Source of the DNA: Escherichia phage ESCO13 | Direction: 5' to 3' (one strand) | Length of the DNA: 64,000 nt | Sequence record: NC_047770.1 | Part shown: positions 1 to 64,000 of the stretch, in pieces | Layout of the letters: every line of letters starts with the position of its first letter | How positions within the stretch are numbered: position 1 is the first letter of the stretch | The notes under the pieces: generated by a model | Seen by the model: only the letters and a program-made list of their open reading frames with translations | Database searches by the model: none | What the model was told of the DNA's origin: nothing | Translations under genes and position numbers: made by a program

Positions 1-206
1 TTGAGTTAGGTTCTTCAGTAACGAACGATCAAATCAAAGGTGTTATTTATGCAGCACTTGCTTTTGGACGCTTGACTTCTCTTCGTGTTTATGTTAAACT
101 TAATACTGAGGATGACAGTAAATATACAGAGAATAATATAGTTCCTGCTTATAATGTTGTCCCTTCTTTTGACCTTGATAACATTTCTTACGAGTATGGA
201 GTGTAA
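1..206 (+). CDS. 3-prime end of an upstream structural gene (partial; start lies outside the window)
   Basis: Frame 3 is open from the window edge to TAA at 204-206, 2 nt before the next ATG; no in-window start codon. Confidence 0.4.
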   Translation, partial: ELGSSVTNDQIKGVIYAALAFGRLTSLRVYVKLNTEDDSKYTENNIVPAYNVVPSFDLDNISYEYGV

Positions 207-208
207 AA

Positions 209-838
209 ATGGCAGTGAGTGTTGACCATGTAACAACTTGGGCCAGTATCAATGAAGATGTTAAAAACCTTCTGATTGAAGATTTTAAATCTTCTCCTAA
301 CATTGTCAAGCTCCTCTACATCGTATCCAGTGAAAAGCAAAAGATAGATCAGGCAATGATCTATCTTGCTAAACACCGCTTGATCTCTACAGCCACAGGC
401 AAATACCTAGATATTCTAGGGGAAGAAATGGGGATCGAACGTAATGGCTCTGATGATGAAGAGTATAGAACAATATTAAAAATCAGGGCTTACCGCGTAG
501 CCTCATCGGGGACTCGTGGTGACATAATTGATATCTTCGCCCGTTTCACAGGAACAGAGCGTGAAACGCTTAATACTTACGTAGGTTTGAATAAAACCTT
601 TGATGTGTTTTTCTACAACCTGTGTCTTCAATCTGATCAAGCTTTAGAGCAGTTGCTAAGTGTTTTCCCTATTATTAGTAGCTACCGTCTTGGAGCAAAA
701 GCAGGATCAGCTTTTGGTTTTAGTTCTTATTATGCTACCAAACCGCCTCATGGTATTGGTGGTTTAGGTTCCCTGTACATGGAATCTACTGGGGATGAAA
801 CAGGACGCATGTGTACGCTTCTCAAGCAAATAGATTAA
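209..838 (+). CDS. hypothetical tail/baseplate-associated protein
   Basis: 209-aa ORF, co-oriented and tightly packed with the tail-fibre genes. Confidence 0.55.
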   Translation: MAVSVDHVTTWASINEDVKNLLIEDFKSSPNIVKLLYIVSSEKQKIDQAMIYLAKHRLISTATGKYLDILGEEMGIERNGSDDEEYRTILKIRAYRVASSGTRGDIIDIFARFTGTERETLNTYVGLNKTFDVFFYNLCLQSDQALEQLLSVFPIISSYRLGAKAGSAFGFSSYYATKPPHGIGGLGSLYMESTGDETGRMCTLLKQID

Positions 839-847
839 GGAGTTTAA

Positions 848-1909
848 ATGGCGAAGCCAATATATTATCCTGACTGGGCTACACAAACTGTAACGCTCCC
901 AGGAACTTTAAACACAAACAAAATTAGACCTAAAGAAACCATCCGCACAGTTGGTATGGATTATGGTCAAATCATGACTTGCGAAGAAATGAACTGGATT
1001 CTTAATAATATCGGTTTATGGATTCGCTATTTGGTGGATGACTTTCTTCCAACTTTACCTAATACCTACTTGCCTTTAGTGGGAACTAAGATTACAATGG
1101 CAGGTGATGCTACTGGTGAGGCTACTTGGAACGGTAACAAAGAAGTTACTTTATCTATCCAGGTTCAAGATAACAGTCATAATCACTTGTCGGCAAACAT
1201 TACGGATGCCACTAGTTCAACAGTAACACCAAACGTGTTGGTAAAACGTGATGCGGGTGGTGCTATTTATGGTGGTGATGTTTATGTTAACGGTACTTCC
1301 ACAACAGATCCTGCAACACTGTTCTTCAAAAACTTTGCAGGACAAACAAATGGTGAGATTTCTGCCGAGTATCAAAGCGGAGGTCAGCTTTACATCTATC
1401 GTAGAAATCCTAGCACAGGCAGTGTATCGGCAGGTGTTCGTTTATATGATGCAGGTTATGTTCTAATAGATAATCCAAGATCAAACAGTGGACAAGACAC
1501 TTCTAACGGAAATGCTTTAGTTCGTTTAGATTATCTGAACTCTCGTTTGACTTCCCTTCAGAACACATTGCAGACGAATATTAACACTGTTCAAAACAAC
1601 TTGAATAATGTTAACAACAACCTCTCTTCTCGTATAAACAATGTAGAAAGTAATCATCAAAGTCAGATTACAAATAACTACAACTATGCTAACGGAACCT
1701 TTGTAAGAGATATTCGTTATACTAGCCAAGGTGTGTATTATCCACCAGGGAACGAGGTTTCTTGGACTTATATCTGTTCTTCTGGTTATGTTCTTTCTGG
1801 TATTATCGTACAGGAAACAGGACGTAGCTCTGCGGATAACATCGGTGGGGTTTACTTCAAACGCCTCCAGCGCAACGTTAACGGAAACTGGTACGATATT
1901 GGAGGCTAA
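848..1909 (+). CDS. tail fibre protein (short, coiled-coil shaft)
   Basis: 353 aa; Asn/Gln-rich heptad-like stretch LNSRLTSLQNTLQTNINTVQNNLNNVNNNL; directly followed by a Tfa-like chaperone gene. Confidence 0.6.
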   Translation: MAKPIYYPDWATQTVTLPGTLNTNKIRPKETIRTVGMDYGQIMTCEEMNWILNNIGLWIRYLVDDFLPTLPNTYLPLVGTKITMAGDATGEATWNGNKEVTLSIQVQDNSHNHLSANITDATSSTVTPNVLVKRDAGGAIYGGDVYVNGTSTTDPATLFFKNFAGQTNGEISAEYQSGGQLYIYRRNPSTGSVSAGVRLYDAGYVLIDNPRSNSGQDTSNGNALVRLDYLNSRLTSLQNTLQTNINTVQNNLNNVNNNLSSRINNVESNHQSQITNNYNYANGTFVRDIRYTSQGVYYPPGNEVSWTYICSSGYVLSGIIVQETGRSSADNIGGVYFKRLQRNVNGNWYDIGG

Positions 1910-2455
1910 ATGATATTTACAAACTTTAAAAAATATATTCCTGAAGACCCTGAACTAAAAGAATTGGTAGAAGCAGAGAACATTCTTTTTCTTCGTTGCG
2001 ATCAAGGTTACGACTGGTATGATTTACGTAGCACAGAATTCAATAACGATAAAATGAAAGTCGTTTTTGATGATCAAAATCGTATTGTGTTTTGGAATAC
2101 TGATCCTACACTACTTTGCCCTGAAGATCTTTCTATAGCACAAGTAGACTTTAATATAGATACTTTTGAGGATATTAGGAACAAGGTTCTGGATTTAGAA
2201 ACCTTAACTCTTAAAGATAAAGAGTATTCCCGTGAAGAGTTGATGACACAAGCTAGTGCAAAAATTCGCTCTTTACAAGAAACAGCGGTAGCACTTATAA
2301 CACCTTTACAGTATGCTAAAGATTTAGAAATGGCTACTGAAGACGAATTAGCTTATCTTAAAAATCTTCAAGTTTATGTAGTTAAACTAAATCGTGTTCC
2401 GCTTCAAAAAGACTATCCTTACGCTATAGATTGGCCTACATTACCGACAGAATAA
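1910..2455 (+). CDS. tfa: tail fibre assembly chaperone (lambda Tfa-like)
   Basis: C-terminal ITPLQYAKDLEMATEDELAYLKNLQVYVVKLNRV...IDWPTLP matches the conserved Tfa C-terminal signature (recalled from memory); TAAATG overlap with the upstream fibre gene. Confidence 0.7.
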   Translation: MIFTNFKKYIPEDPELKELVEAENILFLRCDQGYDWYDLRSTEFNNDKMKVVFDDQNRIVFWNTDPTLLCPEDLSIAQVDFNIDTFEDIRNKVLDLETLTLKDKEYSREELMTQASAKIRSLQETAVALITPLQYAKDLEMATEDELAYLKNLQVYVVKLNRVPLQKDYPYAIDWPTLPTE

Positions 2456-2464
2456 GGGATCACT

Positions 2465-2800
2465 ATGGAATTTCAAGAAGCATGGGGACTTGCAAAGGAT
2501 GCAATAATCCCTTTAATCGGAGTCATCTGGTTCTTTTTCAAACAAAAAATGGATAAATTCGGCTCTGATCTTGAGGAAATGGAGGAGAAAAGTCGAGAGC
2601 TAGAGAAGAAGTTGGTCTTTGTTGAATCAACTTATGCAACTAAAGCCGAACTTACCCAGATGCTAAATCAAATTAACTCTACATTAATGGCAAATAATAA
2701 CACCCTTGAGCAAAAAATTGAAAAGATTATGGACCTCAAGAATGCGACTATCCAAATGATGCTAGATGACATAGTTAAACGTACACAGAATAAGGGGTAA
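2465..2800 (+). CDS. membrane-anchored coiled-coil protein (function unknown)
   Basis: 111 aa; N-terminal hydrophobic helix IIPLIGVIWFFF followed by a charged coiled coil; RBS AAGGGA. Confidence 0.5.
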   Translation: MEFQEAWGLAKDAIIPLIGVIWFFFKQKMDKFGSDLEEMEEKSRELEKKLVFVESTYATKAELTQMLNQINSTLMANNNTLEQKIEKIMDLKNATIQMMLDDIVKRTQNKG

Positions 2801-2803
2801 TTA

Positions 2804-5800
2804 ATGGCAACATTCCCAACATATCCAGCAACGTCTCTCGAACAGGGCGTAGACCTGGTTATTTTCTCATCTAACCAACTCCATGATGTTATTAATGGAA
2901 GTGCTACAGAGAGTATTGAAACAGAATCAGGGTTGATACCAACCCTGAGAAAAGCCCTTGTTGACAACTTTTTCTTTAAAAGCCCATTGGATTGGGCGCA
3001 AGGCACAAACGAAACAGTTTTTAACCAACTACGTTATTTTCAGAATGGGGTATTGAGCGGTTATTATTATGCTCCTAATGCTACACTGGTAAACCCAATT
3101 CCTATGCAAGGGACTCCAGTAGGAGATAACAACTGGGTATTGTGGGGACTGAAGACAGAACAACTAGCAACAGAAGTCACCCCGTGGGTATACTCTGGTG
3201 CAACGGGTTATGAAACAGTAATTAGTCCTCCTTACATCTTTGATAGTGCTATTGTTACGATCAATGGTGTTATTCAGGTTCTGGGGGAAGCTTTCCGTAT
3301 AGAAGATAGTAAGATCATCTTATCTGAACCTTTGGGACACGATCCTGCAACAGGACTACCAAACAAGCTTTTTGCTTATATTGGTAAAATCGTAGCTTCA
3401 GCAGATACAGATCCTAATCTAGAGAACCGTCTTGTTAGTTTAGAAACAAAAACGGAAGAACTAACAGAAAGCATGGATAAAGTCCCTCTGCAAACTATTG
3501 CTCGTAAATATGGTTTGTTAGATGACGAGGTGGCTTACGCAACAGCAGGTCAATCGTTAACAGGGATTAAAGCTCTGTATGATCCAGTAGCACAGTCTTC
3601 CTACACATTACCTCCTAACATCACAGGAACTTTAACATCCTTGTCTGTTTCTGGAGTAATGACTTATTCTGGGGGGTCTGTAGATCTTTCTGCACTAGCT
3701 GTTGAACGTGGACAGTTTGTTCATTTGCCTACAAGCTTTGGTAATAACGTAACTCTGACAGCTAAAAATCAGACGATTGGACGTGGTGCTGGTCGTTATC
3801 GTTGGGCTGGAAGTTTACCAAAAAGTATTTTGGCCTCCGATACATTGGAGACAAGCGGTGGATTAGGTCCAAATGCATGGGTTCTGACCAATACAGAAGG
3901 ACTGTTAACCCCTCGTGGTGGAACATACAACGATTTATTCGATGTTGTCTACTTGTCAGAATTTGCTAACAACACAACAACATATACCACACCAGAAGCA
4001 GCTTTCCAAGCGGCACTGTTAGCAGCAAAAGCTTCGAAAAGCAAGATTCTCGATGCTTACGGTTGCGATATGACTTTCACGACAAGCTCTTTTGATATTC
4101 AAGGTATCACTTTGCGTGGGGGTGTGTTCCGTGGTCAACGCGACTATCGTGTGCAAAATGCTACAGTAGAAGGCACAACTTTCCGTAACTCTCGTGTTAT
4201 GTATTGGGGTGGTGCTGTGCGCATGTTCGATTGTTTGTGGGACGGTGCTCCTCGCGCAGGTCAAGTTGGTAGCTTGGTATTCCAAGGCAACCCAATATCA
4301 GGTACTTTTGAAATTGATAACTGTACTTTTAAAAACGGGTTGTATGGCATCCTTCAACAAGGAACAGGGGAACCAGTAACACATGGTGTCTTCCGTAACC
4401 TTACCTTCATGGACATGCAAGGTGATGCAATAGAACTGAACGTCATCAATAAACATTATGACGATGGTTGTGTGATTGAGAATATTTACCTGTCTAATAT
4501 CGATGGGACTAACGCTCCTATTCCTCTGTCCAACTGGGGTATCGGTATCGGTGTAGCTGGTAAAGGACCATATGGTTACGGAATACCTGATGATCAATAT
4601 TGCAAGAATATTACAATTCGTAACGTTTTTGCAAAACGTTGTCGTCAGATTGTCCACGTAGAAGTTGGTCGTAATATCTCTATCGAAAACATTCATGGCG
4701 ATCCAGACCAAACTGTATCTGTTGGGACAGGTTTGGCAACTGGCGCAGTTGTAATGTATGGAAGTAAAGACTTTACGATTGATGGTGTTTATGGAGAGCC
4801 TAAAACAGACGGTAGCACACTTGCAAGTAATATCCGTATGATTTATTTGGAGTGGGGAACTAACGCAGTTCTGGACGAAGAGGGTAATCCGGTAGTTCCG
4901 GCACAGGGTAGACCTTCAAATCCATGCTTTAACTATTCTGTTCGTAACATTCACACCAAAACTGGGCGTGTTTTTGCGGGAGTTTCCGCTGGGCCAGGTT
5001 ATGAAAACAGAGTTAGCTTTGAAAATATTCGTTGCGCCGCATTGCAGTTGTTCGGTATAGCTTCTTGGCTTTCAATGTCTAACATCACCTGTAATATCTT
5101 CGATTGTGTTGGTCAACCTGAATCTGGTCCAGGGACATTTTATGATGGATTCTTCCGTAGAGAAAAATCTGTTCTTGAAATGGTTAACGTAAACTGTTAC
5201 CCAGATGGCAAGACGATGGTTACTGGTCGTCCACAGTGGAGCCGTTGCCGTTACTCGGATATTCATCGTGTCAACTGTAATGTTGAAGCTAATATGTATA
5301 CCAATATCGCAGGTGGTATTGGAGCTATTGTAGGGACAACGGGCAAAGTTTATTACTTAGAGCCTAATCCTAGTCGAAACATTGATGGAATGCATTTCCC
5401 AACGGGGAAAGAGTTTGACAAAGGGGATATGATAGTCAAGGCGGATAATACGTTCTTCCTTGTAACAACAAGTGGGGCATATATTCCAGATATCCCAGCT
5501 TTCGGTATTCGAGCTACACAGGCAGGAGATACCTTCCTGACACAGAACTTGACTCCTAACGGGACAGCAACAAATGCTTCTTGGTTGTATCATTACCCTC
5601 TGTCAGCAGGGACACGTATCCGTATTCCTGGTGCTGGTGTAGGTGGAGCAGATTTGGACACAGTTATTACTCGTGCACCTTATCAAGATAATGATACGTG
5701 GACTAACCCAGTTAAAATAGACATTGCAGATCCAATTGTAACGCCTACAAGTGCTGGAGTTAGAATTAAAACCATACCTAATGATTCCAGTAATGTTTCT

Positions 5801-5857
5801 GTAGGTAATACTGCGGTTATTCGCCCAACGCCAGTAGTAGATGTGCCAACAACCTAA
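2804..5857 (+). CDS. large tail fibre / tailspike protein
   Basis: 1017 aa, Gly/Thr/Asn-rich beta-type composition, inside the fibre gene block. Confidence 0.65.
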   Translation: MATFPTYPATSLEQGVDLVIFSSNQLHDVINGSATESIETESGLIPTLRKALVDNFFFKSPLDWAQGTNETVFNQLRYFQNGVLSGYYYAPNATLVNPIPMQGTPVGDNNWVLWGLKTEQLATEVTPWVYSGATGYETVISPPYIFDSAIVTINGVIQVLGEAFRIEDSKIILSEPLGHDPATGLPNKLFAYIGKIVASADTDPNLENRLVSLETKTEELTESMDKVPLQTIARKYGLLDDEVAYATAGQSLTGIKALYDPVAQSSYTLPPNITGTLTSLSVSGVMTYSGGSVDLSALAVERGQFVHLPTSFGNNVTLTAKNQTIGRGAGRYRWAGSLPKSILASDTLETSGGLGPNAWVLTNTEGLLTPRGGTYNDLFDVVYLSEFANNTTTYTTPEAAFQAALLAAKASKSKILDAYGCDMTFTTSSFDIQGITLRGGVFRGQRDYRVQNATVEGTTFRNSRVMYWGGAVRMFDCLWDGAPRAGQVGSLVFQGNPISGTFEIDNCTFKNGLYGILQQGTGEPVTHGVFRNLTFMDMQGDAIELNVINKHYDDGCVIENIYLSNIDGTNAPIPLSNWGIGIGVAGKGPYGYGIPDDQYCKNITIRNVFAKRCRQIVHVEVGRNISIENIHGDPDQTVSVGTGLATGAVVMYGSKDFTIDGVYGEPKTDGSTLASNIRMIYLEWGTNAVLDEEGNPVVPAQGRPSNPCFNYSVRNIHTKTGRVFAGVSAGPGYENRVSFENIRCAALQLFGIASWLSMSNITCNIFDCVGQPESGPGTFYDGFFRREKSVLEMVNVNCYPDGKTMVTGRPQWSRCRYSDIHRVNCNVEANMYTNIAGGIGAIVGTTGKVYYLEPNPSRNIDGMHFPTGKEFDKGDMIVKADNTFFLVTTSGAYIPDIPAFGIRATQAGDTFLTQNLTPNGTATNASWLYHYPLSAGTRIRIPGAGVGGADLDTVITRAPYQDNDTWTNPVKIDIADPIVTPTSAGVRIKTIPNDSSNVSVGNTAVIRPTPVVDVPTT

Positions 5858-5863
5858 TGGAAT

Positions 5864-5885
5864 AGAGGGGGGGATTCCCCCTCTT
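5864..5885 (+). other. G-rich hairpin AGAGGGGGGGATTCCCCCTCT between fibre genes
   Basis: 9-bp inverted repeat immediately after the stop at 5855-5857; no clear U-tract. Confidence 0.35.
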
Positions 5886-5920
5886 CTTCCAATAGAATGG
5901 TCTAATGATAGGAGAGATAA

Positions 5921-7945
5921 ATGAATTTAACAAGACCTAATAGTGCGATAGCCGATCTGGTAGAAGCTACTTATCGAAAACGTCGCAGCTTTGAGGCAGG
6001 TTTTACATTACGTAATTCCCGTGAAGTTTTGCTGTTAGCAGCAGAAGGGAATTATTACCAATGGAAAGGAACTTTTCCTAAAGTAGTTCCAGCAAACTCT
6101 ACGCCAGCCACCACAGGTGGTATTTCTTCCCTTGCATGGCAAAATGTTGGGACCGCTGATGATATAGCAATTATCAATGCCAAGTTTACGGCAGTGCAAC
6201 AACAGATTAATGATTTGTCAGAAGCAATACCTGAAGCTGGTAAATCGGCTTATCAGATCGCACTTGATAATGGTTTTGTTGGAACAGAAGCCCAGTGGCT
6301 TGCTTCTTTGAAAGGAGATACTGGTGCTCAACTTAATATTAAGGGATCATTAGCAAGCACTAGTGAACTACCATCTACAGGTAACATCGCAGGAGATGGT
6401 TATATCGTAGGTGATGTGATTTACGCTTGGGATGGTTCTGTTTGGAAACTTATTTCTTCTCTTGGACCAGAAGGGAAATCAGCTTATGAGGTATGGTTGG
6501 CAGATGGTAATACAGGATCTGTTTATGACTTTCTTACCTCTATAAAAGGTGATAAAGGTGATGTTGGTCCTACAGGGCCACAGGGAGCACCTGGTGTTAA
6601 CGCCAACGGTTTTGATTATCGTGGGGATTTACCTTCTACAAGTAACTTACCACAACCTAACTCTGAAAACGTAAGCCAAGCTTATTCTATCAATGGTAAT
6701 CTTTATGTCTCTAATGGGACAGCTTGGGTCAACATGGGTAATATTGTTGGTCCTCAAGGTCCACAAGGTGAGGCAGGTAAAGACGGTCTTGATGGAACAG
6801 ATGGAGATGAAGGGAAATCTGCATATCAAAGTTGGCTGGATGCTGGTAATGAAGGGACAGAAGTAGATTTTATTGCCTCACTTAAAGGTCCAAAAGGAGA
6901 CAAGGGTGATCAAGGAGAGCGAGGTCCACAAGGTGAACTAGGTCCACAAGGACCAGTGGGTGCAACAGGATCAGGCTTAGAGATTATCGGGGTTCTGAAC
7001 AGTGAAGCTGAACTTCCTCCTACTGGAGAAGTAGGTGACGCATATAAAATTAATAATGATTTATATGTTTGGGTCCAAGATGCTACGGAATGGATGAATG
7101 TTGGCAGTCTTGGAGGAACATCAATTACAGCTAAAGGTCATGTTCCGAACAGTGAAGCTCTCCCTGTTTACAATAACTATGGTGATGCTTACTTAACTGA
7201 AGACACTAGTAATCTTTACATCTATACCTACGATCAAGACACCAATTCCGCATCTTTTGTTGACATGGGAAGTATTAAAGGCGACAAAGGTGAAAAAGGG
7301 GATAAAGGAGATAAGGGTGATCCTGGAACAAACGGAACCAACGGTACTGATGGGACCAACGGTAAGGATGGCGCACAGTGGTTTGTAGCAACAACTAATC
7401 CAGTCACAGGAGACGGTGTTATCAATGATTACGCCTTCAATACTACCACTGGAGCAGTGTTTAAGAAAACAGATTCTTCTACGTGGACGCTTATAGGCAC
7501 TCTTCCTAGTATACCAGAAGCCCCTCAAGACGGCTTGACGTATGGTCGGTCTGATGGAAACTGGATCGAAATATCAGGATCAGATCCTACGGAAGCTATA
7601 ACACCAACTAGAGTTACAGCAGGTTTCATGGAACTTGAAACAACTACTGCCAACTCTGGAGCATCTTGGACTCCTTCTGGAACTTCCAATATGTATGTTG
7701 TTACAGTAACTGATGCTCTGACAGTTGGAGCATGGCCTGGTGTCACTGGCTCTACAAAACCTAAAGCATTTTCAGCAATGATTTATTTGATTCAAGATAC
7801 AACGGGACACACGGTTACACTAGATGCGTCTTATGGAGCACTAAATGATACAGAAATAGCAACTACTGCTAACGCAGTAACAATTTTGCAATTAACGTAT
7901 CCTGGTGTGGGTGATATCGTGGACATGGTTGTTGTAACACGATAA
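5921..7945 (+). CDS. tail fibre protein with collagen-like Gly-X-Y repeats
   Basis: 674 aa; four Gly-X-Y runs, e.g. GDKGDVGPTGPQGAPG, GPKGDKGDQGERGPQGELGPQGPVGATG, GDKGEKGDKGDKGDPGTNGTNGTDGTNGKDG. Confidence 0.7.
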   Translation: MNLTRPNSAIADLVEATYRKRRSFEAGFTLRNSREVLLLAAEGNYYQWKGTFPKVVPANSTPATTGGISSLAWQNVGTADDIAIINAKFTAVQQQINDLSEAIPEAGKSAYQIALDNGFVGTEAQWLASLKGDTGAQLNIKGSLASTSELPSTGNIAGDGYIVGDVIYAWDGSVWKLISSLGPEGKSAYEVWLADGNTGSVYDFLTSIKGDKGDVGPTGPQGAPGVNANGFDYRGDLPSTSNLPQPNSENVSQAYSINGNLYVSNGTAWVNMGNIVGPQGPQGEAGKDGLDGTDGDEGKSAYQSWLDAGNEGTEVDFIASLKGPKGDKGDQGERGPQGELGPQGPVGATGSGLEIIGVLNSEAELPPTGEVGDAYKINNDLYVWVQDATEWMNVGSLGGTSITAKGHVPNSEALPVYNNYGDAYLTEDTSNLYIYTYDQDTNSASFVDMGSIKGDKGEKGDKGDKGDPGTNGTNGTDGTNGKDGAQWFVATTNPVTGDGVINDYAFNTTTGAVFKKTDSSTWTLIGTLPSIPEAPQDGLTYGRSDGNWIEISGSDPTEAITPTRVTAGFMELETTTANSGASWTPSGTSNMYVVTVTDALTVGAWPGVTGSTKPKAFSAMIYLIQDTTGHTVTLDASYGALNDTEIATTANAVTILQLTYPGVGDIVDMVVVTR

Positions 7946-7949
7946 CAGA

Positions 7950-7976
7950 AGCCCCGAAAGGGGCTTTCTTTTTATG
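7950..7976 (+). terminator. rho-independent terminator
   Basis: AGCCCC-GAAA-GGGGCT stem-loop followed by TTTCTTTTTAT. Confidence 0.6.
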
Positions 7977-7986
7977 GAGGGTTTAA

Positions 7987-10662
7987 ATGTTTCCAATTCC
8001 AATATTTACTATTATGACCAGCACTGGTGTCGTTCCTCTGCCAGCAGGTATTGTTAAAAAAGTAATCACTTTAGATTACCCAGATAACGCTGGTAATTCT
8101 AACAGCAGTTTAGCAATTTTGCTTAATGATGGTAGATTGTTTACTCAAGGCGCAAACCTCTTTGGTGAGATTGCAGATGGAACTCGTAGTGCACGATTCA
8201 ATAATTTCCACTTAGCTTCTACTGTAGTAGCGGATGTGTTTACCGCAGATCGTTGTTTTGTTATTAAAACTAACAGTGGGGGATGGCAATATTCAGGATT
8301 GACAGCAGGGTTGGTAGGATCTATAGCAGCAGGTGGTACGGATGCATGTGTAACTACCTGGACCAGCTTTCCATCTGTAATAACAGGGACTATTTCTTTA
8401 GCCAATCTTAAAGAGGTTAAAGGAGGGTATAACAATACTCTCTGGTTAATGAATAGTGGTGTTCTTTATGGATCGGGTCAAAACACAGTAGGTAGTTTAG
8501 GTGCAAGCACTACTAACGAAGTTTCTACTCCTCGTCAGATAACAAGCGCAGCAGTTGCTTTTGATGCAGGTTACAACCAATGCTCTTATGTCAACAATGT
8601 GGGAACCTTGCGTGTTTGTGGAGCTAGTAAAGGTTTAGCAGGTAATAATAACACAACAACAGCTTTTGTCAATGCCACAATATCCACTACTGAAACAGTG
8701 TATGTCAAAGATTACATCAATACAGTTTCCCAGACAATAGTTGTAGGAGATACCTCCGGTGGCACGGGTACAGTAAACTACTTATATGTTAGATCTAATA
8801 CAGAAACAACCTACACTAAACTGGATACCTTTGCAGCAGGTTTCTCAACATGGAAGTTTCCACCAAGCCGCCACTCTTTTTTCGTTGGGATCAATAATTC
8901 CTTGTGGGCTATTGGTAAGAACTACACTGCAAACTTAGGTTTGGGGTATGATTCTGCGAGCGGAGATCCACTCCAAGTGGGAAAACCAGTTAAACCTGAA
9001 GGAGTGGGTTCTTGGGATATAAACAAGCTCACAAGCGTTCATACGCTGAATATGGATGTTACTAACCAATTAGGTTATCAAGGAACCTTTTTCGTTTATA
9101 ATGGAGATATGTATTATTCCGGTATTTGGAAAGATGGGAAAGCCTCGTATCTGTTCAATAGTGGTCTAAACTATAATAAATTCACACCAATAGCAAGCTC
9201 CGTGATTACGGGCGATATTCTGGCAACAGGCTTAACTACAGATTCTTTAGGAATTTGTATTGTAGGTGGAACTAAACAGTTGACACATTCTGTTAGCCCA
9301 GAAGGAGGCAAACTTTTCAATATTAAATACACTTCTTCTGCCCCTGCAAACATGACAATATCATCTACTGGTTTAATGACTTTCCATGCAGAAGGTGGTT
9401 TTGATGCAGGTATGACAGCCTTAAACGCTGAAGGAACAACTTTATCAGATACCTCTGGAGGATATGCTTCAACATTGAGTGTTTACACCCCTAGCTTATC
9501 TGCGATGGATGTAGGAACAACACAAACAATGGTAGCAGAAATAACGCCAACAGGAGCAGCAAGCTTACCTGGTATGGTTGTTGAGTATTTCTCTAATGAC
9601 CCTACGGTAGCAACAGTTGACCCCGTTACAGGCGTTATTACAGCGGTTGCTGATGGAGGTTGTCGTATCGGTTGTAGAGCAACTTATCAAGGTGTGGTAA
9701 CTGCCGAAGATAGTTCTTATCTCACAGTGAATGCTGTGGTGATTGTGATGGATTATGATTTGACGCAAGAAACTATTCCGGCGGATGTAAAGGTCAACAG
9801 GAGTAACCGTTATGCCAGGGCTTCTGGAGATATCCTTGTACCTACAGAGAGTTCTGCTCCCGTAGCACCTTTAGAATATGTTGGTACAACTCCACAAGGT
9901 AGACGTGTTGTAGCAGCCAACCGTACACATATCTTTATCAACAATAACTTGACAACAGCTTCCCCGTGGTTGAAGACGAACTTGACAGTCACGGCATCAA
10001 CAATCAACTCTCCGGTTGGAACTACAGCTAACACTTACAAGTTAACACCTTCTACAACTTCAGGACAACATATTTTATCAGCAGTGAATACAGCTTCTGA
10101 TATTACAGCAGGTAAGCACTGGGCGGCATCCGTATTCTTGAAGCCAGACGGGATCACTAAAGTGAAACTCAAATTGACTTCAGGAGATGAGATTAACGAA
10201 GGGACTTATGATCTTGTAGCTGGAACATTTACAGGTGCAGATGCAAACATAATCGATATGGGGAATGGTTGGTATCGTGTAATTCTACACAAAGTGACAG
10301 TTGCCAAACAAGCATCTATAACCTATGAGATTATAGCTTTGAATGCAAGTGGATCAGACACTTTCGCAGGAGATGGTACGGCAGGTCTTATTGCTTGGGT
10401 TCCACAGCTTGAGATGGGTGATATGACAAATCCAGTTTGGGCTGGGACACCATTTGTTTGTTCTTATGCACGAGACACTACCAGTGCTGTTACCTTCACT
10501 ATTCCTAAGAATGGACATACTGGCGTGGACATTTACCACACTGATGGTACTGTGCAACGAGAGGTCTTCACTGGTACAGCTACAACTTGGATGTTGACGT
10601 TCACCGCCGCAAGTGCGGATTGGGGATCGAAGTTCATTACAGGTTTGAAATATTACGACTAA
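7987..10662 (+). CDS. tail fibre protein with Ig-like (Big_2-type) domain
   Basis: 891 aa; Ig-like segment VGTTQTMVAEITPTGAASLPGMVVEYFSNDPTVATVDPVTGVITAVADGG; last gene of the plus-strand late block. Confidence 0.65.
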   Translation: MFPIPIFTIMTSTGVVPLPAGIVKKVITLDYPDNAGNSNSSLAILLNDGRLFTQGANLFGEIADGTRSARFNNFHLASTVVADVFTADRCFVIKTNSGGWQYSGLTAGLVGSIAAGGTDACVTTWTSFPSVITGTISLANLKEVKGGYNNTLWLMNSGVLYGSGQNTVGSLGASTTNEVSTPRQITSAAVAFDAGYNQCSYVNNVGTLRVCGASKGLAGNNNTTTAFVNATISTTETVYVKDYINTVSQTIVVGDTSGGTGTVNYLYVRSNTETTYTKLDTFAAGFSTWKFPPSRHSFFVGINNSLWAIGKNYTANLGLGYDSASGDPLQVGKPVKPEGVGSWDINKLTSVHTLNMDVTNQLGYQGTFFVYNGDMYYSGIWKDGKASYLFNSGLNYNKFTPIASSVITGDILATGLTTDSLGICIVGGTKQLTHSVSPEGGKLFNIKYTSSAPANMTISSTGLMTFHAEGGFDAGMTALNAEGTTLSDTSGGYASTLSVYTPSLSAMDVGTTQTMVAEITPTGAASLPGMVVEYFSNDPTVATVDPVTGVITAVADGGCRIGCRATYQGVVTAEDSSYLTVNAVVIVMDYDLTQETIPADVKVNRSNRYARASGDILVPTESSAPVAPLEYVGTTPQGRRVVAANRTHIFINNNLTTASPWLKTNLTVTASTINSPVGTTANTYKLTPSTTSGQHILSAVNTASDITAGKHWAASVFLKPDGITKVKLKLTSGDEINEGTYDLVAGTFTGADANIIDMGNGWYRVILHKVTVAKQASITYEIIALNASGSDTFAGDGTAGLIAWVPQLEMGDMTNPVWAGTPFVCSYARDTTSAVTFTIPKNGHTGVDIYHTDGTVQREVFTGTATTWMLTFTAASADWGSKFITGLKYYD

Positions 10663-10663
10663 T

Positions 10664-10698
10664 AAAAAAGGGAACCCGCAAAGGTTCCCTTTTCTTTT
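10664..10698. terminator. bidirectional rho-independent terminator between convergent late and early blocks
   Basis: AAAAAA-GGGAACC-CGCAAA-GGTTCCC-TTTTCTTTT; A-run upstream and T-run downstream of a 7-bp stem. Confidence 0.6.
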
Positions 10699-10725
10699 AT
10701 AAAAACTCTTTATAAATCAATAAGA

Positions 10726-11613
10726 TCAGAACGGAATATCATCATCGAAGTCCATTGGAGGTTCTTCTTGATTGCTTGGAGTTGGTTCTGGTTGTGGTTC
10801 AGGTTTCTTAACTTCTTTCTTCTCTTCTTTCTTAGGTTGTTCTGCGGAACCACGAATGGCAGCAGCAACTTTATCAGACAGAGCTAGAACTTTACGAGCA
10901 GAGTCAATCAGATCTTCTACAGATACAGTCTTAATGGTATGGTCTTTACAAGCATTGAGAATAGCGTGACCAACAGATGCCCCAAGATCATAATCATTAA
11001 TATCAACGCCACGAGATTCAGCAATTTCCGATTTCAGCGTGACAGTTGCAGATTGAACAACCCCAGCGATATCGAAAGCATCACCTTTAACACCATTACG
11101 AATCAGTTCCAGTGCACCATTTACTGCGTGACCAGTTTCCAGACCTACAGTATCACGTTTTTTATAGGACTGCTTAGGAGCAGCATCGTTGGAACCTTTA
11201 TTGCCAGAAGATTTGTTAGACTTCTGAACACCATCGGTAGACAATACTGTAATACGAGATTTTTTAGTATTGTAGTAAGTTTTACCGCCTTTATTATCAA
11301 CGCGATCAATATCAATACTTACTTCTACACCTTTTTCAATAGTGATCCAATTATCACCTTCTTTGACTTGCAGGTTTTCATAACCTTCTTTCAGTTCAAT
11401 GTCACCAAGAGAAATCCAAACACCTTTCTCATCTGGTTTAGCACCTTTCTCTTTCAGAACAAGAGAGGCTCGGTGAGTTGAAACAATCGTTTTTCCTTCC
11501 CAATGAAAAGTTTTAGGTTCAGCGAATTTATCCAGTTTAACGTAGTCTACGATACCAGTTGCATAAGTTACGGTTTTGCCTTTACGATCAGTTTCAGTAT
11601 TAATTACGGACAT
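10726..11613 (-). CDS. ssb: single-stranded DNA-binding protein
   Basis: 295 aa; C-terminal acidic tail PPMDFDDDIPF is the same as the E. coli SSB C-terminal tail (from memory); Gly/Lys-rich linker. Confidence 0.8.
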   Translation of the reverse strand: MSVINTETDRKGKTVTYATGIVDYVKLDKFAEPKTFHWEGKTIVSTHRASLVLKEKGAKPDEKGVWISLGDIELKEGYENLQVKEGDNWITIEKGVEVSIDIDRVDNKGGKTYYNTKKSRITVLSTDGVQKSNKSSGNKGSNDAAPKQSYKKRDTVGLETGHAVNGALELIRNGVKGDAFDIAGVVQSATVTLKSEIAESRGVDINDYDLGASVGHAILNACKDHTIKTVSVEDLIDSARKVLALSDKVAAAIRGSAEQPKKEEKKEVKKPEPQPEPTPSNQEEPPMDFDDDIPF

Positions 11614-11629
11614 TATTATCTCCTCTACA

Positions 11630-12022
11630 TTACATTAATTTTGCACAGAAAGAGCGGAGTCTTTCCATATCATCTTGCTCTAACAGGTATTTACCTTTAC
11701 CTATTCCAACTCCAATTTCACCATTAGGAAAATGAACTATTTGCACTGGGAAACCTCCGAGTTTAATTGTGGCAGCTTTGCCTTCTTCGTCTATAACGTT
11801 TCGGATTGTATCTTGCAGTGAAATGAATTCTTTGTTTGTAACAGTGGTTTCAATTATTTCAGATGTTTCGACACGAGCAGTTAGCTTCTTGTTTCCACCT
11901 TGAATAACCAAAATTTGAAAATAAAAAGAGTTGTCAAGACCTACAACATTTTTCTCAACTAGTGTCAAACTGGTGTAGTTTCCATAAACAGTTTCAACAG
12001 CTATCTTAGAACGTTCAGTCAT
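11630..12022 (-). CDS. hypothetical protein
   Basis: 130-aa ORF in the packed early operon. Confidence 0.5.
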   Translation of the reverse strand: MTERSKIAVETVYGNYTSLTLVEKNVVGLDNSFYFQILVIQGGNKKLTARVETSEIIETTVTNKEFISLQDTIRNVIDEEGKAATIKLGGFPVQIVHFPNGEIGVGIGKGKYLLEQDDMERLRSFCAKLM

Positions 12023-12067
12023 TGAATGCTATCCTATCATAAAATGTTTAATATTGTCAAGCTTTAA

Positions 12068-12661
12068 TTACCAAGGAATATCATCTTCTTCCAATCTGGT
12101 ATCTACTTGAGGTGGACGTGGAACCTTAACCTCTTTCACAAAACGAAGATATGGGAAACGTGTAGCAATTTTAATAACGTGTTTGGCATCTTCTCTAACA
12201 TCTTTGTGCAAGAAGCAGATCCCTGTTTCCAAAGTTGTTTCAAAATCTTTAGAGTAATAACAATCCTTCCCATCAAATGCAGCCTGGCAGATGGACAGAT
12301 CAAACTCATTTAGAAAGGTTGTCATTACGCTTGGTTCCATAATCATAAGGTTGCAAAGCTGACCATCACGTTCAAACTCAAAAACGTGTTTAAGACCAGT
12401 AACACCCTCGTAGTTATCCGAAGCTTCTTTGTTTCCTAATTTACGAACATTAGTTCCCATCAAAGCAGATGCAATCAATTCTTGTATTTGCTCTTCTGAT
12501 CGATGTGCAGGAAGAGACGTGTAAAAATCCAGATCACGTCCAGCAATATCAAGAATACGCCAATCACGAACAGCGCCGCCAGCCAAGACAGAATTAGGAT
12601 CAGCAATCTTTAATACGGTAAGAATTTCTTTGGCAATATTGATTTGTTTTGATTTAGTCAT
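12068..12661 (-). CDS. Pol-beta superfamily nucleotidyltransferase (CCA-adding-enzyme head-like)
   Basis: 197 aa; LAGGAVRDWRILDIAGRDLDFY carries the GGAVRD ... DxD nucleotidyltransferase motif; C-terminus EEDDIPW resembles the SSB tail. Confidence 0.6.
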   Translation of the reverse strand: MTKSKQINIAKEILTVLKIADPNSVLAGGAVRDWRILDIAGRDLDFYTSLPAHRSEEQIQELIASALMGTNVRKLGNKEASDNYEGVTGLKHVFEFERDGQLCNLMIMEPSVMTTFLNEFDLSICQAAFDGKDCYYSKDFETTLETGICFLHKDVREDAKHVIKIATRFPYLRFVKEVKVPRPPQVDTRLEEDDIPW

Positions 12662-12872
12662 GGATACGCTCCACAGTTACTTTTACAACATCGTCCATAT
12701 TAATCTCATCCCCCAAGACCTCAATAACACCTTCCTCATAAAGTCGAGCACATTCTTCCCACACTTCAGCTTCCGTCATTCCGCCTGCAATCTTATTTGC
12801 AAGACCTTTAATAACATCTTCATTTTGTTCATCAACAAGAATTGAAACATTAAAGCTCACTAATTTACGCAT
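12654..12872 (-). CDS. hypothetical protein
   Basis: 72-aa ORF; RBS AAGGAG upstream. Confidence 0.5.
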   Translation of the reverse strand: MRKLVSFNVSILVDEQNEDVIKGLANKIAGGMTEAEVWEECARLYEEGVIEVLGDEINMDDVVKVTVERIHD

Positions 12873-12882
12873 TGTTTTCTCC

Positions 12883-13050
12883 TTATACTTCTAAACGGAA
12901 AGTTTCTTTAGATACAAAATCGTATCCACCTTTTTCAAGCCAGTCATTGTAAACCTCATCGGCTTGAGACTCTATCATAAAATACCGAGTGATAACTTCG
13001 TCTCCGACAATACGCACAATTTTATAGCAAATCATGATACCATTTCCCAT
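12883..13050 (-). CDS. small hypothetical protein (below the ORF-track length cutoff)
   Basis: 55-aa ORF MGNGIMICYK...; start overlaps the upstream stop (TAATG) and its stop lies just before the RBS of the next gene. Confidence 0.35.
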   Translation of the reverse strand: MGNGIMICYKIVRIVGDEVITRYFMIESQADEVYNDWLEKGGYDFVSKETFRLEV

Positions 13051-13241
13051 TAATCTTCCTCCAGATCAATTTCATTATAACAATGTATGCAGAAACCATC
13101 ATTGTGCATATGTTGTTCATAGGACATATCTTTACCACAAGACCAACAACGGATATCCCCATCGTCCCATTCACGTTCTTCTTCACCTTCAAATTCATCT
13201 GGTAGGTAAGGCATACCAAGACAATCTAAATCGTAATGCAT
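13050..13241 (-). CDS. small Cys-rich (zinc-binding) protein
   Basis: 63 aa with CWSC ... CIHC pairs. Confidence 0.5.
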   Translation of the reverse strand: MHYDLDCLGMPYLPDEFEGEEEREWDDGDIRCWSCGKDMSYEQHMHNDGFCIHCYNEIDLEED

Positions 13242-13289
13242 ATCTCCTCCTATAAAGGGGCAGAAGCCCCTTATAAAACAATGAGTTAA

Positions 13290-15887
13290 CTAGTGACAGG
13301 ACGCCCAGGAGTTACCCACATCATATCCGGCAGTAAGCTGAACATTAAGATTGTAAAATTCTCCAGCCTTAGTAACAGCTAAAGCAGCAAGTTCACCTGC
13401 CCGACTATAGGCTGTAAACCATCCACCTTTGGGAGATTCATGAATGTTAGCCCAAATTTGCCCTGTCTCTTTTTCCTTATTATGCTTCCATTCTTCAACT
13501 TTAGCAAGGCATTCTTTATCAATTTTCTTTTGTTCTTCAGGATCGTCTACTTTCTTCCAACCTAATGATTCAGGTGAAAACCATTTGAATTCTACAAGGT
13601 TACGAGAAACTTCAAGCTGGGCTTCATCGTGATATGCAATCATTTGTTGCACGAAGTCTTTATTCTTCCAGTCATCTTTAAAGAAGTCAACACTTAGCCC
13701 TTCTTCTTCGATCATGTCGTCATAAATAACCATTGCACGTTTAGCACAGATAACCCCACCACTTTGGAACAGAGAGTTAAGAATCGCGTGAGCAGAACGA
13801 GTAGGAACCTTACGACCGTCAATACCCAAAACATACTGTTTACCAGTCTTAACCCAGAAATCGTTTAAACGTTCTTTAAGACGCGCCAGTGGGAATGCAG
13901 CTTCCCAGAAAGCATCGAACACCAGTTGCCCTGTGTATTTATCGCTACCAATTGTTTTAGCAACCTTGTCTGCTTGTGCACCATAAGTGATCCCGTATTT
14001 AACAGATTTCGCCGGACTACGTTCAAACTTACGCCCAATAGTATCTGTAATACGTTTTGCCATCATGGTATGAACATCGTTAGGCTTCTCTAACAAGAGA
14101 GCGTTACAGTATTCATGAGGCTCCGGTTCGTAGCGCCAACAATAATGCGACTCAATCTTTGCTTCCAAAGAGTCGAAGTCATAACCGATCTGGAAGTATT
14201 TAGGAACTTCTACACCAAACAAGTTACGCATCTCCCATCCAAACAAAGATGTGACACGAGGGATATTGGCTACAGACCTATGCTTCATACGAGAGGTTGC
14301 AGCATCACATGTAGCGGCTGGTGTAGGAATACGCCCATCCGCCCTTACTGCGGCTAAGAAACCTTTATCGTATTCTTGATCTTCTTCATCTTCTTCCCAA
14401 TCAGCACCGCCACCTAAAATAGAGTTCCTACGATGCTTATACGTTAAGTATTCTACAATCTGAGTAGCATAAGGAAATTTCTCACCCAAAGCTTGCAGGT
14501 TAGGACAGATTTCTTTTTCCTGACCTTTGGTAAAACATGGGTTAGTCAATACTTTAAGACCGCGACCTTTACCTTTTGCTATACGCTCTTGAATCTTCCT
14601 TTCCAAGGTTTCCGGTGTGCACTCCAGATGATCACAACGATCCTGACAAAAATTAGAAGATAGAGTTTGCTCAACGTAAGCTCGAATACCTTTCTGAAGT
14701 TCTTCCTCGCTCTTTTTAATCTTGGTGCCAGATTTAAGAGTCAAGTCTTTATCTTTATATTCAGACGGTACCCAACCTAATCCTACAAGCCAGTTTTTAA
14801 TATGGGTTGTATCGTTCAATGTTGCAGGGATGTTAGGATCACATAGAGGTTCATCTGCTGCAACTGGCAGTTTCCACTCTTTCCCCAACATAACTAACCA
14901 CCAATCGCCATCCCTCTCTTCCAAATGACCATCATGCTTCTTAGCAAAATTGATCATATGGTTAGTTGGCTCTAAGTTCTTTTTAATTTGCAACTTAGGT
15001 GGAATAAAAGCCTTAAGATAGCCTTTTGTTGCTGGTTTAGGTGGCAAAATAGGCTCAACGAGTAAACGAAGACGCTCCATTTCTGCATCCAAAAAAGCAA
15101 GGTTCTCTTCTGCTTGCTTCATGTTAAAAGCAAACCCACGGTGTTCCTGGCGTGTGATAATGTCTGCTACACGTTGTTCAAGTTCAAATGGACCTTCCCA
15201 TTTATCATAATCACCCCATTCTTCCATAAGGTAGTTATATACGCTCGTATTGGCTTTGTTGTCATAGATACAGTAATAAAGCATATCCGCAGCAAAAGTC
15301 TTAAATCGATCTTCTTCTGGAATCTCTTTACGGAAATCTATTTTTACATCACCACCTGCTTTTCGAGAAAGTGCTGCCAAGCTATGTCCTGATTTGCCCT
15401 CAATCTTTCGATCTGGGTTTAACACTTTACTCAAAATCAAGGAGTCAATAAGTTTTACCTTATTTTTGCCCCACGTATTATATTTAACACTGTAATCTAA
15501 TCCATAAAACAGTTTTGTAGCCAACCAGTCGTAGTTGATACCGTTGTGAGCCACAGCCATTTCAACCAGATATTCAGGCTTGTCTTTAAAATAACCTTCA
15601 TGATTAATAAAGTCTGGGAAATCTTTTAGTTGAAAATGCGTGTAATCTTGCGCCACATACTCTTTAAGAACATATGTGTATTTACCATCTGACTCTTCAT
15701 AAGGACGCCCATCAAAGATGTATTTAGGGCCATCGTGGAAAGCTACTATTTCTCCTGTTTCATGGTTCTCTAAGACAATACAGTGCATTTGAAATGTGTC
15801 TTTGAGACGATAAGGACTAGCTAAATAATCAATAGTGTCATTATTCAACAATCCGTTTGCTTCAATATCCCATGTAAACTTACTCAC
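13290..15887 (-). CDS. DNA polymerase, family A, with 3-prime to 5-prime exonuclease domain
   Basis: 865 aa; Exo I WDIEANGL; motif B RSPAKSVKYGITYG (R..AK..YG); motif C HDEAQLEV. Confidence 0.9.
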   Translation of the reverse strand: MSKFTWDIEANGLLNNDTIDYLASPYRLKDTFQMHCIVLENHETGEIVAFHDGPKYIFDGRPYEESDGKYTYVLKEYVAQDYTHFQLKDFPDFINHEGYFKDKPEYLVEMAVAHNGINYDWLATKLFYGLDYSVKYNTWGKNKVKLIDSLILSKVLNPDRKIEGKSGHSLAALSRKAGGDVKIDFRKEIPEEDRFKTFAADMLYYCIYDNKANTSVYNYLMEEWGDYDKWEGPFELEQRVADIITRQEHRGFAFNMKQAEENLAFLDAEMERLRLLVEPILPPKPATKGYLKAFIPPKLQIKKNLEPTNHMINFAKKHDGHLEERDGDWWLVMLGKEWKLPVAADEPLCDPNIPATLNDTTHIKNWLVGLGWVPSEYKDKDLTLKSGTKIKKSEEELQKGIRAYVEQTLSSNFCQDRCDHLECTPETLERKIQERIAKGKGRGLKVLTNPCFTKGQEKEICPNLQALGEKFPYATQIVEYLTYKHRRNSILGGGADWEEDEEDQEYDKGFLAAVRADGRIPTPAATCDAATSRMKHRSVANIPRVTSLFGWEMRNLFGVEVPKYFQIGYDFDSLEAKIESHYCWRYEPEPHEYCNALLLEKPNDVHTMMAKRITDTIGRKFERSPAKSVKYGITYGAQADKVAKTIGSDKYTGQLVFDAFWEAAFPLARLKERLNDFWVKTGKQYVLGIDGRKVPTRSAHAILNSLFQSGGVICAKRAMVIYDDMIEEEGLSVDFFKDDWKNKDFVQQMIAYHDEAQLEVSRNLVEFKWFSPESLGWKKVDDPEEQKKIDKECLAKVEEWKHNKEKETGQIWANIHESPKGGWFTAYSRAGELAALAVTKAGEFYNLNVQLTAGYDVGNSWASCH

Positions 15888-16681
15888 TATTCCTCCTTTC
15901 TAATGTTCTCCAGAACCCACTGAAGTTCTTTTAAACTTAAACTTCTTACTCCCGCAGTTTTACTAGCTTCAGCTTTAAGTAACGGGTAAGCCTCAATGAT
16001 ACGCGTTTTAAGATCAGAAGTCAAGGCTTTTAAAAAATAGGTAGATGCTTCAGATAAAGAATCTTCTTCTGATAACACTTTACCTGCACTTGCTCCCGCT
16101 CTCCTAACGGCTATATCGTAGTCTTTACTGTTACCTAATACGAATAGTCGATTCTCTCCTAAAACAACGGGAGAACGCTTCTCGTTGCGTTTAATCCATA
16201 TCTGGAATACACAAGGAACATCCCAAGGTTCTCCATGAAGAATAAAAGATCCTTTTGGACATTCTTCTTCGTAAAGAAGATGCATGTGGGGATTTAGTTT
16301 GTGTGCAAAAAAGATTTTTTGAAATGTGCGAGGCAAGATAAAACAAATACCACCTTCGTTATCCAACATTTCAGCACAATGGTTAAAGAACTTAATGGCA
16401 AGACTAGCATTTTTTCCAAACGGAGGATTACCGACAAAAGCAGTTACACTACCAACAGACTCTACAGATTGAGCTAAAAAATCTGCCTCAATACAATCTT
16501 CAAACTTAGGATCAATATCAAAAGAAGTTATGTTTTTAAAACAAGAAGAGAAAGCTCCTTCTCCCGCAGATGGTTCTACGTAGTTAGCTTCCTCTCCAAA
16601 AATTTCTTTGATCTTATCACATAAGAACCCCGCATAAGCGGGGTTAGTGTAATATTGATCAAGTGTGTTCAACTTGCTCAA
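15887..16681 (-). CDS. DNA N6-adenine/N4-cytosine methyltransferase (amino-methyltransferase class)
   Basis: 264 aa; SAM motif VEPSAGEGAF followed by catalytic FVGNPPF (NPPF). Confidence 0.75.
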   Translation of the reverse strand: MSKLNTLDQYYTNPAYAGFLCDKIKEIFGEEANYVEPSAGEGAFSSCFKNITSFDIDPKFEDCIEADFLAQSVESVGSVTAFVGNPPFGKNASLAIKFFNHCAEMLDNEGGICFILPRTFQKIFFAHKLNPHMHLLYEEECPKGSFILHGEPWDVPCVFQIWIKRNEKRSPVVLGENRLFVLGNSKDYDIAVRRAGASAGKVLSEEDSLSEASTYFLKALTSDLKTRIIEAYPLLKAEASKTAGVRSLSLKELQWVLENIRKEE

Positions 16682-16690
16682 TAGTCCTCC

Positions 16691-17122
16691 TTAGTTGTTA
16701 GCGAACTCAATAGTGAGGTCAACTTTACCATCGTCAGAAATAACCATGTTTTTGGTATTTTTAAAGATGATATCTACTTTACCTTCACTTACACGACAGA
16801 ATGCAACACCATCTGCAACTTTATCGATATAATATTTGTAAGAAAGAATACCCACTTTACTACGACCAGCACCTTTTGTGAAAGAAGGGCTTACATCGAA
16901 ACGGAAACCTTTAGAAGAAACAACACGGTAAGAACGTCCAGTTGGAAGATGTTCAATAACAGAGACATTGTTCTCAACAACTTTTACAGCAAACTCTTCA
17001 GGATGATCCTCAACAATCATATGTGGGATGGCAAATGCCAACGCTTGTTTGTGTTTAATAACACCAGCACCCAGAGCACCAGCAGCTTTAACTTTTGCAT
17101 TCAGATCGATTGTCATACGCAT
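16691..17122 (-). CDS. hypothetical protein
   Basis: 143-aa ORF; RBS AGAGGAG; downstream of a consensus sigma70 promoter. Confidence 0.55.
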   Translation of the reverse strand: MRMTIDLNAKVKAAGALGAGVIKHKQALAFAIPHMIVEDHPEEFAVKVVENNVSVIEHLPTGRSYRVVSSKGFRFDVSPSFTKGAGRSKVGILSYKYYIDKVADGVAFCRVSEGKVDIIFKNTKNMVISDDGKVDLTIEFANN

Positions 17123-17155
17123 TTTTACTTCTCCTCTTGTTTGGTTGATGAGACA

Positions 17156-17184
17156 AGTATAAGTCCCTTCCGCAAAGTTGTCAA
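17156..17184 (-). promoter_or_regulatory. sigma70-type promoter TTGACA-N17-TATACT
   Basis: Minus-strand -35 at 17184-17179 and -10 at 17161-17156; drives the 16691 gene and likely the methyltransferase and polymerase. Confidence 0.5.
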
Positions 17185-17198
17185 CAGGTATTTTTAAT

Positions 17199-17214
17199 AA
17201 AAGGGCCGAAGCCC
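17199..17214 (-). terminator. hairpin / putative terminator after the primase-helicase gene
   Basis: Minus-strand AAGGGC-TTCG-GCCCTT followed by TTTATTAAAAA. Confidence 0.4.
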
Positions 17215-18993
17215 TTAGTAGTTGCTATCCGTAGGCAAATTAGCAGGATTGTTGAAATACTGCTCTTTGTCATGCAGAGTTGCAGTTCTAATGTCATAGT
17301 AAAACTGCCCTGCCGGACCAGTTTCCGAGAACTCACGGTTTTTTAGGATAAAGCAATGAGTCGTATTGCGTTCTACAGGGTCTTCAGCGGCTTTATCTCG
17401 TTCCAAAGCCAAGGTAATACCAGCACCTTTAGCCAAGAAACTACTACCCATTGCATCGTCCTCTGTTAAGTGTTCATTGCCACCATTAGCCGATTTCTTA
17501 ACGTGTGAGATGACGATAATAGTTATAGCATACTCTTTCATGATGCGCTTCAACCATGTTGCTAACTCTTCCTGGGCTTGAACATCCATACCAGAAAGCA
17601 AATCAGAATAAGGGTCGATAACAAGAATTGTTACTCCAAAATAGATGATCATCTCCAAAACTTTTTCTTTGATAGACTCCACATCTGCTCCACGATCATC
17701 ACACACATAAAAACGTGGTGATCCATCTTCTCTTTCGTAAAAATCTAGGATTTTTTCTTTATTCTCTTCCAAGATTTGAAATTTCTCTTCCGGTGTTTTC
17801 CTGTGTAGAGGAATATGCAGGAACGAGGACAACAGGTTACGAGAATACTTCTTATAAGTTGCTTCCAAGGACAGAATGCCTAGGGTATGTTCTGGGTGCG
17901 CAACAATGATATGTTTGGTGATCTCGTTCACCATCAAAGTTTTACCGATACTGGTCTTTGCCAGGATGACTGTAATCTCTTCCTCTACTAAACCACCACC
18001 CAGCATATTTGCAGCAACACGCATAAAAGGAGGCAAGGTAATCATCTTGGATTCCAAGCATTCTAATGCAGCTTCATACAAGACATTAGAAGCATAAACA
18101 CCTGCTGGGGTGTATAGACGAGCACTCCAAAAAGCTTTTACGAAATCTTTTGCACGACCTTCTTCCAGATATTGATTGGCATCCTTAAGATCCATCTGCA
18201 TACGGTAGACTTTGTTACGAGGCAGCACCTTAACAATATTTTCAAATGCCTCATTACCTGCTTTGTCATTATCCATGCAAACAATAATCTTCTTAAATTT
18301 TTCAAAGAAAGGGTATTGTGCCTGAACTTGTTTATACATACTGGTTTCACCAGTTGTGCCACTTACTACGGCTGGAAGCTCATATTTACTGTCCAAGTTT
18401 TCAGATAGCATTTGATAAGCTGCCAGAGCATCGTGTTCACCACCTGTAATTACAACAGTATGAGAACGGTCTGCAAAACGAATTTGTCCAAAAAGATCTA
18501 CATCTTTACCTACTTGACCAATAGGTTTACTGAAATCTTTAGGATGAATACGACGCTTAAAACCAACCAATTCTTTACCGATGGTAGTCGGATATAAACA
18601 ACTTTCTACTACCATCTGATCTCCTTCCTGACGGTATTCATAACGAACACCATAGAAAGATGAAACTTTTTCTTTAATGCCTCGATAACCACGTGGGTTG
18701 GTTGATGTTTCTTGAACAATTTTACGATGAATCTGTTTATTAAATTCCGAACCCACAATCTCCTCCTCTTCTTCTAAAACTTCACCATTTTCTCGTAACC
18801 ATTCTACGCTAGGAATAGTGTATTCACACGCAAAGCACTTAGCACCTTTATGCTCTCCATTAGAATCTAATCCGTAAACCATCAGGTTATTACGAGAGCG
18901 ATCCTTGCCATTTTTCATGCAGCGCGGACAACCTGTATGTCCTTCCTTGCTAAGATCAACATCAAATCCATATTTAGTTATAATGTGCGACAC
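17215..18993 (-). CDS. primase-helicase (T7 gp4-like)
   Basis: 592 aa; N-terminal zinc ribbon CPRC...CFAC, TOPRIM-like middle, DnaB-type Walker A AKTSIGKT. Confidence 0.85.
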   Translation of the reverse strand: MSHIITKYGFDVDLSKEGHTGCPRCMKNGKDRSRNNLMVYGLDSNGEHKGAKCFACEYTIPSVEWLRENGEVLEEEEEIVGSEFNKQIHRKIVQETSTNPRGYRGIKEKVSSFYGVRYEYRQEGDQMVVESCLYPTTIGKELVGFKRRIHPKDFSKPIGQVGKDVDLFGQIRFADRSHTVVITGGEHDALAAYQMLSENLDSKYELPAVVSGTTGETSMYKQVQAQYPFFEKFKKIIVCMDNDKAGNEAFENIVKVLPRNKVYRMQMDLKDANQYLEEGRAKDFVKAFWSARLYTPAGVYASNVLYEAALECLESKMITLPPFMRVAANMLGGGLVEEEITVILAKTSIGKTLMVNEITKHIIVAHPEHTLGILSLEATYKKYSRNLLSSFLHIPLHRKTPEEKFQILEENKEKILDFYEREDGSPRFYVCDDRGADVESIKEKVLEMIIYFGVTILVIDPYSDLLSGMDVQAQEELATWLKRIMKEYAITIIVISHVKKSANGGNEHLTEDDAMGSSFLAKGAGITLALERDKAAEDPVERNTTHCFILKNREFSETGPAGQFYYDIRTATLHDKEQYFNNPANLPTDSNY

Positions 18994-19005
18994 TTTGTTC
19001 TCCTG

Positions 19006-19284
19006 TTAAAATGGTTCGTTAGTCTCCATCATATATTCTGCTTCTAGTTCTTCCATGTGCTTTCTAAATTGGAAAGCAATTTCTGCTACAGTTACATTTA
19101 AATCTTTTTCAAAAACTTCTGTAGATCCTTCATAAAAACGAATACCGTCAATTAAAAGCCCTCCGTGGTAATCCCAATCGCTTTCACGAGAAAGTGGATT
19201 AGGTTCTTCATAATAGTAATCCACCTCCACGACCAAGGCTTTCCCGTTACGAGTGGTGTATTCAAAATCAAAAGTGTTAATCAT
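19006..19284 (-). CDS. hypothetical protein
   Basis: 92-aa ORF; ATGA-type overlap with the downstream gene. Confidence 0.5.
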   Translation of the reverse strand: MINTFDFEYTTRNGKALVVEVDYYYEEPNPLSRESDWDYHGGLLIDGIRFYEGSTEVFEKDLNVTVAEIAFQFRKHMEELEAEYMMETNEPF

Positions 19285-20228
19285 TATAGCTCCTCAAATA
19301 AAAGTCTACGACGCTCATTCAACACATCAATGTGATAATGAGTCCTGACATACTTAGCTAATGCTAATCCTTTCTCCATGCAAACATCGGGAGCACTTAA
19401 TAAGTATTCCGTAATATCTTTCCACTCGGAAGGTGTTTCAGCAAAGAATAACAAATCTTTAAACTCTTGTGTATGATAATTCTCACGAGGAGAGCAGATT
19501 AAAGGTAAACCCTTAGCACCTGCCTCAAGAATTTTAAGATTGCTTTTTGCATTATTAAACACGTTATCGACCAATGGTGCAAGACTGATTTGATGACCAT
19601 CGTAAGATTCCATGTAGTTGGCATATGGTCTTACACCTTCATAAACACTAGTTGGTGCTACATTTTCTCTAATTACAGACCATTCACGACTACTTAAAAC
19701 TTCAGAATCCCTACGAAAACCACATATTGTAAGATCTTTACCAAAATCGGGCAAGATAGCCAAATCTTGTTTATGTGTTTCACTTCCAGCCCAGACTAAT
19801 GGAGTTTTGGAGTAGCGATCACGGGTCAACACAAATTGACCTTCATCGTAAGGAAGTCCATTAGGGATTATGTGCACATTATCATTGTATTGTGAAAGTT
19901 CAACTTGCAAAGCAGGTGTCGTAGTTGTAACAAGATCACTGTGCTCTAAAAACCATTTTAAATGTTCACGAATACCTGATTCAAAAATACCTTCTAACAT
20001 GTGTCCTTTTGGAATAACTAAAGAGTCATCCAAATCCATAACCATTTTAAAGCCCAGGTTTTTAAGGGCTAAAAAGCCCTCTTTACCTTTTGTTGGCACT
20101 CCGTTAAAAACGAAAACGTTGTATTTAGGTTGTGAAGAGAACTGCCTTGAGTAAGGCAGCACTACCCTATGGAAATCGCAGACACTATAATTGATTCCGT
20201 TACGATTGTCAAGAATTATTTGTCCCAT
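19284..20228 (-). CDS. putative glycosyltransferase (paralog 1)
   Basis: 314 aa; shares CD(F/Y)HR(V/I)V(L/I)P(Y/F) and NLKILEAGAKG(L/I)P(L/I)(I/V)CS with the next gene; E-x7-E-like region typical of GT-B enzymes. Confidence 0.55.
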   Translation of the reverse strand: MGQIILDNRNGINYSVCDFHRVVLPYSRQFSSQPKYNVFVFNGVPTKGKEGFLALKNLGFKMVMDLDDSLVIPKGHMLEGIFESGIREHLKWFLEHSDLVTTTTPALQVELSQYNDNVHIIPNGLPYDEGQFVLTRDRYSKTPLVWAGSETHKQDLAILPDFGKDLTICGFRRDSEVLSSREWSVIRENVAPTSVYEGVRPYANYMESYDGHQISLAPLVDNVFNNAKSNLKILEAGAKGLPLICSPRENYHTQEFKDLLFFAETPSEWKDITEYLLSAPDVCMEKGLALAKYVRTHYHIDVLNERRRLLFEEL

Positions 20229-20235
20229 ACTTCAC

Positions 20236-21183
20236 CTACAAACTTTCAATAACCTGGCGTCGCAATTCGTTTGCATCTGCCAGATTATAATGTGTTCGAA
20301 CATGTTCCGCTAAGAACAAGCCACGATCTTCCCGATAGTTCGGATTGCGAAGAAGCTTAACAATTTCGTAATGCCATTCTGCTTTATTCTCTGCGTAAGC
20401 AACAGCGCGAGCATCTACAGGGTTAAAATAAGGTAATATCTTAGAACAAACAATTGGAATACCTTTTGCCCCAGCTTCCAAGATTTTGAGATTACTTTTA
20501 CAATTATTAAAATCGTTATCTACCAGAGGAGCTATAGCAATAGCATGACCCTCGTAAACACTCATGTAATTATCTAAATCTTTTACAGCGGCTTTATATT
20601 TAGCATTTGGTAAATTTCTGCGAATCTTAATCCACTCTTGTCCCGTGATGCTCTGTGATGCCTCATATCCCGCAATAGTAAGAAGTTCATCGTCGAAAGT
20701 ATTAGAGACTAGTCGTAAGTCGGGTTCGTGACTAGCACCGCCAGCCCATACGACAGGGGTACCGGATGAACGATCATTTGACAAAGTGAATTGTCCGCTA
20801 TCAAAAGGAAGTGCATTTCGGATCACAACAACATTCCTATTTAAGTGACGGATCTTATATGCCAAGTATTCCGTAGTCACAATGACCACATCAGCAAGCT
20901 TAACCATAGCTACAATAGAATGGGTGTTTGACTCGTATAGACTTGCTAAATAATGTTCTGGATTAAGTTGGTAGAAATCATCTAAATCTACAACAATCTT
21001 AACACCTTGACGTTTCAGGGACAGAACATATTCTGCCCCTTTAGAATGAATACGGTTAAACACGACAACATCTTTCTTAGGCTGAAAATTATTGTTGTTA
21101 AATGGTATAACAATACGATGATAATCACAACCACTGTGAGGTTTTGCATCAATTTTCAGTTTAGTCCATTTTTTATTTGACAT
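20236..21183 (-). CDS. putative glycosyltransferase (paralog 2)
   Basis: Start moved to the ATG at 21183 (MSNKKWTK; RBS GAGGAGG upstream; 315 aa, matching the 314-aa paralog). Confidence 0.55.
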   Translation of the reverse strand: MSNKKWTKLKIDAKPHSGCDYHRIVIPFNNNNFQPKKDVVVFNRIHSKGAEYVLSLKRQGVKIVVDLDDFYQLNPEHYLASLYESNTHSIVAMVKLADVVIVTTEYLAYKIRHLNRNVVVIRNALPFDSGQFTLSNDRSSGTPVVWAGGASHEPDLRLVSNTFDDELLTIAGYEASQSITGQEWIKIRRNLPNAKYKAAVKDLDNYMSVYEGHAIAIAPLVDNDFNNCKSNLKILEAGAKGIPIVCSKILPYFNPVDARAVAYAENKAEWHYEIVKLLRNPNYREDRGLFLAEHVRTHYNLADANELRRQVIESL

Positions 21184-21856
21184 GTGCCAGTGCCTCCTCA
21201 TAAGAAATTCGGATTTTCCCATTTTTAATATCTTCTAAAGACGCTTTATATTCTTCCCAGTTAATGCCAATAGCAGCTTCTTTCTCTTCTTTTGTCAGAT
21301 TAGCAAAAGGCATAGGATTGTTTCCAAAAACATCGTCTGGGTGGATATAAGCCATGATACGAAGTGGACAAGGTATTGCCTGAATGCCCTGATTCAAACC
21401 AGCAGCTTTCAAACGGTGTACCCATTCAGCATCTTCAAAACCATAGCCGTGAGTGTAAGGGCGGAAATAACCCATCTTCTCAACAACGGCACGAGAATAC
21501 ATTGCAAATTGACACATTGCAAGTTCCCAGAGAATAACTTCTCCTTTACTCCCAACAACTTTATCTTTGAAATACTCCGGCATACCAAAGAAATCCCATC
21601 CTCCAGAGACAGCTTGATCTACAAAATATGTTTCCCATCCCTCCATGATTGGGTAGCAATCGTCGTCAAAAATAAACCAATAATCATAACCTTCTTCATA
21701 AAACTGGTGCATAAGTTCATTCCTGGCGTAAGCTACACCTTTACGATCTGGATCGTTGAATACTCGAAAATCTGCATGTGGATCTGTTACAAGATAGTCT
21801 TTAAGTGGACGGACACCTACAGTGATAACACCCACTCCGATTTTAATATTTTCCAT
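21173..21856 (-). CDS. GT-A fold glycosyltransferase (DxD type)
   Basis: 227 aa; WFIFDDDCYP (DxD) and GYGFEDAEW motifs. Confidence 0.55.
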   Translation of the reverse strand: MENIKIGVGVITVGVRPLKDYLVTDPHADFRVFNDPDRKGVAYARNELMHQFYEEGYDYWFIFDDDCYPIMEGWETYFVDQAVSGGWDFFGMPEYFKDKVVGSKGEVILWELAMCQFAMYSRAVVEKMGYFRPYTHGYGFEDAEWVHRLKAAGLNQGIQAIPCPLRIMAYIHPDDVFGNNPMPFANLTKEEKEAAIGINWEEYKASLEDIKNGKIRISYEEALAHVK

Positions 21857-21864
21857 TTTCTCTC

Positions 21865-22428
21865 CTAGATAGTTTTACTGTGATCGTGACAGTGTAATAA
21901 ATGATGTATAGACCGTTGAGGATTTGTTTGACCTAATCTGTAAATGTGAAACAGATACATTCCCCGCATCAATCCTAACCTTTTTCCTTTTTCATGTAAA
22001 GTGCGAGAGAAAATTAGGTCGAATTGGATAGATTTTTCTTCGAAAGGAATTTCATTCCACAATGATTTTCTAAAAAGCAAAAAGAAACCTGCCAGAGGTG
22101 TTCCGAAAGGAACTTCTTCAACACTCACTTTATGATATTCTCTTGCAATCTTAGCATATTCTATATGGTTTAGAATATTTGGATCATCGTTAATTTGGTT
22201 AGAGAAAAGCTGATAACCACTACCTAACCTGTTACAAGTTGCACCTATTACATCAAAAGGCGGGTTTGACATAATAAGCTCTTCAAGCATAGATGGTTGA
22301 TCAGGCAGGAGGAACATTGTATCGGTATCTCTTAAGCACACCCAACTATCATCTGGAAGAACGGCAATAGCTTCATTGATAGCCTTGCCGATATTTCCTG
22401 TCAGATAGGGAGTAATATAATAAATCAT
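21865..22428 (-). CDS. putative glycosyltransferase-like protein
   Basis: 187 aa; LRDTDTMF DxD-like motif; fourth member of the tandem block. Confidence 0.4.
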   Translation of the reverse strand: MIYYITPYLTGNIGKAINEAIAVLPDDSWVCLRDTDTMFLLPDQPSMLEELIMSNPPFDVIGATCNRLGSGYQLFSNQINDDPNILNHIEYAKIAREYHKVSVEEVPFGTPLAGFFLLFRKSLWNEIPFEEKSIQFDLIFSRTLHEKGKRLGLMRGMYLFHIYRLGQTNPQRSIHHLLHCHDHSKTI

Positions 22429-22445
22429 TCTCCCCCTCCGTTATA

Positions 22446-22637
22446 TTAACTGTCAGCTACAATCCCACGTTTAATCATTTCTTGTTGGATTTGGATGACA
22501 CGATCTCGTGCTTCCATATATTCTTTAAAAGATTCTTGGAGATGGTCACGAGCTACATCCCGTAGTTTAATCAGCTTGTCGTTTGTCACTTCTTGAAGAG
22601 AGATCTCGCCAGTTTCATTGGTCCCAAGCGTTTTCAT
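22446..22637 (-). CDS. hypothetical protein
   Basis: 63-aa ORF. Confidence 0.45.
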   Translation of the reverse strand: MKTLGTNETGEISLQEVTNDKLIKLRDVARDHLQESFKEYMEARDRVIQIQQEMIKRGIVADS

Positions 22638-22845
22638 TTACAACCTCCTTAATAGCTACTGCACAGTTCTTACAAATACATTGACCTTTGTTCTTAGAAA
22701 TTTCAATGTAAGGTTCATTTTCGTTTTCTCCGCGTCGTGAATCGTATATTACAGTATTGAAGCAGACAACGCAAATGTTTTTAATAACAACATATTTTTG
22801 CACTTTTTGTTTAGTGCGAAAATTTACTTCAATGACTTCTCCCAT
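22615..22845 (-). CDS. small Cys-rich protein
   Basis: Start moved to MGEVIEV (ATG at 22845, TGATG overlap with the upstream stop, RBS GGGGAG); CVVC...CKNC. Confidence 0.45.
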   Translation of the reverse strand: MGEVIEVNFRTKQKVQKYVVIKNICVVCFNTVIYDSRRGENENEPYIEISKNKGQCICKNCAVAIKEVVNENAWDQ

Positions 22846-23129
22846 CAGTGAATCTCCCCTAAAATGTTGTTTTGAGACATTACTGCGGAGCATTCTACAG
22901 CATCATGAGTCCTTGCAAAACGCTCCCACAGCACAGCATCTACTTTAAGAACCATACAAGGATAAATACTGTCGTTGATCATATCAATGCTATATTTATC
23001 TACATCCTTTTCATCTTCCATAAACAAAGTAGCGTATGCTTCCAAATGTTTACGGGTGTAGTATACGTCCTCTTCGGTAAGACCGACAACCAGGTAACTT
23101 GCTACAACAACAGTATTATCTTCTTGCAT
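22845..23129 (-). CDS. hypothetical protein
   Basis: Start moved to MQEDNTVVV (ATG at 23129) to remove the overlap with the upstream hydrolase gene. Confidence 0.45.
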   Translation of the reverse strand: MQEDNTVVVASYLVVGLTEEDVYYTRKHLEAYATLFMEDEKDVDKYSIDMINDSIYPCMVLKVDAVLWERFARTHDAVECSAVMSQNNILGEIH

Positions 23130-23130
23130 T

Positions 23131-23652
23131 TTAACTCCCCTTTGGTAGATAGAAACCATGCACTTTATCTCGATAAACAAGACGCATATCACGCTCCCAG
23201 TGTGTCCTTATATTCCGTTTCTTGAAGTATAGAGCACCTTTAGTAACATCTAAAACAGACCGCAATTCAGGAAAATGTTTCTCTAAATAAAGTAAACGCT
23301 CCGCTATTGCTTTTGCTTCCTGCCACTTATCTTTCTCTGTCACGTTAAAAGTTTTCGCATATGAGAATTGCCCTTTCTGGAACAAGACTCCCTTGACTGT
23401 GTTAGGGAAGTAGGCATCATTTCTTCTGTTGATTACCACATTCCCAACGGCATTCATTCCTTTTTTACCCAGACCGCGACCTTCTGCGTAAATTGCACAA
23501 GCTAATAGAATTTTATCATTATATTGCTTTGTACATTTGTGAACTACTTTAGCGGTTTTTACGTTTGCAGCTTCGGCTTTCGCCACAACAGGTGTAAATG
23601 TAAAAGCAGTTAAGGATAGTAACGCAACTGTTACAAAGTTTTTTATCAGCAA
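23131..23652 (-). CDS. secreted cell-wall hydrolase (SleB/Hydrolase_2-like)
   Basis: 173 aa; signal peptide MLIKNFVTVALLSLTAFTFTPVVAKA; AIYAEGRGLG...GMNAVGNVVINR motif; TTG start after RBS AAGGAGG. Confidence 0.65.
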   Translation of the reverse strand: MLIKNFVTVALLSLTAFTFTPVVAKAEAANVKTAKVVHKCTKQYNDKILLACAIYAEGRGLGKKGMNAVGNVVINRRNDAYFPNTVKGVLFQKGQFSYAKTFNVTEKDKWQEAKAIAERLLYLEKHFPELRSVLDVTKGALYFKKRNIRTHWERDMRLVYRDKVHGFYLPKGS

Positions 23653-23684
23653 ATTTTGCCTCCTTTTTAAGTTAACGAACTTCT

Positions 23685-23713
23685 AGTATAACACGATAGA
23701 GGCTTTATTGCAA
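23685..23713 (-). promoter_or_regulatory. sigma70-type promoter TTGCAA-N17-TATACT
   Basis: Minus-strand promoter just downstream of the TerD stop; adjacent G-rich hairpin GAGGGGG-ACTTCTC-CCCCCTC at 23714-23734. Confidence 0.45.
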
Positions 23714-23752
23714 GAGGGGGACTTCTCCCCCCTCAAAATCATTTGTTAATTA

Positions 23753-24355
23753 TTATGGACATTCATACCATTCTTTTTTACCACCGAAGGCCATCACCAC
23801 ATCGCAAATATCCAGACCAGCTTTACCTACACCATATGCTTTCAGCTTCCATTCTCCATCTTCACGAACCAGGGAAGCCACGTGGCAGATTGTGTTGCCA
23901 GCTACTTCAGGAGCCAGGAAGTCAAAATCCAGAATTTCCACATTGCGCTCGGAGTCGAAGATTTTAAGCATACCTTCAGAAGCATGACCAAAACGTTTCA
24001 GACCTGTATCATCATCAATGGTCAGAACAAAGGCAATCTCTTGTGCATCAGGAGAGATTTTAGCCAGAGTAATATCAATCTGCTCCATGCTGCCAGTTCC
24101 ATCACGAACATCGTCACCAGCGAAGGTAGAACGTTCAGGATCAAACTTGTTAGCATAGCAAACCAGATGACGTGCAGATAGCATTTCAGGATTGCCAGCG
24201 GCATTGTGACGACAAACCAGTGCACTTACATCCAGATCCAGTTTAGAATCAGATTTCCAAGAGAATTCCAGACGCAGTTCTTTCAGAGCCGGAGCAACTT
24301 TCTTCAGGGAAATTTTTTCGCTAGAACCTTTTTTCAGGGAAATTTTATCAGTCAT
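23753..24355 (-). CDS. terD: TerD-family stress protein
   Basis: 200 aa; N-terminal doubled ISLKK motif, DLDVSA, GDDVRDGTG, FVLTIDD and GEWKLKAYG segments follow the TerD domain pattern. Confidence 0.75.
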   Translation of the reverse strand: MTDKISLKKGSSEKISLKKVAPALKELRLEFSWKSDSKLDLDVSALVCRHNAAGNPEMLSARHLVCYANKFDPERSTFAGDDVRDGTGSMEQIDITLAKISPDAQEIAFVLTIDDDTGLKRFGHASEGMLKIFDSERNVEILDFDFLAPEVAGNTICHVASLVREDGEWKLKAYGVGKAGLDICDVVMAFGGKKEWYECP

Positions 24356-24370
24356 CTTTTGTCTCCTCTA

Positions 24371-24640
24371 TTATTTAAGTGTAATACCAGTTACAGTCAA
24401 TTCTACTTCCAAAAGCTTAGATGTGTTTTGGATTGATACTAATTGTGCATGATGGTTTAGTTCTACAGCAGAATAATCATTTTCCCCATCATCTACTTTT
24501 AAATAAACAATGATTTCACTAAGGTCTAAACCATTTTCGTCAAATGCATTTTCATAGACGAAAGTATCTCCTACATCCAAATCTTTAATGGTAAGGCATC
24601 GTTTATTTACTTTTTGCTCATCAATTTCGAAGTTTAACAC
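24371..24640 (-). CDS. hypothetical protein (paralog of 25662-25940)
   Basis: 89 aa; shares DLDVGxTF.Y..A..E.GLD and (V/L)E(V/L)TVTGITLK-type C-terminus with the paralog. Confidence 0.5.
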   Translation of the reverse strand: MLNFEIDEQKVNKRCLTIKDLDVGDTFVYENAFDENGLDLSEIIVYLKVDDGENDYSAVELNHHAQLVSIQNTSKLLEVELTVTGITLK

Positions 24641-24869
24641 TTCTTCCTCCTAATGTTATCTCCGGTTTGTATATACGAAGAATTATAGCATTTTCATTTT
24701 CTTTGTCAACCCATTCTTCATAATCAGGCCATACATGAATCTCTACTCTACTTACAATATCTTCCATTCGCACAGTCCCAATGAAATACTCTTTGAGACT
24801 GCGCATAATGAAAGCTTCTCTCTCGCGCCAATAATTTTCTATGACTTGAGAGGCAAGCTCGTCGATCAT
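24621..24869 (-). CDS. hypothetical protein
   Basis: 82-aa ORF; ATGA-type overlap with the upstream gene. Confidence 0.5.
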   Translation of the reverse strand: MIDELASQVIENYWREREAFIMRSLKEYFIGTVRMEDIVSRVEIHVWPDYEEWVDKENENAIILRIYKPEITLGGRSVKLRN

Positions 24870-25660
24870 TTTTTAGCACCTACTTTAACAACCCACTCTC
24901 CGAACTCTTCAGATAAGAGTTTGTCATAAAGCTCTGAATCTGTCAAGTCTAAATCTTTAATGCCAATAAAACCAACATTATCATAAGCATTTGCCAGTTC
25001 TTTCAGGAAGCCAAACTTCTCATTACCAACGCCAACCATGAACCAATAAATAGGTTTATTCTTATTCTCTTCAATAAGACGACGAACAGCACTAGGATCA
25101 CCATTCTCACCATCCGTCTGGAAGAATACAACACCAGGGGTAACGTCAGCACCTGGTTCAGACACAGCTACAACCTTTTCACGCTCTACAGATACTGTTT
25201 CAGTTTTACCAAGCAGACGATTAAAGAAGCCTTTCTTTGGAGCCTCCTCTTGTACCACTTGTTTAGTGGTAATATATTTGGTAACAGTGCCAAAATACTC
25301 ATCGTAGATATCTGCCATTACAGGGGCGTAATTTGTTCCACCTCCGATACGAACATTACGCATACATTTACCAACATAGTCATCGTAAACGTCTGCTGTT
25401 GCTGGAGTAAGCTCTTGGGAACTCGTATTGAAGGCCCACATATCAATTTGTTGATTATCGTCGAACAGCATACCAAAAGGAAGCAGTTTACCTACAAAAT
25501 CACTCACTACCCCACTAGAATATAGACCATGCATACTACCAGAAATATCTAGAGCACATGCTACACGAAGAACAATCTTACCTTCATTCAGGTTCTTATT
25601 CTTTTTCAGAGAGAAAGCAAGGTTTTCTTGACGTTTTTTCAGGCTGATTTTCTCGGACAT
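24866..25660 (-). CDS. vWA-domain protein (TerY-like)
   Basis: 264 aa; MIDAS motif ALDISGSM; N-terminus MSEKISLKK echoes the TerD N-terminus. Confidence 0.65.
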   Translation of the reverse strand: MSEKISLKKRQENLAFSLKKNKNLNEGKIVLRVACALDISGSMHGLYSSGVVSDFVGKLLPFGMLFDDNQQIDMWAFNTSSQELTPATADVYDDYVGKCMRNVRIGGGTNYAPVMADIYDEYFGTVTKYITTKQVVQEEAPKKGFFNRLLGKTETVSVEREKVVAVSEPGADVTPGVVFFQTDGENGDPSAVRRLIEENKNKPIYWFMVGVGNEKFGFLKELANAYDNVGFIGIKDLDLTDSELYDKLLSEEFGEWVVKVGAKK

Positions 25661-25661
25661 A

Positions 25662-25940
25662 TTATTTCTCCTTCTTAAGTGTAATATTGGTAACTTCTAA
25701 ATCTACTTCCACCATATTTGTATCTGGTGGGATGCAATGAGTATAGCCTCGTTGTGCTAGTGATCCATTAATACAAATCGCACTGTTTGTGGAATTTTTA
25801 ATGAACACCAAGTTACGGTAGGTATCCAACCCTGCGTCTTCATAGGCATCATAATACATGAATGTGGCCCCTACGTCAAGATCTTCGAAAGCAATAGGTA
25901 AATCCTGACTTTTTTCTTCTTGAATATTGAATCTAAACAC
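25662..25940 (-). CDS. hypothetical protein (paralog of 24371-24640)
   Basis: Probable GTG start at 25940 after RBS GAGGAGG; the track ATG at 26006 would overlap the upstream gene by 74 nt. Confidence 0.45.
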   Translation of the reverse strand: MFRFNIQEEKSQDLPIAFEDLDVGATFMYYDAYEDAGLDTYRNLVFIKNSTNSAICINGSLAQRGYTHCIPPDTNMVEVDLEVTNITLKKEK

Positions 25941-26496
25941 GCATACCTCCTCTACCAATTTTGAAGCCCAAATCGTAAGCTTCCTTAGTGATCTTTTGTA
26001 ACTCACTTATAGGAAGTGTTACAAGAGGATCATCTTCTTCAATTTCCATCTTGTCATCTTCTGTTTCAATGAGAGTATTATGCACTTTGTGATAAGGGTT
26101 GTCAACACGTTTAAACTTATTCTTTTCTGTGCTGAAAAAACAATCTGGATCTTCTTCGCCATCACCCCAACCTTGGTTAGGATCTCCGTCAGATTGTTCT
26201 GTAGGGATTTCACCTGTAAAATACTCTTCCAGCACCATAGCGATACCATCCCTTGGATTCGAGGAATGCATTAAATCACAAACCTTACCCCAATCCATAG
26301 CCCATTCGAACCGTTCACGAACGCCATTTTCATCCTCCTTTCCAGAGAAAACACAACCATAACTATCATAGTTGCCATACATCTCTTCAATAACAACACC
26401 GTCCTTCAAAAGAAAGAGATAACAAGGTGATCCGTCGAAAGAAGTAGAAAGGGCAGCTTTGCCCGATTCTTTGCACAAAAAGCTAAAACAACCCAT
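25933..26496 (-). CDS. hypothetical acidic protein
   Basis: 187-aa ORF. Confidence 0.5.
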   Translation of the reverse strand: MGCFSFLCKESGKAALSTSFDGSPCYLFLLKDGVVIEEMYGNYDSYGCVFSGKEDENGVRERFEWAMDWGKVCDLMHSSNPRDGIAMVLEEYFTGEIPTEQSDGDPNQGWGDGEEDPDCFFSTEKNKFKRVDNPYHKVHNTLIETEDDKMEIEEDDPLVTLPISELQKITKEAYDLGFKIGRGGMRV

Positions 26497-26699
26497 TACA
26501 AACCCTCCTTCAGATTATCAAGAGCTACAGTGGTTTCACAAAATTCTCCATAAGCTTTATGATGTTCCAGAAAAGCTTCGGGTCCACCCCAATCATTGTC
26601 TTGTGTATTCCAGCCATCAATAAAAGCATCTTCAATGATTGTGATCAGTTCTTGTCGGGTTAACTGGATAATATTAGGGTCGTTATCGTAGTTAAACAT
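26496..26699 (-). CDS. hypothetical protein
   Basis: 67-aa ORF. Confidence 0.5.
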   Translation of the reverse strand: MFNYDNDPNIIQLTRQELITIIEDAFIDGWNTQDNDWGGPEAFLEHHKAYGEFCETTVALDNLKEGL

Positions 26700-26865
26700 C
26701 CTCTTCCTCCTCTAAAATATGGAACCCGTAATTACAATAGTCCTGAAAGGTTTCGTGTGCAAGATCTTCTATATCCTCTTGAGACATATCATCTTCAATT
26801 TCGATATCCACAACCTCATTGCATCCACACCAAGCAGTTTCAATATTCACTCGTAATATTTTCAT
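26692..26865 (-). CDS. small hypothetical protein (below the ORF-track cutoff)
   Basis: 57-aa ORF MKILRVNIETAWCGCNEVV...; TAATG overlap with the upstream stop, RBS GAGGAG, 8-nt overlap with the next gene. Confidence 0.35.
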   Translation of the reverse strand: MKILRVNIETAWCGCNEVVDIEIEDDMSQEDIEDLAHETFQDYCNYGFHILEEEEDV

Positions 26866-27065
26866 TACTCCTCCTCCTCCTCATTGAAGTCAATATCTGC
26901 AAGGAGTTCGAATTTACGGAAGTTACGACAACCTTCATAAATATAACAATCACGACAAACTGCTAGAACACTTGGGGGATATATGCCTCCCATCGGCGCG
27001 AATCGTTTTTCGTCATCATAACGGACACCAATGTCCTCATCAATTATATAGATACGGATTCTCAT
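26865..27065 (-). CDS. hypothetical protein
   Basis: 66 aa; ATGA overlap with the TelA-like gene. Confidence 0.5.
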   Translation of the reverse strand: MRIRIYIIDEDIGVRYDDEKRFAPMGGIYPPSVLAVCRDCYIYEGCRNFRKFELLADIDFNEEEEE

Positions 27066-28174
27066 TTACCAAGCCCTCGTTTCACAGCAGCTACCATCCC
27101 GTCTTCCAAAGATTGAACTTCATTAATATAATCAACACGAGCAGCACGGGCTTCCGTATTGATGCGGTTAGTTTCTTCCAACATCTTAACCAAGTTTTCC
27201 TGATCGTGACGCAGAGTTTCAATATCCAACACTTGACGGTTAGCCAGTGCTGCTGCTTCGATCTGATTCTGTGTGGCAAGATCGCTACCCAGTTTAATTG
27301 CCAGGTTAAATTCATCAAGAACGTTATTCTGCGTCTCTGCTGCTTTCATTTGACGTAAGCTCTCGATATACATTGAGAAGTTAGCAGAGTAAGCAGGAAT
27401 AACATTATTTACTATGTTACGCGCAGATCGCATTAAGCTTGCAGAAACTTTTTGCATACCTTGTACACGCGGTCCCATTTGGACACACAGTAGGCGCAAT
27501 GCTTTTAAATCTGCAATACGAATCTCCAGAAGATCCAAAGTATCTCGGATCACTTGTCGCTGTTCTACTGCATCTTCTGGAAGAGCAGCCAAAGCTTGTT
27601 CTTCTTTTTCATAGGTTGCTGTTAGAAGCTGCATATCTCGGTTCAAACTTGCAGCATATTGTCCAATAGCTTGATGTAGCTTTTCAAGATATACCAAGGA
27701 ATCTTCTTCTTTGCGAATATCCATTTGAAGGTTTTTTACCAACTCTTCAATACGGTTATTAACATTATCAAACTCCCCAAACAGATCTTCTTTCATACCC
27801 ATAACTTTTTTAATGAGTTTAGTAATACCCTTGCTTTGTTTAATAGAGTTTGGATCAAGTTGTTTTGCCTGTTTAATCAAAGCTGTGAGTCGTTCACTCA
27901 TCTGATCGCCTTGATTACTACGTTGATGTTTTAATACCTCGGCATTCAAGGAACGCAAGGTTGTTCCTGCCTCTGCCCCAATCTCTTCGATCTCTTGTCG
28001 GGTCATAGAAGGCAAAACTGGAACTTCTTGCGGTGCCGCTGGTGCATAAACAGGACTGGCATCTAACACGCTTGGAGCGAATACAGATTTACTTGCATCT
28101 GTTGTTGCAGCAAATACGCTCATTTCAGGCTTCTTCTGACCGCCAGTAGCTGCTTTTAAAAATGGACTTGTCAT
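27062..28174 (-). CDS. telA: TelA-like (toxic anion resistance family) protein
   Basis: 370 aa, all-helical, coiled-coil-rich; size and composition fit TelA/KlaA; sits next to the TerD, vWA and TerC genes. Assignment by context, not a verified domain hit. Confidence 0.45.
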   Translation of the reverse strand: MTSPFLKAATGGQKKPEMSVFAATTDASKSVFAPSVLDASPVYAPAAPQEVPVLPSMTRQEIEEIGAEAGTTLRSLNAEVLKHQRSNQGDQMSERLTALIKQAKQLDPNSIKQSKGITKLIKKVMGMKEDLFGEFDNVNNRIEELVKNLQMDIRKEEDSLVYLEKLHQAIGQYAASLNRDMQLLTATYEKEEQALAALPEDAVEQRQVIRDTLDLLEIRIADLKALRLLCVQMGPRVQGMQKVSASLMRSARNIVNNVIPAYSANFSMYIESLRQMKAAETQNNVLDEFNLAIKLGSDLATQNQIEAAALANRQVLDIETLRHDQENLVKMLEETNRINTEARAARVDYINEVQSLEDGMVAAVKRGLGK

Positions 28175-28761
28175 TCTTCATTCTCCTCTTCTGCATCTCT
28201 TATATATGGTGAAACACCGTACTCTTTAGCTACTTTAACCCAATCGTCCCATTTATACAACCATAATTTTCCTTCGGTCCCTTCTTTATCTGATTTCAAC
28301 CACATATTAGGTTGCTTACCTGGGTACATGCGATTAGGTTTACGATTATAACCTCTAACACATCTTGTCGCAAACCTATCTACCAGAACAAGAACATATT
28401 TATATTCGTGGTTCAACGGCTCTTTGGAAGTGGCTTTAGGATTAGCCCCTAACTCTGCTGCCAGTTTTTGCCAATGAGCACCGTGTCTACTAAACTTACC
28501 CATACAACCATCAATAGCATGAGCAATTTCGTGCTTCATTGTATCCACGATCATATCTCTTGTAGAGTTCTTATGCAAGTGCCAATTTACAACAACAATT
28601 TTATCTCGGTAGTTGCACCAACCGAAAGAGTTATTCACTTTGTTTCTAACACAAGCTTTATATCCTGCTTCACGTAACATGTTGTAGTAAACAGGAAAAT
28701 CTTCTTTTATTTCCTGCATCACTTCCCACCACAAGAGTTGCAAGTCTCTCTCGGTATACAT
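28171..28761 (-). CDS. SprT-like zinc metallopeptidase
   Basis: 196 aa; HExxH motif MKHEIAHAI plus downstream His/Cys. Confidence 0.5.
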   Translation of the reverse strand: MYTERDLQLLWWEVMQEIKEDFPVYYNMLREAGYKACVRNKVNNSFGWCNYRDKIVVVNWHLHKNSTRDMIVDTMKHEIAHAIDGCMGKFSRHGAHWQKLAAELGANPKATSKEPLNHEYKYVLVLVDRFATRCVRGYNRKPNRMYPGKQPNMWLKSDKEGTEGKLWLYKWDDWVKVAKEYGVSPYIRDAEEENEE

Positions 28762-28764
28762 AAC

Positions 28765-29358
28765 TTACACCTTAAAAGTGAAATGCGTGGTCGTGGTTTC
28801 AAAATCAGGACCAGATAAACGTGCACTGAAATCTGAAATATTTGTAATTAAAAAGCTTTTATGCATACCTAACACAGCTACGCTTTCAATATCTTCTACT
28901 AACATTTCAACCATGTTAGAAACATGGCTGAACGTAGAGTTTTGTTTTTTGATGGTGTAGAAAGAAAGATTCCCACCTGCTGTATAAGATACCTCTTCAA
29001 AATCTTTAATCGTATATTGTGTGCCATCAGTAAAGAAAATGGTAGCTTTATTAGTAGCACGTTTCTTGTTTTTTGGTCCTTTTTTACGTTTACTGCGAGT
29101 AGGCAAACCGTTTGGGAACACCATAGCTACAAATTCTTCAGCAGAAACCTCCTTACCGAAATCATAACCATAAGAAACAGCGTCTATAAACTCGTCATCT
29201 TCATTTTTAAAATAATGGAAATAGGGCCAATTTGAAAGATTATCAAGCATCTTATGCTCGTCCACAGCAGAGAATGTATCCCTCAAAGCGCGTGTGATTT
29301 GCAAAGCATTAGGCAACCTTTTAACACCTACGATGGAAGTACGAATAGAAATTGTCAT
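28765..29358 (-). CDS. hypothetical protein
   Basis: 197-aa ORF. Confidence 0.5.
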   Translation of the reverse strand: MTISIRTSIVGVKRLPNALQITRALRDTFSAVDEHKMLDNLSNWPYFHYFKNEDDEFIDAVSYGYDFGKEVSAEEFVAMVFPNGLPTRSKRKKGPKNKKRATNKATIFFTDGTQYTIKDFEEVSYTAGGNLSFYTIKKQNSTFSHVSNMVEMLVEDIESVAVLGMHKSFLITNISDFSARLSGPDFETTTTHFTFKV

Positions 29359-29372
29359 TGTTTTTCTCCTTA

Positions 29373-29810
29373 TTAACGTCGCTTGCTACGAGATGAACTC
29401 TTTTTACTTAAAGGGCTATTGTAAGATTTACGAGTTGTATAGCTACTATTTGTTTTAAAAGTTTGTCTCGGCTTTTCATAAGTTTTTATCTCTTGTTTAG
29501 GCTTACTATAAAAATTAGTTTTCGGTTTAGGTGTATTATAATGCTTATTAATAATCGTTCTGTTATCGTTATAATCCCCACTGCTACGATTACTACCGCC
29601 ACTCATCATATGCCCTAACAACATACCTGTAGCAAACTCACCAACACCGCTACTACTAGAACCGCCACCATTGTTGATAATAGTTGTATCTCCGTCAGAT
29701 CCTTGTTGAGCGTATTGTTGAGGAGGTTGTTGGTATTGTGCAGGATTTGTTTCATCCTCGCAAGCTGTTAAAAAGATACAACCAATTAAAATCAGGGCTA
29801 GTTTTTTCAT
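29373..29810 (-). CDS. lipoprotein with Gly-zipper segment
   Basis: Start moved to MKKLALILIGCIFLTAC (lipobox LTAC; RBS GAGGA); GMLLGHMMSGG glycine zipper; basic C-terminus. Confidence 0.55.
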   Translation of the reverse strand: MKKLALILIGCIFLTACEDETNPAQYQQPPQQYAQQGSDGDTTIINNGGGSSSSGVGEFATGMLLGHMMSGGSNRSSGDYNDNRTIINKHYNTPKPKTNFYSKPKQEIKTYEKPRQTFKTNSSYTTRKSYNSPLSKKSSSRSKRR

Positions 29811-29997
29811 ATTTGCTTTCCTCGTTTTGGCTATTAATACATCTGTGTTTGAAATCTCCAGAGAAGCAATAAAGTTGCTCTCCATCTCGGTATAAACTCA
29901 CTTTACTGCCGTTGATTACGCTTGTCAATACAAAAATTACAACAAACAACCCTATTGCAAAACAAATATTTTCAAACACAACCAACAAGTATTTCAT
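29752..29997 (-). CDS. small membrane protein
   Basis: 81 aa; N-terminal TM helix; ATGA overlap with the upstream gene; 3-prime end overlaps the lipoprotein start. Confidence 0.4.
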   Translation of the reverse strand: MKYLLVVFENICFAIGLFVVIFVLTSVINGSKVSLYRDGEQLYCFSGDFKHRCINSQNEESKYEKTSPDFNWLYLFNSLRG

Positions 29998-30344
29998 TTT
30001 AAAAATACCTCATCATCAGTTTCATTATCCCAGAAGAACAAGTCCCAACCATTCGGATCATTCCATTTAGCTGCTGGAGAAGTCCATATTTGCTCGATAT
30101 CAATATTCAAAACTTCACCGTTTCGTTTTGAAACAGCTTTAGTTAATTCCCAACGGGATACAGGCTCCACTTCCCCTGAACCACTCCCACAACAAGCTAC
30201 CACATTAGGAGGCAAATTAATTGGATCTTTGGTCACGATCATAACGCTTACCCCAGGGTAAACTTTTGAAAGATAATCTAAAACGTAATCCACATCACCA
30301 GATAAATCCCAAACAAGTTCTTGAATTTCATCAAAATTACTCAT
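29994..30344 (-). CDS. hypothetical protein
   Basis: 116-aa ORF. Confidence 0.5.
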   Translation of the reverse strand: MSNFDEIQELVWDLSGDVDYVLDYLSKVYPGVSVMIVTKDPINLPPNVVACCGSGSGEVEPVSRWELTKAVSKRNGEVLNIDIEQIWTSPAAKWNDPNGWDLFFWDNETDDEVFLK

Positions 30345-30386
30345 AAGTCTCTCCTATAAAATAGCCTCCCGAAGGAGGCTCATTTA

Positions 30387-31361
30387 TTAAACAGTAGCTT
30401 CTTCTTTTTCAGGGAAGATAAAGCTTGCAATAACACCAAGAGATAATGTGCCTAGAACAATCATCAGACTTACGTTAGGGGAAATATCATGCGGGAGGAA
30501 TGACCACTTGGCATGAAGTGTTTCACCGAACGGGTGATACATAAGTTTAGCACCAACAAACACCAGAACCACAGCAACAGCTTTCTCTAAGTGAACCAGA
30601 TATTTCACAGCTACACTTAACACAAAGAAAAGTGCACGTAAACCAAGAACAGCCATCAGCATTGCAGAATAAACTAGCAGAGGTTCTTGTGTCACACCGA
30701 TCACAGCCGGAACTGAATCAAAAGAGAAGACAATATCTGTAAGCTCAATAACAAACACACAAAGAAGAGCAGGAGTTGCATATTTAATACCATTCTTAAT
30801 GGTGATGAACTTTTCACCATCCAGTGCATTGTGCACAGGCAGAACTTTACCTACTAAACGAACAGCCCAATGTTTAGAGTAATCAATATCCTCTTCTTCG
30901 TCACCACCTTTGATGATAGCCACGGCAGACCAAGCTACAATCAAACCGAACAACACTTGGACCGACCAATGAAGGTTAAACAAAGCGGTCCCTGCTGCAA
31001 CAAAAATACCTCGGAAGACAATGGCTCCTGCAATCCCCCAAAGTAGAATCTTATGTTGGAGATGTGTGCTCTTAATTCCAAAGCTTGCAAAAATTGCCAT
31101 GAACACCATTAGGTTATCTACAGAAAGACTCTTTTCCAACACATAGCCACTTAGGAAAAGCGCGGCAAACTCTTTACCATGTTCTACCCAAATGAATGCG
31201 TAATACCCTAAAGCTAAAGCAATCCAAAAAACAGACCAAAGCAAAGCAGATTTAATTCCAATTTCTTTATTCTCTTTATGACCAAAGAAATCGATACCAA
31301 TAGACAATGCTAAAATACCAACTAAAACAACTACATCAATAATTGGGAAACCGAGTTGCAT
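30387..31361 (-). CDS. terC: TerC-family integral membrane protein
   Basis: 324 aa, multi-TM; hallmark segments LEKSLSVDNL and ELTDIVFSFDSVPAV. Confidence 0.85.
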   Translation of the reverse strand: MQLGFPIIDVVVLVGILALSIGIDFFGHKENKEIGIKSALLWSVFWIALALGYYAFIWVEHGKEFAALFLSGYVLEKSLSVDNLMVFMAIFASFGIKSTHLQHKILLWGIAGAIVFRGIFVAAGTALFNLHWSVQVLFGLIVAWSAVAIIKGGDEEEDIDYSKHWAVRLVGKVLPVHNALDGEKFITIKNGIKYATPALLCVFVIELTDIVFSFDSVPAVIGVTQEPLLVYSAMLMAVLGLRALFFVLSVAVKYLVHLEKAVAVVLVFVGAKLMYHPFGETLHAKWSFLPHDISPNVSLMIVLGTLSLGVIASFIFPEKEEATV

Positions 31362-31378
31362 TCTTTTCTCCTCTCTTT

Positions 31379-31437
31379 GCGGGGAACTATTCCCCGCTTC
31401 ATGTGATATATCTTACTCTTTTTAAGAACTATGTCAA
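31379..31437 (-). promoter_or_regulatory. promoter plus 5-prime hairpin cassette upstream of terC (minus strand)
   Basis: Minus strand reads TTGACA-N16-TAAGAT-ATATCACATGAA-GCGGGGAACTATTCCCCGC then RBS GAGAGGAG and ATG; same architecture as the plus-strand cassettes at 53-63 kb. Confidence 0.55.
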
Positions 31438-31440
31438 CAC

Positions 31441-31662
31441 TTATTTTGTTGAATGAGAGGAAAAGATTCCTCGTAATACCGCCAAAATAAACGAAACACA
31501 AACCACGGTCCAGAAGGTTACTGGGACAGTGATATCTGCATGACCCATAACTTCAGCAACATAGTTGTAAGCCAGCAACAGTAACCAAGCTGGAATCAAA
31601 CTAAGCATAAAAGCAATAACAAAAAAGCTTACCACTGCAACAATACCTGCAAAAACACCCAT
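31441..31662 (-). CDS. small membrane protein
   Basis: 73 aa, two predicted TM helices. Confidence 0.5.
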   Translation of the reverse strand: MGVFAGIVAVVSFFVIAFMLSLIPAWLLLLAYNYVAEVMGHADITVPVTFWTVVCVSFILAVLRGIFSSHSTK

Positions 31663-31674
31663 ACTAATCTCCTC

Positions 31675-32148
31675 TTAAAGTTTATAAATAGTCACATCGT
31701 GACCTGTTTTTACTAAAGTTTCTTCAATCATCACTTGGATGATAGCCCAATTACCTCCGGCATGTCCCGCTCCAATCATAGGTAAACCGATCTTACATTT
31801 TTGGTCACGGAGAAGCAAATCATTAGCCATAGCTATTAGTGCATCGTAAAGTGCATCATAGTCCAACTGACGACCTTTAGCATTGTATCCGTAACGGTAT
31901 TGCCCGTATAGATTATATACCAAAGGGTCTGATTGTTCGTCTGGCACCCCTAAACTAAAAGAACCTAACTTACTTTGATCACCAGCCATTGTGTCTAAAT
32001 CTGCCGCATATGCATAAGGGAATGCTCGTTTAATTTGCGGAGCAATTCCTGCTCCCATATTACACATACAATTGCAACAATGAGCAATAACAGTTACTTC
32101 ACCTGCTTTAGCGGCATCAATAAGATTACCTGTTTTCATTTTAAGCAT
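31675..32148 (-). CDS. macro-domain protein (ADP-ribose binding/processing)
   Basis: Start moved to the ATG at 32148 (RBS AAGGAG); GNLIDAAKAGEVTVIAHCCNCMCNMGAGIAPQIKRAFP matches the macro-domain N-terminal signature. Confidence 0.7.
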   Translation of the reverse strand: MLKMKTGNLIDAAKAGEVTVIAHCCNCMCNMGAGIAPQIKRAFPYAYAADLDTMAGDQSKLGSFSLGVPDEQSDPLVYNLYGQYRYGYNAKGRQLDYDALYDALIAMANDLLLRDQKCKIGLPMIGAGHAGGNWAIIQVMIEETLVKTGHDVTIYKL

Positions 32149-32161
32149 TTTTAGCTCCTTA

Positions 32162-32989
32162 TTACAGAATGTGTTGTTTTGTGTAACGATCCAAGAATTC
32201 AAAGTTTTCAGCATACTTTGAAATTCGGTTGTAACCTTCTCCCAAACATCCGAAGAAAAGTTGCTCTACATAGTAGTGTGGCAATTGGCTAAGAATGATT
32301 TTGAAGTCTTCGTGATTTTGGCCCATAAGATACTTAATAGGACGAACAAGACACTGTGCATCACGTTCTTCATTAATCATTTTAACAAACGCTTCTGGTG
32401 TATTGATGTAGTTAAAATTCAGTTTAGCTTCAGTATCTGCTTGATTACCTTCATATTTTGCAAAATACAAGAAGTAAACATCATTTTTAACTTGATTTTC
32501 ATCAAGAATCTCAATCAGTTTGTCTTCATGAGTTCCGGTGATATTTACATCATCAATGAACACAAGCTTCTTATCACCCCAGAATTCTTTGTTGCAGTAG
32601 AATGTATCCCCATCAATAAGTTTCTTACGACTAGCTTTATCCAAGAAACCATAATCGTTGATATAGCTAACTTTACGATGAATAATATCCAGTTCTGCTG
32701 AACGACCTTGATCATATTGTGCTTGCAACATATTAAAGTAATTAATAAAATGATCTGTCATCATTGTTGCAGCATTGTGCACATGGTTATAAGGAGAAGG
32801 GATGATAACAAATTGTTCCCCAATATGTTTCATTGCCACTTGAGCAAAAAACTGAAGTGCCAATTCTTTACCCATACGACGCGCAGCTTGGTTACTACCA
32901 AATTTCAATTTTGAATAGTCTTTGATATCAAAAGTAGCAGTTTCCAGGTCATCAAATTTATTTGCAAAAATTTGAGTTTGATTACGCAT
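32162..32989 (-). CDS. phosphoribosyltransferase-like protein
   Basis: 275 aa; PRPP-binding-like motif KKLVFIDDVNITGTHEDKL. Confidence 0.5.
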   Translation of the reverse strand: MRNQTQIFANKFDDLETATFDIKDYSKLKFGSNQAARRMGKELALQFFAQVAMKHIGEQFVIIPSPYNHVHNAATMMTDHFINYFNMLQAQYDQGRSAELDIIHRKVSYINDYGFLDKASRKKLIDGDTFYCNKEFWGDKKLVFIDDVNITGTHEDKLIEILDENQVKNDVYFLYFAKYEGNQADTEAKLNFNYINTPEAFVKMINEERDAQCLVRPIKYLMGQNHEDFKIILSQLPHYYVEQLFFGCLGEGYNRISKYAENFEFLDRYTKQHIL

Positions 32990-33638
32990 TTACAATTTCT
33001 CCTCTTTTAAGTTTCTCTAGTAAATCGTTAGGGTTCTTAATATGACAGAAGTTAATCCCTATGTCAACACATTTACCATCAAATTCTTCGCTGTCCCCAA
33101 CATGTAAAATCTCTTCAGCCTTCAAAGGAATGCTTGAATATGTGGCGGTCCTAACAAAGAATCTAGGATCTGGTTTACATAACAGATGTTCGTCTGAAAA
33201 ATGCATAAATTCAAAACAATTCCAACTGTCGAACATACAAGCACGACGCAAAATATCCCCAGATATAAAATTAGTATTGCTTTTAATACTAAGATCATAT
33301 TTACCAGACAAGTATAGCAAACAAACTGGCAAATCTAAAGCGATATGTGGAGGAAATTTAAGAAACCATTGCTCACACTCAAAACGCATTTGTGCAGATT
33401 CTACAGGGGTTAAACCTATCTTTCTTCCCAACATATTCCATGCATATGCTACACCTTCTGCACACCCATTTAGTGCAGCATTATCCATAATTTCTTTGGC
33501 ATCTTTATATGCTTCTTTTGCCGCACGTTCAGACATTCTACCATATGTAGCAATAGTGTGCGTACGTGCATCTGCATAGTTTTGATTGGCAGAAATAAGA
33601 GTATTCCATACATCAAAAGAAATATGTTTTATTGTCAT
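32982..33638 (-). CDS. HAD-superfamily hydrolase
   Basis: Start moved to MTIKHISFDVWNTL; motifs FDVWNT, KPDPRFF and GDSEEFD. Confidence 0.6.
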   Translation of the reverse strand: MTIKHISFDVWNTLISANQNYADARTHTIATYGRMSERAAKEAYKDAKEIMDNAALNGCAEGVAYAWNMLGRKIGLTPVESAQMRFECEQWFLKFPPHIALDLPVCLLYLSGKYDLSIKSNTNFISGDILRRACMFDSWNCFEFMHFSDEHLLCKPDPRFFVRTATYSSIPLKAEEILHVGDSEEFDGKCVDIGINFCHIKNPNDLLEKLKRGEIVNA

Positions 33639-33639
33639 A

Positions 33640-34245
33640 CTAGGCCCACCACGCATCAAGATTTAAGTTACTGTCTACCACAACTTGTTCTATGTGGTAG
33701 CCTTTTATCTGTATCCCACTGTTCAAGAGCATATCATACGCTTCATTGAAACGCAACTTATCTTCTGCGGAATATAAGCGAGCATTATAAAATCGGTAAT
33801 CAATTTCTTCAGCATTAGAAGAAATACGGAAGAAGTTTGTTTCTACTTCGGGATCACTTGCTGAAGTCTTAATGTGAACTTCTCCATAATTTTCTTTACT
33901 TAGATCCATGAAAAGAACACAGGCAACATGTTTAAACATTCGTTCCAGTTTGTAACGAACAACATTGAAACCTGCATTCTCAAGTTTTTCTACACACTGC
34001 AACATTAAAGTAGTGTCGAGATCGCTTTGATACTTTGTTAACATACGATCACGTTGAGACTTTGTATCCCGATGTAAATCAATTGTTGTGCATTTGGCAC
34101 CAATAATCTTAGCTGCTTTCATCAACTCTTCAGAACTAACGTTAGATAAAGTAAGATGAAAATGGGCTTTCCACACTTTTTTAGCAGGGACACCAAAAGA
34201 TTTATCCCCACTATTCGGCATGTTGACTACTACACTATGTTGCAT
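33640..34245 (-). CDS. hypothetical protein (weak 2H-phosphoesterase-like H-x-T motif)
   Basis: 201 aa; AHFHLT motif; function not assignable by eye. Confidence 0.45.
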   Translation of the reverse strand: MQHSVVVNMPNSGDKSFGVPAKKVWKAHFHLTLSNVSSEELMKAAKIIGAKCTTIDLHRDTKSQRDRMLTKYQSDLDTTLMLQCVEKLENAGFNVVRYKLERMFKHVACVLFMDLSKENYGEVHIKTSASDPEVETNFFRISSNAEEIDYRFYNARLYSAEDKLRFNEAYDMLLNSGIQIKGYHIEQVVVDSNLNLDAWWA

Positions 34246-34260
34246 TACTTATCTCCTCAC

Positions 34261-34452
34261 TTAAAATGGAAGTCTTTGAAGTTCATCTCCTCCGATATCA
34301 AGTAATTTAGCAACATCTCGATCAGAAAGCAACTCTTTTCTTTGTAAAATATCCACAAGGGTTGCAAGAATGTCCTTAACGTCCCGATCACTGTTCTTCA
34401 AAAGTTCTCCTGCCGTCCCTACCCTATCTCCTACAGCAAAATATGTAACCAT
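34261..34452 (-). CDS. hypothetical protein
   Basis: Start moved to MVTYFAVGDR (ATG at 34452, RBS GGAGG, 14 nt after the nrdG stop). Confidence 0.45.
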   Translation of the reverse strand: MVTYFAVGDRVGTAGELLKNSDRDVKDILATLVDILQRKELLSDRDVAKLLDIGGDELQRLPF

Positions 34453-34465
34453 AAAACCTCCTACG

Positions 34466-34936
34466 CTAATCTGATTGCCAACCACTCGCCGTTTTGGTCC
34501 ATAATCTTTGATTATCTGACCCTCTGAAAGGTTTTGTGGTTGGATTGTTTATTTCATACTTTCCGTCTACAATAATGTCAACAAGATTTTTAATATACAA
34601 AGGCACTTCCTCAAAAGTATATCCTGTATACACCATTATATCTTTGCTTGACCCATAAACGTCTCTAACCTTTTCTATAAGGTTTTTAACATTGTAAATA
34701 TTCTGCGGATCTAATGGTTCTCCTCCTAAAATTGTTAAACCTTTTACAAACGGTCTTGACAAATCTTTTAAAACTTGCTCTACATTTTCGTTAGTGAACG
34801 GTTTCCCATAAGAATAAGACCAGGCTTTCTGGTTAAAACAGCCACGACAACCGTGGCTACAACCACTAACCCAGAGGGAGCACCTAACTCCCTCACCATT
34901 AATAAGATCTACAGGTTCATATCCTGCAAAATTCAA
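34466..34936 (-). CDS. nrdG: anaerobic ribonucleotide reductase activating protein (radical SAM)
   Basis: 156 aa; CxxxCxxC cluster GCSHGCRGC; ATGA overlap with nrdD. Confidence 0.85.
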   Translation of the reverse strand: MNFAGYEPVDLINGEGVRCSLWVSGCSHGCRGCFNQKAWSYSYGKPFTNENVEQVLKDLSRPFVKGLTILGGEPLDPQNIYNVKNLIEKVRDVYGSSKDIMVYTGYTFEEVPLYIKNLVDIIVDGKYEINNPTTKPFRGSDNQRLWTKTASGWQSD

Positions 34937-36747
34937 AGATGTTTCTCCCTTTGCAAAACTTCCTGCATTTTACCTTTGTTATAAGGCCGTGAATTAGGGG
35001 CAGAAAGATACCCTGATACACGTCTAACTACAGAAATAGTTTCTTCTTCATGGTTGCCACAATTAGGACACTCAAACCCTTTAGCCGTTGCCTTAAATTC
35101 TCCATGAAAACCACACTTAAAGCATTGATCCACGGGCTGATTAATACCAAAATAGTGAATATGTTCATAAGCGTAGTCTACTAAAGTCTCCAAAGCTTCT
35201 AAGTTATTCTTTAAGTTTGGTGTTTCGACATAACTTATGTTACCACCATTGCTAATCTGTGCAAAACCTGCTTCATAATCCCATTTTTCAAAAGGATTTG
35301 TTACCAACCATACAGGTTGATGAAAAGAATTAGTAAGATAGTCTCTTTCTACCAGACCTGGATATTTTTCATTTAAAGCTGTTGCAAATTTATAGCACAA
35401 GGATTCTGCTGGAGTTCCATAAAGACTAAATGCCAACTTAGATCGTTCTTTAAACACAGCACACACATCTTTCATATGTTGCAGAATGTTTTTACCTAGT
35501 TCCTTTTTATCTTTTTCCTCTGGATAAAGGATTTCCAAAGCTTCGGCAAGACCTACATAACCAATACTAATAGAAGCATAACCACCTTCAAACAAAGCAC
35601 CAATTTCATCGTTGGCATTTAAACGCGCTAAAGCCCCTTCCATGAAAAGAATAGGGTTTTCAGATGCTTTGGTATGTCTGATACGGTTTACACGTAGCAT
35701 GTGAGCATCGTAGGCTATCTCCATATGTTTATTAAGAAGATCGGTGAAAGATTCTCCTTTACTTCTCGCTTCCGCAGCAATCAGAGGCAAGTTGATAGAA
35801 ACTACTCCAAGGTTGAATCGTCCATCATATTTTTCTCCTTGTTCGGTGGCATAGTACGACAAAAAGGAACGACAACCCATACTCGTAACGGTACCATCTG
35901 CTGATCCCGTAACTTCTTTGTTCAAAGGAACAGAAATAAAATCTGGATAAATACGATCAGCACAACATGCCAAAGCTTGTTGCTTAAGGTCGTAGTTAGG
36001 ATCACTAGGTTTCATGTTAACACCTTCTTGTAAAAAGAAAATAACTTTAGGGAATACAGGCGTTACATGATCTTTACCTAGACCGTTACTATGCACTTTA
36101 AGATAGTTAGCTGTGATCATTCTGCCAAAAACAGAGGTATCCAGACCCATACTGATTGTAATAAAAGGAGATTGTCCATTAACACTCATTAAAGTGTTAA
36201 CCTGATACAAAAGAGTTTGCATAGCGTCATATACATCTTGTTCGGTCATTTCTAGGGCTTCTTTCCTTGCATAACAACCGTAGCGACGTTTGGTTATCTC
36301 CATGTTTTTAAGGAAACTGGCTTCAACATAAGGACTAAGACCTTTATCAATGTGCGCACACGTCTGACCTCCATACTGACTGGAGGCAACAGCTTGGATG
36401 ATTTGAGTTAGCACTGTAGTAGCTACTCCAATAGATTTTGGTTTTTCTATCTGTGCAGCACCGATCTTAAAACCATTCTCTAACATATCTTGATAATTAA
36501 CAAGACAACAGTTTGTAAGAGGAGAGAGCAGATAATCCAAGTCGTGAATATGTCCAAAACCTTCTGTATGCCATTCTGACAAGTTTTTTGGCAGTATCTG
36601 TGTCATTGCCATATGTTTGCTTAAAATCCCCGCCAAGAGATCCCTGTGCGTGTTAACAAGGTGGGAAGGTTTGTTTGCATTCTCTCTAGTGTATGTTTCT
36701 GAAGTGCGATCTAAAAAAGAAAAAACATCTTGGTACAAATCTTTCAT
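34933..36747 (-). CDS. nrdD: anaerobic ribonucleoside-triphosphate reductase (class III)
   Basis: 604 aa; C-terminal zinc ribbon CFKCG...CPNCG and glycyl-radical-type motif RRVSGYLSAPNSRPYNKGK. Confidence 0.85.
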   Translation of the reverse strand: MKDLYQDVFSFLDRTSETYTRENANKPSHLVNTHRDLLAGILSKHMAMTQILPKNLSEWHTEGFGHIHDLDYLLSPLTNCCLVNYQDMLENGFKIGAAQIEKPKSIGVATTVLTQIIQAVASSQYGGQTCAHIDKGLSPYVEASFLKNMEITKRRYGCYARKEALEMTEQDVYDAMQTLLYQVNTLMSVNGQSPFITISMGLDTSVFGRMITANYLKVHSNGLGKDHVTPVFPKVIFFLQEGVNMKPSDPNYDLKQQALACCADRIYPDFISVPLNKEVTGSADGTVTSMGCRSFLSYYATEQGEKYDGRFNLGVVSINLPLIAAEARSKGESFTDLLNKHMEIAYDAHMLRVNRIRHTKASENPILFMEGALARLNANDEIGALFEGGYASISIGYVGLAEALEILYPEEKDKKELGKNILQHMKDVCAVFKERSKLAFSLYGTPAESLCYKFATALNEKYPGLVERDYLTNSFHQPVWLVTNPFEKWDYEAGFAQISNGGNISYVETPNLKNNLEALETLVDYAYEHIHYFGINQPVDQCFKCGFHGEFKATAKGFECPNCGNHEEETISVVRRVSGYLSAPNSRPYNKGKMQEVLQREKHL

Positions 36748-36823
36748 TATTAATCCTTATTTTGTGAGTAGAACTATTATTCTACCTCTTTCAACCGAAA
36801 AAAGCTTTGAGGGAAATCAAAAA

Positions 36824-36843
36824 AGGCGCAAAGTGCGCCTTTA
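36824..36843 (-). terminator. rho-independent terminator
   Basis: Minus strand AAAGGCGCAC-TTTG-CGCCTTTTTT after the 36851 gene. Confidence 0.5.
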
Positions 36844-36850
36844 AGTTTTA

Positions 36851-38236
36851 TCATTTGGAGAGGAATTGTCTTCCCATGATCTTACCGTTCTTCACAGCGG
36901 TCCCATCGTGTCCATTGTAATCCCAGGTTCCATCGATATTACGCAAGAAGCTATCACGAACAGTATAGGCTTTACCGTTCTCTACTTTACTTTCTTCCAC
37001 AATGATTGCCATAACAAGCTTATTTTCAATTTCGGTAGTAACCGATTCTTTGATACCCTCTGTAACTTCACGATCATATTGGATATAAACTCGCTCCTCG
37101 GTTACTTGCACGTCTACCACATTTTTAAATGTGTAGGTCTGTTGCGTAGTGTAGAGGACACGAACGACACTCTTCTTACCTACCGGAGGCTTCTTACGAG
37201 GCTTACGGTAACGTGGTTTAGGGTTGTTAGTTGGAAGCCAACCAACAATATCCCGATCATATCCAACATGACCCCAAGTGAAATGCGTAGCCGATCCACT
37301 ATCCGTAGTTCCGTCACGAAAGAGAACTTCTACGTGACCACCACAAGGGCGGTGTCCACCATTATTATAGTTGTATTTTGCCGTGCGCGGGAGAATGAAG
37401 TATTCTTTAATCGCCCACTCTTCCAGATTGTCGATATTCCAAGTGAATACTGTTCCCTTAGCAACATCTGTTTGACCATTGTTGAAGCGAACCTGCACGA
37501 AATCTTCCGAAGGCATAACACCTGTGTTCGGCAGATATTCAAATGCAGTATCTTCCGCTACAAACTGTTCTTCCTCTTGCTCCTCAATACTTGGCACAGG
37601 CGCAGCTTCATCGTATTTCGCAGCAAACATATTTTTAAATTCTTGAGCCGTGACTTCTACAAGGCCGCGATCACCAGTAGCAGCAGAGTGTGGGCGTGGT
37701 AAATCCCCAACTTCAATATGCATTGCATCTAAGCCTGCTTGACGATCAAAGAAGATAACCTTGCGGAATTGTTTATCTTTATATTGTGGCAGTTCATACA
37801 TACTTGGATCGATTGTCTTCAAACGTTCAGCATCTTCTGGCTTCCAGAAGCTTTTACCTGTTGCAAATCTAAAGTCTACCAGTAGTTTAACAACATCTCC
37901 TAATGATAAACTATCTGCATCTACGAAAACGTCTTCGATTCCCAATAACCCTGATTTCTTAAGAATCAAATCTAACATGTAACCTCCTGTGGTTTGTTCT
38001 GCGTCTGGATAACGATCAACACTGGTGCTGGTTACACCGTTTATTTCACCAGTGGAGGCATTGTAGGAAATATATGGGAAGGTCATATCGTTCATTGCAA
38101 AATCACCTGAACAGGTTGGATCATCTTCTCCCTCCCAGCCATACACCTTCACAATACCTTCACACAATTTGTCATACACACCAGCGCGACGTGCTGCTTC
38201 AGCAACTTCCTGTTTACGGGCAAATTTATTAATCAT
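36851..38236 (-). CDS. hypothetical protein (461 aa)
   Basis: Start moved to MINKFARKQ (RBS AGGAGG); no recognisable motif. Confidence 0.55.
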   Translation of the reverse strand: MINKFARKQEVAEAARRAGVYDKLCEGIVKVYGWEGEDDPTCSGDFAMNDMTFPYISYNASTGEINGVTSTSVDRYPDAEQTTGGYMLDLILKKSGLLGIEDVFVDADSLSLGDVVKLLVDFRFATGKSFWKPEDAERLKTIDPSMYELPQYKDKQFRKVIFFDRQAGLDAMHIEVGDLPRPHSAATGDRGLVEVTAQEFKNMFAAKYDEAAPVPSIEEQEEEQFVAEDTAFEYLPNTGVMPSEDFVQVRFNNGQTDVAKGTVFTWNIDNLEEWAIKEYFILPRTAKYNYNNGGHRPCGGHVEVLFRDGTTDSGSATHFTWGHVGYDRDIVGWLPTNNPKPRYRKPRKKPPVGKKSVVRVLYTTQQTYTFKNVVDVQVTEERVYIQYDREVTEGIKESVTTEIENKLVMAIIVEESKVENGKAYTVRDSFLRNIDGTWDYNGHDGTAVKNGKIMGRQFLSK

Positions 38237-38786
38237 GATTCCTCCTGTTAATTGCCATAGATGCACGAGGTTCGGCTATGGCTGTTGCATAAATATATGG
38301 ATGACCTTGTGGGGACAATCTTGTTCCGAATGACCCTAATTCTAAACCATTCATGTCTTCCACGTCAAGCCCTATTTCTGTTTCTACAATTCTTGTTTGG
38401 ACTTTGTAGTAGGTCCAGAAGAAGTATCGCATTTCTTCGGCATACTCTTTCACTTCACCAAAGCTGGGATAGAACTCAATCAACTCCAGCTTCAAGAAGA
38501 TGTTGAAGTGAGAATCATCCAACACTTCCTCTGTGCGGTAACATGGTGTCAGGGCCATGTAGGGATGACCAGCGATAAACTCGTAGCCATCCTTTTCCAT
38601 TTGCAAGAATGATTGCTCGGCACTGGCAACATAAAACTTCCCATTAGGATGCCCCAAAGGAGCATCTTCTTTGCCAGGTGGCAGTGTGAATGCCAAAATA
38701 TCTGCATCCACTAAATAAGGAACATCTAACATTTCAGCAAAGCGTCCATAACTCTGGATGGCTTCGGCAATCACACCTGTGTTCAT
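38229..38786 (-). CDS. hypothetical protein
   Basis: 185-aa ORF. Confidence 0.5.
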   Translation of the reverse strand: MNTGVIAEAIQSYGRFAEMLDVPYLVDADILAFTLPPGKEDAPLGHPNGKFYVASAEQSFLQMEKDGYEFIAGHPYMALTPCYRTEEVLDDSHFNIFLKLELIEFYPSFGEVKEYAEEMRYFFWTYYKVQTRIVETEIGLDVEDMNGLELGSFGTRLSPQGHPYIYATAIAEPRASMAINRRNHD

Positions 38787-39034
38787 GACCTTCCTCCTGT
38801 GCGGAAAGCGCGTTTAGTAATGTTGGACATAATGATTAAATCTTGTAAAGTCATATCTGGGAACTGTTGTTCTAAAACTCCCTCGACAGCCCCTATAATA
38901 TCTGACAATTCAACAAGTTGCATTATTTTGCAATCCTGCTCAACAGCATCAAAAAGTTCTTCTACTTCCTCTTTAATCTTTTCTATGCTGCCATAAGGTT
39001 GTTTCTTAATGTCTGTTATGTGATACCCTGCCAT
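38783..39034 (-). CDS. small acidic protein, possibly MazG-like pyrophosphohydrolase
   Basis: 83 aa; IKEEVEELFDAVEQD resembles the MazG EExxE motif; weak. Confidence 0.35.
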   Translation of the reverse strand: MAGYHITDIKKQPYGSIEKIKEEVEELFDAVEQDCKIMQLVELSDIIGAVEGVLEQQFPDMTLQDLIIMSNITKRAFRTGGRS

Positions 39035-40627
39035 TTAACGATCCTCTCTGATTTGATTAATCTTACGAGCAAGGGCAGCTATAAGCTTATCTTCTTCAGA
39101 TACAGGAGCCGTGCTCTTACCTAAACGATGCATGTCTAAAATCTCTTGAACAGTTCGGTTCCATTGCAGACATTTAATACAACGTGTATGTGCAACATAC
39201 AGAAGATTTCGTTCTGATTCTTCAAGACCTACCCACTCACCCTTCTTATCGTAATTAGAAGGGAAGTCATTTGCAACAATAACCTGATCCCATTCCAAAC
39301 CTTTTGATTTGTGGGCTGTAGTTAAAGTAACTTTAGCCGTTGGAGAGTTACGGTGCATACGTAAAGTGTATGCAATATTATTAGCTTTACCAGAAACAAC
39401 AATGTTTAAAAGTCGTTTTGCATCAGGATCTGATTCTGCACACTCTACAAATTCTTCCCAAGAAGTGTAAGGTAGAACTGTCTCATGCTTAACTTTGTCC
39501 AAATCACCTCTACGTAAAGCATTAACACTATCAACCATAGAAATGAAATCTTTGGTATCTACGTTAATAATAATCTCTTCTCCGTTAGCGATTCGGTCCA
39601 TAGCTTCGAGCAACAGGGTCAAATTCTTACGGAAAATAATGGTGTAAGGTTTACTATAATCTACCACATCAGAATGAAAACTTCCAGTGACAGTATCATA
39701 ACCTTTCCCTACCAGCGGATGCTTCAGAGGTGAGCGATCAGAAAGGATCGCATTAGCAATGTCCGCAACTTTAGGACCAAAGCGAAAACAAGCTGTCAGA
39801 GGCAACTCAACCCCATATGTAGCCGTTTGCTTCATCATGTTCTGGCTTCCACGGAACTGATAAATACTCTGAAACTCATCACCCACAACAACAATACGTT
39901 TAGCCGATTTAGCATTGCGAAGGATAGACAGGAATGCAGGGTTAACATCCTGGAATTCATCTCCAAAAATAATATCGTATCCTAAATCTTCTTTACTCAA
40001 TTCAAAGAGTTTCACATAGGTGTCATGAGTCATAATGGTTTCTGATTTAGGATCAATACGCTCACGCCAAAGTTGCTTCGCATATTTAACAACTTCGTTA
40101 ATAAGTTTTTGTTCGTTGATGTTCTTACGTTTAAGATCTGACATATGCACTTTAGGAAAATGTTTATGTCCAATATGTTCATCGTCAGAAAACTCGTATT
40201 TAGCTAAAGTTTGTTTTACCATTAACCCGATCATTGCACGAGTCAGTAGCACTTTACCATTCTTATCAATCAAGTTCTGAATCTTGAATTTTTTGGCAAT
40301 CTCACTACCAGTTCCAGCTACGTTAACATATTGACCTTCTGGACGAGACAATTTGTGTCGAAGGTTTTGTGGAAGACGCTGGTAACAGATTGAATGTAGC
40401 GTTCGGCACATAACATTAGGCGGCATTTTACGTCGAGCTTCCTCTGCCATACTTTTGTTAAACGCCAAGTATAGAATACTATCATTTGTGCCATTAGCCA
40501 ACATATACAGCGTTGACGTTTTACCTGATCCAGATTTAGCTTGAATTGTAACGAAACGATTTTCTTGATACCCACTTTCAATAGCGTATTGTTCGTCGGT
40601 AGGTGTAAAACTCAACTGTGTAGACAC
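39035..40627 (-). CDS. SF1 DNA helicase (UvrD/Dda-like)
   Basis: 530 aa; Walker A AKSGSGKTS, Walker B IIFGDEFQD, C-terminal helicase motifs. Confidence 0.8.
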   Translation of the reverse strand: MSTQLSFTPTDEQYAIESGYQENRFVTIQAKSGSGKTSTLYMLANGTNDSILYLAFNKSMAEEARRKMPPNVMCRTLHSICYQRLPQNLRHKLSRPEGQYVNVAGTGSEIAKKFKIQNLIDKNGKVLLTRAMIGLMVKQTLAKYEFSDDEHIGHKHFPKVHMSDLKRKNINEQKLINEVVKYAKQLWRERIDPKSETIMTHDTYVKLFELSKEDLGYDIIFGDEFQDVNPAFLSILRNAKSAKRIVVVGDEFQSIYQFRGSQNMMKQTATYGVELPLTACFRFGPKVADIANAILSDRSPLKHPLVGKGYDTVTGSFHSDVVDYSKPYTIIFRKNLTLLLEAMDRIANGEEIIINVDTKDFISMVDSVNALRRGDLDKVKHETVLPYTSWEEFVECAESDPDAKRLLNIVVSGKANNIAYTLRMHRNSPTAKVTLTTAHKSKGLEWDQVIVANDFPSNYDKKGEWVGLEESERNLLYVAHTRCIKCLQWNRTVQEILDMHRLGKSTAPVSEEDKLIAALARKINQIREDR

Positions 40628-40641
40628 GTATTTCTCCTCTC

Positions 40642-41151
40642 TTAATAAAAACTCTTGACAATCCTCATCATTTCCTTAGCTCTGCTGGCATAAGGTTCTT
40701 TTAGATTAGGTGGCAAATGTGCATTAATGTATCCCATTTGTTTTTCCCATGTCCACTTATCTTTAAATCTTGGCATGGTATCTCCTGCTAAACTGTTTTC
40801 TTTTCGTGTTTGAATAATCCAATTACATGGAAAATGCACACCACCTTTACGGAAGGGAATATAATGTCCCAATGTGAATGCCTTATTGTTCTTTAAACGT
40901 CCAGCTAAATTAAGATTAACAATAAGACTACGAAACACATAGTATTGATAAAGATTGTCAACAGTATATACAGAGTAGTATGCTCTAAGTGCATTATCTC
41001 TACTAAGATTACCAACATCCAAACTGCACCAGTTTAAATTACTTGGATCATAGTTGTGATTATCAATCCATTCTTCTCTTTCCTCAAATTCTGCATTAAC
41101 AGCAGATTGCCCTGCTGTAGATACAAAAAGAGAATTTGCATCAAAGAACAT
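40642..41151 (-). CDS. HNH-type endonuclease (putative homing endonuclease)
   Basis: 169 aa; GHYIPFRKGGVHFPCNWIIQTRKEN resembles the His-Me finger H..P..GG....N...N pattern. Confidence 0.45.
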   Translation of the reverse strand: MFFDANSLFVSTAGQSAVNAEFEEREEWIDNHNYDPSNLNWCSLDVGNLSRDNALRAYYSVYTVDNLYQYYVFRSLIVNLNLAGRLKNNKAFTLGHYIPFRKGGVHFPCNWIIQTRKENSLAGDTMPRFKDKWTWEKQMGYINAHLPPNLKEPYASRAKEMMRIVKSFY

Positions 41152-41161
41152 ACTCCCTCCT

Positions 41162-41572
41162 TTAGTTTACATCGTTTAGAGCATTACCAATCTTTAAGAT
41201 AATAACATCGTTAAGGGCTTCTTCTCCATTAAGGCCAGAGAAAGCAGGAGTAACGAAAGTTACCATATAATAATGGTCTTCTTGTAGGATTGCGATAACG
41301 CCGTCTAGTTTAACATCTCCTGTGAAACGAAAAACTTTCAACTTTTGTTCTAAAGGAAGATCTCCTTCAACATTTAAAACCATATCTCCAACACCAAACT
41401 TTTCTGCCCCGATGTAGATGTAAGCTTGGTCCTCTTTTTTATGATAATACAGTGTTGCTTGTTTGTCTTGTAGTGTTGTGATACCAAACACATCTACATC
41501 AATAATATTTTTCAAAAATTCTCCTCCCAAATCCAATAATTGTCTACATAAGTAGGATGCCTTTTGTCCCAC
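41162..41572 (-). CDS. hypothetical protein (start uncertain)
   Basis: 136-aa track ORF overlaps the upstream gene by 61 nt, so the true start is probably internal. Confidence 0.4.
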   Translation of the reverse strand: MGQKASYLCRQLLDLGGEFLKNIIDVDVFGITTLQDKQATLYYHKKEDQAYIYIGAEKFGVGDMVLNVEGDLPLEQKLKVFRFTGDVKLDGVIAILQEDHYYMVTFVTPAFSGLNGEEALNDVIILKIGNALNDVN

Positions 41573-41880
41573 TCTTTTCTAGCCCAAGCCACGGCTGCTA
41601 TCAATACATCTCCATGACAAGGTTGAGGGGAGCAGAAGCAAACTAAATCTTTCCCTTCTAGCTCTAATAAATCTTCAAGAGTGATCTTACCACAACGAAT
41701 TTGCTCCCACAACCACTCTTTATACCTTTGTATAGTTGATCCTCGTGGTTCATCATCTTTTAACTTAAAAGGGTTTGCAAACTTGGAGGCTTTTAGTCCC
41801 ATGTGTGGCATTGCTCTACCAATATAAACAGCACCTTCTGGGATTGTTTTGCCTAAATGGTAAAAGTTTAATACCTTCAT
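41512..41880 (-). CDS. DUF4326-like protein
   Basis: 122 aa; conserved GKDLVCFCSPQPCHGDVL segment. Confidence 0.5.
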   Translation of the reverse strand: MKVLNFYHLGKTIPEGAVYIGRAMPHMGLKASKFANPFKLKDDEPRGSTIQRYKEWLWEQIRCGKITLEDLLELEGKDLVCFCSPQPCHGDVLIAAVAWARKEWDKRHPTYVDNYWIWEENF

Positions 41881-41881
41881 A

Positions 41882-42244
41882 TTAACCTAAACACATACGT
41901 GCGATCAGACCTTGAATTAGTTTATCTGCTTCTTCTCGATCATAGTCGGTATCTTCTATACCACCATCTTCGTCACGATAAACTTTACCTTCCAGGTACC
42001 CAGCATCGATCAAACCAATAATCAAATCGAACTGCCAACAAGAATTACCGAAAGGACGTTTTCCACTGAAACTGTCTTCTTCTTCCCAAAGTGTAGAGAG
42101 CAGTCGTCTGAAATATTCACGCACAGTAACAGTGCCAAGATCATCGTCTTCAAAAACAACATCTAAAGCATCTGGTTCAGCTTTATCTACAACAGGCACA
42201 TAACGTTGACCATTAATAACAACATCTACAATCGTTTCTCTCAT
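41882..42244 (-). CDS. hypothetical protein
   Basis: 120-aa ORF. Confidence 0.5.
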   Translation of the reverse strand: MRETIVDVVINGQRYVPVVDKAEPDALDVVFEDDDLGTVTVREYFRRLLSTLWEEEDSFSGKRPFGNSCWQFDLIIGLIDAGYLEGKVYRDEDGGIEDTDYDREEADKLIQGLIARMCLG

Positions 42245-42603
42245 TTTTCCTCCTTCTTGTATTCTAAGAACATGTCAACTTCATAAGCTGCCCGTTCATT
42301 AAATTTACTAGGATCTACTAAAATAAAAAGTTGTTTATTTATATCTTGAAACTCTTTTACTACAATGTAAAGGTGTTTCTTACAAGAGAAGCCTGTTGCT
42401 TGATAAGCATCGCCCCAATCATCCACACCTTTTAATGTTTCTACATACTTACATTTTATTTTATCTTTACCGTCTTGGTAAAGTGCTTCACCTCCGAACC
42501 ATGTGAAGAATTTAGTGCGATCTGCCCCAACCTTAAAGCCGTCACGAGCAAAAACACCAGTAGAGGCTAATAACAGCAAGGCAAACAGCACTTTTCTCAT
42601 CAC
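42241..42603 (-). CDS. secreted hypothetical protein
   Basis: 120 aa; signal peptide MMRKVLFALLLLASTGVFA. Confidence 0.5.
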   Translation of the reverse strand: MMRKVLFALLLLASTGVFARDGFKVGADRTKFFTWFGGEALYQDGKDKIKCKYVETLKGVDDWGDAYQATGFSCKKHLYIVVKEFQDINKQLFILVDPSKFNERAAYEVDMFLEYKKEEK

Positions 42604-42911
42604 ATCTCCTCGTCGGACTTCAAGGCTTTAGAGAATACTACATTAAACATTTCACCGCAACCATTATTAACATAATACATGATGTAATTATCATCTTCGT
42701 CTACAGGCGCACGATACTCCAATTCATAACTATACAGATTAGAATTACTTGTGCAACCTTGTGGATACCAAAAGTAAAGTTCACCACAAGATTCTACCCA
42801 TTTAAGACCAGTCCGATCTTCAAACACCAATGTAGAAGGGTTTTCTGAATCTTTCACAGCTTCTTCATACTGTTGATGTACCATAACTGCTAATGATAAT
42901 GTACTCATCAC
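42600..42911 (-). CDS. hypothetical protein
   Basis: 103-aa ORF; ATGA overlap. Confidence 0.5.
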   Translation of the reverse strand: MMSTLSLAVMVHQQYEEAVKDSENPSTLVFEDRTGLKWVESCGELYFWYPQGCTSNSNLYSYELEYRAPVDEDDNYIMYYVNNGCGEMFNVVFSKALKSDEEM

Positions 42912-43124
42912 GCCTCCAAATAGTGTTTACAAATGACAAAACGCCATGTTTGTTTATAATAGTCTCTTTTTTCAAGAGCCTCTTTGTAAGAGGGTATACG
43001 TTGCGACAGAAGCATCCATTCACAATCTGCACCCATTCTTCCATAAAGCGCGTAACGGATGTTACTTTGTTTATCTCCCATAAATGCCTCCTTAATCTTG
43101 TTTACAAGTATACCCTCTAATTAG

Positions 43125-43322
43125 TTACACTTTTTCCCAAGTACCAAAAGCACAGGAAGGGTAGATTCCAACTTGAGGGTTTCCGTTATCATCTTTGAAA
43201 GTAAAACTGTTGTTGTCTTTATCAAGAACTGTAGAATAAATCTTACCAACAGTAACGCAGTTGGAAGCTTGACCCAGTTCAGTAAGAGTAAGACATTTCA
43301 TTTTCTGTTTCTTTGTAGCCAT
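43125..43322 (-). CDS. hypothetical protein
   Basis: 65-aa ORF. Confidence 0.45.
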   Translation of the reverse strand: MATKKQKMKCLTLTELGQASNCVTVGKIYSTVLDKDNNSFTFKDDNGNPQVGIYPSCAFGTWEKV

Positions 43323-43404
43323 TTATAAAGTCTCCTTAGTAAGTGAATCTTTATTCTACACAAAGAGCTTTGCACATGTCAAGTAACTCTTTGTGAGATT
43401 AATC

Positions 43405-43674
43405 TTAATGATTGATGATGTTGATGACGATCTTAGTTTCAACCTTAGCCCAACAGGAATCTGCTTCATTAAAACGACTATTTGCAATGTATTCTCCTGC
43501 ACGAGAACCTGTTAAGCAAACTGCACCTGTATCTGTAGCTAAGTAGTAGTCCCGTTCTTGTTCATTTACTTCTGAGTTGTAGTAATAGAAAACAGACATA
43601 GGTTCAATTTCAGATAAACGGTATAACTTTGGAACAGGGGATTTCTCGATAAACTCAACAGAAGTTTTACTCAT
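43405..43674 (-). CDS. hypothetical protein
   Basis: 89-aa ORF. Confidence 0.5.
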   Translation of the reverse strand: MSKTSVEFIEKSPVPKLYRLSEIEPMSVFYYYNSEVNEQERDYYLATDTGAVCLTGSRAGEYIANSRFNEADSCWAKVETKIVINIINH

Positions 43675-43907
43675 TTGTTTTCTCCTAGATCTAAACTAAT
43701 TAAGAAGTCACGAAGGATGATCATTTGTTCTGTAGACAATGATAATACACCTTCTCCATAAATATCACCAGACCATTCAGCAGTTAGATCTAGTGTACCA
43801 GTACCAGGAAACCAATCAATAGTGATCTGATTACCATTAGAGTCAGGTAGTATTTCACTGACTAACATAACACACTCTCCTATTATTGTTCTTGATCTTA
43901 CGATCAT
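43671..43907 (-). CDS. hypothetical protein
   Basis: 78-aa ORF; ATGA overlap. Confidence 0.5.
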   Translation of the reverse strand: MIVRSRTIIGECVMLVSEILPDSNGNQITIDWFPGTGTLDLTAEWSGDIYGEGVLSLSTEQMIILRDFLISLDLGENK

Positions 43908-44037
43908 CTACCGATAAGAACAAGTACTTAAATCTCTGTTCTTCGAACATCTAACGATAGAGATTAATCTATTACATAATCTATACTCGCTATCGCTCGA
44001 CCCTTCGGGGTTAGGGTAGCATATTTTTTGAAAAAAG

Positions 44038-44394
44038 TCAACACTTATTTTTGGTAAGTAGATAAATCAATTGTTCACCTGCTTCTGGTGCATATAGTGC
44101 TTTAGTATCGAAGTCAAAGAAGTGAGTGACTCCTGTTACTTTGGATGCCTGAATAGATAATCGTGCAAGCTTAAGCAGATTATCCATTTCTGCAATCTTT
44201 GCACGAAACACTGCACGTGTAGCGTCAAAAGCTGCATGTGGCATGTATTTACGATTTAGACTACTACGTTTAAATTTACGATAATCTGCAATGATCTTGT
44301 TACGTTCTTTGTTCAAGTGCTTTACCAGTGCAGTGTATACATGTGGTTCTTTGTTAGCCATTGTTAATCTCCTCTTCATATGTTGGTAGTGCAT
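44038..44394 (-). CDS. hypothetical basic protein
   Basis: 118-aa ORF. Confidence 0.5.
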   Translation of the reverse strand: MHYQHMKRRLTMANKEPHVYTALVKHLNKERNKIIADYRKFKRSSLNRKYMPHAAFDATRAVFRAKIAEMDNLLKLARLSIQASKVTGVTHFFDFDTKALYAPEAGEQLIYLLTKNKC

Positions 44395-44566
44395 GGTATG
44401 CGATCACAGGTGCCAAGTCAAAATAAAAATGACCATTGATAACAGCTATCGTGCCATTGCGTGTTTTGTTAACTTCACAGAATCCCTTCTTGCCGTTTGC
44501 CATGATTACAAGCCACTCTCCGATAGGAACATCCTCGGTACCAGATACTTTAATCCATCCACTCAC
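44354..44566 (-). CDS. hypothetical protein
   Basis: 70-aa ORF. Confidence 0.45.
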   Translation of the reverse strand: MSGWIKVSGTEDVPIGEWLVIMANGKKGFCEVNKTRNGTIAVINGHFYFDLAPVIAYHALPTYEEEINNG

Positions 44567-44820
44567 TTTACTTCCCCTTTGTAATCGGACACTATACCAG
44601 GTCTTACTTTTGCCTTAAGATGTTTCAACTCTACCATAGGAGTTGCCACTTGTATAGGGCTAACTTCAACCTTGTAGATAGTATATTCATAAGTCGCATA
44701 TTTACCGATGGAATGCAAATACTTAATTGCGTGTTCAGGGGAATCTGCTTCAACATACCCTAAATCTTTCGTAGTACGACCTTCGGTATCGCCTTCAGTG
44801 GTTACGTGATAAAGTGTCAT
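44563..44820 (-). CDS. hypothetical protein
   Basis: 85-aa ORF; ATGA overlap. Confidence 0.5.
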   Translation of the reverse strand: MTLYHVTTEGDTEGRTTKDLGYVEADSPEHAIKYLHSIGKYATYEYTIYKVEVSPIQVATPMVELKHLKAKVRPGIVSDYKGEVK

Positions 44821-45140
44821 AAAACCTCCTTCTGGTTGGCTGCTTCAATCATAACGTTAAGAGTCTCCATACCGCTTTCAACTGCTTGAGCAATCTCTTG
44901 GAACACTGTTTTCTTAAAGATGTATAAAGATCCTGCCTGTAAGCGTTGCACACAGCATAAGAGGGTTTGGTGATCCATAACAAAGTCTCCATAAGCACAA
45001 TCAATTTTCCCTGTGATTGGGTTGTCTCGTGAGCGAGGATCGTATTCTAATGTGATATGCGTTACACCAGGTAAAGTAACAAACTGACAACGGATGTTGA
45101 CACGTGGTGCAATTGACACGCTAAACAAACTGTTTGACAT
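44817..45140 (-). CDS. hypothetical protein
   Basis: 107-aa ORF. Confidence 0.5.
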   Translation of the reverse strand: MSNSLFSVSIAPRVNIRCQFVTLPGVTHITLEYDPRSRDNPITGKIDCAYGDFVMDHQTLLCCVQRLQAGSLYIFKKTVFQEIAQAVESGMETLNVMIEAANQKEVL

Positions 45141-45287
45141 TTAAACCTCCTCGTAGTAAGGCAAAGCTTTGATCAGCTGTTCTGAAGTGCCATTCTCTGT
45201 CCATGTAACCCCGTTGTCAAGAGAAACATACCCTTTCTTATCGATAAATTTACGGAGACAACCAGTGAACTTGTTTTTGTAGATCAT
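45141..45287 (-). CDS. small hypothetical protein (below the ORF-track cutoff)
   Basis: 48-aa ORF MIYKNKFTGCLRKFIDKKGYVSLDNGVTWTENG...; ATGA overlap with the upstream stop; fills the gap exactly. Confidence 0.35.
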   Translation of the reverse strand: MIYKNKFTGCLRKFIDKKGYVSLDNGVTWTENGTSEQLIKALPYYEEV

Positions 45288-45718
45288 TTCTTCTTTCCTT
45301 TCTTTAATTTGTTGTGACCTTTACCCTTATAAAGCTTGTGATTACGAGCAGATGGGTTATTTTGGTTCTCCAGTCGGCTAACAGGTGTATTCCAAAGATT
45401 TCCTGCTACAAAAGATGCTGCCACAAGTTCTTCCAGGTATACAAAATCCAAAGCAGGTATCTTTGTTTCCCTCATCTTGCGTTCTACATTAGACAACACG
45501 CCTTCTTCCTTACTGTCTTCTTTTTCAATTACAGACCAACCCTCTTCCTGCCAAGCTTCCCCTCTGAACCAAGTTTCCATGTTATAACCTTGTTCGTCGA
45601 GAATAACACCATCTCGCATCTCAAACCATTCACCACCGCAAAAATAACTGTGCTCAACACGTCTACCTTCCTTCATTGCTTCTTTAGCTTCGGTCCAAGT
45701 CAGTTTGATGTTTTGCAT
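45284..45718 (-). CDS. hypothetical protein
   Basis: 144 aa; first gene of the minus-strand block; RBS AAGAGGAG. Confidence 0.55.
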   Translation of the reverse strand: MQNIKLTWTEAKEAMKEGRRVEHSYFCGGEWFEMRDGVILDEQGYNMETWFRGEAWQEEGWSVIEKEDSKEEGVLSNVERKMRETKIPALDFVYLEELVAASFVAGNLWNTPVSRLENQNNPSARNHKLYKGKGHNKLKKGKKK

Positions 45719-45748
45719 TTGTTTTCTCCTCTTGTTTTGTATGAGTTG

Positions 45749-45776
45749 ATCTTAACAGGACTAAAAAGCATGTCAA
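45749..45776 (-). promoter_or_regulatory. sigma70-type promoter TTGACA-N16-TAAGAT (minus strand)
   Basis: -35 at 45776-45771, -10 at 45754-45749; divergent from the plus-strand block. Confidence 0.5.
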
Positions 45777-45779
45777 TAC

Positions 45780-45808
45780 TTGATCTGAAATTATTTTCAG
45801 GTATCATA
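45780..45808 (+). promoter_or_regulatory. sigma70-like promoter TTGATC-N16-TATCAT (plus strand)
   Basis: Upstream of the 45836 gene in the divergent intergenic region. Confidence 0.4.
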
Positions 45809-45835
45809 TATGAACATTAACAAGAGAGGTAGATG

Positions 45836-46126
45836 ATGAACATTACTTTAGCAACTAAGAATATTTCTGAGACAATTAACGGTTTTGGTGTCATTGTAGC
45901 CTTACACGGTAACAACGAGAAATGGTTGGCTTCTTTTGAAGAGGATCGTCAGCACAACATTATTTTAGATGCTCCTATAAAAGTTATGCATATCGTTGGT
46001 GAAAGCAAAGTGCTCACTTCCTCCCGTTCAAAAGAACAAATTACAAATGAATTAGTAAAACTGCTTGACAATGTTCTTAACATGTTTGATAATGCACCCA
46101 TCGATACAAAACGTGTCTTAATGTGA
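45836..46126 (+). CDS. hypothetical protein
   Basis: Second ATG chosen for RBS spacing (GAGAGG plus 6 nt). Confidence 0.5.
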   Translation: MNITLATKNISETINGFGVIVALHGNNEKWLASFEEDRQHNIILDAPIKVMHIVGESKVLTSSRSKEQITNELVKLLDNVLNMFDNAPIDTKRVLM

Positions 46127-46138
46127 GAGGAGAACCAA

Positions 46139-46426
46139 ATGTATTATTCACAAAATGAAGTAGCAAACATTAAACTGGCAGTTGGCGATCTTATTGTGTC
46201 ACCTAACTACCATTGGGATAACACAGACTTGGTTGAAGTAGTAACTCATGTTGGGTTTGAGGGTGTTGTGCTCTACACCCTGGGTGGAGGTGTTGTTGGG
46301 GAAATGGAACGTTATACAACGACCAAGAAACTGGTAAGTTCTTATCGTATGTTCTTGCATCAAGGCTCAGAAGAGTATGCAACCTTCTTGTTGAAATTGG
46401 ACGCAGATCGGGAGAAGGCACGATGA
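46139..46426 (+). CDS. hypothetical protein
   Basis: 95 aa; RBS GAGAGGAG. Confidence 0.5.
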   Translation: MYYSQNEVANIKLAVGDLIVSPNYHWDNTDLVEVVTHVGFEGVVLYTLGGGVVGEMERYTTTKKLVSSYRMFLHQGSEEYATFLLKLDADREKAR

Positions 46427-46779
46427 AAATTGTACACGATGAAATTCAAATAGAAGAAAGTGACCTGATGGATTTGGATGCAGCTTTGGGGAAGGTAATC
46501 TATGCAGGAATTAAAGCCTTCCGTGAGAAGGCAAACAATAGCACGTTTGTCATGATCCCCACTAAACTGATGCGTGTTTTGTATCCAAATAGAAGTGCGC
46601 CGTATACAGATGAAGAAGAGGAGACAGGTAGAAGAGAGTGGTTAAATATTTTAGAAAAGATGGAGAATGCTTTTATTGATAGTGGTAATCCAGAAATCGT
46701 GTATGCTGAAGATCAAAGGAAGGCACGGTTAGAGGGCCGTCTTTTATTCGCTAGTTATTTTGATAATCTTTGGAGCTAA
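46423..46779 (+). CDS. hypothetical protein
   Basis: 118 aa; ATGA overlap. Confidence 0.5.
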   Translation: MKIVHDEIQIEESDLMDLDAALGKVIYAGIKAFREKANNSTFVMIPTKLMRVLYPNRSAPYTDEEEETGRREWLNILEKMENAFIDSGNPEIVYAEDQRKARLEGRLLFASYFDNLWS

Positions 46780-46781
46780 AT

Positions 46782-46958
46782 ATGTCTGAATTCTTCACAA
46801 TGGCTTTCTTAGGGATCTATCTGATTATTAGTGCTGTTGGCTTAATCATGTCTCTAATAGAGGAAATGGGAATTAAGTGGAATTGTGCATTCGGTATAGC
46901 TCTTATGCTCACTCCGGTTTGGATCTACATCTGCAAAGCAGTTGAACTCATTGGTTAA
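46782..46958 (+). CDS. small membrane protein
   Basis: Start at MSEFFTMAFLG; two hydrophobic helices. Confidence 0.45.
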   Translation: MSEFFTMAFLGIYLIISAVGLIMSLIEEMGIKWNCAFGIALMLTPVWIYICKAVELIG

Positions 46959-46968
46959 TGGAGGTAAT

Positions 46969-47307
46969 ATGTTTAGTAAAGAAATGAGAGAGGTGATCGC
47001 TACTCTGGTAGTAGATCATAGTGTTGAAGTTGAGCGTCACGTTTGGAAAGATGAGCCTCCTTTCTTTGATTTGGCATCACGGGCTAAAAGTCACATGTAT
47101 CTCCTTGAAGATGATAAGGATTTTATTCTGCGTATGCGTTATGATCGAGAGTTTAGAATTCCTCTTGACACAGATCCTGATGATGTAGTATTGTGGTTGG
47201 CAGAGCATTTCGCATTTAACGCTCTACATGGAAGAAGTTTTGGTAATGAACGTTGGGATACCATTTGTCGTAAACATAATATTGAACCAGAATACGGGAG
47301 TATGTAA
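46969..47307 (+). CDS. hypothetical protein
   Basis: Start at MFSKEMREV after RBS GGAGG. Confidence 0.5.
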   Translation: MFSKEMREVIATLVVDHSVEVERHVWKDEPPFFDLASRAKSHMYLLEDDKDFILRMRYDREFRIPLDTDPDDVVLWLAEHFAFNALHGRSFGNERWDTICRKHNIEPEYGSM

Positions 47308-47558
47308 TGTTAAGTATCAAACCTAAAATGATTACTGAAGATCAAAAAGATTACATTTATAAATGTGGTCGGGTGTGGAAAGAATACACTAAAGGTAATG
47401 AAGTTATTGTAGTTACGGAACATGCTATTTCTTTATCAGATCTTTTTGGTGATTATTTGCAAGTCATTAAAATTGGTATTGACAGAGGTTTGGTGCAGGT
47501 GTTAACATTATCCCAAGTTGAAGCAGAACACTTAGACAAAATCATTGTCGAGTTCTAA
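47307..47558 (+). CDS. hypothetical protein
   Basis: 83 aa; TAATG overlap. Confidence 0.5.
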   Translation: MLSIKPKMITEDQKDYIYKCGRVWKEYTKGNEVIVVTEHAISLSDLFGDYLQVIKIGIDRGLVQVLTLSQVEAEHLDKIIVEF

Positions 47559-47571
47559 GAGGAGAAAGAAT

Positions 47572-47736
47572 ATGATCTCTTTAGAATCAATAGCTTTTAA
47601 GAAGGGGTATACCGCAGGGTTCAAGTTTGGTATGTTTAATAAAGTAAATCCATATTGTCCAATGACACACAAAAAGGAATTCGAAGAATGGGAAGATGGA
47701 TTTTCTAAAGGCTATCAGGCAAAAGGTTGGTTGTAA
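47572..47736 (+). CDS. hypothetical protein
   Basis: Start at MISLESIAF after RBS AAGAGGAG. Confidence 0.45.
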   Translation: MISLESIAFKKGYTAGFKFGMFNKVNPYCPMTHKKEFEEWEDGFSKGYQAKGWL

Positions 47737-47745
47737 GGAGAGAAT

Positions 47746-47910
47746 ATGATTTTAAACTTCATCATCAACTTGTGTTTGACATTGGGGTTACTCTGTGCAA
47801 TAGTATCCCCTTTGGTTGGTGAATATTGTTCTGAACTGGCGATGTTTATAGTTCTTGGTGCGGCTATTGCTAATATGTTTGTCGCTGCGATTTGTATGTT
47901 GTGGGAATAG
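47746..47910 (+). CDS. small membrane protein (below the ORF-track cutoff)
   Basis: 54-aa ORF MILNFIINLCLTLGLLCAIVSPLVGEYCSELAMFIVLGAAIANMFVAAICMLWE; RBS AAGGAGAG. Confidence 0.4.
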   Translation: MILNFIINLCLTLGLLCAIVSPLVGEYCSELAMFIVLGAAIANMFVAAICMLWE

Positions 47911-47921
47911 GAGGGAAGTTT

Positions 47922-48278
47922 ATGAAAAAACTAATCTTAGCCACATTGCTGGCTACCGTAAGCTTCACCACTTACGCTCAAAAATTTGTAGCAGTTAAAA
48001 CAGATATTGGTAAAGATGTTGTGATCACAGGCAACAAGTTTTACTATACACCTGGGAATGGTGTTCTAGAAGAGTGTAAAGATGTTGAGGCATATACGGG
48101 AAAAGAAGATAACACGGAACGTCCTTTTTATTCGATTATAGCTACTTGCAAAAATGAAATAGTAGCTATTAAACAATACAAAGATGCCCCTGGAGGAGAA
48201 TACTTATTAGTCAAGAATATTAAGAGTGAAAAAACTGCAAAGTTTACAGTAATTATTTTAAAAGGAGAAACGTTCTAA
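47922..48278 (+). CDS. secreted protein
   Basis: Start at MKKLILATLLATVSFTTYA (signal peptide) after RBS GGAGGGAAG. Confidence 0.55.
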   Translation: MKKLILATLLATVSFTTYAQKFVAVKTDIGKDVVITGNKFYYTPGNGVLEECKDVEAYTGKEDNTERPFYSIIATCKNEIVAIKQYKDAPGGEYLLVKNIKSEKTAKFTVIILKGETF

Positions 48279-49417
48279 TGAAATACACTATTTTTGGAGA
48301 TGTAGCTGTTGTAAATAAGGAATATGGCGTTGAAGCTAATAAACTTCCTGCTGGAGTTTGGGTTGTCAACTGCGATCCGCACGGTAACTACTCTTTAGTG
48401 CGTGGTGAAAGTTTCTCTCTTCCGAACACTCTTTATGGGGAAACTAAAGATCGCGCCGCACATGTTATTAAAACATTTGCTCGTCGTAGTAAAGAAGGTA
48501 AAAATACTGGGGTGTTACTGACAGGGACAAAAGGCAGTGGTAAGACGATGTTAGCTAAACTAATTAGCATGTCTCTAATGTCCACAGAAGGTTTAGGTAT
48601 TCCAACCATTTTGGTTACACAGCCTTACACAGATGCTGGATTCTTAGAATTTATGAGTAAAATTACAGATCGTGCTGTTGTTTTATTTGACGAGTTTGAT
48701 AAAGTGTACGCTAAGAAAGAAGATCAGGAAGCACTGTTGACCTTGTTGGATGGAACAGGAAGTGGAAATAAACTTTACATCCTCACTAAAAATAGTGGCT
48801 ATATCTCGGAATATTTTGTAAACCGTCCTAGTCGTATCTACTACAGTTTCAATTACGATAAACTGTCTAGTGAAACTATGTTAGATTACTTGGATAAGAA
48901 CTTGGTAAATAAAAAGCACGTAGATAACTTCCAACGTTTATGGGATGTTAGCACAGAGTTGTCTTTCGATGTTATTCAAGGCATTGTAGAAGAATTGAAT
49001 TTCTATCCAAAAATGACTTTTAAAGAATGTCTTGAAATGATGGGTATTTCTTTAGGGAACGATGCTAAATGGAATGTGGCTTCTATCGTAGCTAATGGCA
49101 AAACCTTGAAGGTGAATTGGATCAATAACTGGCACGACTTCACCCCTACTAAGTTTTTGTCGGGTGCTTGTTCCCTGAACATCTATCTACAAAGTTTGAA
49201 AGATGATGAAGTGGAAGCAATGGAAACCAACAGTTATGTTATCCTGGATGAAGATGGTGATCCACATATTGATCTATGTGCAACGGCTGATGGTCTAACT
49301 TGTGATCTGATTGAAGGTGGTAAGATTCTGGTTATGAGCACTACACCAGGAAACACTTTGCGAGTGGTGCTGGAGCCTGTAACACAACGTTCCACTACAC
49401 TTGGTAGCGTGTTCTAA
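48278..49417 (+). CDS. AAA+ ATPase
   Basis: 379 aa; Walker A GTKGSGKT, Walker B VVLFDEFD. Confidence 0.7.
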   Translation: MKYTIFGDVAVVNKEYGVEANKLPAGVWVVNCDPHGNYSLVRGESFSLPNTLYGETKDRAAHVIKTFARRSKEGKNTGVLLTGTKGSGKTMLAKLISMSLMSTEGLGIPTILVTQPYTDAGFLEFMSKITDRAVVLFDEFDKVYAKKEDQEALLTLLDGTGSGNKLYILTKNSGYISEYFVNRPSRIYYSFNYDKLSSETMLDYLDKNLVNKKHVDNFQRLWDVSTELSFDVIQGIVEELNFYPKMTFKECLEMMGISLGNDAKWNVASIVANGKTLKVNWINNWHDFTPTKFLSGACSLNIYLQSLKDDEVEAMETNSYVILDEDGDPHIDLCATADGLTCDLIEGGKILVMSTTPGNTLRVVLEPVTQRSTTLGSVF

Positions 49418-49422
49418 TAAAG

Positions 49423-49446
49423 ATGCCCCGCAAGGGGCATTTGTTA
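49423..49446 (+). terminator. rho-independent terminator
   Basis: ATGCCCC-GCAA-GGGGCAT followed by TTGTT. Confidence 0.5.
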
Positions 49447-49505
49447 TGGAGGGATTTTAGTTATTCTTTTGTTGTAGGCTCGCACTAATAGCTAAAGGGG
49501 GAGGT

Positions 49506-50966
49506 GTGCCAAAAATAGTCACTTGGGAACAATATAAAACAGATATAAAACAAGCTTATCAAGGTAAGTCTTGGATTGTTGTAGATTATATTGAGCCGTG
49601 GAACGGCAATAAAACTAAACTTAGATGCATCTGTGCTCTGCATGGAGAATGGAAAACAACAAGCATAAATACCGCTAAACTAGGGAGGGGTTGTCCAGAA
49701 TGCGGTAGGGAGATTATAAGTAAAGCAGTATCTATAAACAAATCAAAAACCTGGGAGCAATATAAAGAAGAAGTGCAAACCACTTACAATCAGGCAGGTA
49801 AGTTTTGGACTGTTACAGGATGGCACGGAGAATGGAAAGGATGGAATACTAAACTGGTTTGTTGTTGTGCTTTACATGGGGAGTGGAGGTCTACTTCTAT
49901 ATCTTCTGCGAAAAACGGGAGTGGATGCAGGAAGTGTATGGGAGAAGCAAACAGAGAAAGAACATCGATTGCATGGGAGAAACATAAAGAAGAAGTAGAA
50001 GAAGCTTATAAAGAAAAACCCTGGATTGTTAGAGGCTATGTGGAACCGTGGAACGGTTCCCGCACTAAGTTGATTTGTGAGTGTAAGGTTCATGGTCAAT
50101 GGTGCACTACCACTGTAAACAGTGCTAAACAAGGGACTGGATGCTACAGTTGTCAAAGAGAAATGACGAAACAAAGGAATACAATGGAGGATAAACAACA
50201 TGTTGAAGATTTTATAAAAGCTTGTCCTGATAATGTAGAGCGTAAATATTATCGTAGCGATAGAGTAGATAGATTAGGTCGTCAGGTTTACTGGATTGTA
50301 GAATGTCCTATATGTGCAGAGGATGATTATTGTAAAGAAGGCTTATGCGATAATAAATTTGAGATGAAGATGAGTCATTTGAAAAGGGGTGGCCTTCCTT
50401 GCCGTTGTTCTAAATATTATCATTACACTCCTGAACAATGGGCCTACCGTATGACCAAAGCTTGCCAGGAACGAGGGGATCAATTTATAGGATTCATTGA
50501 TAAGGTAAGCAATAACAGCAAGTTTAAATATCTATGTAGGGAGCATGGAGAGCAAACGATCACACCTACCGATTATCTCAATGGGAAAGGTTGTCCAGGC
50601 TGTAAGAACAGAAATATGCAAGAATTTTACATCAATATTATTCTTGATGAGTACGGAGAAGACACGGGAGCTTACAAGTTGGGGATTGCAAAGGACAGTG
50701 ATATCAGGATCAAAGGGCAGAATGCAAACAACAATTACTCTATGCGCCGTATAGCATTGTTCGATCTGCCGTCCTACCAAGCTTGCAGGGCGTTAGAGAG
50801 TAAGCTAAAGTCTAAGACTGATCAGATTCTACCGTCTATTGGCTGTGTAGAACGCTTGCACATGAAAGATGGTCATAGTGAAACCTTCCTGCGCGAGGAT
50901 TTGGCTATCGTCTTAAGTGCTATCAACCAAGCAGGTGGAATAATGAGAGAGGAGGAAACATGTTAG
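49506..50966 (+). CDS. protein with tandem zinc-ribbon repeats and a C-terminal GIY-YIG/T5orf172-like domain
   Basis: 486 aa; GTG start after RBS GGGGGAGG; at least three ~48-aa repeats of the pattern W(T/I)V.G(Y/W).EPWNG..TKL.C.C..HGEW..T(S/T)(I/V)..AK.G.GC..C; C-terminal YKLGIAKDSDIRIKGQ resembles the T5orf172/GIY-YIG core. Confidence 0.6.
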   Translation: MPKIVTWEQYKTDIKQAYQGKSWIVVDYIEPWNGNKTKLRCICALHGEWKTTSINTAKLGRGCPECGREIISKAVSINKSKTWEQYKEEVQTTYNQAGKFWTVTGWHGEWKGWNTKLVCCCALHGEWRSTSISSAKNGSGCRKCMGEANRERTSIAWEKHKEEVEEAYKEKPWIVRGYVEPWNGSRTKLICECKVHGQWCTTTVNSAKQGTGCYSCQREMTKQRNTMEDKQHVEDFIKACPDNVERKYYRSDRVDRLGRQVYWIVECPICAEDDYCKEGLCDNKFEMKMSHLKRGGLPCRCSKYYHYTPEQWAYRMTKACQERGDQFIGFIDKVSNNSKFKYLCREHGEQTITPTDYLNGKGCPGCKNRNMQEFYINIILDEYGEDTGAYKLGIAKDSDIRIKGQNANNNYSMRRIALFDLPSYQACRALESKLKSKTDQILPSIGCVERLHMKDGHSETFLREDLAIVLSAINQAGGIMREEETC

Positions 50967-51325
50967 TTGACGTTCAAATTATGCGCAACGAAAGAATGGA
51001 CTTCTTTGAAGCAGTAGAGAAACATCTGATCAGATGGGACTATGAATTTGTTCCTGCTGGATGTGGACCAGTAGAGCATTTAGCGGAAGACGACGATGTA
51101 TACATGATCATTCGTCAAGTGTACCAGACAGACCAGTGTGAAGAAACTCCCGAACTGATTTTGTTTGAGTGTAAAGATCTTGCAAAATATTTTGACTATG
51201 GCGGAAAAGAGGGTCATAATCTCTCCAGATACAATAAACGTCTACTTATCTTAGACTACATGCGGAACAACAAACACAAACTCATCGACGCAGACGCAGT
51301 TTATGGCTACTGGTGGATGGACTAA
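50960..51325 (+). CDS. hypothetical protein
   Basis: 121 aa; RBS GAGGAGG. Confidence 0.5.
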   Translation: MLVDVQIMRNERMDFFEAVEKHLIRWDYEFVPAGCGPVEHLAEDDDVYMIIRQVYQTDQCEETPELILFECKDLAKYFDYGGKEGHNLSRYNKRLLILDYMRNNKHKLIDADAVYGYWWMD

Positions 51326-51338
51326 CAAAGGAGAAACT

Positions 51339-51518
51339 ATGGCACGTTTAGCAGATCATGAAATCTTTAAACCTATTCTGAACCACTATGATGAACTTAA
51401 AGCAGTGTTGGATTGTTATAGAGAGGATGAAGAACGTTTGGAAGTCAATCTTAAGATAGTTCTGATGAAAGCTTTTCAAGACGGGCAAGCTAAAGTTTTA
51501 GAAGGCATGAAAAAATGA
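51339..51518 (+). CDS. hypothetical protein
   Basis: Start at MARLADHE after RBS AAAGGAG. Confidence 0.45.
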   Translation: MARLADHEIFKPILNHYDELKAVLDCYREDEERLEVNLKIVLMKAFQDGQAKVLEGMKK

Positions 51519-52057
51519 GAATAACTGATGAATATGTATTCTTCTTTTCACATAAAGATGTGTTTAGTAATTGGTATATTGCACCCTTTACAGAAACTGA
51601 ACCAGGTTACAATGAGACTTTCTGTTGTGTTGAGCAATATATGATGTGGCGTAAGGCTTTGCTGTTCAAGGATCATGCGATTGCAGCAGCTATCCTTGAT
51701 CACTCAACTATACGTGACAACGAGAGGAAACAAGCATACTACAAACGTATGGGTCGAGCGGTATCTGGTTTTAATAATGATATGTGGGAAGAGAACCGTG
51801 AGCGTATTGTTATGCGAGGCTTATGCTTGAAATATGTACAGAATCCAGATTTGTATGCAGACTTACACCTTTACCAATACAAAACGTTTGTTGAAGCAAG
51901 TCCTTACGATAAGGTTTACGGTATTGGAATGGGAATGTATGAACCAGGGGTGCTAAACCCTGCTACCTGGAAAGGGCAGAATCTTTTAGGAAAATATCAT
52001 AATAAACTGATCGAAATACTTTTCCCAGACAAAATACCGCAAAGACGATATTTGTGA
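51515..52057 (+). CDS. NADAR/YbiA-like (DUF1768) domain protein
   Basis: 180 aa; FFFSHKDVFSNWY ... CVEQYMMWRKALLF ... YGIGMG pattern characteristic of the NADAR family. Confidence 0.65.
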   Translation: MRITDEYVFFFSHKDVFSNWYIAPFTETEPGYNETFCCVEQYMMWRKALLFKDHAIAAAILDHSTIRDNERKQAYYKRMGRAVSGFNNDMWEENRERIVMRGLCLKYVQNPDLYADLHLYQYKTFVEASPYDKVYGIGMGMYEPGVLNPATWKGQNLLGKYHNKLIEILFPDKIPQRRYL

Positions 52058-52113
52058 TATTTTAACTTTTTTCATTTTTAGAACAAAGGTGTCACTTTGT
52101 AGCACAGAAATAA

Positions 52114-52148
52114 GGCTCCTACAGCACCGTAGAGAGCCTGTTATTTTG
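52114..52148 (+). terminator. rho-independent terminator ending the plus-strand block
   Basis: GGCTCCTAC-AGCACC-GTAGAGAGCC followed by TGTTATTTTGT. Confidence 0.5.
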
Positions 52149-52296
52149 TCCTATACAAACCCTTGTCTTTTTCAGTTTGCATCACTAGGATTCGATCTGA
52201 GTGGGTTCCTGAAGGTTTACCAATAAGATTAAAGGTTATATCAAATTCCCACTACCTATTATCTCAAAAATCCCTCAAATTATTTAAACTTTTTAA

Positions 52297-52480
52297 GAAT
52301 TTACAAAAGTGAAAGTTGAAAACCAAAATTTAAAGTTTAGGAAAATTATCTTAAAATGTCAGATACAAAACAAAACTCAAAAGTCAAGGAAAATTTTAAA
52401 AATTTTGCGCGCCCACAGTATTTAAAGTTTTTTTGCTTTTACAAAAATGAAAGTACAAAAGCAAAATTTAAAGTTTACAA
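52297..52480. repeat. AT-rich iteron-like repeat zone
   Basis: About seven copies of (G/T)AAAGT(T/C/A) with A-tracts; two ~40-bp imperfect direct repeats (TACAAAAGTGAAAGTTGAAAACCAAAATTTAAAGTTTAG and TACAAAAATGAAAGTACAAAAGCAAAATTTAAAGTTTAC). Confidence 0.45.
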
Positions 52481-52497
52481 AAATTTTTATGCAGGTG

Positions 52498-52606
52498 AGA
52501 ATGAGAAGAGTTCTCATATGGAAATGCAAATGATAATGATTCGCATTTAAGTTTATAAATGAGATTGATTCTTATTTAATAAGGTAAATGATAATCATTC
52601 TCATTT
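52498..52606. promoter_or_regulatory. array of four phased 21-bp Fur-box-like palindromes
   Basis: Boxes start at 52498, 52528, 52557, 52586 (29-30 bp period): gAATGAgAagagTTCTCATat, AAATGATAATGATTCGCATTT, AAATGAGATTGATTCTTATTT, AAATGATAATCATTCTCATTT; the last contains AATGATAATCATT, the core of the Fur consensus GATAATGATAATCATTATC. Confidence 0.45.
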
Positions 52607-52865
52607 AGAGAATGACGCGCAGGGGCGGTGTTTGTCTCGCGCTCCCGTGTCCCCTCGCCATGTAATAAGAATAACAGATCCAGCCAGGAAAGCAAGCGAT
52701 TATTTTATCTTTACATTTCTTTACAAATATAGAGCGCCCAGCCTACCGGCGATCAACCTTCCAACCAGTGCCCCCTGGTATGTTAGCCCCGCCTTTACGC
52801 CGTGGGGTGGCGCTTCCTCTTCTGTATGTAAAACAGTATAAGCCCGATCCCTGGGCTTGTCAAGA

Positions 52866-53132
52866 TTATTTTTTGTTTTCTTGCCAGGATAGGACACCTA
52901 ACCAAAAATACATATCGCCCCGCGCCCCTGGTGGTATCTTGCTTTCCCCGCCGCCACTGCAAGCCCATAGATAACCATTTGCGAACGTATCAAAATGATC
53001 TATCTCTTCCACCTTATGATCGCCCAGGTTGAGAACGGTTTCAACCTTTAAGCCCGTTGCGCTTGCTACCTGGTGCACCGTGCCGCCTTGCCAGCCCAAT
53101 GAGTGCATAAGGTGTAATGTAGTATTTGTCAT
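52866..53132 (-). CDS. hypothetical protein in the GC-richer island
   Basis: 88 aa; preceded on the minus strand by its own promoter, 5-prime hairpin and RBS. Confidence 0.5.
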   Translation of the reverse strand: MTNTTLHLMHSLGWQGGTVHQVASATGLKVETVLNLGDHKVEEIDHFDTFANGYLWACSGGGESKIPPGARGDMYFWLGVLSWQENKK

Positions 53133-53154
53133 GGTATCGCCCTTTCTTTGATGT

Positions 53155-53207
53155 GCGCCCTGGTTGGCGCGGTAGAAAGATGATAGCCCTTTCTTTTATA
53201 TATAGCA
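53155..53207 (-). promoter_or_regulatory. minus-strand promoter TTGCTA-N17-TATCAT plus 5-prime hairpin
   Basis: -35 at 53207-53202, -10 at 53184-53179, hairpin GCGCC-AACCAG-GGCGC (53170-53155), then RBS AAAGGG and ATG at 53132; divergent from the first plus-strand cassette. Confidence 0.45.
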
Positions 53208-53241
53208 AGCAAAAAGAAAATAAAAAAGATTGAAAAAGTGA

Positions 53242-53299
53242 TTGACGTTCGCCAGGTGGCGGCATAATATTTACCACGTAGGGCGGCAATGGTGCCGCT
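53242..53299 (+). promoter_or_regulatory. promoter-hairpin cassette 1
   Basis: TTGACG-N17-TAATAT-TTACCACG-TAGGGCGGCAATGGTGCCGCT. Confidence 0.6.
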
Positions 53300-53319
53300 C
53301 ATTATTTGGAGTTAAAATC

Positions 53320-53517
53320 ATGGCAACATTGCACATTGTGGCGAAAGCTGGACAAATAAACGTGGTAGTAAACGGTTTTACTGAGTTCAGTCATCCCCAG
53401 GATGATCATGAAACGGTTTTATCTTTCATTGATTCACTGTTAGAAATGGGAGTAATTACAGAAGACCAGCACGGTACAAAATGCAAGCGCGTTAATCAAA
53501 TTGCAGGAATAGAATAA
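53320..53517 (+). CDS. small hypothetical protein
   Basis: 65 aa MATLHIVAKAGQ...; ATG after RBS GGAG, not the upstream TTG of the track ORF. Confidence 0.55.
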   Translation: MATLHIVAKAGQINVVVNGFTEFSHPQDDHETVLSFIDSLLEMGVITEDQHGTKCKRVNQIAGIE

Positions 53518-53523
53518 AAACTA

Positions 53524-53582
53524 TTGACAACAAACAACAACCTGATAAGATGTATCACATAGGGCGGGAAGTGGTTTCCCGC
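53524..53582 (+). promoter_or_regulatory. promoter-hairpin cassette 2
   Basis: TTGACA-N16-TAAGAT-GTATCACA-TAGGGCGGGAAGTGGTTTCCCGC. Confidence 0.6.
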
Positions 53583-53607
53583 TCGTAACAGAAGAGAGAT
53601 TATCATC

Positions 53608-53880
53608 ATGGCATCATATAGCGCAACAATGATCGTAGCTGGCACAACTGGTAAACCTATGAGCGGTGGCGGATCTTTCGCTAATATCAATATTGACGGG
53701 CGTTTATCCCTGGACGCAGCGATCGCTATTGCACGGGAAACATTTAAGAAAGAATGTAATTTCAACAAGCAAGATTATCTCGGTTTCGCTATTGAAAAAA
53801 CCGCGCGCTTTGTTGATTATAAAAGCCCGAAAATGGTTGATACTACACTAAAAGCGCAAGATGTAGCGTTTTTGCTTTAA
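53608..53880 (+). CDS. small hypothetical protein
   Basis: 90 aa; RBS AGAAGAGAG. Confidence 0.55.
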   Translation: MASYSATMIVAGTTGKPMSGGGSFANINIDGRLSLDAAIAIARETFKKECNFNKQDYLGFAIEKTARFVDYKSPKMVDTTLKAQDVAFLL

Positions 53881-53883
53881 GGC

Positions 53884-53939
53884 TTGACATTAACGAATAA
53901 TTTGTTAATATGTTACATAAAGCGGGAATAGTTCCCGCT
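53884..53939 (+). promoter_or_regulatory. promoter-hairpin cassette 3
   Basis: TTGACA-N16-TAATAT-GTTACATA-AAGCGGGAATAGTTCCCGCT. Confidence 0.6.
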
Positions 53940-53956
53940 ATTTGTAAGGTGGTAGA

Positions 53957-54214
53957 ATGTTTTACATCAAATTAAAAGGTCACGTGATCGCGTTCAAAGA
54001 TAACGCTTTTTACAGATTAGCAAAATATGCGTTAATACATCCCCACTATGTTTATATAAGGAGGCGTGATGAAATAAATATCTTTGATCAAACAACATGC
54101 GAGAACATCGAGATCCGCAAGGTTGGCGTACGTGATTATCGTACATCTTTCTACCCTTGCAAGGATTCAGCAAGTCTTTTTAAAGTATGCCAATTGTTGA
54201 AAAAAGGTGGTTAA
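53957..54214 (+). CDS. small hypothetical protein
   Basis: 85 aa; RBS AAGGTGG. Confidence 0.55.
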   Translation: MFYIKLKGHVIAFKDNAFYRLAKYALIHPHYVYIRRRDEINIFDQTTCENIEIRKVGVRDYRTSFYPCKDSASLFKVCQLLKKGG

Positions 54215-54215
54215 T

Positions 54216-54773
54216 ATGGGCCGCGAATATGTGATCCAGTCTTGGGTAAAACATGAAGCAGATGATCCGCGCATCATTCCCGATCATCTTATCGATGAAT
54301 CCACGGGATATAGCGGTGAGCAAATAGGTAACAGATTAGCACGTAGTAACGGCAACGTAAAAGCGCGTTATGTGCGCCCTGGCTGGCTGGCAAATGGTAA
54401 CGCTGATTTATCCAGTGCGGAAGATGCGAGCGACGGCGCGAAAGATAATCCTTTGTACAAAGTTGATCCGGCTTTTCGTGTCCTGGATGAATACCCCAGC
54501 AAGATAGCGGCGCTCGATCAGGCCCTGGAAAGTAAGCGCATCACCTGGACCGCTTACAACATGGCAAAAAACGTACTTGATGGTAAATTGATTCAAGCTG
54601 AAAGAAAATTAGCCAAAATTGCAGCCATAGCCCAGGAGGAAGACGAGGAGACAACGGAAGAGGAAGAGTACGAAGAGATCCCGCCGTTGTTGTGTGTTGA
54701 TGCTTTTCCTGATTATCAGCCGACAGAGGAAGAAAAAAGGATCGCACTAGAAAACTTTGAAAATAGTCTTTGA
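54216..54773 (+). CDS. hypothetical protein with acidic C-terminal region
   Basis: 185 aa from the ATG at 54216 (RBS AAAGGTGG); second cistron of cassette 3; EEDEETTEEEEYEE stretch. Confidence 0.55.
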   Translation: MGREYVIQSWVKHEADDPRIIPDHLIDESTGYSGEQIGNRLARSNGNVKARYVRPGWLANGNADLSSAEDASDGAKDNPLYKVDPAFRVLDEYPSKIAALDQALESKRITWTAYNMAKNVLDGKLIQAERKLAKIAAIAQEEDEETTEEEEYEEIPPLLCVDAFPDYQPTEEEKRIALENFENSL

Positions 54774-54827
54774 CATATCGCCGCCACTGGCATAATATTT
54801 ACCACGTAGGGCGGCAATGGTGCCGCT
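54770..54827 (+). promoter_or_regulatory. promoter-hairpin cassette 4
   Basis: TTGACA (overlapping the upstream stop)-N17-TAATAT-TTACCACG-TAGGGCGGCAATGGTGCCGCT; near-identical to cassette 1. Confidence 0.6.
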
Positions 54828-54855
54828 CATAGTGAAATTATGCAAGAGGCTTACA

Positions 54856-54951
54856 ATGATTAATAAAGAAAATAGCTTGACGGTTGGAACGATTAACGCT
54901 ATCATTCTAGCCGTTCCATTTTGGATTGTAGTAGCGGCTATTATTTTCTAA
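54856..54951 (+). CDS. hydrophobic micro-protein (31 aa)
   Basis: MINKENSLTVGTINAIILAVPFWIVVAAIIF; RBS AGAGG 6 nt upstream. Confidence 0.4.
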   Translation: MINKENSLTVGTINAIILAVPFWIVVAAIIF

Positions 54952-54959
54952 AAATATTC

Positions 54960-55020
54960 TTGACAACGTTTTTTAATCTGATAAGATGTATCACATAGGG
55001 CGGCGGAATACTTCCCCGCC
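54960..55020 (+). promoter_or_regulatory. promoter-hairpin cassette 5
   Basis: TTGACA-N16-TAAGAT-GTATCACA-TAGGGCGGCGGAATACTTCCCCGCC. Confidence 0.6.
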
Positions 55021-55041
55021 AAAACAAAAAAGGGTAACACA

Positions 55042-55404
55042 ATGAGCAAGCAAATCAATACTATCATGTTAAACCTGGTATCCTTCCGCGATGATATGAA
55101 AAATTTACCACGTGAAACGGTTGATATTCATGTTTCAGCTTATCGCGCCCTTATTGACATGTTACCGCTAAAACGTGATCAACATGCCGCTAACATGATG
55201 CTTAATGCTATGCTTAAAAAGATGATTCAAACGGATCTCATCCTGGCGTATGAGTATCAAGGGCGCTTATATGCTACTTACAACAAGGCGGTACCTGGTC
55301 TGGGAAGTACCGAAGAGTTGCACGGCTTAAACCTGGATCAGAACACTTGGGATAGTATGCGCCGCGTTATGGTATGGGCCGAAAGCGGTAAAATTTACGA
55401 ATAA
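55042..55404 (+). CDS. hypothetical protein
   Basis: 120 aa. Confidence 0.55.
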   Translation: MSKQINTIMLNLVSFRDDMKNLPRETVDIHVSAYRALIDMLPLKRDQHAANMMLNAMLKKMIQTDLILAYEYQGRLYATYNKAVPGLGSTEELHGLNLDQNTWDSMRRVMVWAESGKIYE

Positions 55405-55409
55405 AACGG

Positions 55410-55466
55410 TTGACACTGTTTAAAATTCTGGTATAGTTTATCACGTAGGGCGGCAATGGTGCCGCC
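55410..55466 (+). promoter_or_regulatory. promoter-hairpin cassette 6
   Basis: TTGACA-N16-TATAGT-TTATCACG-TAGGGCGGCAATGGTGCCGCC. Confidence 0.6.
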
Positions 55467-55486
55467 AACAATAAAAGGTTAACATC

Positions 55487-55666
55487 ATGACTATCATTGC
55501 AAAAACTGAGATTATAGGTTTAGATTCGATCCTCCTGGCTTATGAGGAAACTTTAAAAATGTATGTAGTGACCTATGGTGATTATGTGCGTGAATACGAA
55601 TACATTGATCTTGCTTTCGAATGTTACATTCGCCAGGTCAATAAAGCCTATAACGATTATCGTTAA
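55487..55666 (+). CDS. small hypothetical protein (59 aa)
   Basis: MTIIAKTEIIGLDSILLAYEETLKMYVVTYGDY...; below the track cutoff. Confidence 0.45.
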   Translation: MTIIAKTEIIGLDSILLAYEETLKMYVVTYGDYVREYEYIDLAFECYIRQVNKAYNDYR

Positions 55667-55685
55667 AAGTTTTAGTCTTATACTA

Positions 55686-55738
55686 TTGACAATGAGTGAT
55701 AGTATAAGCATAATAACTTTTATCGGGAATACTTCCCA
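55686..55738 (+). promoter_or_regulatory. promoter-hairpin cassette 7 (variant)
   Basis: TTGACA-N17-CATAAT ... CGGGAATACTTCCC. Confidence 0.5.
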
Positions 55739-55763
55739 CTAACCAAAAAAAGAGAGTAATATC

Positions 55764-56129
55764 ATGGCTATTAATATCAATGTTTCCTCTTATGCTACCC
55801 TGGCTGACACGGCTAAAATTGAATTATCCAGCATTGAGGCGGTGCATATTAGCGCCCGTCGTTGGTTTCAACAGTCCTACGGTAACACATATTTTTCTTT
55901 AATGGTTGACGTTGAGATCGGCGGTAAACTGATCGAGGTGGTTAACGTTCCGTTTCAATATGGTTATGGTGATCATTTTGATACCGTCGCCCTGGAAGAA
56001 TTTAGCAAGGTTATTAATATGGAAGGTAAAGAGTTTTCACGCGGCGCGTATCTTTCCCGTTTTTGCCGTGACAATGGGATCACTGTATACAGTCATGCAA
56101 GCGATGTTAAACGTAAAAAAGATTTATAA
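55764..56129 (+). CDS. hypothetical protein
   Basis: 121 aa; RBS AGAGAG. Confidence 0.55.
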   Translation: MAININVSSYATLADTAKIELSSIEAVHISARRWFQQSYGNTYFSLMVDVEIGGKLIEVVNVPFQYGYGDHFDTVALEEFSKVINMEGKEFSRGAYLSRFCRDNGITVYSHASDVKRKKDL

Positions 56130-56135
56130 AAAGCA

Positions 56136-56194
56136 TTGACAGCACGAATAAAAAGAGTAAACTGTATTACATAGAGAGCGGGAACACTTCCCGC
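56136..56194 (+). promoter_or_regulatory. promoter-hairpin cassette 8
   Basis: TTGACA-N16-TAAACT-GTATTACA-TAGAGAGCGGGAACACTTCCCGC. Confidence 0.55.
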
Positions 56195-56218
56195 CTCACT
56201 GAAAAAGAGATTAACATC

Positions 56219-56458
56219 ATGGCTAAATCAAAAATGTTCTTAGGTCACAAAAATAAAACTCATTGGAATGTAAGCCTTTGGATTAATAACGACGAATCAT
56301 TATATCGGTTGGCGAAAGAATTTATCGCCGCTAATACTAATCGTAATGATGCTGCCCGTGATATGATGTTATTCCTGGAACAAACTGGACAAGATAAAAC
56401 TCCAGACGGTTTCAAGTATAGTAAAACTGCAATCCGTGCCGCGATGGTTGGAATGTAA
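56219..56458 (+). CDS. small hypothetical protein
   Basis: 79 aa. Confidence 0.55.
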   Translation: MAKSKMFLGHKNKTHWNVSLWINNDESLYRLAKEFIAANTNRNDAARDMMLFLEQTGQDKTPDGFKYSKTAIRAAMVGM

Positions 56459-56467
56459 TAAAAACAG

Positions 56468-56526
56468 TTGACAACGTTTAAAATTAGTGTAAGATGTATC
56501 ACATAGGGCGGGAAATGGTTTCCCGC
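56468..56526 (+). promoter_or_regulatory. promoter-hairpin cassette 9
   Basis: TTGACA-N16-TAAGAT-GTATCACA-TAGGGCGGGAAATGGTTTCCCGC. Confidence 0.6.
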
Positions 56527-56549
56527 TCACAACAGAGAGATTAAAGATT

Positions 56550-56777
56550 ATGGCTATCAATATTGTTCGCGTATCCGGCACCGTTGGCTATTCCCAGGTT
56601 GTAGCAGTTGTAACAAACAAAAAGATTAATGATGTATGTGAGATCTTGAATAAGTGGGCTATTGCTAATTTTGGAGAATATGCAAGCGTCGAGTACATCG
56701 AATCCTACCAGGTGCCGACCATCAGCCTAACCGATCTCAACGTTGATCGCCTGTTATGCCTGGATGAATTAAACTAA
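56550..56777 (+). CDS. small hypothetical protein
   Basis: 75 aa. Confidence 0.55.
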   Translation: MAINIVRVSGTVGYSQVVAVVTNKKINDVCEILNKWAIANFGEYASVEYIESYQVPTISLTDLNVDRLLCLDELN

Positions 56778-56784
56778 AATAATA

Positions 56785-56841
56785 TTGACAAGATAACTAA
56801 AATCAGTAAAATGTAATGCATAGGGCGGCAATAGTGCCGCT
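56785..56841 (+). promoter_or_regulatory. promoter-hairpin cassette 10
   Basis: TTGACA-N16-TAAAAT-GTAATGCA-TAGGGCGGCAATAGTGCCGCT. Confidence 0.6.
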
Positions 56842-56863
56842 CATAGTAAGAGGGATTATCAAA

Positions 56864-57079
56864 ATGGCTAATATCCGCACACTGTTAAAAAATGCAAGTC
56901 AAGTTTTATTTTCAGATGACGAGTATTTCAATAAAGACATTACAGGCGTGAAAAATTTAAAAGACGTTAAGGATGTAATAGGTATTCGAGGATCTTTACG
57001 TAAAGGTGACTACTACGGCAATAAAGTACAATATAAATTAAATCAGTCTTATGATTTTACTTTGACAATTATTTCATAA
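56864..57079 (+). CDS. small hypothetical protein
   Basis: 71 aa from MANIRTLLK (RBS AAGAGGGA). Confidence 0.55.
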   Translation: MANIRTLLKNASQVLFSDDEYFNKDITGVKNLKDVKDVIGIRGSLRKGDYYGNKVQYKLNQSYDFTLTIIS

Positions 57080-57085
57080 AACCGC

Positions 57086-57147
57086 TTGCAATCTTAATAA
57101 AATAAAGTAAACTGTATTACATCAAGGCGGCGGAATGGTCCACCGCC
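57086..57147 (+). promoter_or_regulatory. promoter-hairpin cassette 11
   Basis: TTGCAA-N16-TAAACT-GTATTACA-TCAAGGCGGCGGAATGGTCCACCGCC. Confidence 0.55.
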
Positions 57148-57171
57148 TAACAAAGAGAAGAGGAAAACATC

Positions 57172-57339
57172 ATGATCACTTTCGCTACCCGTGAAGCCGC
57201 TCGCAACGTTGCCCGTAAAGTTAACGCCGCCAACCTGGGCGCTACGCTTAAAGCCCCTGTAAAAGATGAATCAGGAAAATGGATCTTCCCTGGTCTGCGT
57301 CATGCTGACAAGTTAGGTACTTTAAGCCTTAAAAAATAA
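57172..57339 (+). CDS. small basic protein (55 aa)
   Basis: MITFATREAARNVARKVNAANLGATLKAPVKDESGKWIFPGLRHADKLGTLSLKK; below the track cutoff. Confidence 0.45.
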   Translation: MITFATREAARNVARKVNAANLGATLKAPVKDESGKWIFPGLRHADKLGTLSLKK

Positions 57340-57342
57340 TCG

Positions 57343-57380
57343 TTGACTTTTCGTTATAGCGCCTTATAATGGGCGCTATA
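57343..57380 (+). promoter_or_regulatory. consensus promoter TTGACT-N16-TATAAT inside a 9-bp inverted repeat
   Basis: TATAGCGCC-TTATAATG-GGCGCTATA (57355-57380) brackets the -10 hexamer; operator-like. Confidence 0.5.
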
Positions 57381-57413
57381 GAGAAGAGAAACCACTACTA
57401 ACAAGGAAACATC

Positions 57414-57635
57414 ATGATCACTTTCGCTATTGTCGCCGTTGTCGCTGGTCAGGTTTACATAAACGATACATTCACCACAGAAGACAAGGCCGCAGGAGAC
57501 ATAACCGCCGTTTACAATGAGTGCAAGGCAGTAGAAAGGATGTTAGCGCCTTGTATGCTAATGAGTGAACGCCAGGACGGGATAACAGTATTTACTAACA
57601 TTGAAACAGGGTACCAAATGGTAGTAACAAAATAA
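57414..57635 (+). CDS. small hypothetical protein
   Basis: 73 aa; shares the MITFA N-terminus with the preceding ORF. Confidence 0.55.
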   Translation: MITFAIVAVVAGQVYINDTFTTEDKAAGDITAVYNECKAVERMLAPCMLMSERQDGITVFTNIETGYQMVVTK

Positions 57636-57638
57636 AGC

Positions 57639-57695
57639 TTGACACGGATTTAATTTTTAGTAAACTGTTACACGTAGGGCGGGAATAGTTCCCGC
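57639..57695 (+). promoter_or_regulatory. promoter-hairpin cassette 13
   Basis: TTGACA-N16-TAAACT-GTTACACG-TAGGGCGGGAATAGTTCCCGC. Confidence 0.6.
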
Positions 57696-57714
57696 TCAAA
57701 AAGAGAGAAAGACC

Positions 57715-58068
57715 ATGAAAGCACAAAATGCAATTAAAGAGTACATCCTTGCCGCTATCGATTTTAATGATTACGGTATTACAACCGAAAAAGAGAAGAT
57801 CGCGGAATTGATGCGCCGTTTTAATTCCGAGTACTGGTACCCTGATAACCAATCACGTTTTAATTATAGTATTGTTAAAGCACTTGCATCATGGTTACAA
57901 GGCTTGCCATCAGATATCAATATCGCTTTCGAATATTGGGAAATTGATCGCCTGTTAACATCCTGGGGATACATTAAAGAGAATAGCAGCGATGATAAAA
58001 TCCAACGAGAAAGGGAAAATTATTGGCTTTATATTGCAGGCGTGATCCTTGCTTGCTCTTATGAATGA
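57715..58068 (+). CDS. hypothetical protein
   Basis: 117 aa. Confidence 0.55.
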   Translation: MKAQNAIKEYILAAIDFNDYGITTEKEKIAELMRRFNSEYWYPDNQSRFNYSIVKALASWLQGLPSDINIAFEYWEIDRLLTSWGYIKENSSDDKIQRERENYWLYIAGVILACSYE

Positions 58069-58074
58069 TAAACC

Positions 58075-58128
58075 TTGACAATTTTACAAAACAGTTTAAA
58101 TTAACAATATAGCGGCAATGGTGCCGCT
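58075..58128 (+). promoter_or_regulatory. promoter-hairpin cassette 14
   Basis: TTGACA-N16-TAAATT-AACAATAT-AGCGGCAATGGTGCCGCT. Confidence 0.55.
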
Positions 58129-58147
58129 CATATGAAGAGGAAACAAA

Positions 58148-58294
58148 ATGAATACATCTAATCGCGCAGAAAAAATTCAATCTTCCAAGATCCGCAAGGC
58201 CTGGAACGAGGAAGTGATCCGCAAAGGCGACAAGCGCAATAAAACAAAGCGCGGGAAGAGTGACAAATATAATTGGATGGATTTAGAGGATTAA
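58148..58294 (+). CDS. small basic protein (48 aa)
   Basis: MNTSNRAEKIQSSKIRKAWNEEVIRKGDKRNKTKRGKSDKYNWMDLED; RBS GAAGAGGAA. Confidence 0.45.
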   Translation: MNTSNRAEKIQSSKIRKAWNEEVIRKGDKRNKTKRGKSDKYNWMDLED

Positions 58295-58303
58295 CATAAC
58301 AAG

Positions 58304-58329
58304 GGGCGCACCAAGCGCCCTTTCTTTTT
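58304..58329 (+). terminator. rho-independent terminator
   Basis: GGGCGC-ACCAA-GCGCCC followed by TTTCTTTTT. Confidence 0.6.
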
Positions 58330-58350
58330 ACATGTAGAGGATAAACAAAG

Positions 58351-58536
58351 ATGACTTTAAGCGAGCTTAAAACAGCCTACAACGCAACGTTAAAAATAGC
58401 CGTGCGTTACCGTGACGAATACGGTTTTATTGCGCAGGGCGTGATCCTGGGCTTTTCTGACGATGGTTTGATCTATGTTGATGCACATCACAATAAGGTT
58501 AAACCTGAAAACGTCATTAGCATAAAATATCTTTAA
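58351..58536 (+). CDS. small hypothetical protein
   Basis: 61 aa; RBS GAGGA; no own promoter seen (read-through?). Confidence 0.5.
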   Translation: MTLSELKTAYNATLKIAVRYRDEYGFIAQGVILGFSDDGLIYVDAHHNKVKPENVISIKYL

Positions 58537-58542
58537 AAGTGG

Positions 58543-58600
58543 TTGACACCATAACCGGACCTGTTAAACTGTATTACATCAGGCGGGGAATAGTTCCCAC
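58543..58600 (+). promoter_or_regulatory. promoter-hairpin cassette 15
   Basis: TTGACA-N16-TAAACT-GTATTACA-TCAGGCGGGGAATAGTTCCCACC. Confidence 0.55.
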
Positions 58601-58620
58601 CATACAAAAAGGTAAATATT

Positions 58621-58827
58621 ATGATCACCGCAAAACAAGAAAAAATCATTATCGACGTTGCAGCCGTTGCCGCTATTGCTATTATTGGATCTTATTATGA
58701 CACCGCGCGTCCTTCCTCCTTGCATGAGGTCGCCGCCGTTGCATCAGTTGGCGTACTGTTTTACGTTGGTAAACGCTATTTATCACCAATGATTAACAAG
58801 CTGACACCGTGGAAAAATAAAGGTTGA
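58621..58827 (+). CDS. small membrane protein
   Basis: 68 aa; hydrophobic stretches IIIDVAAVAAIAIIGSYY and VAAVASVGVLFYV. Confidence 0.55.
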   Translation: MITAKQEKIIIDVAAVAAIAIIGSYYDTARPSSLHEVAAVASVGVLFYVGKRYLSPMINKLTPWKNKG

Positions 58828-58883
58828 TCCTGTTTTATATTGTGTTATAGTTATCGTGTAGGGCGGCAATGGTGCCGCGCCCT
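58824..58883 (+). promoter_or_regulatory. promoter-hairpin cassette 16
   Basis: TTGATC (overlapping the upstream stop)-N16-TATAGT-TATCGTG-TAGGGCGGCAATGGTGCCGCGCCC. Confidence 0.55.
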
Positions 58884-58898
58884 TTTGAGGATGCAATC

Positions 58899-59183
58899 AT
58901 GAGTAAAGCTAACACCGTGCTAATGTTTTCCCTGATTAATGATTCCGCTTACTTGTCCAACATGACGCAGGAGGGTAACACATTAACGGCAACATTCACC
59001 AATAAGCTTGACCGGGTGATCATCGTCTCACTGAAAACAGTTAGTAAAGGCTTTTACTCGTTAGCTTATCATTGGATCACCGATACCGATGAGACAAGCC
59101 AGGACTATAGCACCCCTTTCCCTGAATCAATGGCACGGGAGGTCATCGCCGCCGTTGTAAATGATGGTTTGTTTACTGCATAA
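58899..59183 (+). CDS. hypothetical protein
   Basis: 94 aa from MSKANTVLMFSL. Confidence 0.55.
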   Translation: MSKANTVLMFSLINDSAYLSNMTQEGNTLTATFTNKLDRVIIVSLKTVSKGFYSLAYHWITDTDETSQDYSTPFPESMAREVIAAVVNDGLFTA

Positions 59184-59201
59184 AATAATTTAGAAAAAGG
59201 C

Positions 59202-59258
59202 TTGCAATCATTTTGAGATAGTGTATATTTAATTCATAGGGCGGCGGGAATAGTTCCC
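59202..59258 (+). promoter_or_regulatory. promoter-hairpin cassette 17
   Basis: TTGCAA-N16-TATATT-TAATTCA-TAGGGCGGCGGGAATAGTTCCC. Confidence 0.55.
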
Positions 59259-59281
59259 AAAGCAAACGAGAGGATTACACG

Positions 59282-59401
59282 ATGAGCAAGTACACAGTAG
59301 AATACACGGTAGAAAATCCGGCAGTATCCGAAGGTAAAAAGATGACATTTGCCATCAGTATAATCGCTTTCGTTATCACTATCTTATCAATCATCTTATA
59401 A
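59282..59401 (+). CDS. micro-protein with C-terminal TM helix (39 aa)
   Basis: MSKYTVEYTVENPAVSEGKKMTFAISIIAFVITILSIIL; RBS GAGAGG. Confidence 0.4.
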   Translation: MSKYTVEYTVENPAVSEGKKMTFAISIIAFVITILSIIL

Positions 59402-59411
59402 GGTGCGTACT

Positions 59412-59573
59412 ATGAAAACAACAGACATTATCAAAGAGATCGCCCTTGCCGCTGACGTTGAGATCGAGGAAGTGATCGCGCTCAACCTTACAGAAAACGA
59501 TCTGCGCAACTATGAAGCGGAAAGCGTGAAAGCAAGCGGCGCGGTCCTGGCATATAATCCGGCTAACAAGTAA
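59412..59573 (+). CDS. small acidic protein (53 aa)
   Basis: MKTTDIIKEIALAADVEIEEVIALNLTENDLRNYEAESVKASGAVLAYNPANK; RBS AAGGTG. Confidence 0.4.
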   Translation: MKTTDIIKEIALAADVEIEEVIALNLTENDLRNYEAESVKASGAVLAYNPANK

Positions 59574-59582
59574 GGGGATAAC

Positions 59583-59693
59583 ATGAATCCGAAAGATATG
59601 CAAGCATGGAAAGGGTACGACGATCTAAGCGCCTTGCGCAATAAGTCAAGCCGTAACCTTAGACGGTTGGAAGCAAAGAAAAAGAAAAAATAG
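59583..59693 (+). CDS. small basic protein (36 aa)
   Basis: MNPKDMQAWKGYDDLSALRNKSSRNLRRLEAKKKKK; RBS AAGGGGA. Confidence 0.35.
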   Translation: MNPKDMQAWKGYDDLSALRNKSSRNLRRLEAKKKKK

Positions 59694-59694
59694 T

Positions 59695-59751
59695 TTGACA
59701 AGTCCGCCTAGTCTGATAATATGTATCTTGTAGGGCGGCAATGGTGCCGCT
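59695..59751 (+). promoter_or_regulatory. promoter-hairpin cassette 18
   Basis: TTGACA-N16-TAATAT-GTATCTTG-TAGGGCGGCAATGGTGCCGCT. Confidence 0.6.
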
Positions 59752-59771
59752 CACAAGAAGAGAGAAAAATC

Positions 59772-60056
59772 ATGAAAATCACAAAAAGCCTAACTAATTA
59801 TGCAGCACGTCGCGGATTATGTTTAACCGTTGAAAACTTAGGGAAAGAAGACTTTTTGTGTTTTTGGGAGCTTGAAAATGATTGCGAGTGGATGTTTTCT
59901 TATTCTATCTGCGAAGATCAAAACGGTTGTTTGTTAACCTGGCGCGGTAATATCTATTTACCGGAAGAAATTAAAGAAGAGTTACCAGGTACGATCATGA
60001 CAGAGAGACAGCTTAAGGAAGTGATCAATTTTGTAGGGCAAAACATTAAAAAATAA
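59772..60056 (+). CDS. Cys-rich hypothetical protein
   Basis: 94 aa from MKITKSLTNYAARRG; several Cys. Confidence 0.55.
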   Translation: MKITKSLTNYAARRGLCLTVENLGKEDFLCFWELENDCEWMFSYSICEDQNGCLLTWRGNIYLPEEIKEELPGTIMTERQLKEVINFVGQNIKK

Positions 60057-60057
60057 T

Positions 60058-60119
60058 TTGACAGTAGGCAAACAACGTAGTAAAGTTTATTACATAGAGC
60101 GGCGGAATGGTCCACCGCT
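60058..60119 (+). promoter_or_regulatory. promoter-hairpin cassette 19
   Basis: TTGACA-N17-TAAAGT-TTATTACA-TAGAGCGGCGGAATGGTCCACCGCT. Confidence 0.55.
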
Positions 60120-60141
60120 CACAACAGAAGAGAAACAAATC

Positions 60142-60312
60142 ATGATCCCGACTATGTTTTATGTATCGCGCAAAGGTCACAATATTTTTTGGTCTGAAGA
60201 TTTAAATGAAGCTATGACGTTTGCCCGTGATCGTGTTGCTATCGGTGGCGTTAATATCACCGTGACCGATGAAAACGGCATTGAATACTATAACGGCGAT
60301 GATGAAGAGTAA
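60142..60312 (+). CDS. small hypothetical protein (56 aa)
   Basis: MIPTMFYVSRKGHNIFWSEDLNEAMTFARDRVAIGGVNITVTDENGIEYYNGDDEE. Confidence 0.5.
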   Translation: MIPTMFYVSRKGHNIFWSEDLNEAMTFARDRVAIGGVNITVTDENGIEYYNGDDEE

Positions 60313-60318
60313 TCAACA

Positions 60319-60338
60319 AGGCGGGATTAATCCCGCCT
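60319..60338 (+). other. perfect 20-bp palindrome AGGCGGGATTAATCCCGCCT (promoter-less intercistronic hairpin)
   Basis: Preceded by TAATCAACAA; no -35/-10 pair and no U-tract. Confidence 0.5.
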
Positions 60339-60356
60339 ATATTAAAGGGTAATACA

Positions 60357-60494
60357 ATGAAAACTTTCAACGCAACAGCCTCGACAATTGGTTATATTAT
60401 TACAGTGCAAGCCGTGGATCTGGTAGCAGCAGCAAACAAGATTAAAAAGATGATCCCGCCAGGTAGTGAATTTTCCGTTTGGGAAGTAAAATAA
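60357..60494 (+). CDS. small hypothetical protein (45 aa)
   Basis: MKTFNATASTIGYIITVQAVDLVAAANKIKKMIPPGSEFSVWEVK; RBS AAAGGG. Confidence 0.4.
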   Translation: MKTFNATASTIGYIITVQAVDLVAAANKIKKMIPPGSEFSVWEVK

Positions 60495-60497
60495 ACC

Positions 60498-60559
60498 TTG
60501 ACAATAATTTGTTATCTGATAAAGTGTATTACGTAGGGCGGGGCAATGGTGCAACGCCC
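60498..60559 (+). promoter_or_regulatory. promoter-hairpin cassette 21
   Basis: TTGACA-N16-TAAAGT-GTATTACG-TAGGGCGGGGCAATGGTGCAACGCCC. Confidence 0.55.
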
Positions 60560-60577
60560 ATTAATGAGGGTAGAATC

Positions 60578-60682
60578 ATGTTAGAGAAAATTTTCACGGT
60601 TGTAATAGTGGGCCTGGCGTTATCGGTTGGAGTGGTTGCAACTATGGCTAACATGATCCTATCTTCCCACGGTATCGGTTAA
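60578..60682 (+). CDS. hydrophobic micro-protein (34 aa)
   Basis: MLEKIFTVVIVGLALSVGVVATMANMILSSHGIG; RBS GAGGG. Confidence 0.4.
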   Translation: MLEKIFTVVIVGLALSVGVVATMANMILSSHGIG

Positions 60683-60692
60683 GGTGAAACAA

Positions 60693-60908
60693 ATGATCAC
60701 GAACAAAACAGGCAAAACGGAATTTTTACGCGGCTTACAAGTTGGTAAGCCTGAGATCTGGCATTGCACGAAGTCCGCGCATAATGAAATGAAAGATTTC
60801 ACCGCTACTTTACAACGTGTTAAAATATCTATTACGCAGAAAAAAGCCTTATTAGTAGTAGAAAACGAGATCCCGCAAACCATTATTATTGTCGAGCGTA
60901 CAGCATGA
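60693..60908 (+). CDS. small hypothetical protein
   Basis: 71 aa from MITNKTGKTE (RBS AAGGTGA). Confidence 0.5.
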   Translation: MITNKTGKTEFLRGLQVGKPEIWHCTKSAHNEMKDFTATLQRVKISITQKKALLVVENEIPQTIIIVERTA

Positions 60909-61291
60909 AAACAGAAATCATTAACGAAATCATCAACGGCTATAAAGAAGCCTTTATTTTTGCTGAATCAGCAAGGGATCATGAAGGTAATTTTATAGAT
61001 GACATGACTGATTATGATTTTTCAGATCAAGCCCATCAACGGATCGCCCAGGATGTAACAGCCTTTATTAATGCTAATCTTGCCGCTATCTCTGAGGCAA
61101 TGAGCGACGGCGCAACAGCCAACCAGATCGGGAATGATTTACATTTTACCCGTAACGGTCACGGCGTAGGATTTTGGGATCGCCCTGAAATATACACCAC
61201 TAACACGGCGAACCGCCTAACAAATGCAGCTAAGTTTATGCCGAACGTGTCGGCTTACATTGGTGAAGATAATTTGATTTATATTGAATAA
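60905..61291 (+). CDS. hypothetical protein
   Basis: 128 aa; ATGA overlap. Confidence 0.55.
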   Translation: MKTEIINEIINGYKEAFIFAESARDHEGNFIDDMTDYDFSDQAHQRIAQDVTAFINANLAAISEAMSDGATANQIGNDLHFTRNGHGVGFWDRPEIYTTNTANRLTNAAKFMPNVSAYIGEDNLIYIE

Positions 61292-61297
61292 AAAGTA

Positions 61298-61354
61298 TTG
61301 ACACAGATCGCCAGTGTGCTAATATTTACCACGTAGGGCGGCAATGGTGCCGCC
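61298..61354 (+). promoter_or_regulatory. promoter-hairpin cassette 22
   Basis: TTGACA-N16-TAATAT-TTACCACG-TAGGGCGGCAATGGTGCCGCC. Confidence 0.6.
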
Positions 61355-61372
61355 GATAATGAGGAAAATAAA

Positions 61373-61672
61373 ATGGAAACTATCGCTATTGTTACCGTAG
61401 AAAAACTGGTTGTTGGTGATGTGTTCGCGTTAATGGTGCCTAACAGCAGCAAACTGGGCGCTTATGAAGTGATGGACCATAAAAATGAATCATTTGGCGA
61501 CGGTTGCACAATGGCGGTAAAATCCTTAAAGGATGGAATCATCCGCCAGGCTAACTGGCACAAAGGGAATCAAGTCGGTTTAATATCAGCTAATTTCTTG
61601 CCAGAAGAGCAAACGTTAGACCAACTATCAGGCGGTAAGACGTTAGCCGAACTACTGGAAACAGCGATCTAA
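61373..61672 (+). CDS. hypothetical protein
   Basis: 99 aa; RBS GAGGAAAA. Confidence 0.55.
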   Translation: METIAIVTVEKLVVGDVFALMVPNSSKLGAYEVMDHKNESFGDGCTMAVKSLKDGIIRQANWHKGNQVGLISANFLPEEQTLDQLSGGKTLAELLETAI

Positions 61673-61680
61673 TCAACAAA

Positions 61681-61696
61681 GGGGCGGCAACGCCCC
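61681..61696 (+). other. promoter-less intercistronic hairpin GGGGCG-GCAA-CGCCCC
   Basis: Preceded by TAATCAACAAA; no U-tract. Confidence 0.45.
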
Positions 61697-61716
61697 ACAT
61701 CAGAAAGGAAAAGATT

Positions 61717-61953
61717 ATGAGTATTGCAACAGTATTAAACGCCGTTAAAACCGCTGAATCATCCGGCTTGCATGTTGAGCTTATAGATCAACCAGGTGGC
61801 GATCTCCTTGTCCAGGTTTACCCGCCGAAAGTAGGGGATGATTATTATTGGGCTTATTCTGATACGTTCGAACAAGTAGACACGAAAGCGATCACGGCTT
61901 TTATTTTAAAAGCTATTGAAGAAAATAACTTTCATCATAACATCAATCAATAA
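61717..61953 (+). CDS. small hypothetical protein
   Basis: 78 aa. Confidence 0.55.
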   Translation: MSIATVLNAVKTAESSGLHVELIDQPGGDLLVQVYPPKVGDDYYWAYSDTFEQVDTKAITAFILKAIEENNFHHNINQ

Positions 61954-61962
61954 ACCATAAGC

Positions 61963-61978
61963 GGGGCGGTAACGCCCC
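61963..61978 (+). other. promoter-less intercistronic hairpin GGGGCG-GTAA-CGCCCC
   Basis: Same hairpin family as 61681-61696. Confidence 0.45.
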
Positions 61979-62007
61979 ATTAAACGCAATAGGAAGAGGA
62001 TAGACGC

Positions 62008-62292
62008 ATGAAAAACATGATCGCAGTAGTTGCCCTAGTTGTTGGTATTAACGCGCCTGTACTGGCTAATGAGTTGCCAGAATCCATCACGTTAACCGAT
62101 ATCAACGCAGTGAACCGGATCGGTGTTAATTATCGCCTATGCCTTGCCGCTAAAACTTTCCAGGATGGCACAACAGAGTACTACGGATTCGAGGGTATCC
62201 GGTGCGGTGAGCTTGCACGCGACCTTAAGGAAGATCCAGACCTTGAGGCCATACCGATGACCGTAAACGGTAAAGCTTACGTAAGCCGCTAA
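62008..62292 (+). CDS. secreted/periplasmic small protein
   Basis: 94 aa; signal peptide MKNMIAVVALVVGINAPVLA. Confidence 0.55.
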   Translation: MKNMIAVVALVVGINAPVLANELPESITLTDINAVNRIGVNYRLCLAAKTFQDGTTEYYGFEGIRCGELARDLKEDPDLEAIPMTVNGKAYVSR

Positions 62293-62294
62293 CC

Positions 62295-62429
62295 ATGAGA
62301 AAGGTAATCATCACAATGGGGATCGTAGTAGCAACGCTGGCGCTTATTCCCTTCATGGTTGAACATGTGCTGATCAATGTTGTCCTGGTAGTCAGCGACC
62401 TATTAGAAACGGTTGGCAACTGGTTTTAA
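62295..62429 (+). CDS. hydrophobic micro-protein (44 aa)
   Basis: MRKVIITMGIVVATLALIPFMVEHVLINVVLVVSDLLETVGNWF; starts 2 nt after the upstream stop. Confidence 0.4.
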   Translation: MRKVIITMGIVVATLALIPFMVEHVLINVVLVVSDLLETVGNWF

Positions 62430-62438
62430 GATAAATAA

Positions 62439-62468
62439 ACAGGGCTTGCAATAGTCCTGTTTTTTGTT
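62439..62468 (+). terminator. rho-independent terminator
   Basis: ACAGGGC-TTGCAATA-GTCCTGT followed by TTTTTTGTT. Confidence 0.55.
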
Positions 62469-62606
62469 ATACTTATTGAACGGGCGGCACCTGGGAGCAG
62501 GGGAAGATAATCACCGGAAGACCCCGCTATATATATTGATAGCTAACACCTATCAAACAACAAAACATCAAAGAGATAAACTATCAAATCTTTACAATCC
62601 CACCTA

Positions 62607-62664
62607 TTGACACCGGATCACGCTTACATTATTATTTATCACGTAGGGCGGGAATGTTTCCCAC
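62607..62664 (+). promoter_or_regulatory. promoter-hairpin cassette 24
   Basis: TTGACA-N17-TATTAT-TTATCACG-TAGGGCGGGAATGTTTCCCAC. Confidence 0.55.
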
Positions 62665-62683
62665 CTGATTTAGGAGTCATATC

Positions 62684-62917
62684 ATGATCGAACAAATTAA
62701 AAGCACTACACCAAATGTTAACGGTAATGTTTCTCACTTTATCGGGGATAATGAAAGAGGTACACCGTACGCCGCCGTAACCGTTCAACCTAACGGGGAT
62801 TATTGGTTTACCGTGTACGGATCTTACTCTTTTGGACGTTCGGCACATGATAAGATCTTGCAAGTGGTTAAGCCTACTGGGAAGAATATCACAGCAGAAA
62901 AATTTTATAAAAAATAA
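62684..62917 (+). CDS. small hypothetical protein
   Basis: 77 aa; RBS AGGAG. Confidence 0.55.
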   Translation: MIEQIKSTTPNVNGNVSHFIGDNERGTPYAAVTVQPNGDYWFTVYGSYSFGRSAHDKILQVVKPTGKNITAEKFYKK

Positions 62918-62918
62918 C

Positions 62919-62978
62919 TTGCTTTATAGCTCCTGTTAACTTATAGTTATTGCGTAGGGCGAGCAATACAGCAAGCCC
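62919..62978 (+). promoter_or_regulatory. promoter-hairpin cassette 25 (degenerate)
   Basis: TTGCTT-N17-TATAGT-TATTGCG-TAGGGCGAGCAATACAGCAAGCCC. Confidence 0.45.
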
Positions 62979-62995
62979 ACAAAGAGGAAAATAAA

Positions 62996-63364
62996 ATGAG
63001 CAAATCAGCAATTAAAGCACTTGAAAAAGCACAAGAAGTGATCGCAACGTCAACCACTGGCGCAAAGGTTAATCTCGTTGGTTATCTGACAGATGAAACT
63101 ATCCGTAAAAATTGGCGTAATGCTGATTTACTGGCTTGCTTATTGATTAATAGTGTCGCTAATGCTTTCCAGTGTGAAACAGCCGAGAGCCTGGAGGAAA
63201 ACTTGTTTGATAATATGGATCAAGCCATTGAAACCTATATTCAATCAAATTTAGATAGCTGGAACAGTAAAACATGGCCCGACAATTTACGCGATACAAC
63301 TGATCAACTGATCCGCCTTGCCCTGATGGTTGAACGCGATAACGTTCACAACCGCACAAAGTAA
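62996..63364 (+). CDS. hypothetical protein
   Basis: 122 aa; RBS AAGAGGAAA. Confidence 0.55.
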   Translation: MSKSAIKALEKAQEVIATSTTGAKVNLVGYLTDETIRKNWRNADLLACLLINSVANAFQCETAESLEENLFDNMDQAIETYIQSNLDSWNSKTWPDNLRDTTDQLIRLALMVERDNVHNRTK

Positions 63365-63375
63365 GATTATACAAG

Positions 63376-63395
63376 GGGCGCACTAAGCGCCCTTT
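63376..63395 (+). terminator. hairpin / weak terminator
   Basis: GGGCGC-ACTAA-GCGCCC followed by a short TTT; same hairpin family as 58304 and 63940. Confidence 0.4.
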
Positions 63396-63422
63396 AACGT
63401 AAAGAAATGTAAATAATGCGCT

Positions 63423-63459
63423 ATCCCCTATTGACAGGGGATCGGCGTTATATTATATT
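63423..63459 (+). promoter_or_regulatory. sigma70 promoter TTGACA-N17-TATATT with an inverted repeat over the -35
   Basis: ATCCCCT-ATTGAC-AGGGGAT (63423-63442) flanks the -35; no 5-prime hairpin. Confidence 0.5.
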
Positions 63460-63504
63460 TAACTCACTGGCAGCAAACAACGAAACGAAACAAAGGATAA
63501 CACT

Positions 63505-63924
63505 ATGAACATTAAATCAAATAATCCAGCTTACTCCTTCGATAACGCTTTTTGTCACGGTAGCGCCGCCAAAGGCTTCGAAATCGATGGTAAATTGGTT
63601 ATCGTGAACGTTGACGGGGAAGAGGTTGCAGTGTATCCGGTAAACGATGTTAAAAGCCGTTTACAATGCCGCATGGATGTTACCGCATATCAGCTTGATC
63701 CGGTCCGTGTAGTTGCCCTGGTGTTAGAGGAAGAGATCAAAGCAATGCATCACAGTAATAAGTTTATTGGTGACGCGCAGGATAATATGAACGTTTGCCG
63801 CCATAAAGTTAATGAAGCATTGAAAGAATGCGGTTTTAAGGATCTGATGATTAAACGTGATGAAAAATTCCGCTTTCGTAATGACCTGGCAAACCGGATC
63901 TACTCAATCTATGAAGCGTTATAA
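63505..63924 (+). CDS. hypothetical protein
   Basis: 139 aa; RBS AAAGGA. Confidence 0.55.
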   Translation: MNIKSNNPAYSFDNAFCHGSAAKGFEIDGKLVIVNVDGEEVAVYPVNDVKSRLQCRMDVTAYQLDPVRVVALVLEEEIKAMHHSNKFIGDAQDNMNVCRHKVNEALKECGFKDLMIKRDEKFRFRNDLANRIYSIYEAL

Positions 63925-63939
63925 TTGACAACAAAACAA

Positions 63940-63965
63940 GGGCGCACCAAGCGCCCTTTCTTTTT
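63940..63965 (+). terminator. rho-independent terminator
   Basis: GGGCGC-ACCAA-GCGCCC followed by TTTCTTTTT; near-identical to the terminator at 58304. Confidence 0.6.
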
Positions 63966-64000
63966 GCCCGAACAATGTTGATAGCTTTCGCCTATGAAAA

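What the first reader, a model, noticed from the sequence alone, without database searches (positions are those of the whole stretch)
31675..33638. Macro-domain, phosphoribosyltransferase-like and HAD-hydrolase genes in a row: possible ADP-ribose / nucleotide-metabolite module
A macro domain (MGAGIA signature), a protein with a PRPP-binding-like loop (VFIDDVNITG) and a HAD phosphatase (FDVWNT, KPDPRFF, GDSEEFD) are co-transcribed immediately upstream of terC. Macro domains remove ADP-ribose from proteins or nucleic acids or degrade ADP-ribose-derived signals. Together with PRTase and HAD enzymes this could either synthesise a nucleoside-like metabolite (as proposed for Ter-associated biosynthetic modules) or counteract NAD/ADP-ribose-based host immunity such as DarT ADP-ribosylation or Thoeris signalling.
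Basis: partly seen in the sequence, partly recalled or inferred. Interest (0 to 1): 0.65.

Follow-up and report, generated by a model that had tools for sequence, protein, structure and literature searches.

The report
Phage Ter gene cluster plus anti-DarT macrodomain
The three genes are real, but they are probably two separate things inside a known kind of phage "Ter" cluster: a conserved phosphatase-like/phosphoribosyltransferase pair of unknown chemistry, and next to it a macrodomain resembling the T4 protein that undoes host DarT damage to phage DNA.

Summary
The window is a Phapecoctavirus (phAPEC8/ESCO5-like E. coli myovirus). On the minus strand, tightly packed, lie a HAD-fold gene (32982-33638), a PRTase_3/ComF-like phosphoribosyltransferase (32162-32989) and a macrodomain gene (31675-32148), upstream of terC. 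All quoted motifs are present.

The three-enzyme module reading is only partly supported. HAD+PRTase_3 is a genuine two-gene unit. HAD sits directly upstream of PRTase_3 in every phage and bacterial locus I fetched, and the two are fused in at least 14 representative proteins. The pair lies in Ter clusters in 5 of 6 non-rhizobial bacterial loci. The window itself holds a fuller Ter system: TerD, vWA-TerF-like, TelA, SprT-like and TerC. Phage-borne Ter systems with PRTase/HAD "signal biosynthesis" genes were already described computationally (Iyer et al. 2021).

The macrodomain is not part of that unit. It is absent beside the pair in bacteria and in most other phages. Its family occurs in about 3,000 phage genomes. 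It is 37% identical to T4 Tk.4 (AdfM, anti-DarTG2). It keeps the His/Asn/Gln/Gly residues of SCO6735, a DNA-thymidine ADP-ribose hydrolase.

Verdict: a new member of known kinds. The product of the HAD-PRTase_3 pair is still unknown.

The parts
32982..33638 (-). HAD-fold hydrolase, subfamily IA-like, with motif I 'FDVWNT' (nucleophile Asp kept, Asp+2 replaced by Trp). First gene of the conserved HAD-PRTase_3 pair.
   Evidence: The DxWxT motif is family-wide in 16 loci and in 14 fusion proteins.
32162..32989 (-). PRTase_3 (ComF-like type I phosphoribosyltransferase) with an intact PRPP loop DDVNITGTHE and a family-specific C-terminal helical domain (aa ~190-275).
   Evidence: PF15610, 6e-42; invariant motifs; AF2 pLDDT 94; HGPRT/ComF fold matches; 835 representative clusters.
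31675..32148 (-). Stand-alone macrodomain of the ALC1/TARG1-like class, SCO6735 / T4 Tk.4 (AdfM) subclass. Probably a DNA ADP-ribosyl hydrolase (orphan DarG-like antitoxin).
31441..31662 (-). 73-aa predicted membrane protein, found between macro and terC in the window, phage alia and the five Stephanstirmvirinae-like IMG/VR loci.
31410..31437 (-). Sigma-70-like promoter match (TTGACA-16-TAAGAT), followed by a GC hairpin in the terC leader.
   Evidence: This is a consensus match only.
30387..31361 (-). TerC/Alx-family integral membrane protein.
   Evidence: PF03741, 3e-40; TIGR03718, 318 bits against a cutoff of 246.
30363..30380 (-). Terminator-like hairpin plus T-run just downstream of terC.
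28171..28761 (-). SprT-like zinc metallopeptidase domain protein. Its end overlaps the telA start by 4 nt.
27062..28174 (-). TelA (toxic anion resistance family).
   Evidence: PF05816, 3e-33.
24866..25660 (-). vWA-TerF-like protein.
   Evidence: PF10138, 1.6e-37.
23753..24355 (-). TerD-domain protein.
   Evidence: PF02342, 3e-28.
33640..34245 (-). Conserved phage protein of unknown function (u201), 1 nt upstream of the HAD start. It is a neighbour, not a conserved partner of the pair.

Best explanation
The region is part of a phage-borne Ter system in a Phapecoctavirus. It contains two functionally separate units.

(1) HAD(DxWxT)+PRTase_3 is one conserved enzymatic unit. PRTase_3 most likely transfers the 5-phosphoribosyl group of PRPP onto an unidentified base-like acceptor. 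The HAD enzyme then processes the phosphorylated product, most simply by removing the 5'-phosphate. The result would be the nucleotide- or nucleoside-like molecule long predicted for Ter systems. That molecule is presumed to act with the membrane-associated Ter proteins encoded alongside (TerC, the 73-aa membrane protein, TelA, vWA-TerF-like, TerD). The presumed purpose is to change the state of the infected cell's envelope or ion balance, for example to exclude competing phages.

(2) The macrodomain is an independent counter-defence enzyme of the T4 Tk.4/AdfM type. It probably removes ADP-ribose that a host DarT2 toxin attaches to thymidines in phage single-stranded DNA.

Shown here: the domain identities, the catalytic motifs, the invariable HAD-PRTase_3 coupling and fusion, the Ter neighbourhood, and the macrodomain's subclass. 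Inferred: every chemical step, the ligand role, the exclusion phenotype and the DarT target.
For: Identity of the window: 99.8% to Escherichia phage ESCO25 over 9.8 kb.

HAD-PRTase_3 unit:
- HAD lies directly upstream of PRTase_3 in 4 jumbo-phage loci, 19 of 20 bacterial loci (L022 appears frameshifted and shows no HAD hit), 4 further phage genera and 15/15 IMG/VR loci.
- Fused HAD-PRTase_3 polypeptides exist. Thirteen proteins of about 490-545 aa, plus one PRTase-HAD-PRTase_3 protein of 841 aa, occur among the 150 best of 835 representative clusters. All carry the same DxWxT motif.
- The PRPP loop DDVxITGTHE is invariant, and the type I PRTase fold is predicted with pLDDT 94.
- HAD motifs I (Asp), II, III and IV are conserved.

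Ter linkage:
- In Bacteroidota, Peribacteria and Pedococcus loci the pair lies beside TerD paralogues, TerY-type vWA, PP2C, a kinase, TerC and a P-type ATPase.
- TerD is immediately downstream of PRTase_3 in the unrelated phage loci L042 and L045.
- The window encodes TerD, vWA-TerF-like, TelA and TerC within 10 kb on the same strand.
- The published prediction is the same: Iyer et al. 2021 (PMC7824862, section 3.4.10).

Macrodomain:
- Best solved relatives are SCO6735 (1e-12), BT1257, Thermus DarG and TARG1.
- The residues equivalent to SCO6735 His24, Asn27, Gln85, Gly126 and Gly128 are kept (H23, N26, Q83, G126, G128). Mutating Gln85 abolishes, and G128E substantially reduces, the thymidine-ADPr hydrolase activity of SCO6735, and the Asn is conserved in active macrodomains (PMC9411070).
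- It is 37% identical to T4 Tk.4, pairwise E 2e-21. Tk.4 is reported as the anti-DarTG2 factor AdfM. A chimallivirus AdfM has also been shown experimentally.
- PADLOC DarG scores 1.6e-10 and NCBIfam DarG 4.5e-9, over the macro half only.
- The family occurs in 2,982 phage records, against 155 records with PRTase_3.
- It is absent next to the pair in bacteria and in 9/10 non-Stephanstirmvirinae IMG/VR loci. Inserts of 0-950 nt lie between PRTase_3 and macro in relatives.
Against: - No PRTase_3 or DxWxT-HAD protein has been characterised biochemically in any source I found. The acceptor, the product and even the direction of the pathway are unknown.
- The HAD lacks the Asp+2 general acid/base that canonical HAD phosphatases use. 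It may therefore not be a simple phosphatase.
- The pair occurs without detectable Ter genes within 8-10 kb in 14 rhizobial loci and 6/10 unrelated phage loci. In jumbo phages it sits among RNA-repair-type genes. Ter linkage is therefore frequent but not obligatory.
- The macro gene keeps the same slot, between PRTase_3 and terC, in the window and all six other Stephanstirmvirinae-like loci examined, at only about 49% identity. It is packed like an operon member. Coupling in this lineage is therefore not excluded.
- The T4 AdfM evidence is a preprint, and identity to it is only 37%. SCO6735 Lys89 is not conserved here (Gly87).
- No DarT sensitivity data exist for this phage group.
Confidence: 0.62

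Rival explanations
1. One three-enzyme pathway. PRTase_3, HAD and the macrodomain act in sequence on one ribosyl or ADP-ribose-like small molecule. They either build a nucleoside-like product or destroy or recycle an NAD/ADP-ribose-derived immune signal.
For: - The genes are tightly packed in one direction, with no terminator between them.
- The order HAD-PRTase_3-macro-membrane protein-TerC is kept across Phapecoctavirus, Justusliebigvirus and related IMG/VR loci, although the macro proteins are only about 49% identical.
- A macro homologue lies 7-8 kb from the pair in two unrelated phages: L003 and L045.
- In Vibrio phages a macro homologue abuts a ribose-phosphate pyrophosphokinase gene. 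Macro-PRPP-type links therefore do exist elsewhere.
Against: - Macro is absent beside the pair in all 20 bacterial loci, in KP13-16, and in Rhizobium, Caulobacter and most jumbo-phage loci.
- No macro domain was detected in the ten longest PRTase_3 representatives scanned with Pfam, whereas HAD fusions are common.
- The macro family is about 20 times more widespread in phages than PRTase_3.
- The locus has no adenylyltransferase or NAD-consuming enzyme that could make an ADP-ribosyl substrate from a PRTase product.
- Its closest characterised relatives act on DNA adducts.
Confidence: 0.1
2. HAD+PRTase_3 is a self-sufficient nucleotide-pool or counter-defence device unrelated to Ter proteins. 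It might salvage or detoxify a base, or make a nucleoside that interferes with host immunity or with RNA-damage responses.
For: - The pair stands alone in 14 rhizobial loci and 6/10 unrelated phage loci.
- In jumbo phages it lies beside RNA ligase, DUF2828/DUF7788, a 2H-family phosphoesterase, CCA-adding enzyme, NUDIX and a hibernation factor.
- In Rhizobium phage TM30 it lies next to an NMN adenylyltransferase/NUDIX-annotated gene and near purA.
Against: - In 5 of 6 non-rhizobial bacterial loci it is embedded in canonical Ter clusters.
- TerD is its immediate neighbour in two unrelated phages.
- This phage and its relatives keep it within a TerD/vWA/TelA/TerC block.
- Ter genes elsewhere in the genomes of the 'stand-alone' cases were not checked.
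Confidence: 0.18
3. The macrodomain is an ADP-ribose-1''-phosphate phosphatase or general ADP-ribose-metabolite hydrolase. This is the legacy 'phosphatase' annotation. Its role would be to clean up by-products of NAD-dependent RNA repair, or to hydrolyse protein ADP-ribosylation, rather than to counter DarT.
For: - phrog_335 and many GenBank records call the family 'phosphatase' or 'A1pp'.
- There are weak hits to yeast Poa1p.
- TARG1-class enzymes are promiscuous. SCO6735 also removes protein-linked ADP-ribose (PMC9411070).
Against: - tblastn with RNA ligase and CCA-adding enzyme queries found neither in the window. The annotation of the relative ESCO5 lists no Tpt1/KptA, RNA ligase or 2H enzyme over the corresponding region.
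- The active site is the Gln type of SCO6735, not the Poa1p type.
- The reported phenotype of a T4 Tk.4 knock-out is specific to DarTG2.
Confidence: 0.1

Closest known systems
Ter-associated 'biosynthetic module' (PRTases + HAD phosphoesterase) of Anantharaman, Iyer & Aravind 2012, and the phage-borne Ter systems described by Iyer et al. 2021 (Acinetobacter phage ME3, Caulobacter jumbo phages)
   Same: It has the same Pfam family (PF15610 PRTase_3) with an adjacent HAD gene. It shares the neighbourhood with TerD, TerC, TelA and a TerF-type vWA protein, and the whole set is carried by a virulent phage.
   Different: This is a minimal version: one PRTase and one HAD. No ATP-grasp enzyme, TIM-barrel lyase, TerB or second PRTase was found. 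It sits in a ~150-kb non-jumbo E. coli myovirus, and a macrodomain gene is inserted between the pair and terC. I could not read the 2012 paper; its content is cited from the 2021 paper and from my own knowledge.
T4 Tk.4 / AdfM (anti-DarT factor, macrodomain) and chimallivirus AdfM (PhiKZ gp104)
   Same: It is a stand-alone phage macrodomain of about 155 aa, 37% identical to T4 Tk.4. It shares the motifs IAHxCN, MGxGxA, N..Q and PxIGAG..GNW.
   Different: It is untested. PhiKZ AdfM uses a DarG-like catalytic Lys (K78), whereas this protein and T4 Tk.4 have Gln at that position. The genomic context differs: it lies inside a Ter cluster rather than in the tk region.
Streptomyces coelicolor SCO6735 (PDB 5E3B) and Bacteroides BT1257
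   Same: These are its closest solved relatives. His24, Asn27, Gln85, Gly126 and Gly128 are all conserved. The protein is a single-domain enzyme.
   Different: Identity is low, Lys89 is not conserved, and the host here is a phage rather than a bacterium.
DarG antitoxin of DarTG2
   Same: The macro domain is homologous (PADLOC and NCBIfam DarG hits, PDB 5M31), and the presumed reaction is the same.
   Different: It lacks the C-terminal DarT-binding domain and the catalytic Lys80, and there is no adjacent darT. It is not a DarG, but an orphan antitoxin-like enzyme.
NAD+ reconstitution pathways NARP1/2/3 of phages
   Same: They are phage-encoded and use PRPP- or ribosyl-transfer chemistry in the context of NAD/ADP-ribose conflicts.
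   Different: PRTase_3 is a type I ComF-like PRTase, not a NamPRT/NadV-type enzyme. No Prs-like Adps, NMNAT, PnuC or NadR is present in the block.

Membership tests
PRTase_3 (PF15610, ComF-like type I phosphoribosyltransferase) | Full-length match to the family profile above the curated cutoff | tested here: met
   144.2 bits against a cutoff of 28.7, profile positions 9-264 of 264.
PRTase_3 (PF15610, ComF-like type I phosphoribosyltransferase) | PRPP-binding loop (hydrophobic strand, two acidic residues, then xxTGxT) | tested here: met
   VFIDDVNITGTHE at aa 143-155. D146, D147, T151, G152 and T153 are invariant in 27 homologues.
PRTase_3 (PF15610, ComF-like type I phosphoribosyltransferase) | Type I PRTase Rossmann-like fold | tested here: met
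   AF2 pLDDT 94. Foldseek matches HGPRT, ComF 7p0h, PyrR and UPRT at probability 1.0, E 1e-6 to 1e-4, over the N-terminal ~180-200 aa.
PRTase_3 (PF15610, ComF-like type I phosphoribosyltransferase) | PRPP-dependent transferase activity and identity of the acceptor | not testable with these tools
   No biochemical data found.
HAD superfamily phosphoesterase | Motif I nucleophile Asp | tested here: met
   D9 in FDVWNT. Conserved in 16 loci and 14 fusion proteins.
HAD superfamily phosphoesterase | Motif I Asp+2 general acid/base (DxDxT) | tested here: not met
   Trp at position +2 in every family member examined. The same FDVWNTL motif occurs in PDB 2om6.
HAD superfamily phosphoesterase | Motifs II (Ser/Thr), III (Lys) and IV (acidic GDxxxD) | tested here: met
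   SIKSNT at 117-122, KPDP at 155-158, GDSEEFD at 181-187, all conserved across the alignment.
HAD superfamily phosphoesterase | Pfam profile match above the curated cutoff | tested here: inconclusive
   The window protein scores 19.5 bits against 26.4. Homologues and fused versions pass, at 35-64 bits.
Ter system (TerD/TerC/TelA/vWA plus biosynthetic PRTase-HAD) | Presence of TerD, TerC, TelA and a TerF/TerY-type vWA protein near the biosynthetic genes | tested here: met
   PF02342, PF03741, PF05816 and PF10138 are all above cutoff within 23.7-31.4 kb on the same strand.
Ter system (TerD/TerC/TelA/vWA plus biosynthetic PRTase-HAD) | TerB, ATP-grasp, TIM-barrel lyase and additional PRTases of the full bacterial module | tested here: not met
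   None appeared among the Pfam hits for ORFs between 23.1 and 34.5 kb. Only ORFs in that span were scanned.
Ter system (TerD/TerC/TelA/vWA plus biosynthetic PRTase-HAD) | Tellurite, colicin or phage resistance phenotype | not testable with these tools
   An experiment is needed.
ALC1/TARG1-like macrodomain, SCO6735 / Tk.4 (AdfM) subclass | Macrodomain homology | tested here: met
   Pfam Macro 22.8 bits against 22; SCO6735 1e-12, BT1257 2e-8, DarG 9e-7, TARG1 3.5e-6; T4 Tk.4 2e-21 pairwise.
ALC1/TARG1-like macrodomain, SCO6735 / Tk.4 (AdfM) subclass | Residues equivalent to SCO6735 His24, Asn27, Gln85, Gly126 and Gly128 | tested here: met
   H23, N26, Q83, G126 and G128, read from the HMMER alignment and alignment A3. 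Lys89 is not conserved.
ALC1/TARG1-like macrodomain, SCO6735 / Tk.4 (AdfM) subclass | Hydrolysis of thymidine-linked ADP-ribose on ssDNA, or protection from DarT2 | not testable with these tools
   Inferred from SCO6735 (PMC9411070) and T4/PhiKZ AdfM.
DarG antitoxin (DarTG2) | Macro domain plus C-terminal DarT-binding domain, adjacent darT, catalytic Lys80 | tested here: not met
   The protein is only 157 aa. It matches positions 1-144 of the 329-position PADLOC model and 2-147 of the 338-position NCBIfam model, at 36 bits against a cutoff of 250. It has Gln instead of Lys. The neighbours are PRTase_3 and a membrane protein.
NARP1/NARP2 NAD+ reconstitution | Prs-like Adps plus Namat, or NadV plus NMNAT | tested here: not met
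   No such Pfam domains occur in the block. PRTase_3 has a type I fold.

The most novel reading that the evidence does not exclude
In Stephanstirmvirinae the SCO6735-like macrodomain has been recruited into the Ter pathway. On this reading the HAD(DxWxT)-PRTase_3 pair makes a ribosylated small molecule, the long-sought Ter 'nucleoside-like' ligand. The macrodomain would then hydrolyse or edit that ribosyl adduct, or a ribosyl adduct the pair places on nucleic acid. Together with TerC, TerD, TelA and vWA this would give a phage-encoded on/off switch for a ribosyl signal.
Probability: 0.08. Interest if true: 0.75.

Novelty: new member of a known kind. Interest (0 to 1): 0.33.

Why it matters
The biochemical output of Ter systems has been an open question since 2012. 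No PRTase_3 or DxWxT-HAD enzyme has been characterised. This phage offers a compact, genetically tractable version in an E. coli host: one HAD, one PRTase, and TerC, TelA, vWA and TerD. The comparative data here (invariable adjacency, fusion proteins) show which two genes to express together for metabolomics. Separately, the macrodomain is a plausible AdfM-type anti-DarTG2 factor in a phage group used for therapy and biocontrol, which bears on host range. Neither point is conceptually new.

Tried and rejected
- NAD+ salvage (NARP) reading of PRTase_3. Rejected on fold and on missing partner genes.
- A riboswitch or other RNA element in the terC leader or elsewhere in 26.5-37.5 kb. No Rfam match at E <= 0.1.
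- Recent capture of host alx as the phage terC. There is no DNA similarity in 5,426 E. coli genomes.
- tRNA or RNA-repair context in the window. No tRNA genes were found, and tblastn found no RNA ligase, CCA-adding enzyme or DUF2828 homologue.
- Reading the 2012 Ter paper directly. It is not held in the library.
- Literature search for PF15610/PRTase_3 biochemistry. Nothing relevant was found.
- A second profile search for u201, looking for named AbiEi-like relatives. It returned only 43 unnamed phage proteins.
Full report
**What the window is.** The 9.8 kb around the finding is 99.8% identical to Escherichia phage vB_EcoM_ESCO25 and 97-99.7% identical to many other Phapecoctavirus genomes (phAPEC8/ESCO5-like, Stephanstirmvirinae, ~150 kb). 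GenBank and RefSeq annotations of relatives call the genes 'phosphatase' or 'macro domain-containing protein', 'putative orotate phosphoribosyltransferase', 'hydrolase', 'integral membrane protein TerC' and 'tellurite resistance/TelA-like'.

**Checking the observation.**
- All three ORFs are on the minus strand.
- The macro gene most likely starts at the ATG at 32148, which is preceded by AAGGAG, giving 157 aa.
- The quoted motifs are all present: MGAGIA at aa 31-36; VFIDDVNITG at aa 143-152; FDVWNT at aa 8-13; KPDPRFF at aa 155-161; GDSEEFD at aa 181-187.
- Profile hits are Pfam Macro at 22.8 bits (cutoff 22), PRTase_3 at E 6e-42, and HAD 'Hydrolase' at 19.5 bits, which is below its cutoff. 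PHROG families match at 1e-56, 2e-161 and 9e-121.
- The genes are packed like an operon. HAD and PRTase overlap by 8 nt, and spacers of 13 and 12 nt with Shine-Dalgarno sequences follow.
- Terminator-like hairpins with T-runs occur at 36842-36822 and 30380-30363. These bracket nrdD-nrdG-...-terC, and none lies on that strand between them.
- A promoter-like site and a hairpin lie in the 79-nt terC leader.
Co-transcription is inferred.

**The HAD-PRTase_3 pair is a unit.** PRTase_3 homologues (241 by word-indexed search; 835 representative clusters by exhaustive HMM search) keep an invariant PRPP loop DDVxITGTHE and several other invariant motifs. An AlphaFold model (pLDDT 94) matches HGPRT, H. 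pylori ComF, PyrR and UPRT over the first ~180-200 residues. The last ~85 residues form a family-specific helical domain.

A homologue of the window's HAD gene lies directly upstream of PRTase_3 in almost every locus I fetched:
- four jumbo-phage contigs, including Xanthomonas phage XaC1;
- 19 of 20 bacterial loci from Rhizobiaceae, Bacteroidota, Peribacteria and Pedococcus;
- Justusliebigvirus alia, Klebsiella phage KP13-16, Rhizobium phage TM30 and Caulobacter phage CcrColossus;
- 15 of 15 IMG/VR loci.

Among the 150 best representative clusters, 13 are single polypeptides of ~490-545 aa with HAD at the N-terminus and PRTase_3 at the C-terminus. One is PRTase-HAD-PRTase_3. Several carry two or three PRTase domains. 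All the fused HADs carry the same unusual motif I.

Across the family, motif I reads DxWxT. The nucleophile Asp is kept, but the Asp+2 general acid/base is always Trp. Motifs II, III and IV are conserved. The only PDB sequence relative, 2om6, shares FDVWNTL. The pair clearly works together, but the HAD may not be an ordinary phosphatase.

**Ter linkage.**
- In Bacteroidales, Tannerella, an uncultured Bacteroidetes MAG, a Peribacteria MAG and Pedococcus, the pair lies next to TerD paralogues.
- Individual loci also carry TerY-type vWA proteins, a PP2C phosphatase, a protein kinase, TerC or DUF475, and a P-type ATPase.
- In two unrelated phage contigs TerD is the gene immediately downstream of PRTase_3. 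Two others have TerD, TerC or TelA within 10 kb.
- This is the arrangement Iyer et al. [quoted passage not shown] - A terC/terF-vWA/terD/telA cluster was also noted in Klebsiella phage phiKp34.
- The linkage is not obligatory. Fourteen rhizobial loci and six of ten unrelated phage loci show the pair without Ter genes within 8-10 kb. In jumbo phages the neighbours are RNA ligase, DUF2828/DUF7788, a 2H-family enzyme, CCA-adding enzyme and NUDIX.

**The macrodomain is a separate thing.**
- Its best solved relatives are S. coelicolor SCO6735 (1e-12), BT1257, Thermus DarG, human TARG1 and, weakly, Poa1p. This places it in the ALC1/TARG1-like class.
- SCO6735 removes DarT-made thymidine-linked ADP-ribose from DNA and rescues E. 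coli from DarT. His24, Asn27, Gln85 (in place of the catalytic Lys of DarG and TARG1), Gly126 and Gly128 are the residues analysed there, and mutating Gln85 or Gly128 removes most or all activity (PMC9411070).
- The HMMER alignment maps these residues onto H23, N26, Q83, G126 and G128 of the window protein. Lys89 is not conserved.
- tblastn finds the family in 2,982 phage records, including T4-like tk.4 genes. Only 155 records carry PRTase_3.
- The protein is 37% identical to T4 Tk.4 (E 2e-21), and the same motifs are invariant.
- A 2025 preprint identifies tk.4 as adfM, the factor T4 needs to plate on DarTG2 hosts. A 2026 paper shows a DarG-like AdfM in chimalliviruses.
- PADLOC and NCBIfam DarG models match the macro half only.
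- No macro gene lies next to the pair in any bacterial locus, in KP13-16, or in Rhizobium or Caulobacter phages. In the unrelated phage loci one lies 7-8 kb away in two cases.
- In Stephanstirmvirinae-like loci the macro gene always sits between PRTase_3 and terC. However, inserts of 0-950 nt separate it from PRTase_3, and in Justusliebigvirus it carries an ~85-aa N-terminal extension.
- I read that conserved position as shared synteny, not coupling. It remains the main evidence for the rival explanation.

**How it most likely works.** PRTase_3 uses PRPP to ribosyl-phosphorylate an unknown acceptor. The HAD partner processes the phosphorylated product. The resulting nucleotide- or nucleoside-like compound acts with the membrane-proximal Ter proteins of the same block. 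All of these steps are inferred from family knowledge and gene context. The macrodomain independently removes DarT2-type ADP-ribose from phage DNA, an inference from homology and conserved residues. I put 0.62 on this two-unit picture as a whole. I am more confident in the HAD-PRTase_3 coupling and its Ter association than in any specific chemistry.

**Novelty.**
- The phage group, the gene annotations, the idea of phage-borne Ter systems with PRTase/HAD genes, and macrodomain anti-DarT factors are all already in the literature.
- New here, as far as I could find: the pair is invariably coupled and often fused; the DxWxT motif is family-wide; Phapecoctavirus carries a near-complete minimal Ter block; and its macrodomain is the Gln-type SCO6735/Tk.4 subclass.
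- This makes it a new member of known kinds, of moderate-to-low interest.
- The unresolved product of the pair is the part worth an experiment.

Noticed in passing
window 33640-34245 (-): A conserved phage protein of 177-201 aa (u201) ends 1 nt before the HAD start. It has many invariant polar residues, including H28, H30, T32, D56, R97, K99, E101, E122, H124, K126, R151 and R156. The AF2 model (pLDDT 83) shows two ferredoxin-like units with no convincing PDB match. The only profile hits are two PADLOC models labelled 'AbiEi' (E ~5e-13, nearly full length), yet no named AbiEi relatives turned up. In another phage contig (L033) it overlaps an Acb1 (anti-CBASS) gene and lies near a NADAR gene. 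In L051 an AAA ATPase follows it. It may be another counter-defence gene.
   Followed up: partly
window 23753-24355 and 24866-25660 (-): TerD-domain and vWA-TerF-like genes are annotated only as hypothetical in relatives. With TelA, TerC and the HAD-PRTase_3 pair they make a near-complete minimal Ter system.
   Followed up: yes
window 28171-28761 (-): A SprT-like zinc metallopeptidase gene has its end overlapping the telA start by 4 nt. It is conserved next to telA in related IMG/VR loci (L038, L039).
   Followed up: partly
window about 19290-22440 (-), by correspondence with ESCO5 107401-110545: Four consecutive genes are annotated as glycosyltransferases, between the primase/helicase and the endolysin region. 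A DNA N6-adenine methyltransferase and a nucleotidyltransferase lie near the DNA polymerase. The targets of the glycosyltransferases are unknown.
   Followed up: no
window 31361-31440 (-): The terC leader contains a good sigma-70-like match (TTGACA-16-TAAGAT) and a GC-rich hairpin (GCGGGGAATAGTTCCCCGC) just before the Shine-Dalgarno sequence. There is no Rfam match, so it is not a recognisable yybP-ykoY-type riboswitch.
   Followed up: partly
L028 7851-8567 (Escherichia phage alia) and L028 4784-5944: In Justusliebigvirus the macro protein carries an extra ~85-aa N-terminal region of unknown function. An AAA-family ATPase gene (386 aa) occupies the place of u201.
   Followed up: partly
L003, L004, L005, L006 (jumbo-phage contigs): In these contigs the HAD-PRTase_3 pair lies 1-2 genes from a large DUF2828/DUF7788 protein. 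L003-L005 also carry an RNA ligase and, downstream, a CCA-adding enzyme, a ribosome hibernation factor and NUDIX. This is an RNA-repair-like neighbourhood rather than a Ter one.
   Followed up: partly
proteins P0170, P0212, P0222, P0265, P0302: Very long proteins (841-1153 aa) carry two or three PRTase_3/Pribosyltran domains, and one has an internal HAD domain. Tandem PRTase_3 genes also occur in Pedococcus (L027) and a Peribacteria MAG (L026). This suggests multi-step or multi-acceptor phosphoribosyl chemistry in some systems.
   Followed up: partly
phage records MT459144 (Vibrio phage Dax) and NC_042095 (Thalassa): Homologues of the macrodomain (about 40% identity) lie directly next to a gene annotated as ribose-phosphate pyrophosphokinase. 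This may be a link between this macro family and ADP-ribose/PRPP-type NAD+ reconstitution genes.
   Followed up: no
L007 (JAEZZU010000022.1, 'MAG: Proteobacteria bacterium'): A 13-kb contig binned as a bacterial MAG encodes a PRTase_3 100% identical to the window's. It is almost certainly a Phapecoctavirus fragment mis-binned into a bacterial genome.
   Followed up: no

What the first reader, a model, noticed from the sequence alone, without database searches (positions are those of the whole stretch)
51515..52057. NADAR/YbiA-like protein at the end of the plus-strand early block
The 180-aa product carries the NADAR (DUF1768) pattern (FFFSHKDVFSNWY, CVEQYMMWRKALLF, YGIGMG). NADAR enzymes are linked to NAD and ADP-ribose metabolism and, as I recall, have been reported to reverse guanine ADP-ribosylation. 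With the macro-domain gene 20 kb away, the phage carries two unrelated ADP-ribose-processing folds, consistent with a counter-defence role against ADP-ribosylating toxins.
Basis: partly seen in the sequence, partly recalled or inferred. Interest (0 to 1): 0.6.

Follow-up and report, generated by a model that had tools for sequence, protein, structure and literature searches.

The report
Phage NADAR enzyme, likely anti-DarT1 factor
This phage gene encodes a NADAR enzyme that most likely strips ADP-ribose off guanine in phage DNA to defeat the bacterial DarTG1 defence; a 57%-identical gene at the same position in sister phages has already been shown to do this, so the finding is correct but ordinary.

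Summary
Window 51515..52057 (+) is a 180-aa ORF with the quoted motifs. It matches Pfam NADAR (122 bits against a cut-off of 35) and folds with high confidence into the NADAR/YbiA fold (TM 0.78 to PnNADAR, 8BAU). The window is a phAPEC8-like myovirus (Phapecoctavirus). The gene is the last of a plus-strand unit, is followed by a terminator-like hairpin, and is under purifying selection (dN/dS 0.05-0.15). All ADP-ribose-contacting and catalytic residues of PnNADAR are kept (E40, K47, K77, R81, W91, E127, D132). The decisive comparison is with bas60_0111 of the sister genus (phi92-like BASEL phages Bas60-62): 57% identical over the 172 residues that align, and syntenic. As AdfN^Bas60, that protein neutralises DarT1 and restores phage growth on DarTG1 hosts, but not on DarTG2 hosts (Johannesman et al. 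2025). The window gene is therefore an untested orthologue of a characterised orphan-antitoxin counter-defence enzyme. The macro-domain gene 19 kb away exists and belongs to the DarG/TARG1/SCO6735 class that removes thymidine-linked ADP-ribose. It lies in a separate Ter/PRTase gene cluster, and its family is very common in phages. Phage macro anti-DarTG2 factors (AdfM) were also published in 2026.

The parts
51515..52057 (+). NADAR-domain protein gene (180 aa), a putative AdfN-type DNA ADP-ribosyl glycohydrolase
   Evidence: ORF and translation; Pfam NADAR 122 bits; AF2 pLDDT 95.3 and Foldseek TM 0.78 to 8BAU; active-site map; 57% identical and syntenic to bas60_0111; dN/dS 0.05-0.15.
52113..52150 (+). 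Terminator-like hairpin (52113-52139) plus U-rich tract, 56 nt after the NADAR stop codon
   Evidence: RNA fold of 52095-52160: -23.3 kcal/mol, z = -5.33, 0 of 200 shuffles fold as well. The simple consensus scan did not call it because the stem has a bulge.
45836..52057 (+). Plus-strand gene block that the NADAR gene closes: about 14 genes, including an AAA ATPase (48278-49417), a CapR-repeat endonuclease-like gene (49506-50966) and two small ORFs of unknown function (50960-51325, 51303-51518)
   Evidence: Annotation of the 99.7%-identical phages ESCO25 and phAPEC8_ev052; Pfam and PHROG scans. Expression timing is not known.
45780..45807 (+). Sigma-70-like promoter candidate (TTGATC-16-TATCAT) at the head of the block, in the divergent intergenic region
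   Evidence: Consensus scan, 9 of 12 matches; sequence. This is weak evidence: promoter-like sites in the region are not enriched over shuffles (41 found against 34 +/- 4.8 expected).
31675..32214 (-). Macro-domain gene of the DarG/TARG1/SCO6735 class. It is a separate transcription unit and only a hypothetical complement to the NADAR (thymidine-linked ADP-ribose). Relatives annotate the start at 32151.
   Evidence: Pfam Macro 22.8 bits against a cut-off of 22; PDB 5E3B SCO6735 E=1.3e-12, Taq DarG 5M31, TARG1; NCBIfam antitoxin_DarG 35.5 bits, below its cut-off; PADLOC DarG 38.3 bits; Gln at the SCO6735 Q85 position (alignment read with PMC9411070).

Best explanation
The gene encodes a stand-alone ('orphan') NADAR-fold ADP-ribosyl glycohydrolase of a phAPEC8-like coliphage. 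During infection it most likely removes ADP-ribose from the N2 of guanine in single-stranded phage DNA. That undoes the modification placed by host DarT1-type ADP-ribosyltransferases (the DarTG1 toxin-antitoxin defence), so replication can proceed. In other words it is an AdfN-type counter-defence enzyme that mimics the host antitoxin DarG1. Shown here: the ORF, family membership, predicted fold, conservation of the active site, purifying selection, orthology and synteny with AdfN^Bas60, and the absence of an adjacent toxin gene. Shown by others for the 57%-identical orthologue: neutralisation of DarT1 in E. coli without other phage factors, rescue of RB69, T5 and Bas25 on DarTG1 hosts, and no effect on DarTG2. 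Inferred: that this protein has the same activity and role, and that it is made early enough to matter.
For: Family and fold: Pfam NADAR 122 bits; AF2 pLDDT 95.3 and pTM 0.89; Foldseek 8BAU TM 0.78 and YbiA 2B3W TM 0.68-0.72. Active site: window E40, K47, K77, G80, R81, V83, F86, W91, R95, E127, D132 and Y135 correspond to PnNADAR E43, K50, K75, G78, R79, V81, Y84, W89, R93, E125, D130 and W133 (residue roles from PMC11543638). E40, K47, K77, G80, W91, E127 and D132 are invariant in 45 homologues. E40 and K47 are the equivalents of the T4 AdfN residues E36 and K43, whose mutation impairs counter-defence. K77 is the equivalent of E. coli C7 DarG1 K115, which is needed for DarT1 rescue in vivo but not for catalysis. 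It is present in the window protein and in AdfN^Bas60, but is Ala in YbiA and Gln in T4 gp30.3, the two NADARs that fail to rescue DarT1 on their own. Orthology: 57% identity over the 172 aligned residues (query 1-165) to bas60_0111, bas61_0107 and bas62_0106. These occupy the same place, as last gene of the same + block after the AAA ATPase and CapR genes, with a conserved minus-strand 88-aa ORF downstream. Bas60-62 are the sister clade of phAPEC8-like phages (PMC8594841). Experimental data on AdfN^Bas60 come from PMC11825919. The gene is functional: dN/dS 0.05-0.15. It is an orphan: neighbours have no DarT/ART or riboflavin-pathway domains.
Against: There is no experiment on this protein. 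In vivo specificity differs among NADARs that are all active in vitro: YbiA and T4 gp30.3 alone do not rescue DarT1, and 43% of residues differ from the tested orthologue. The protein is not DarG1-like: it has Glu rather than Asp in the last strand, it lacks the N-terminal extension, and the family profile does not reach 8BAT. Its natural target could therefore be another ADP-ribosylated substrate. TIGR02464 (riboflavin-intermediate N-glycosidase) also scores above its cut-off. Expression timing is unknown.
Confidence: 0.72

Rival explanations
1. Same chemistry, different or broader natural substrate. As a Glu-type NADAR, the enzyme mainly reverses ADP-ribosylation placed by ARTs other than DarT1 (pierisin/ScARP-like, YarT-like or unknown toxins). 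This could include cytidine-linked or RNA-linked ADP-ribose, or it could degrade soluble ADP-ribose-derived immune signals.
For: E127 places it with the Glu-type 'NADAR' and 'YbiA' families. All tested members of those families remove both G- and C-linked ADP-ribose from DNA and RNA, unlike the DarG1 type and T4 type (PMC12945103). The family profile is much closer to PnNADAR (4e-35) than to YbiA (1.8e-15) and does not reach DarG1. Iyer et al. 2022 argued that phage NADARs mostly target small ADP-ribose derivatives. The nearest bacterial relatives are stand-alone or prophage-borne with no DarT nearby.
Against: The orthologue AdfN^Bas60 demonstrably counters DarT1/DarTG1 in cells. No C-ADP-ribosylating or small-molecule target relevant to E. 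coli phage defence is known. This rival is compatible with the best explanation and extends it.
Confidence: 0.15
2. A YbiA-like metabolic N-glycosidase that hydrolyses reactive riboflavin-pathway intermediates, with no role in conflict with the host.
For: TIGR02464 'riboflavin biosynthesis intermediates N-glycosidase' scores 114.9 bits against a cut-off of 73.7. The protein has Glu in the last strand, as in the YbiA family. GenBank records call it 'YbiA-like N-glycosidase' or 'GTP cyclohydrolase II'.
Against: No riboflavin genes are fused to it or lie near it. The 'GTP cyclohydrolase II' label is carried over from RibA-COG3236 fusion proteins. E. coli YbiA itself hydrolyses G-ADPr, so the model does not discriminate between the two activities. 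A lytic phage has no evident need for this housekeeping step. The orthologue has a demonstrated anti-DarT1 function.
Confidence: 0.05
3. It services the phage's own NAD/ADP-ribose chemistry, either by reversing or tuning a phage-encoded ART, or by clearing ADP-ribose by-products of RNA repair.
For: Iyer et al. note that NADARs are co-expressed with ARTs in T4-like phages and are linked to RNA-repair systems.
Against: No ART, Tpt1/KptA, RNA ligase or NAD-salvage gene was seen among the block neighbours or in the annotated 50 kb of the window. The rest of the genome was not examined.
Confidence: 0.05
4. It is a component of a phage-borne defence or superinfection-exclusion system.
For: PADLOC PDC-M42C matches at 119.5 bits, and there is a weak NCBIfam hit to 'NADAR family anti-phage protein' DS32_2 (15.4 bits against a cut-off of 240).
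Against: The PADLOC hit is a domain-level NADAR match. No partner components were found among the neighbours, and the NCBIfam hit is far below its cut-off.
Confidence: 0.03

Closest known systems
AdfN^Bas60 (bas60_0111, QXV83846.1, of Escherichia phage PaulScherrer/Bas60; near-identical in Bas61 and Bas62), Johannesman et al. 2025, Nat Commun
   Same: Orphan phage NADAR of about 180 aa. It is 57% identical over the 172 aligned residues, has the same genomic position in the sister genus of the same subfamily (Stephanstirmvirinae) and the same active-site residues, including K77, E127 and Y135.
   Different: 43% of residues differ. There is a 6-residue deletion in the loop before the catalytic Glu helix, and the C-terminal tails are unrelated. 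In this phage two small ORFs lie between the CapR gene and the NADAR. This protein is untested.
Phytophthora nicotianae NADAR (PDB 8BAU), the 'NADAR family' sensu Schuller 2023
   Same: Best solved structural match (TM 0.78). All ADP-ribose contacts are conserved, and it is the Glu type.
   Different: 26% identity, a eukaryotic protein, physiological role unknown.
AdfN^T4 (T4 gp30.3), the first phage anti-DarTG1 NADAR
   Same: Orphan phage NADAR with the equivalents of E36 and K43. It is specific for G-ADPr.
   Different: A different NADAR clade (the literature describes His in the last strand). It lacks the K77 equivalent and needs another T4 factor in vivo. Similarity is too low for BLAST-level detection, according to the paper.
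DarG1 antitoxin (E. coli C7 and G. lovleyi NADAR, PDB 8BAT)
   Same: Same fold and chemistry. The phage enzyme would act as a functional mimic.
   Different: DarG1 has Asp instead of Glu, an N-terminal extension (about 230 aa in total) and an adjacent darT1 gene. None of these apply here.
E. coli YbiA (PDB 2B3W; TIGR02464)
   Same: Fold (TM about 0.7), Glu type, and the HMM scores above its cut-off.
   Different: 25% identity. YbiA lacks K77, F/Y86 and V83, sits in a LexA-controlled operon, and does not rescue DarT1 in vivo.
AdfM (PhiKZ gp104 and relatives), a phage macro anti-DarTG2 factor, and SCO6735; relevant to the macro gene at 31675-32214
   Same: DarG/TARG1-class macro domain, stand-alone and phage-encoded.
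   Different: The window protein has Gln, not Lys, at the catalytic position (SCO6735 type). It lies in a Ter/PRTase/HAD cluster and is untested.

Membership tests
NADAR superfamily (Pfam PF08719 / DUF1768) | Profile match above the curated threshold over most of the domain | tested here: met
   122.1 bits against 35.1, profile positions 3-154 of 163.
NADAR superfamily (Pfam PF08719 / DUF1768) | YbiA fold: helical core flanked by small beta-sheets | tested here: met
   AF2 pLDDT 95.3 with helices at 39-50, 54-62, 72-81, 88-108, 111-119 and 157-169 plus short strands. Only 8BAU and 2B3W are significant Foldseek hits.
NADAR superfamily (Pfam PF08719 / DUF1768) | Conserved Glu and Lys seven residues apart (Pn E43/K50; C7 E88/K95) and an acidic residue in the last strand | tested here: met
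   E40, K47 and E127, invariant in 45 homologues.
NADAR superfamily (Pfam PF08719 / DUF1768) | Hydrolysis of guanine-N2-linked ADP-ribose | not testable with these tools
   Needs an enzyme assay. All NADARs tested so far are active in vitro.
AdfN (anti-DarT factor, NADAR type) | Phage-encoded NADAR with no cognate DarT toxin next to it | tested here: met
   The window is a Phapecoctavirus, and neighbours carry no ART/DarT domain.
AdfN (anti-DarT factor, NADAR type) | Orthology to an experimentally validated AdfN | tested here: met
   57% identity over the 172 aligned residues, E=9e-68, syntenic with bas60_0111. Function of AdfN^Bas60 is from PMC11825919.
AdfN (anti-DarT factor, NADAR type) | Neutralises DarT1 and restores plating on DarTG1 hosts; no effect on DarTG2 | not testable with these tools
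   Genetic and plaque assays are required.
DarG1 antitoxin (DarT1-associated BC4488-type NADAR) | Adjacent darT1 gene | tested here: not met
   No such gene in the block.
DarG1 antitoxin (DarT1-associated BC4488-type NADAR) | Aspartate in the last strand, and an N-terminal fold extension | tested here: not met
   Glu127; the core begins at about residue 5 of 180 aa; the family profile does not hit 8BAT at E<=1.
YbiA-type riboflavin-intermediate N-glycosidase (TIGR02464) | HMM above the curated cut-off, and Glu in the last strand | tested here: met
   114.9 bits against 73.7; E127.
YbiA-type riboflavin-intermediate N-glycosidase (TIGR02464) | Fusion to, or neighbourhood with, riboflavin genes (RibA/RibD), or the ybiA-dinG LexA operon context | tested here: not met
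   The neighbours are an AAA ATPase, a CapR endonuclease-like gene and small ORFs of unknown function.
YbiA-type riboflavin-intermediate N-glycosidase (TIGR02464) | N-glycosidase activity on riboflavin intermediates | not testable with these tools
   Enzyme assay required.
DarG2/AdfM-type macrodomain (for the gene at 31675-32214) | ALC1/TARG1/DarG-class macro domain | tested here: met
   Best PDB hits are SCO6735, BT1257, Taq DarG and TARG1. The only NCBIfam and PADLOC hits are to DarG, over the macro part, and below the full-length cut-off.
DarG2/AdfM-type macrodomain (for the gene at 31675-32214) | Catalytic Lys (Taq DarG K80 / PhiKZ AdfM K78) | tested here: not met
   Gln in 'NLYGQY', aligned to SCO6735 Q85. 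SCO6735 uses Gln and still cleaves T-ADPr.
DarG2/AdfM-type macrodomain (for the gene at 31675-32214) | Removal of thymidine-linked ADP-ribose; rescue from DarT2 | not testable with these tools
   Assay required.

The most novel reading that the evidence does not exclude
The phage carries a two-enzyme kit for removing ADP-ribose from DNA bases. The first enzyme is a Glu-type NADAR that removes guanine- and also cytidine-linked ADP-ribose from DNA and RNA, which is broader than the T4-type and DarG1-type NADARs. The second is an SCO6735-like, Gln-type macrodomain that removes thymidine-linked ADP-ribose. Together they would make phAPEC8-like phages resistant to both DarTG1 and DarTG2, and possibly to other base-ADP-ribosylating toxins.
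Probability: 0.25. Interest if true: 0.45.

Novelty: new member of a known kind. Interest (0 to 1): 0.2.

Why it matters
It allows a confident functional label (AdfN-type anti-DarTG1 NADAR) for a gene that many GenBank records of Phapecoctavirus and Justusliebigvirus phages call 'hypothetical protein' or, wrongly, 'GTP cyclohydrolase II'. About 125 records carry it: 69 at 80% protein identity or more and 56 of the phi92 type. These phages are used as therapeutic candidates against APEC, ESBL and O157 E. coli, so knowing that they probably evade DarTG1, and perhaps DarTG2 through the macro gene, helps predict host range. It does not open a new question, because the mechanism and its use by phages were published in 2023-2026.

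Tried and rejected
(1) DarG1-type antitoxin or a phage-borne TA pair: rejected, because there is no DarT/ART neighbour, the last-strand residue is Glu rather than Asp, there is no N-terminal extension, and the profile does not reach 8BAT. (2) A riboflavin-pathway role: TIGR02464 scores above its cut-off, but there is no pathway context, and the 'GTP cyclohydrolase II' label is an annotation carry-over. (3) The CapR-repeat gene as a functional partner: it is conserved upstream in Bas60/61, but it is a T5orf172/endonuclease-like protein with a variable repeat number (5, 4 and 2 copies), so it looks like a mobile-nuclease neighbour. (4) The closest bacterial relatives as antitoxins of a YarT-like toxin: the Kofleriaceae homologue is stand-alone and the Burkholderia homologue lies in a prophage-like context, neither with an adjacent small toxin. 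(5) An RNA element or tRNA in the gap downstream: no Rfam match and no tRNA. (6) Literature support for the 'early' label: no transcription data were found for phAPEC8- or phi92-like phages. (8) The supplement of Johannesman et al. (Table S3, accession numbers) is not held, so equating AdfN^Bas60 with bas60_0111 rests on that being the only NADAR found in those genomes (one place per record) and on the paper's statement that Bas60-62 share one NADAR.

Full report
OBSERVATION. Window 51515..52057 (+) is an ATG-initiated ORF of 180 codons. The other ORFs overlapping these coordinates are 40-51 aa and lie in other frames. The start codon overlaps the stop of the preceding 71-aa ORF (ATGA), and the N-terminus is conserved in orthologues.

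The protein matches Pfam NADAR (PF08719) at E=3.4e-35, 122 bits against a gathering score of 35.1, over almost the whole profile. It also matches NCBIfam TIGR02464 at 114.9 bits against a cut-off of 73.7, PHROG 1017 and the solved PnNADAR 8BAU at E=1.2e-12.

WHAT GENOME AND WHAT CONTEXT. The surrounding 2.5 kb is 99.7% identical to Phapecoctavirus (phAPEC8-like, Stephanstirmvirinae) coliphages. In annotated relatives every gene from 45836 to 52057 is on the + strand, and the NADAR gene is the last of them. A stable hairpin followed by a U-rich tract lies 56 nt after its stop codon (52113-52150; -23.3 kcal/mol, z = -5.3), so the gene closes a transcription unit.

The block begins after a divergent intergenic region with a modest sigma-70-like site (45780-45807). 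The immediate neighbours are an AAA ATPase (48278-49417), a 486-aa protein with five CapR domains (PHROG 'endonuclease'; its Bas60/61 homologues also carry T5orf172) and two small ORFs of unknown function. None of them is an ART, a DarT or a riboflavin enzyme.

THE PROTEIN. An AlphaFold2 model built on 45 homologues is confident (pLDDT 95.3, pTM 0.89). The only significant Foldseek hits in the PDB are PnNADAR with bound ADP-ribose (8BAU, TM 0.78) and E. coli YbiA (2B3W, TM 0.68-0.72).

I mapped the residues that Schuller et al. 2023 describe as contacting ADP-ribose or needed for catalysis through HMMER and MAFFT alignments. PnNADAR E43, K50, K75, G78, R79, V81, Y84, W89, R93, E125, D130 and W133 correspond to window E40, K47, K77, G80, R81, V83, F86, W91, R95, E127, D132 and Y135. 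E40, K47, K77, G80, W91, E127 and D132 are invariant across the 45 homologues.

The last-strand residue is Glu. By the published criterion this sets the protein apart from DarT1-linked DarG1 NADARs (Asp) and from T4-type phage NADARs (His). The family profile hits PnNADAR at 4e-35 and YbiA at 1.8e-15, and does not reach the DarG1 structure 8BAT.

The gene is under purifying selection: dN/dS is 0.13-0.15 against the two more diverged Phapecoctavirus orthologues, and 0.04-0.05 within the two close orthologue pairs.

THE DECISIVE COMPARISON. A tblastn search finds homologues in 717 phage records. Among them is phage EmilieFrey, whose locus tags identify it as Bas61. PaulScherrer is Bas60 and JohannJBalmer is Bas62. 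Their NADARs (bas60_0111, bas61_0107, bas62_0106) are nearly identical to one another. Each is 57% identical to the window protein over 172 aligned residues (E about 1e-67).

They occupy the same position: last gene of the same + block, after the AAA ATPase and a CapR gene, and followed by the same small minus-strand ORF. Bas60-62 are phi92-like phages, the sister clade of the phAPEC8 group.

Johannesman et al. 2025 (PMC11825919) tested the NADAR of Bas60-62 as AdfN^Bas60. It neutralises DarT1 in E. coli without any other phage factor. It restores plating of RB69, T5 and Bas25 on DarTG1 hosts. It does nothing against DarTG2. The window gene is therefore a syntenic orthologue of an experimentally validated anti-DarTG1 factor.

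One further detail points the same way. E. coli C7 DarG1 K115 is required for DarT1 rescue in vivo but not for catalysis. Its equivalent, three residues before the invariant Gly-Arg, is Lys in the window protein, in AdfN^Bas60 and in PnNADAR. It is Ala in YbiA and Gln in T4 gp30.3, the two NADARs that are active in vitro yet fail to rescue DarT1 on their own. This is a correlation over few proteins and is not proof.

MECHANISM. Host DarT1 ADP-ribosylates guanine N2 in ssDNA and blocks replication. The phage enzyme would bind the ADP-ribose through K47, R81, W91, R95 and Y135 (diphosphate) and F86 (adenine). It would position the distal ribose with E40 and E127 and hydrolyse the N-glycosidic bond, restoring unmodified DNA. 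The chemistry and residue roles are established for PnNADAR and C7 DarG1. Their transfer to this protein is inference from sequence and a predicted structure.

RIVALS. First, the natural substrate may be broader or different. Glu-type NADARs, in contrast to DarG1 and T4 gp30.3, also remove cytidine-linked ADP-ribose from DNA and RNA, and Iyer et al. 2022 favoured soluble ADP-ribose derivatives as targets. Second, it may be a YbiA-like riboflavin-intermediate glycosidase; this rests on TIGR02464 alone and has no contextual support. Third, it may service a phage ART or RNA repair, but no such genes were seen in the part of the genome examined. Fourth, it may be a defence-system component, but the PADLOC PDC-M42C hit is domain-level only, with no partners. 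The nearest bacterial relatives are stand-alone or prophage-borne, with no toxin next to them.

THE MACRO GENE. Pfam Macro only just passes (22.8 bits against 22). However, phmmer against the PDB gives SCO6735 (1.3e-12), BT1257, the Thermus and M. tuberculosis DarG macrodomains, and TARG1. The only NCBIfam and PADLOC hits are to DarG.

This is the macro class that removes thymidine-linked ADP-ribose from DNA (PMC9411070). The window protein has Gln at the SCO6735 Q85 position and the IGxGxAGG loop. A phage macro anti-DarTG2 factor, AdfM, was reported for chimalliviruses in 2026.

Three points weaken a simple pairing with the NADAR. The gene is on the other strand, inside a TelA / SprT-like / TerC / macro / PRTase_3 / HAD cluster. 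From memory, not checked in the literature here, that cluster resembles the Ter-associated nucleoside-like metabolite pathway described by Anantharaman, Iyer and Aravind (2012). Its family occurs in 2,930 phage records, including T4 Tk.4. And NADAR-macro co-occurrence is common in large phages. The 'two folds' remark is factually right and mechanistically plausible, but it is neither distinctive nor demonstrated.

NOVELTY AND VERDICT. The fold, the chemistry, its use by phages as an orphan antitoxin, and the function of the orthologue in the sister genus are all published. What is new is only that the phAPEC8-like version, which many records label 'hypothetical protein' or 'GTP cyclohydrolase II', can be assigned to that class. 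It is a new member of a known kind, and interest is 0.2. The most novel reading still open is a combined G/C (NADAR) plus T (macro) de-ADP-ribosylation capacity giving resistance to both DarTG types. I put that at about 0.25 probability and moderate interest.

Noticed in passing
window 53242-62700, + strand: There is an array of at least 12 near-identical modules, each preceding a small ORF (about 60-190 aa). A module is TTGAC(A/G), N16-18, a TAnAnT-like -10 box, then 6-8 nt, then the hairpin (A/G)TAGGGCGG(C/G)AAT(G/A)GT(G/T)CCGC, then about 15-25 nt with an RBS and ATG. TAGGGCGG occurs 14 times on the + strand here, never on the minus strand and nowhere else in the window. This looks like individually promoted genes with a conserved 5'-leader hairpin at the transcript start. 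I found no description of it in the rV5 or BASEL papers.
   Followed up: partly
window 52058-52865: An AT-rich, gene-poor gap lies just downstream of the NADAR terminator. It contains a 72-nt direct repeat in two copies (52276-52347 and 52414-52485, 82% identical). There is no Rfam match and no tRNA. Function unknown; an origin or protein-binding sites are possibilities.
   Followed up: partly
window 52866-53132, - strand: An 88-aa minus-strand ORF (PHROG 19316, unknown function) lies isolated between two + strand regions. It is conserved at the same place in Bas60 (bas60_0113) and SKA64, but is not annotated in some records such as phAPEC8_ev052.
   Followed up: partly
window 49506-50966, + strand: A 486-aa protein with five tandem CapR homology domains (PHROG 681 'endonuclease'). 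Its Bas60 and Bas61 homologues have 4 and 2 CapR domains plus a T5orf172 (GIY-YIG-like) domain. The variable repeat number between close phages suggests a homing-endonuclease-like mobile gene.
   Followed up: partly
window 27062-34245, - strand: A gene cluster of TelA, an SprT-like metallopeptidase, TerC, an SCO6735-like macro domain (Gln type), a PRTase ComF-like protein (PRTase_3) and a HAD hydrolase. It resembles a tellurite-resistance-associated 'nucleoside-like metabolite' module carried by a lytic phage. The macro gene could equally be an AdfM-like anti-DarTG2 factor.
   Followed up: partly
GenBank records of relatives (e.g. OM386656.1, OR352955.1, OR525700.1, LR597654.1): The NADAR gene is repeatedly annotated 'GTP cyclohydrolase II'. 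This error is inherited from RibA-COG3236 fusion proteins; the protein has no GTP cyclohydrolase domain.
   Followed up: yes
L013-L015 (Burkholderia pseudomallei group contigs), gene at 4001-4480: The closest named bacterial homologues (about 42% identity) sit between a Gp3-like/DUF7696 pair and a metallophosphatase-like gene, in what looks like a prophage. These 'bacterial' NADARs may therefore also be phage cargo.
   Followed up: no
window 48278-49417, + strand; L002 2821-3948: The Bas60/61 orthologue of this AAA ATPase is annotated 'FtsH-like protease', but only AAA/STAND-type NTPase domains are detected and no peptidase domain.
   Followed up: no

Follow-up and report, generated by a model that had tools for sequence, protein, structure and literature searches.

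The window analysed here is a stretch of 64,000 nucleotides from Escherichia phage ESCO13 (NC_047770.1). It is 98–99% identical to phAPEC8-like genomes of the genus Phapecoctavirus (Stephanstirmvirinae), among them UP17, ukendt and phAPEC8 itself, and is part of a Phapecoctavirus, a phAPEC8-like myovirus of about 152 kb. A gene for a NADAR-domain protein (51515–52057) is followed by a gap devoid of coding sequences. When the sequence was read on its own, this gap was taken for a 500-bp non-coding stretch. It is indeed CDS-free but larger, with 808 bp (52058–52865) up to a minus-strand ORF and 1.26 kb up to the next plus-strand gene, which starts at about 53321 and has its own promoter. To the right of the gap lie dozens of small early-type genes, each equipped with a repeated promoter-plus-hairpin module. 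In this module, which precedes many of the small early genes, a sigma-70-type promoter is followed by a GC hairpin immediately before the ribosome-binding site. One module is located at 53204–53333, and copies are found at about 54727, 55437, 56821, 58112, 58847, 59716, 61290 and 62630; in relatives, the promoter part is annotated as such and the hairpin part as a terminator. Ten neighbouring ORFs were scanned with Pfam and PHROG, which returned an AAA ATPase, a CapR/HNH endonuclease, the NADAR protein and ORFans, and no gene for an initiator, a helicase loader or a primase adjoining the repeat zone described below. The endonuclease, a protein of 486 aa with five CapR-homology stretches (PF21817; phrog_681, phrog_559), is encoded at 49506–50966, three genes upstream of the gap. 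It is missing at the equivalent position in phiWec190 and shorter in several relatives, and looks like a mobile homing-endonuclease polymorphism. An Rfam scan of 51000–55000 at E ≤ 1 matched no family, and there are no tRNAs within the 64-kb window.

The gap contains a zone of striking composition. The segment 52276–52490 has 78.6% A+T and includes the AT-richest 200 bp of the window. The same holds for the composite whole genome of about 152 kb, assembled from UP17 and the window, where the zone reaches 78% against a mean of 60.8% (sd 3.9), the runner-up being at 76%; the AT-rich character first proposed for this place is thus confirmed. About seven copies of (G/T)AAAGT(T/C/A) had been proposed as well. 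Between 52297 and 52480 there are seven AAAGT cores, five of which (52311, 52331, 52423, 52449 and 52469) match the strict motif, and cores and strict matches are all on the plus strand. By chance one would expect 0.13 strict matches and 0.31 cores, or 0.70 after correction for local composition (P ~9e-6), and every other 184-bp segment has at most three strict matches. Six of the seven cores fall within the two copies of a longer direct repeat and are a by-product of its duplication, so they do not represent seven independent iterons. This repeat, previously described as two imperfect copies of about 40 bp, does exist in two copies, but each is 72 nt long and a degenerate unit lies between them. 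The modules M1 (52276–52347) and M2 (52414–52485), both on the plus strand, are 82% identical and 138 bp apart; blastn aligns 67 nt of them at 83.6% identity (E = 3.5e-14), and the autocorrelation at lag 138 has a z of 6.8, a value matched by none of 2000 null sequences. M1 carries ATTTAAACTTT at 52282, TTTACAAAAGTGAAAGT at 52300 and ATTTAAAGTTT at 52328, and M2, the best-conserved part of the zone, carries ATTTAAAGTTT at 52420 and 52466. The 34-nt middle unit (52364–52397, plus strand) shares 74% identity with the 3' halves of both modules. Four of the five genomic copies of the 11-mer ATTTAAASTTT are in the zone, at 52282, 52328, 52420 and 52466, with spacings of 46, 92 and 46 bp; the 46-bp sub-register within the repeats is weak (z = 2.1).

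The 16- and 17-mers of the zone and TATTTAAASTTTTT are found nowhere else. A dispersed promoter motif was rejected on this ground, the modules themselves being equally confined to the zone, and the T4-type late motif TATAAATA is not enriched. The A-tracts had been called phased, which did not hold up: spectral power is lacking at 10–10.5 bp, and such peaks as there are, at 7 and 11.5 bp, are weak (global p ~0.05). A hairpin or cruciform was discarded as well, as folding of the zone as ssDNA gives z ~0 on either strand. A 64-aa ORF at 52356–52550 is not considered as coding, since indels break it in the phiWec phages and it overlaps the Fur-like boxes presented below. The zone sequence has no match among 5,426 E. 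coli genomes and one match of chance level only in PLSDB; without a homologue in E. coli genomes or plasmids, a host or plasmid source was rejected. One record, that of ETEC-TG (OR786310.1, annotated as circular), has its position 1 at about 52229 of the window, 47 bp before M1. It is the sole record found that opens inside the gap, and its start there probably reflects where the assembly happened to break, in AT-rich DNA of low complexity.

On its left, the zone is separated from the NADAR-domain gene by the Rho-independent terminator of this gene (52113–52147, plus strand), which consists of a hairpin at 52113–52139 followed by GUUAUUUUG. It folds with z = -3.8 on the plus strand and -3.2 on the minus strand, where it also has a U-rich tail, and it is annotated as a terminator in phage ASO2A. 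The spacer between terminator and repeats (52141–52275) is poorly conserved (53–58% identity to the phiWec phages). On its right, the zone ends 12–15 bp before an array of four Fur-like palindromic 19-mers (52500–52518, 52529–52547, 52558–52576 and 52587–52605) with a period of 29 bp, so that the array abuts M2; its placement directly upstream of these boxes was correctly recognized in the sequence-only reading. The array is followed by a GC-rich hairpin with a downstream UCAUUCUCU on the minus strand (52658–52617, z = -2.9), which looks like a terminator for leftward transcription. At the equivalent place a hairpin with a U-rich tail, built from different sequences, is present in T5-like, GAP31 and rV5 loci. 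As hairpin terminators converge from both sides, we infer that the repeat zone and the four Fur-like boxes form an island of about 470 bp (52140–52612) that is shielded from transcription on either side, the left terminator and the right hairpin being its boundaries.

Beyond the island lies a GC-rich element (52611–52865, minus strand) that is 96–97% identical to the phiWec phages, compared with only 70–93% for the genes adjoining it, and conserved blocks of which extend into the Vequintavirinae. It has its own sigma-70-type promoter on the minus strand (52863–52835, TTGACA-17-TATACT), which is conserved and aimed at the hairpin and the Fur-like array. Variants of this promoter, such as TTGCAA-17-TATATT and TTGACG-17-CATAAT, are present in 14 other loci. 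No conserved ORF was found in the element, it matches no Rfam family, and a search for a consensus RNA structure yielded no more than 1 to 5 compensatory pairs. Either an RNA of about 215 nt or a DNA element may be encoded in it. Next to it, an 88-aa ORF (52866–53132, phrog_19316), the sole minus-strand gene here, converges on the gap. The encoded protein gave a confident 5-helix model that matches no solved structure, and no recognizable DNA-binding fold appeared in the search with this model; one hint is a 24-residue profile match to 8vd6 'CAP REPEAT' (E = 8e-4). From its sequence pattern it was suspected to be a helix-turn-helix protein that binds the repeats. This candidate was dropped, since the repeats are specific to each lineage and its N-terminus is conserved without varying along with them.

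Comparison with the phiWec phages indicates that the modules are conserved beyond their surroundings. Identity is 78–82% for M1 and 81–85% for M2 versus 53–58% for the left flank and 61–64% for the spacer between the modules, and the M1–M2 spacing is 138–139 bp in all four genomes compared. Justusliebigvirus alia (NC_052655) has this module family in three copies (TTATTTAAAGTTTTT ... AAAATGAAAAGTTCAA) with spacings of 64 and 78 bp, for which the annotation gives no more than repeat_region. Three repeats unrelated in sequence and rich in GATC (CTCGATCGnTTTTTC ... GATCGTATTTTTTCT) occupy the equivalent position in rV5, GAP31 and Kashira; the homologous stretch is drawn as a 'non-coding' box in the genome map of rV5 (PMC3606486). 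Eleven IMG/VR contigs with the GC-rich core were collected, ten of which have enough upstream sequence to be examined. All ten have the repeats, spaced 63–78 bp with the outer copies 141–143 bp apart, and nine of them have one to four Fur-like boxes (L031 has none). The same layout of three direct repeats over about 140 bp, a Fur-like array and a conserved GC-rich element thus recurs in Justusliebigvirus and in the Vequintavirinae, where three full repeats fill the span equivalent to M1, middle unit and M2, and the outer repeats are 138–143 bp apart in every lineage. In the 330 bp upstream of the Fur-like boxes, the Vequintavirinae-type loci (L013, L014, L015 and L022–L032) have 4–7 GATC sites in their repeats for about 1.3 expected, and the Phapecoctavirus zone has none. 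The analogous arrays of the Vequintavirinae have an AT content of 0.51–0.68 and are not AT-rich. Since geometry, Fur-like boxes and GC-rich element are shared but the repeat sequence is specific to each lineage, the repeats are probably read by a co-evolving protein encoded by the phage rather than by a host protein. The boxes are probably read by the host Fur or by a conserved factor.

The distribution of the Fur-like boxes is informative with regard to the genome ends. Searching the genome of about 152 kb with the 19-mer AATGAKAATNATTMTCATT and up to 3 mismatches located them in its two large non-coding gaps exclusively, four next to the zone and three in the gap with the direct terminal repeat (DTR). 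Of the latter, one is at 64172–64190, and two are immediately after the end of the window, within the DTR of relatives. Apart from these boxes the two gaps share no sequence, and the idea of a general likeness between them was abandoned. The same pattern of two clusters exists in rV5-like LL12, with its first box 9 bp inside the DTR, and in Justusliebigvirus alia. The DTR was placed by means of Schickermooser, whose record has an identical 329-bp sequence at both ends, in agreement with a published terminal repeat of 328 bp (PMC6563267). The flank of its right end aligns to 62683–64000 of the window, so that the DTR falls immediately outside the window on its right, about 12.4 kb from M2. In UP17 the zone and the DTR are 12.6 kb apart, and in Schickermooser itself 13.8 kb. 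In LL12, where PhageTerm assigned the DTR to 104,966–105,424 (PMC6658697), it is 11.4 kb from the homologous gap, and alia and phiWec190 have a second large gap 11–13 kb downstream. The DTR is 329–459 bp long and the zone is present in a single copy.

Homology of the boxes also extends to another group of phages. Fur-like arrays homologous to 52500–52605 occur in Stephanstirmvirinae, in Vequintavirinae and in T5-like phages. With blastn, the array hits the left terminal repeat of many T5-like genomes at about 9.3–9.7 kb (E = 5e-12 to 7e-4), and a stretch of 28 nt is identical in DT57C. The T5-like locus comprises, in the same orientation, nine TGTCGGATTTGCACA repeats, Fur-like palindromes, DnaA boxes, a GC hairpin with one Fur-like box, and converging ORFs. 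It corresponds to Repeat Region 3 of Davison, a candidate for the injection stop signal (iss) (10.1101/866236); neither Fur nor iron is mentioned in this preprint. Its palindromes palE–palJ have the form of Fur boxes (2340–2560 and 2860–2930 in the T5-like poul124, L012) and share 28 identical nt with the array at 52523–52550 of the window. Both regions are untranslated with converging transcription units, that of T5 being over 1 kb long. In both, a direct-repeat array stands beside an array of homologous palindromes, a GC hairpin and a further Fur-like box are on the terminus side, and the elements have the same order relative to the nearest genome end, at about 8% of the genome from that end. 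The two regions also differ. The nine TGTCGGATTTGCACA repeats of T5 have no sequence relationship to the modules and are not rich in A+T. DnaA boxes are present as pairs in T5 (IRD'/IRC'), whereas TTWTNCACA is absent from 52140–52500 and from the orthologues. The T5 region belongs to a terminal repeat of about 10 kb and is thus present twice, unlike the single-copy site described here with its 329-bp DTR, and the neighbouring early genes are opposite in orientation.

Taken together, the conservation of the modules, the recurring architecture and the position between convergent terminators are good support for regarding the zone as a cis-acting site under selection, namely a sequence-specific protein-binding array of duplex DNA and not coding sequence, to which we attribute a probability of roughly 0.8. 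The element is unannotated or unnamed in public records and is kin to known non-coding repeat arrays of phages, namely iteron origins and T5 Repeat Region 3. In the literature that we found, no replication origin has been identified in Stephanstirmvirinae or Vequintavirinae and no function assigned to their largest non-coding regions. No paper retrieved links these phages to Fur, an origin or this repeat region, and the records and papers searched contain no function or comparison for the homologous stretch, nor any link to T5 or Fur. For a specialist, the architecture shared across families and the fact that Fur-like boxes are confined to the DTR and the zone site would be the unexpected features. 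As to the role of the site, a replication origin or an origin-activating site is the single most likely one in our estimate, although this assignment is a guess that is less likely than not to be right.

Several other roles have to be weighed against an origin. Packaging, in the sense of a pac site or a terminal-repeat-associated site, was among the functions initially suggested. In T5-like phages the analogous direct repeats do straddle the inner boundary of the long terminal repeat, and the circular ETEC-TG record happens to open inside the gap. However, the 329-bp DTR mapped with Schickermooser is about 12.4 kb away, that of LL12 determined by PhageTerm is 11.4 kb from the homologous gap (PMC6658697), and the other genome records start at arbitrary places. 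The zone is therefore disfavoured as a terminus or pac site, and such a function appears very improbable. The proposal of a platform for a host nucleoid protein did not gain any positive support either. H-NS prefers AT-rich DNA, and the AT-richest segment of the genome could be a sink for non-specific binding of H-NS type through AT-richness or curvature. Against this, the A-tracts lack helical phasing, the H-NS high-affinity motif and the IHF and Fis consensus sequences are absent from the zone and its orthologues, and what is conserved are specific 11-mers and a module spacing, while the arrays of the Vequintavirinae are not AT-rich at all. We regard this role as improbable. More deserving of attention, if still rather doubtful, is a regulatory platform. 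Through UP-like AT-rich DNA, or through sites for a phage regulator, the zone would activate or silence from upstream a promoter at the array that is controlled by iron or Fur. Fur boxes normally overlap the promoters that they regulate. Promoter-like sites are numerous in 51900–53400 (14, for 4.0 ± 2.0 expected), and one of them, TTTACA-17-GAGAAT at 52474–52502, sits at the junction of M2 and the array with its -10 hexamer overlapping the first Fur-like box and AT-rich DNA immediately upstream. The phiWec phages keep TTTACG-16-GAGAAT, and the phage encodes an iron-dependent ribonucleotide reductase. Nevertheless, all promoter-like matches in the zone are weak sigma-70 matches (9/12), and no hexamers between the last repeat and the first box are conserved across subfamilies. 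There is also no plus-strand gene to be served: the next 650 bp are taken up by the GC-rich element and by an antisense ORF, and the first plus-strand gene has a promoter of its own. Finally, the island is flanked by convergent terminators and its modules are confined to the zone, unlike dispersed promoter motifs.

The analogy with T5 suggests another role, namely a DNA-entry or end-linked site that would be the counterpart of Repeat Region 3. The zone may then be where a right-terminal segment of about 12 kb, rich in small early genes, has its inner boundary. This segment would be the first to enter the cell or to be handled, and proteins bound to the repeats and to the Fur-like boxes, which are also in the DTR, may hold, pause or bridge the DNA. 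From the terminus inwards, the order of early genes, GC hairpin with a Fur-like box, Fur-like array, direct repeats and remaining genome is common to this phage and to T5-like phages. The palindrome arrays are homologous (E = 5e-12 to 5e-6, with the 28 identical nt in DT57C), and Fur-like boxes are restricted to the zone site and the DTR gap in this phage, LL12 and alia; both observations are in line with such a function. So is the position of the site in four lineages, about 11–14 kb from the DTR or about 8–9% of the genome, when compared with the 7.9% of the first-step-transfer segment of T5. Within the myoviruses, however, the shared distance is a consequence of synteny and does not count as separate support. 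No report of two-step transfer exists for these myoviruses, and no experiment has addressed which motif of T5 serves as the stop signal (PMC10644984). The pairs of DnaA boxes that are central according to Davison are absent from 52140–52500, the terminal repeat has 329–459 bp and not about 10 kb, and the early genes point towards the terminus, whereas they point away from it in the T5-like record. Such a role thus remains a minority possibility. A bolder version, speculative and unlikely to be right, is that phAPEC8-like and rV5-like myoviruses have a T5-like 'first-entering' segment, a right-terminal block of small early genes of about 11–14 kb between the two Fur-like clusters, with the zone and the adjoining array as a site for pausing or gating DNA entry or for bridging the ends, functionally homologous to the T5 signal and bound by Fur or by a phage mimic of its specificity. 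If true, the palindromes and direct repeats of Repeat Region 3, and not its DnaA boxes, would be the T5 stop signal. There is also some chance, though a minor one, that the zone has a role not considered here.

We return to the origin or origin-activating site, which is favoured because it jointly explains the AT-richness, the iteron-like lineage specificity of the repeats, the insulation of the island and the adjacent array of host-factor type. According to this proposal, the repeats would act as iterons and the bound Fur-like array would be an architectural host-factor element. As the AT-richest 200 bp of the genome, the zone would be its easiest-melting DNA, and the duplex would open there for a replisome with a T7-type primase-helicase and PolA. 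The type of replisome is assumed from rV5, for which PolA and a gp4-like primase-helicase were reported (PMC3606486), and not from the replication genes of the present phage. The conserved leftward promoter at 52863–52835 may assist through transcriptional activation. Origin-like hallmarks differ with the lineage, with extreme AT-richness here, GATC clusters in the repeats of the Vequintavirinae and DnaA-box pairs in the collinear T5 region. The latter is held not to be the origin of T5, which electron microscopy put near the genome centre (10.1101/866236).

Comparison with well-known origins gives a mixed picture. The iterons of this phage would be two 72-nt modules and a degenerate unit. Iteron origins such as lambda ori, P1 oriR and pSC101 have four to seven units of 17–22 bp. 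As in these origins, direct repeats are found here beside the most AT-rich DNA and a palindrome array of host-factor type, and the repeats have a lineage-specific sequence, as they would if they co-evolved with a dedicated binding protein. Unlike in these origins, the repeats are long and few (72 nt, two or three copies) and not helically spaced, no Rep, O or other initiator gene is present in cis, and the palindromes are Fur-like instead of initiator sites. No consensus for DnaA, IHF, Fis, CRP or the H-NS motif occurs in the zone or in three orthologues. The origins of T7 (phi1.1A/B) and T4 (oriF/oriG) consist of a promoter plus AT-rich DNA. Similarly, the strong conserved minus-strand promoter at 52863–52835 is aimed at the AT-rich stretch of the zone, but it is about 350 bp off, and the terminator-like hairpin 52658–52617 and the Fur-like array are located in between. 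Other observations speak against an origin. The analogous arrays of the Vequintavirinae are not AT-rich, and DNA unwinding is therefore not a conserved property of the site. The plus-strand GC skew is +0.17 to +0.25 on the left of the zone and +0.02 to +0.12 on its right, the opposite of the signature of a simple bidirectional origin, although transcription dominates the skew in this genome; for rV5, skew analysis had been tried in search of the origin, without success. Convergent transcription would load positive supercoils onto the island and oppose the opening of the duplex, and no initiator, helicase-loader or primase gene adjoins the zone.

Whatever its exact role, this conserved, insulated and lineage-specific sequence with its constant geometry is the best candidate for a master cis-acting element in these phages. 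The coliphage groups concerned, Stephanstirmvirinae and Vequintavirinae, are relevant for therapy, and even if the site is an ordinary origin it is still useful for their engineering and annotation. It also ties these myoviruses to the "injection stop" region of T5, whose repeats and DnaA boxes were described in 1987 and which has gone unexplained ever since. The Fur-box form of the T5 palindromes, absent from the T5 literature that we examined, gives a testable factor, namely Fur and the iron status, and three independent groups of phages are available for dissecting the element.
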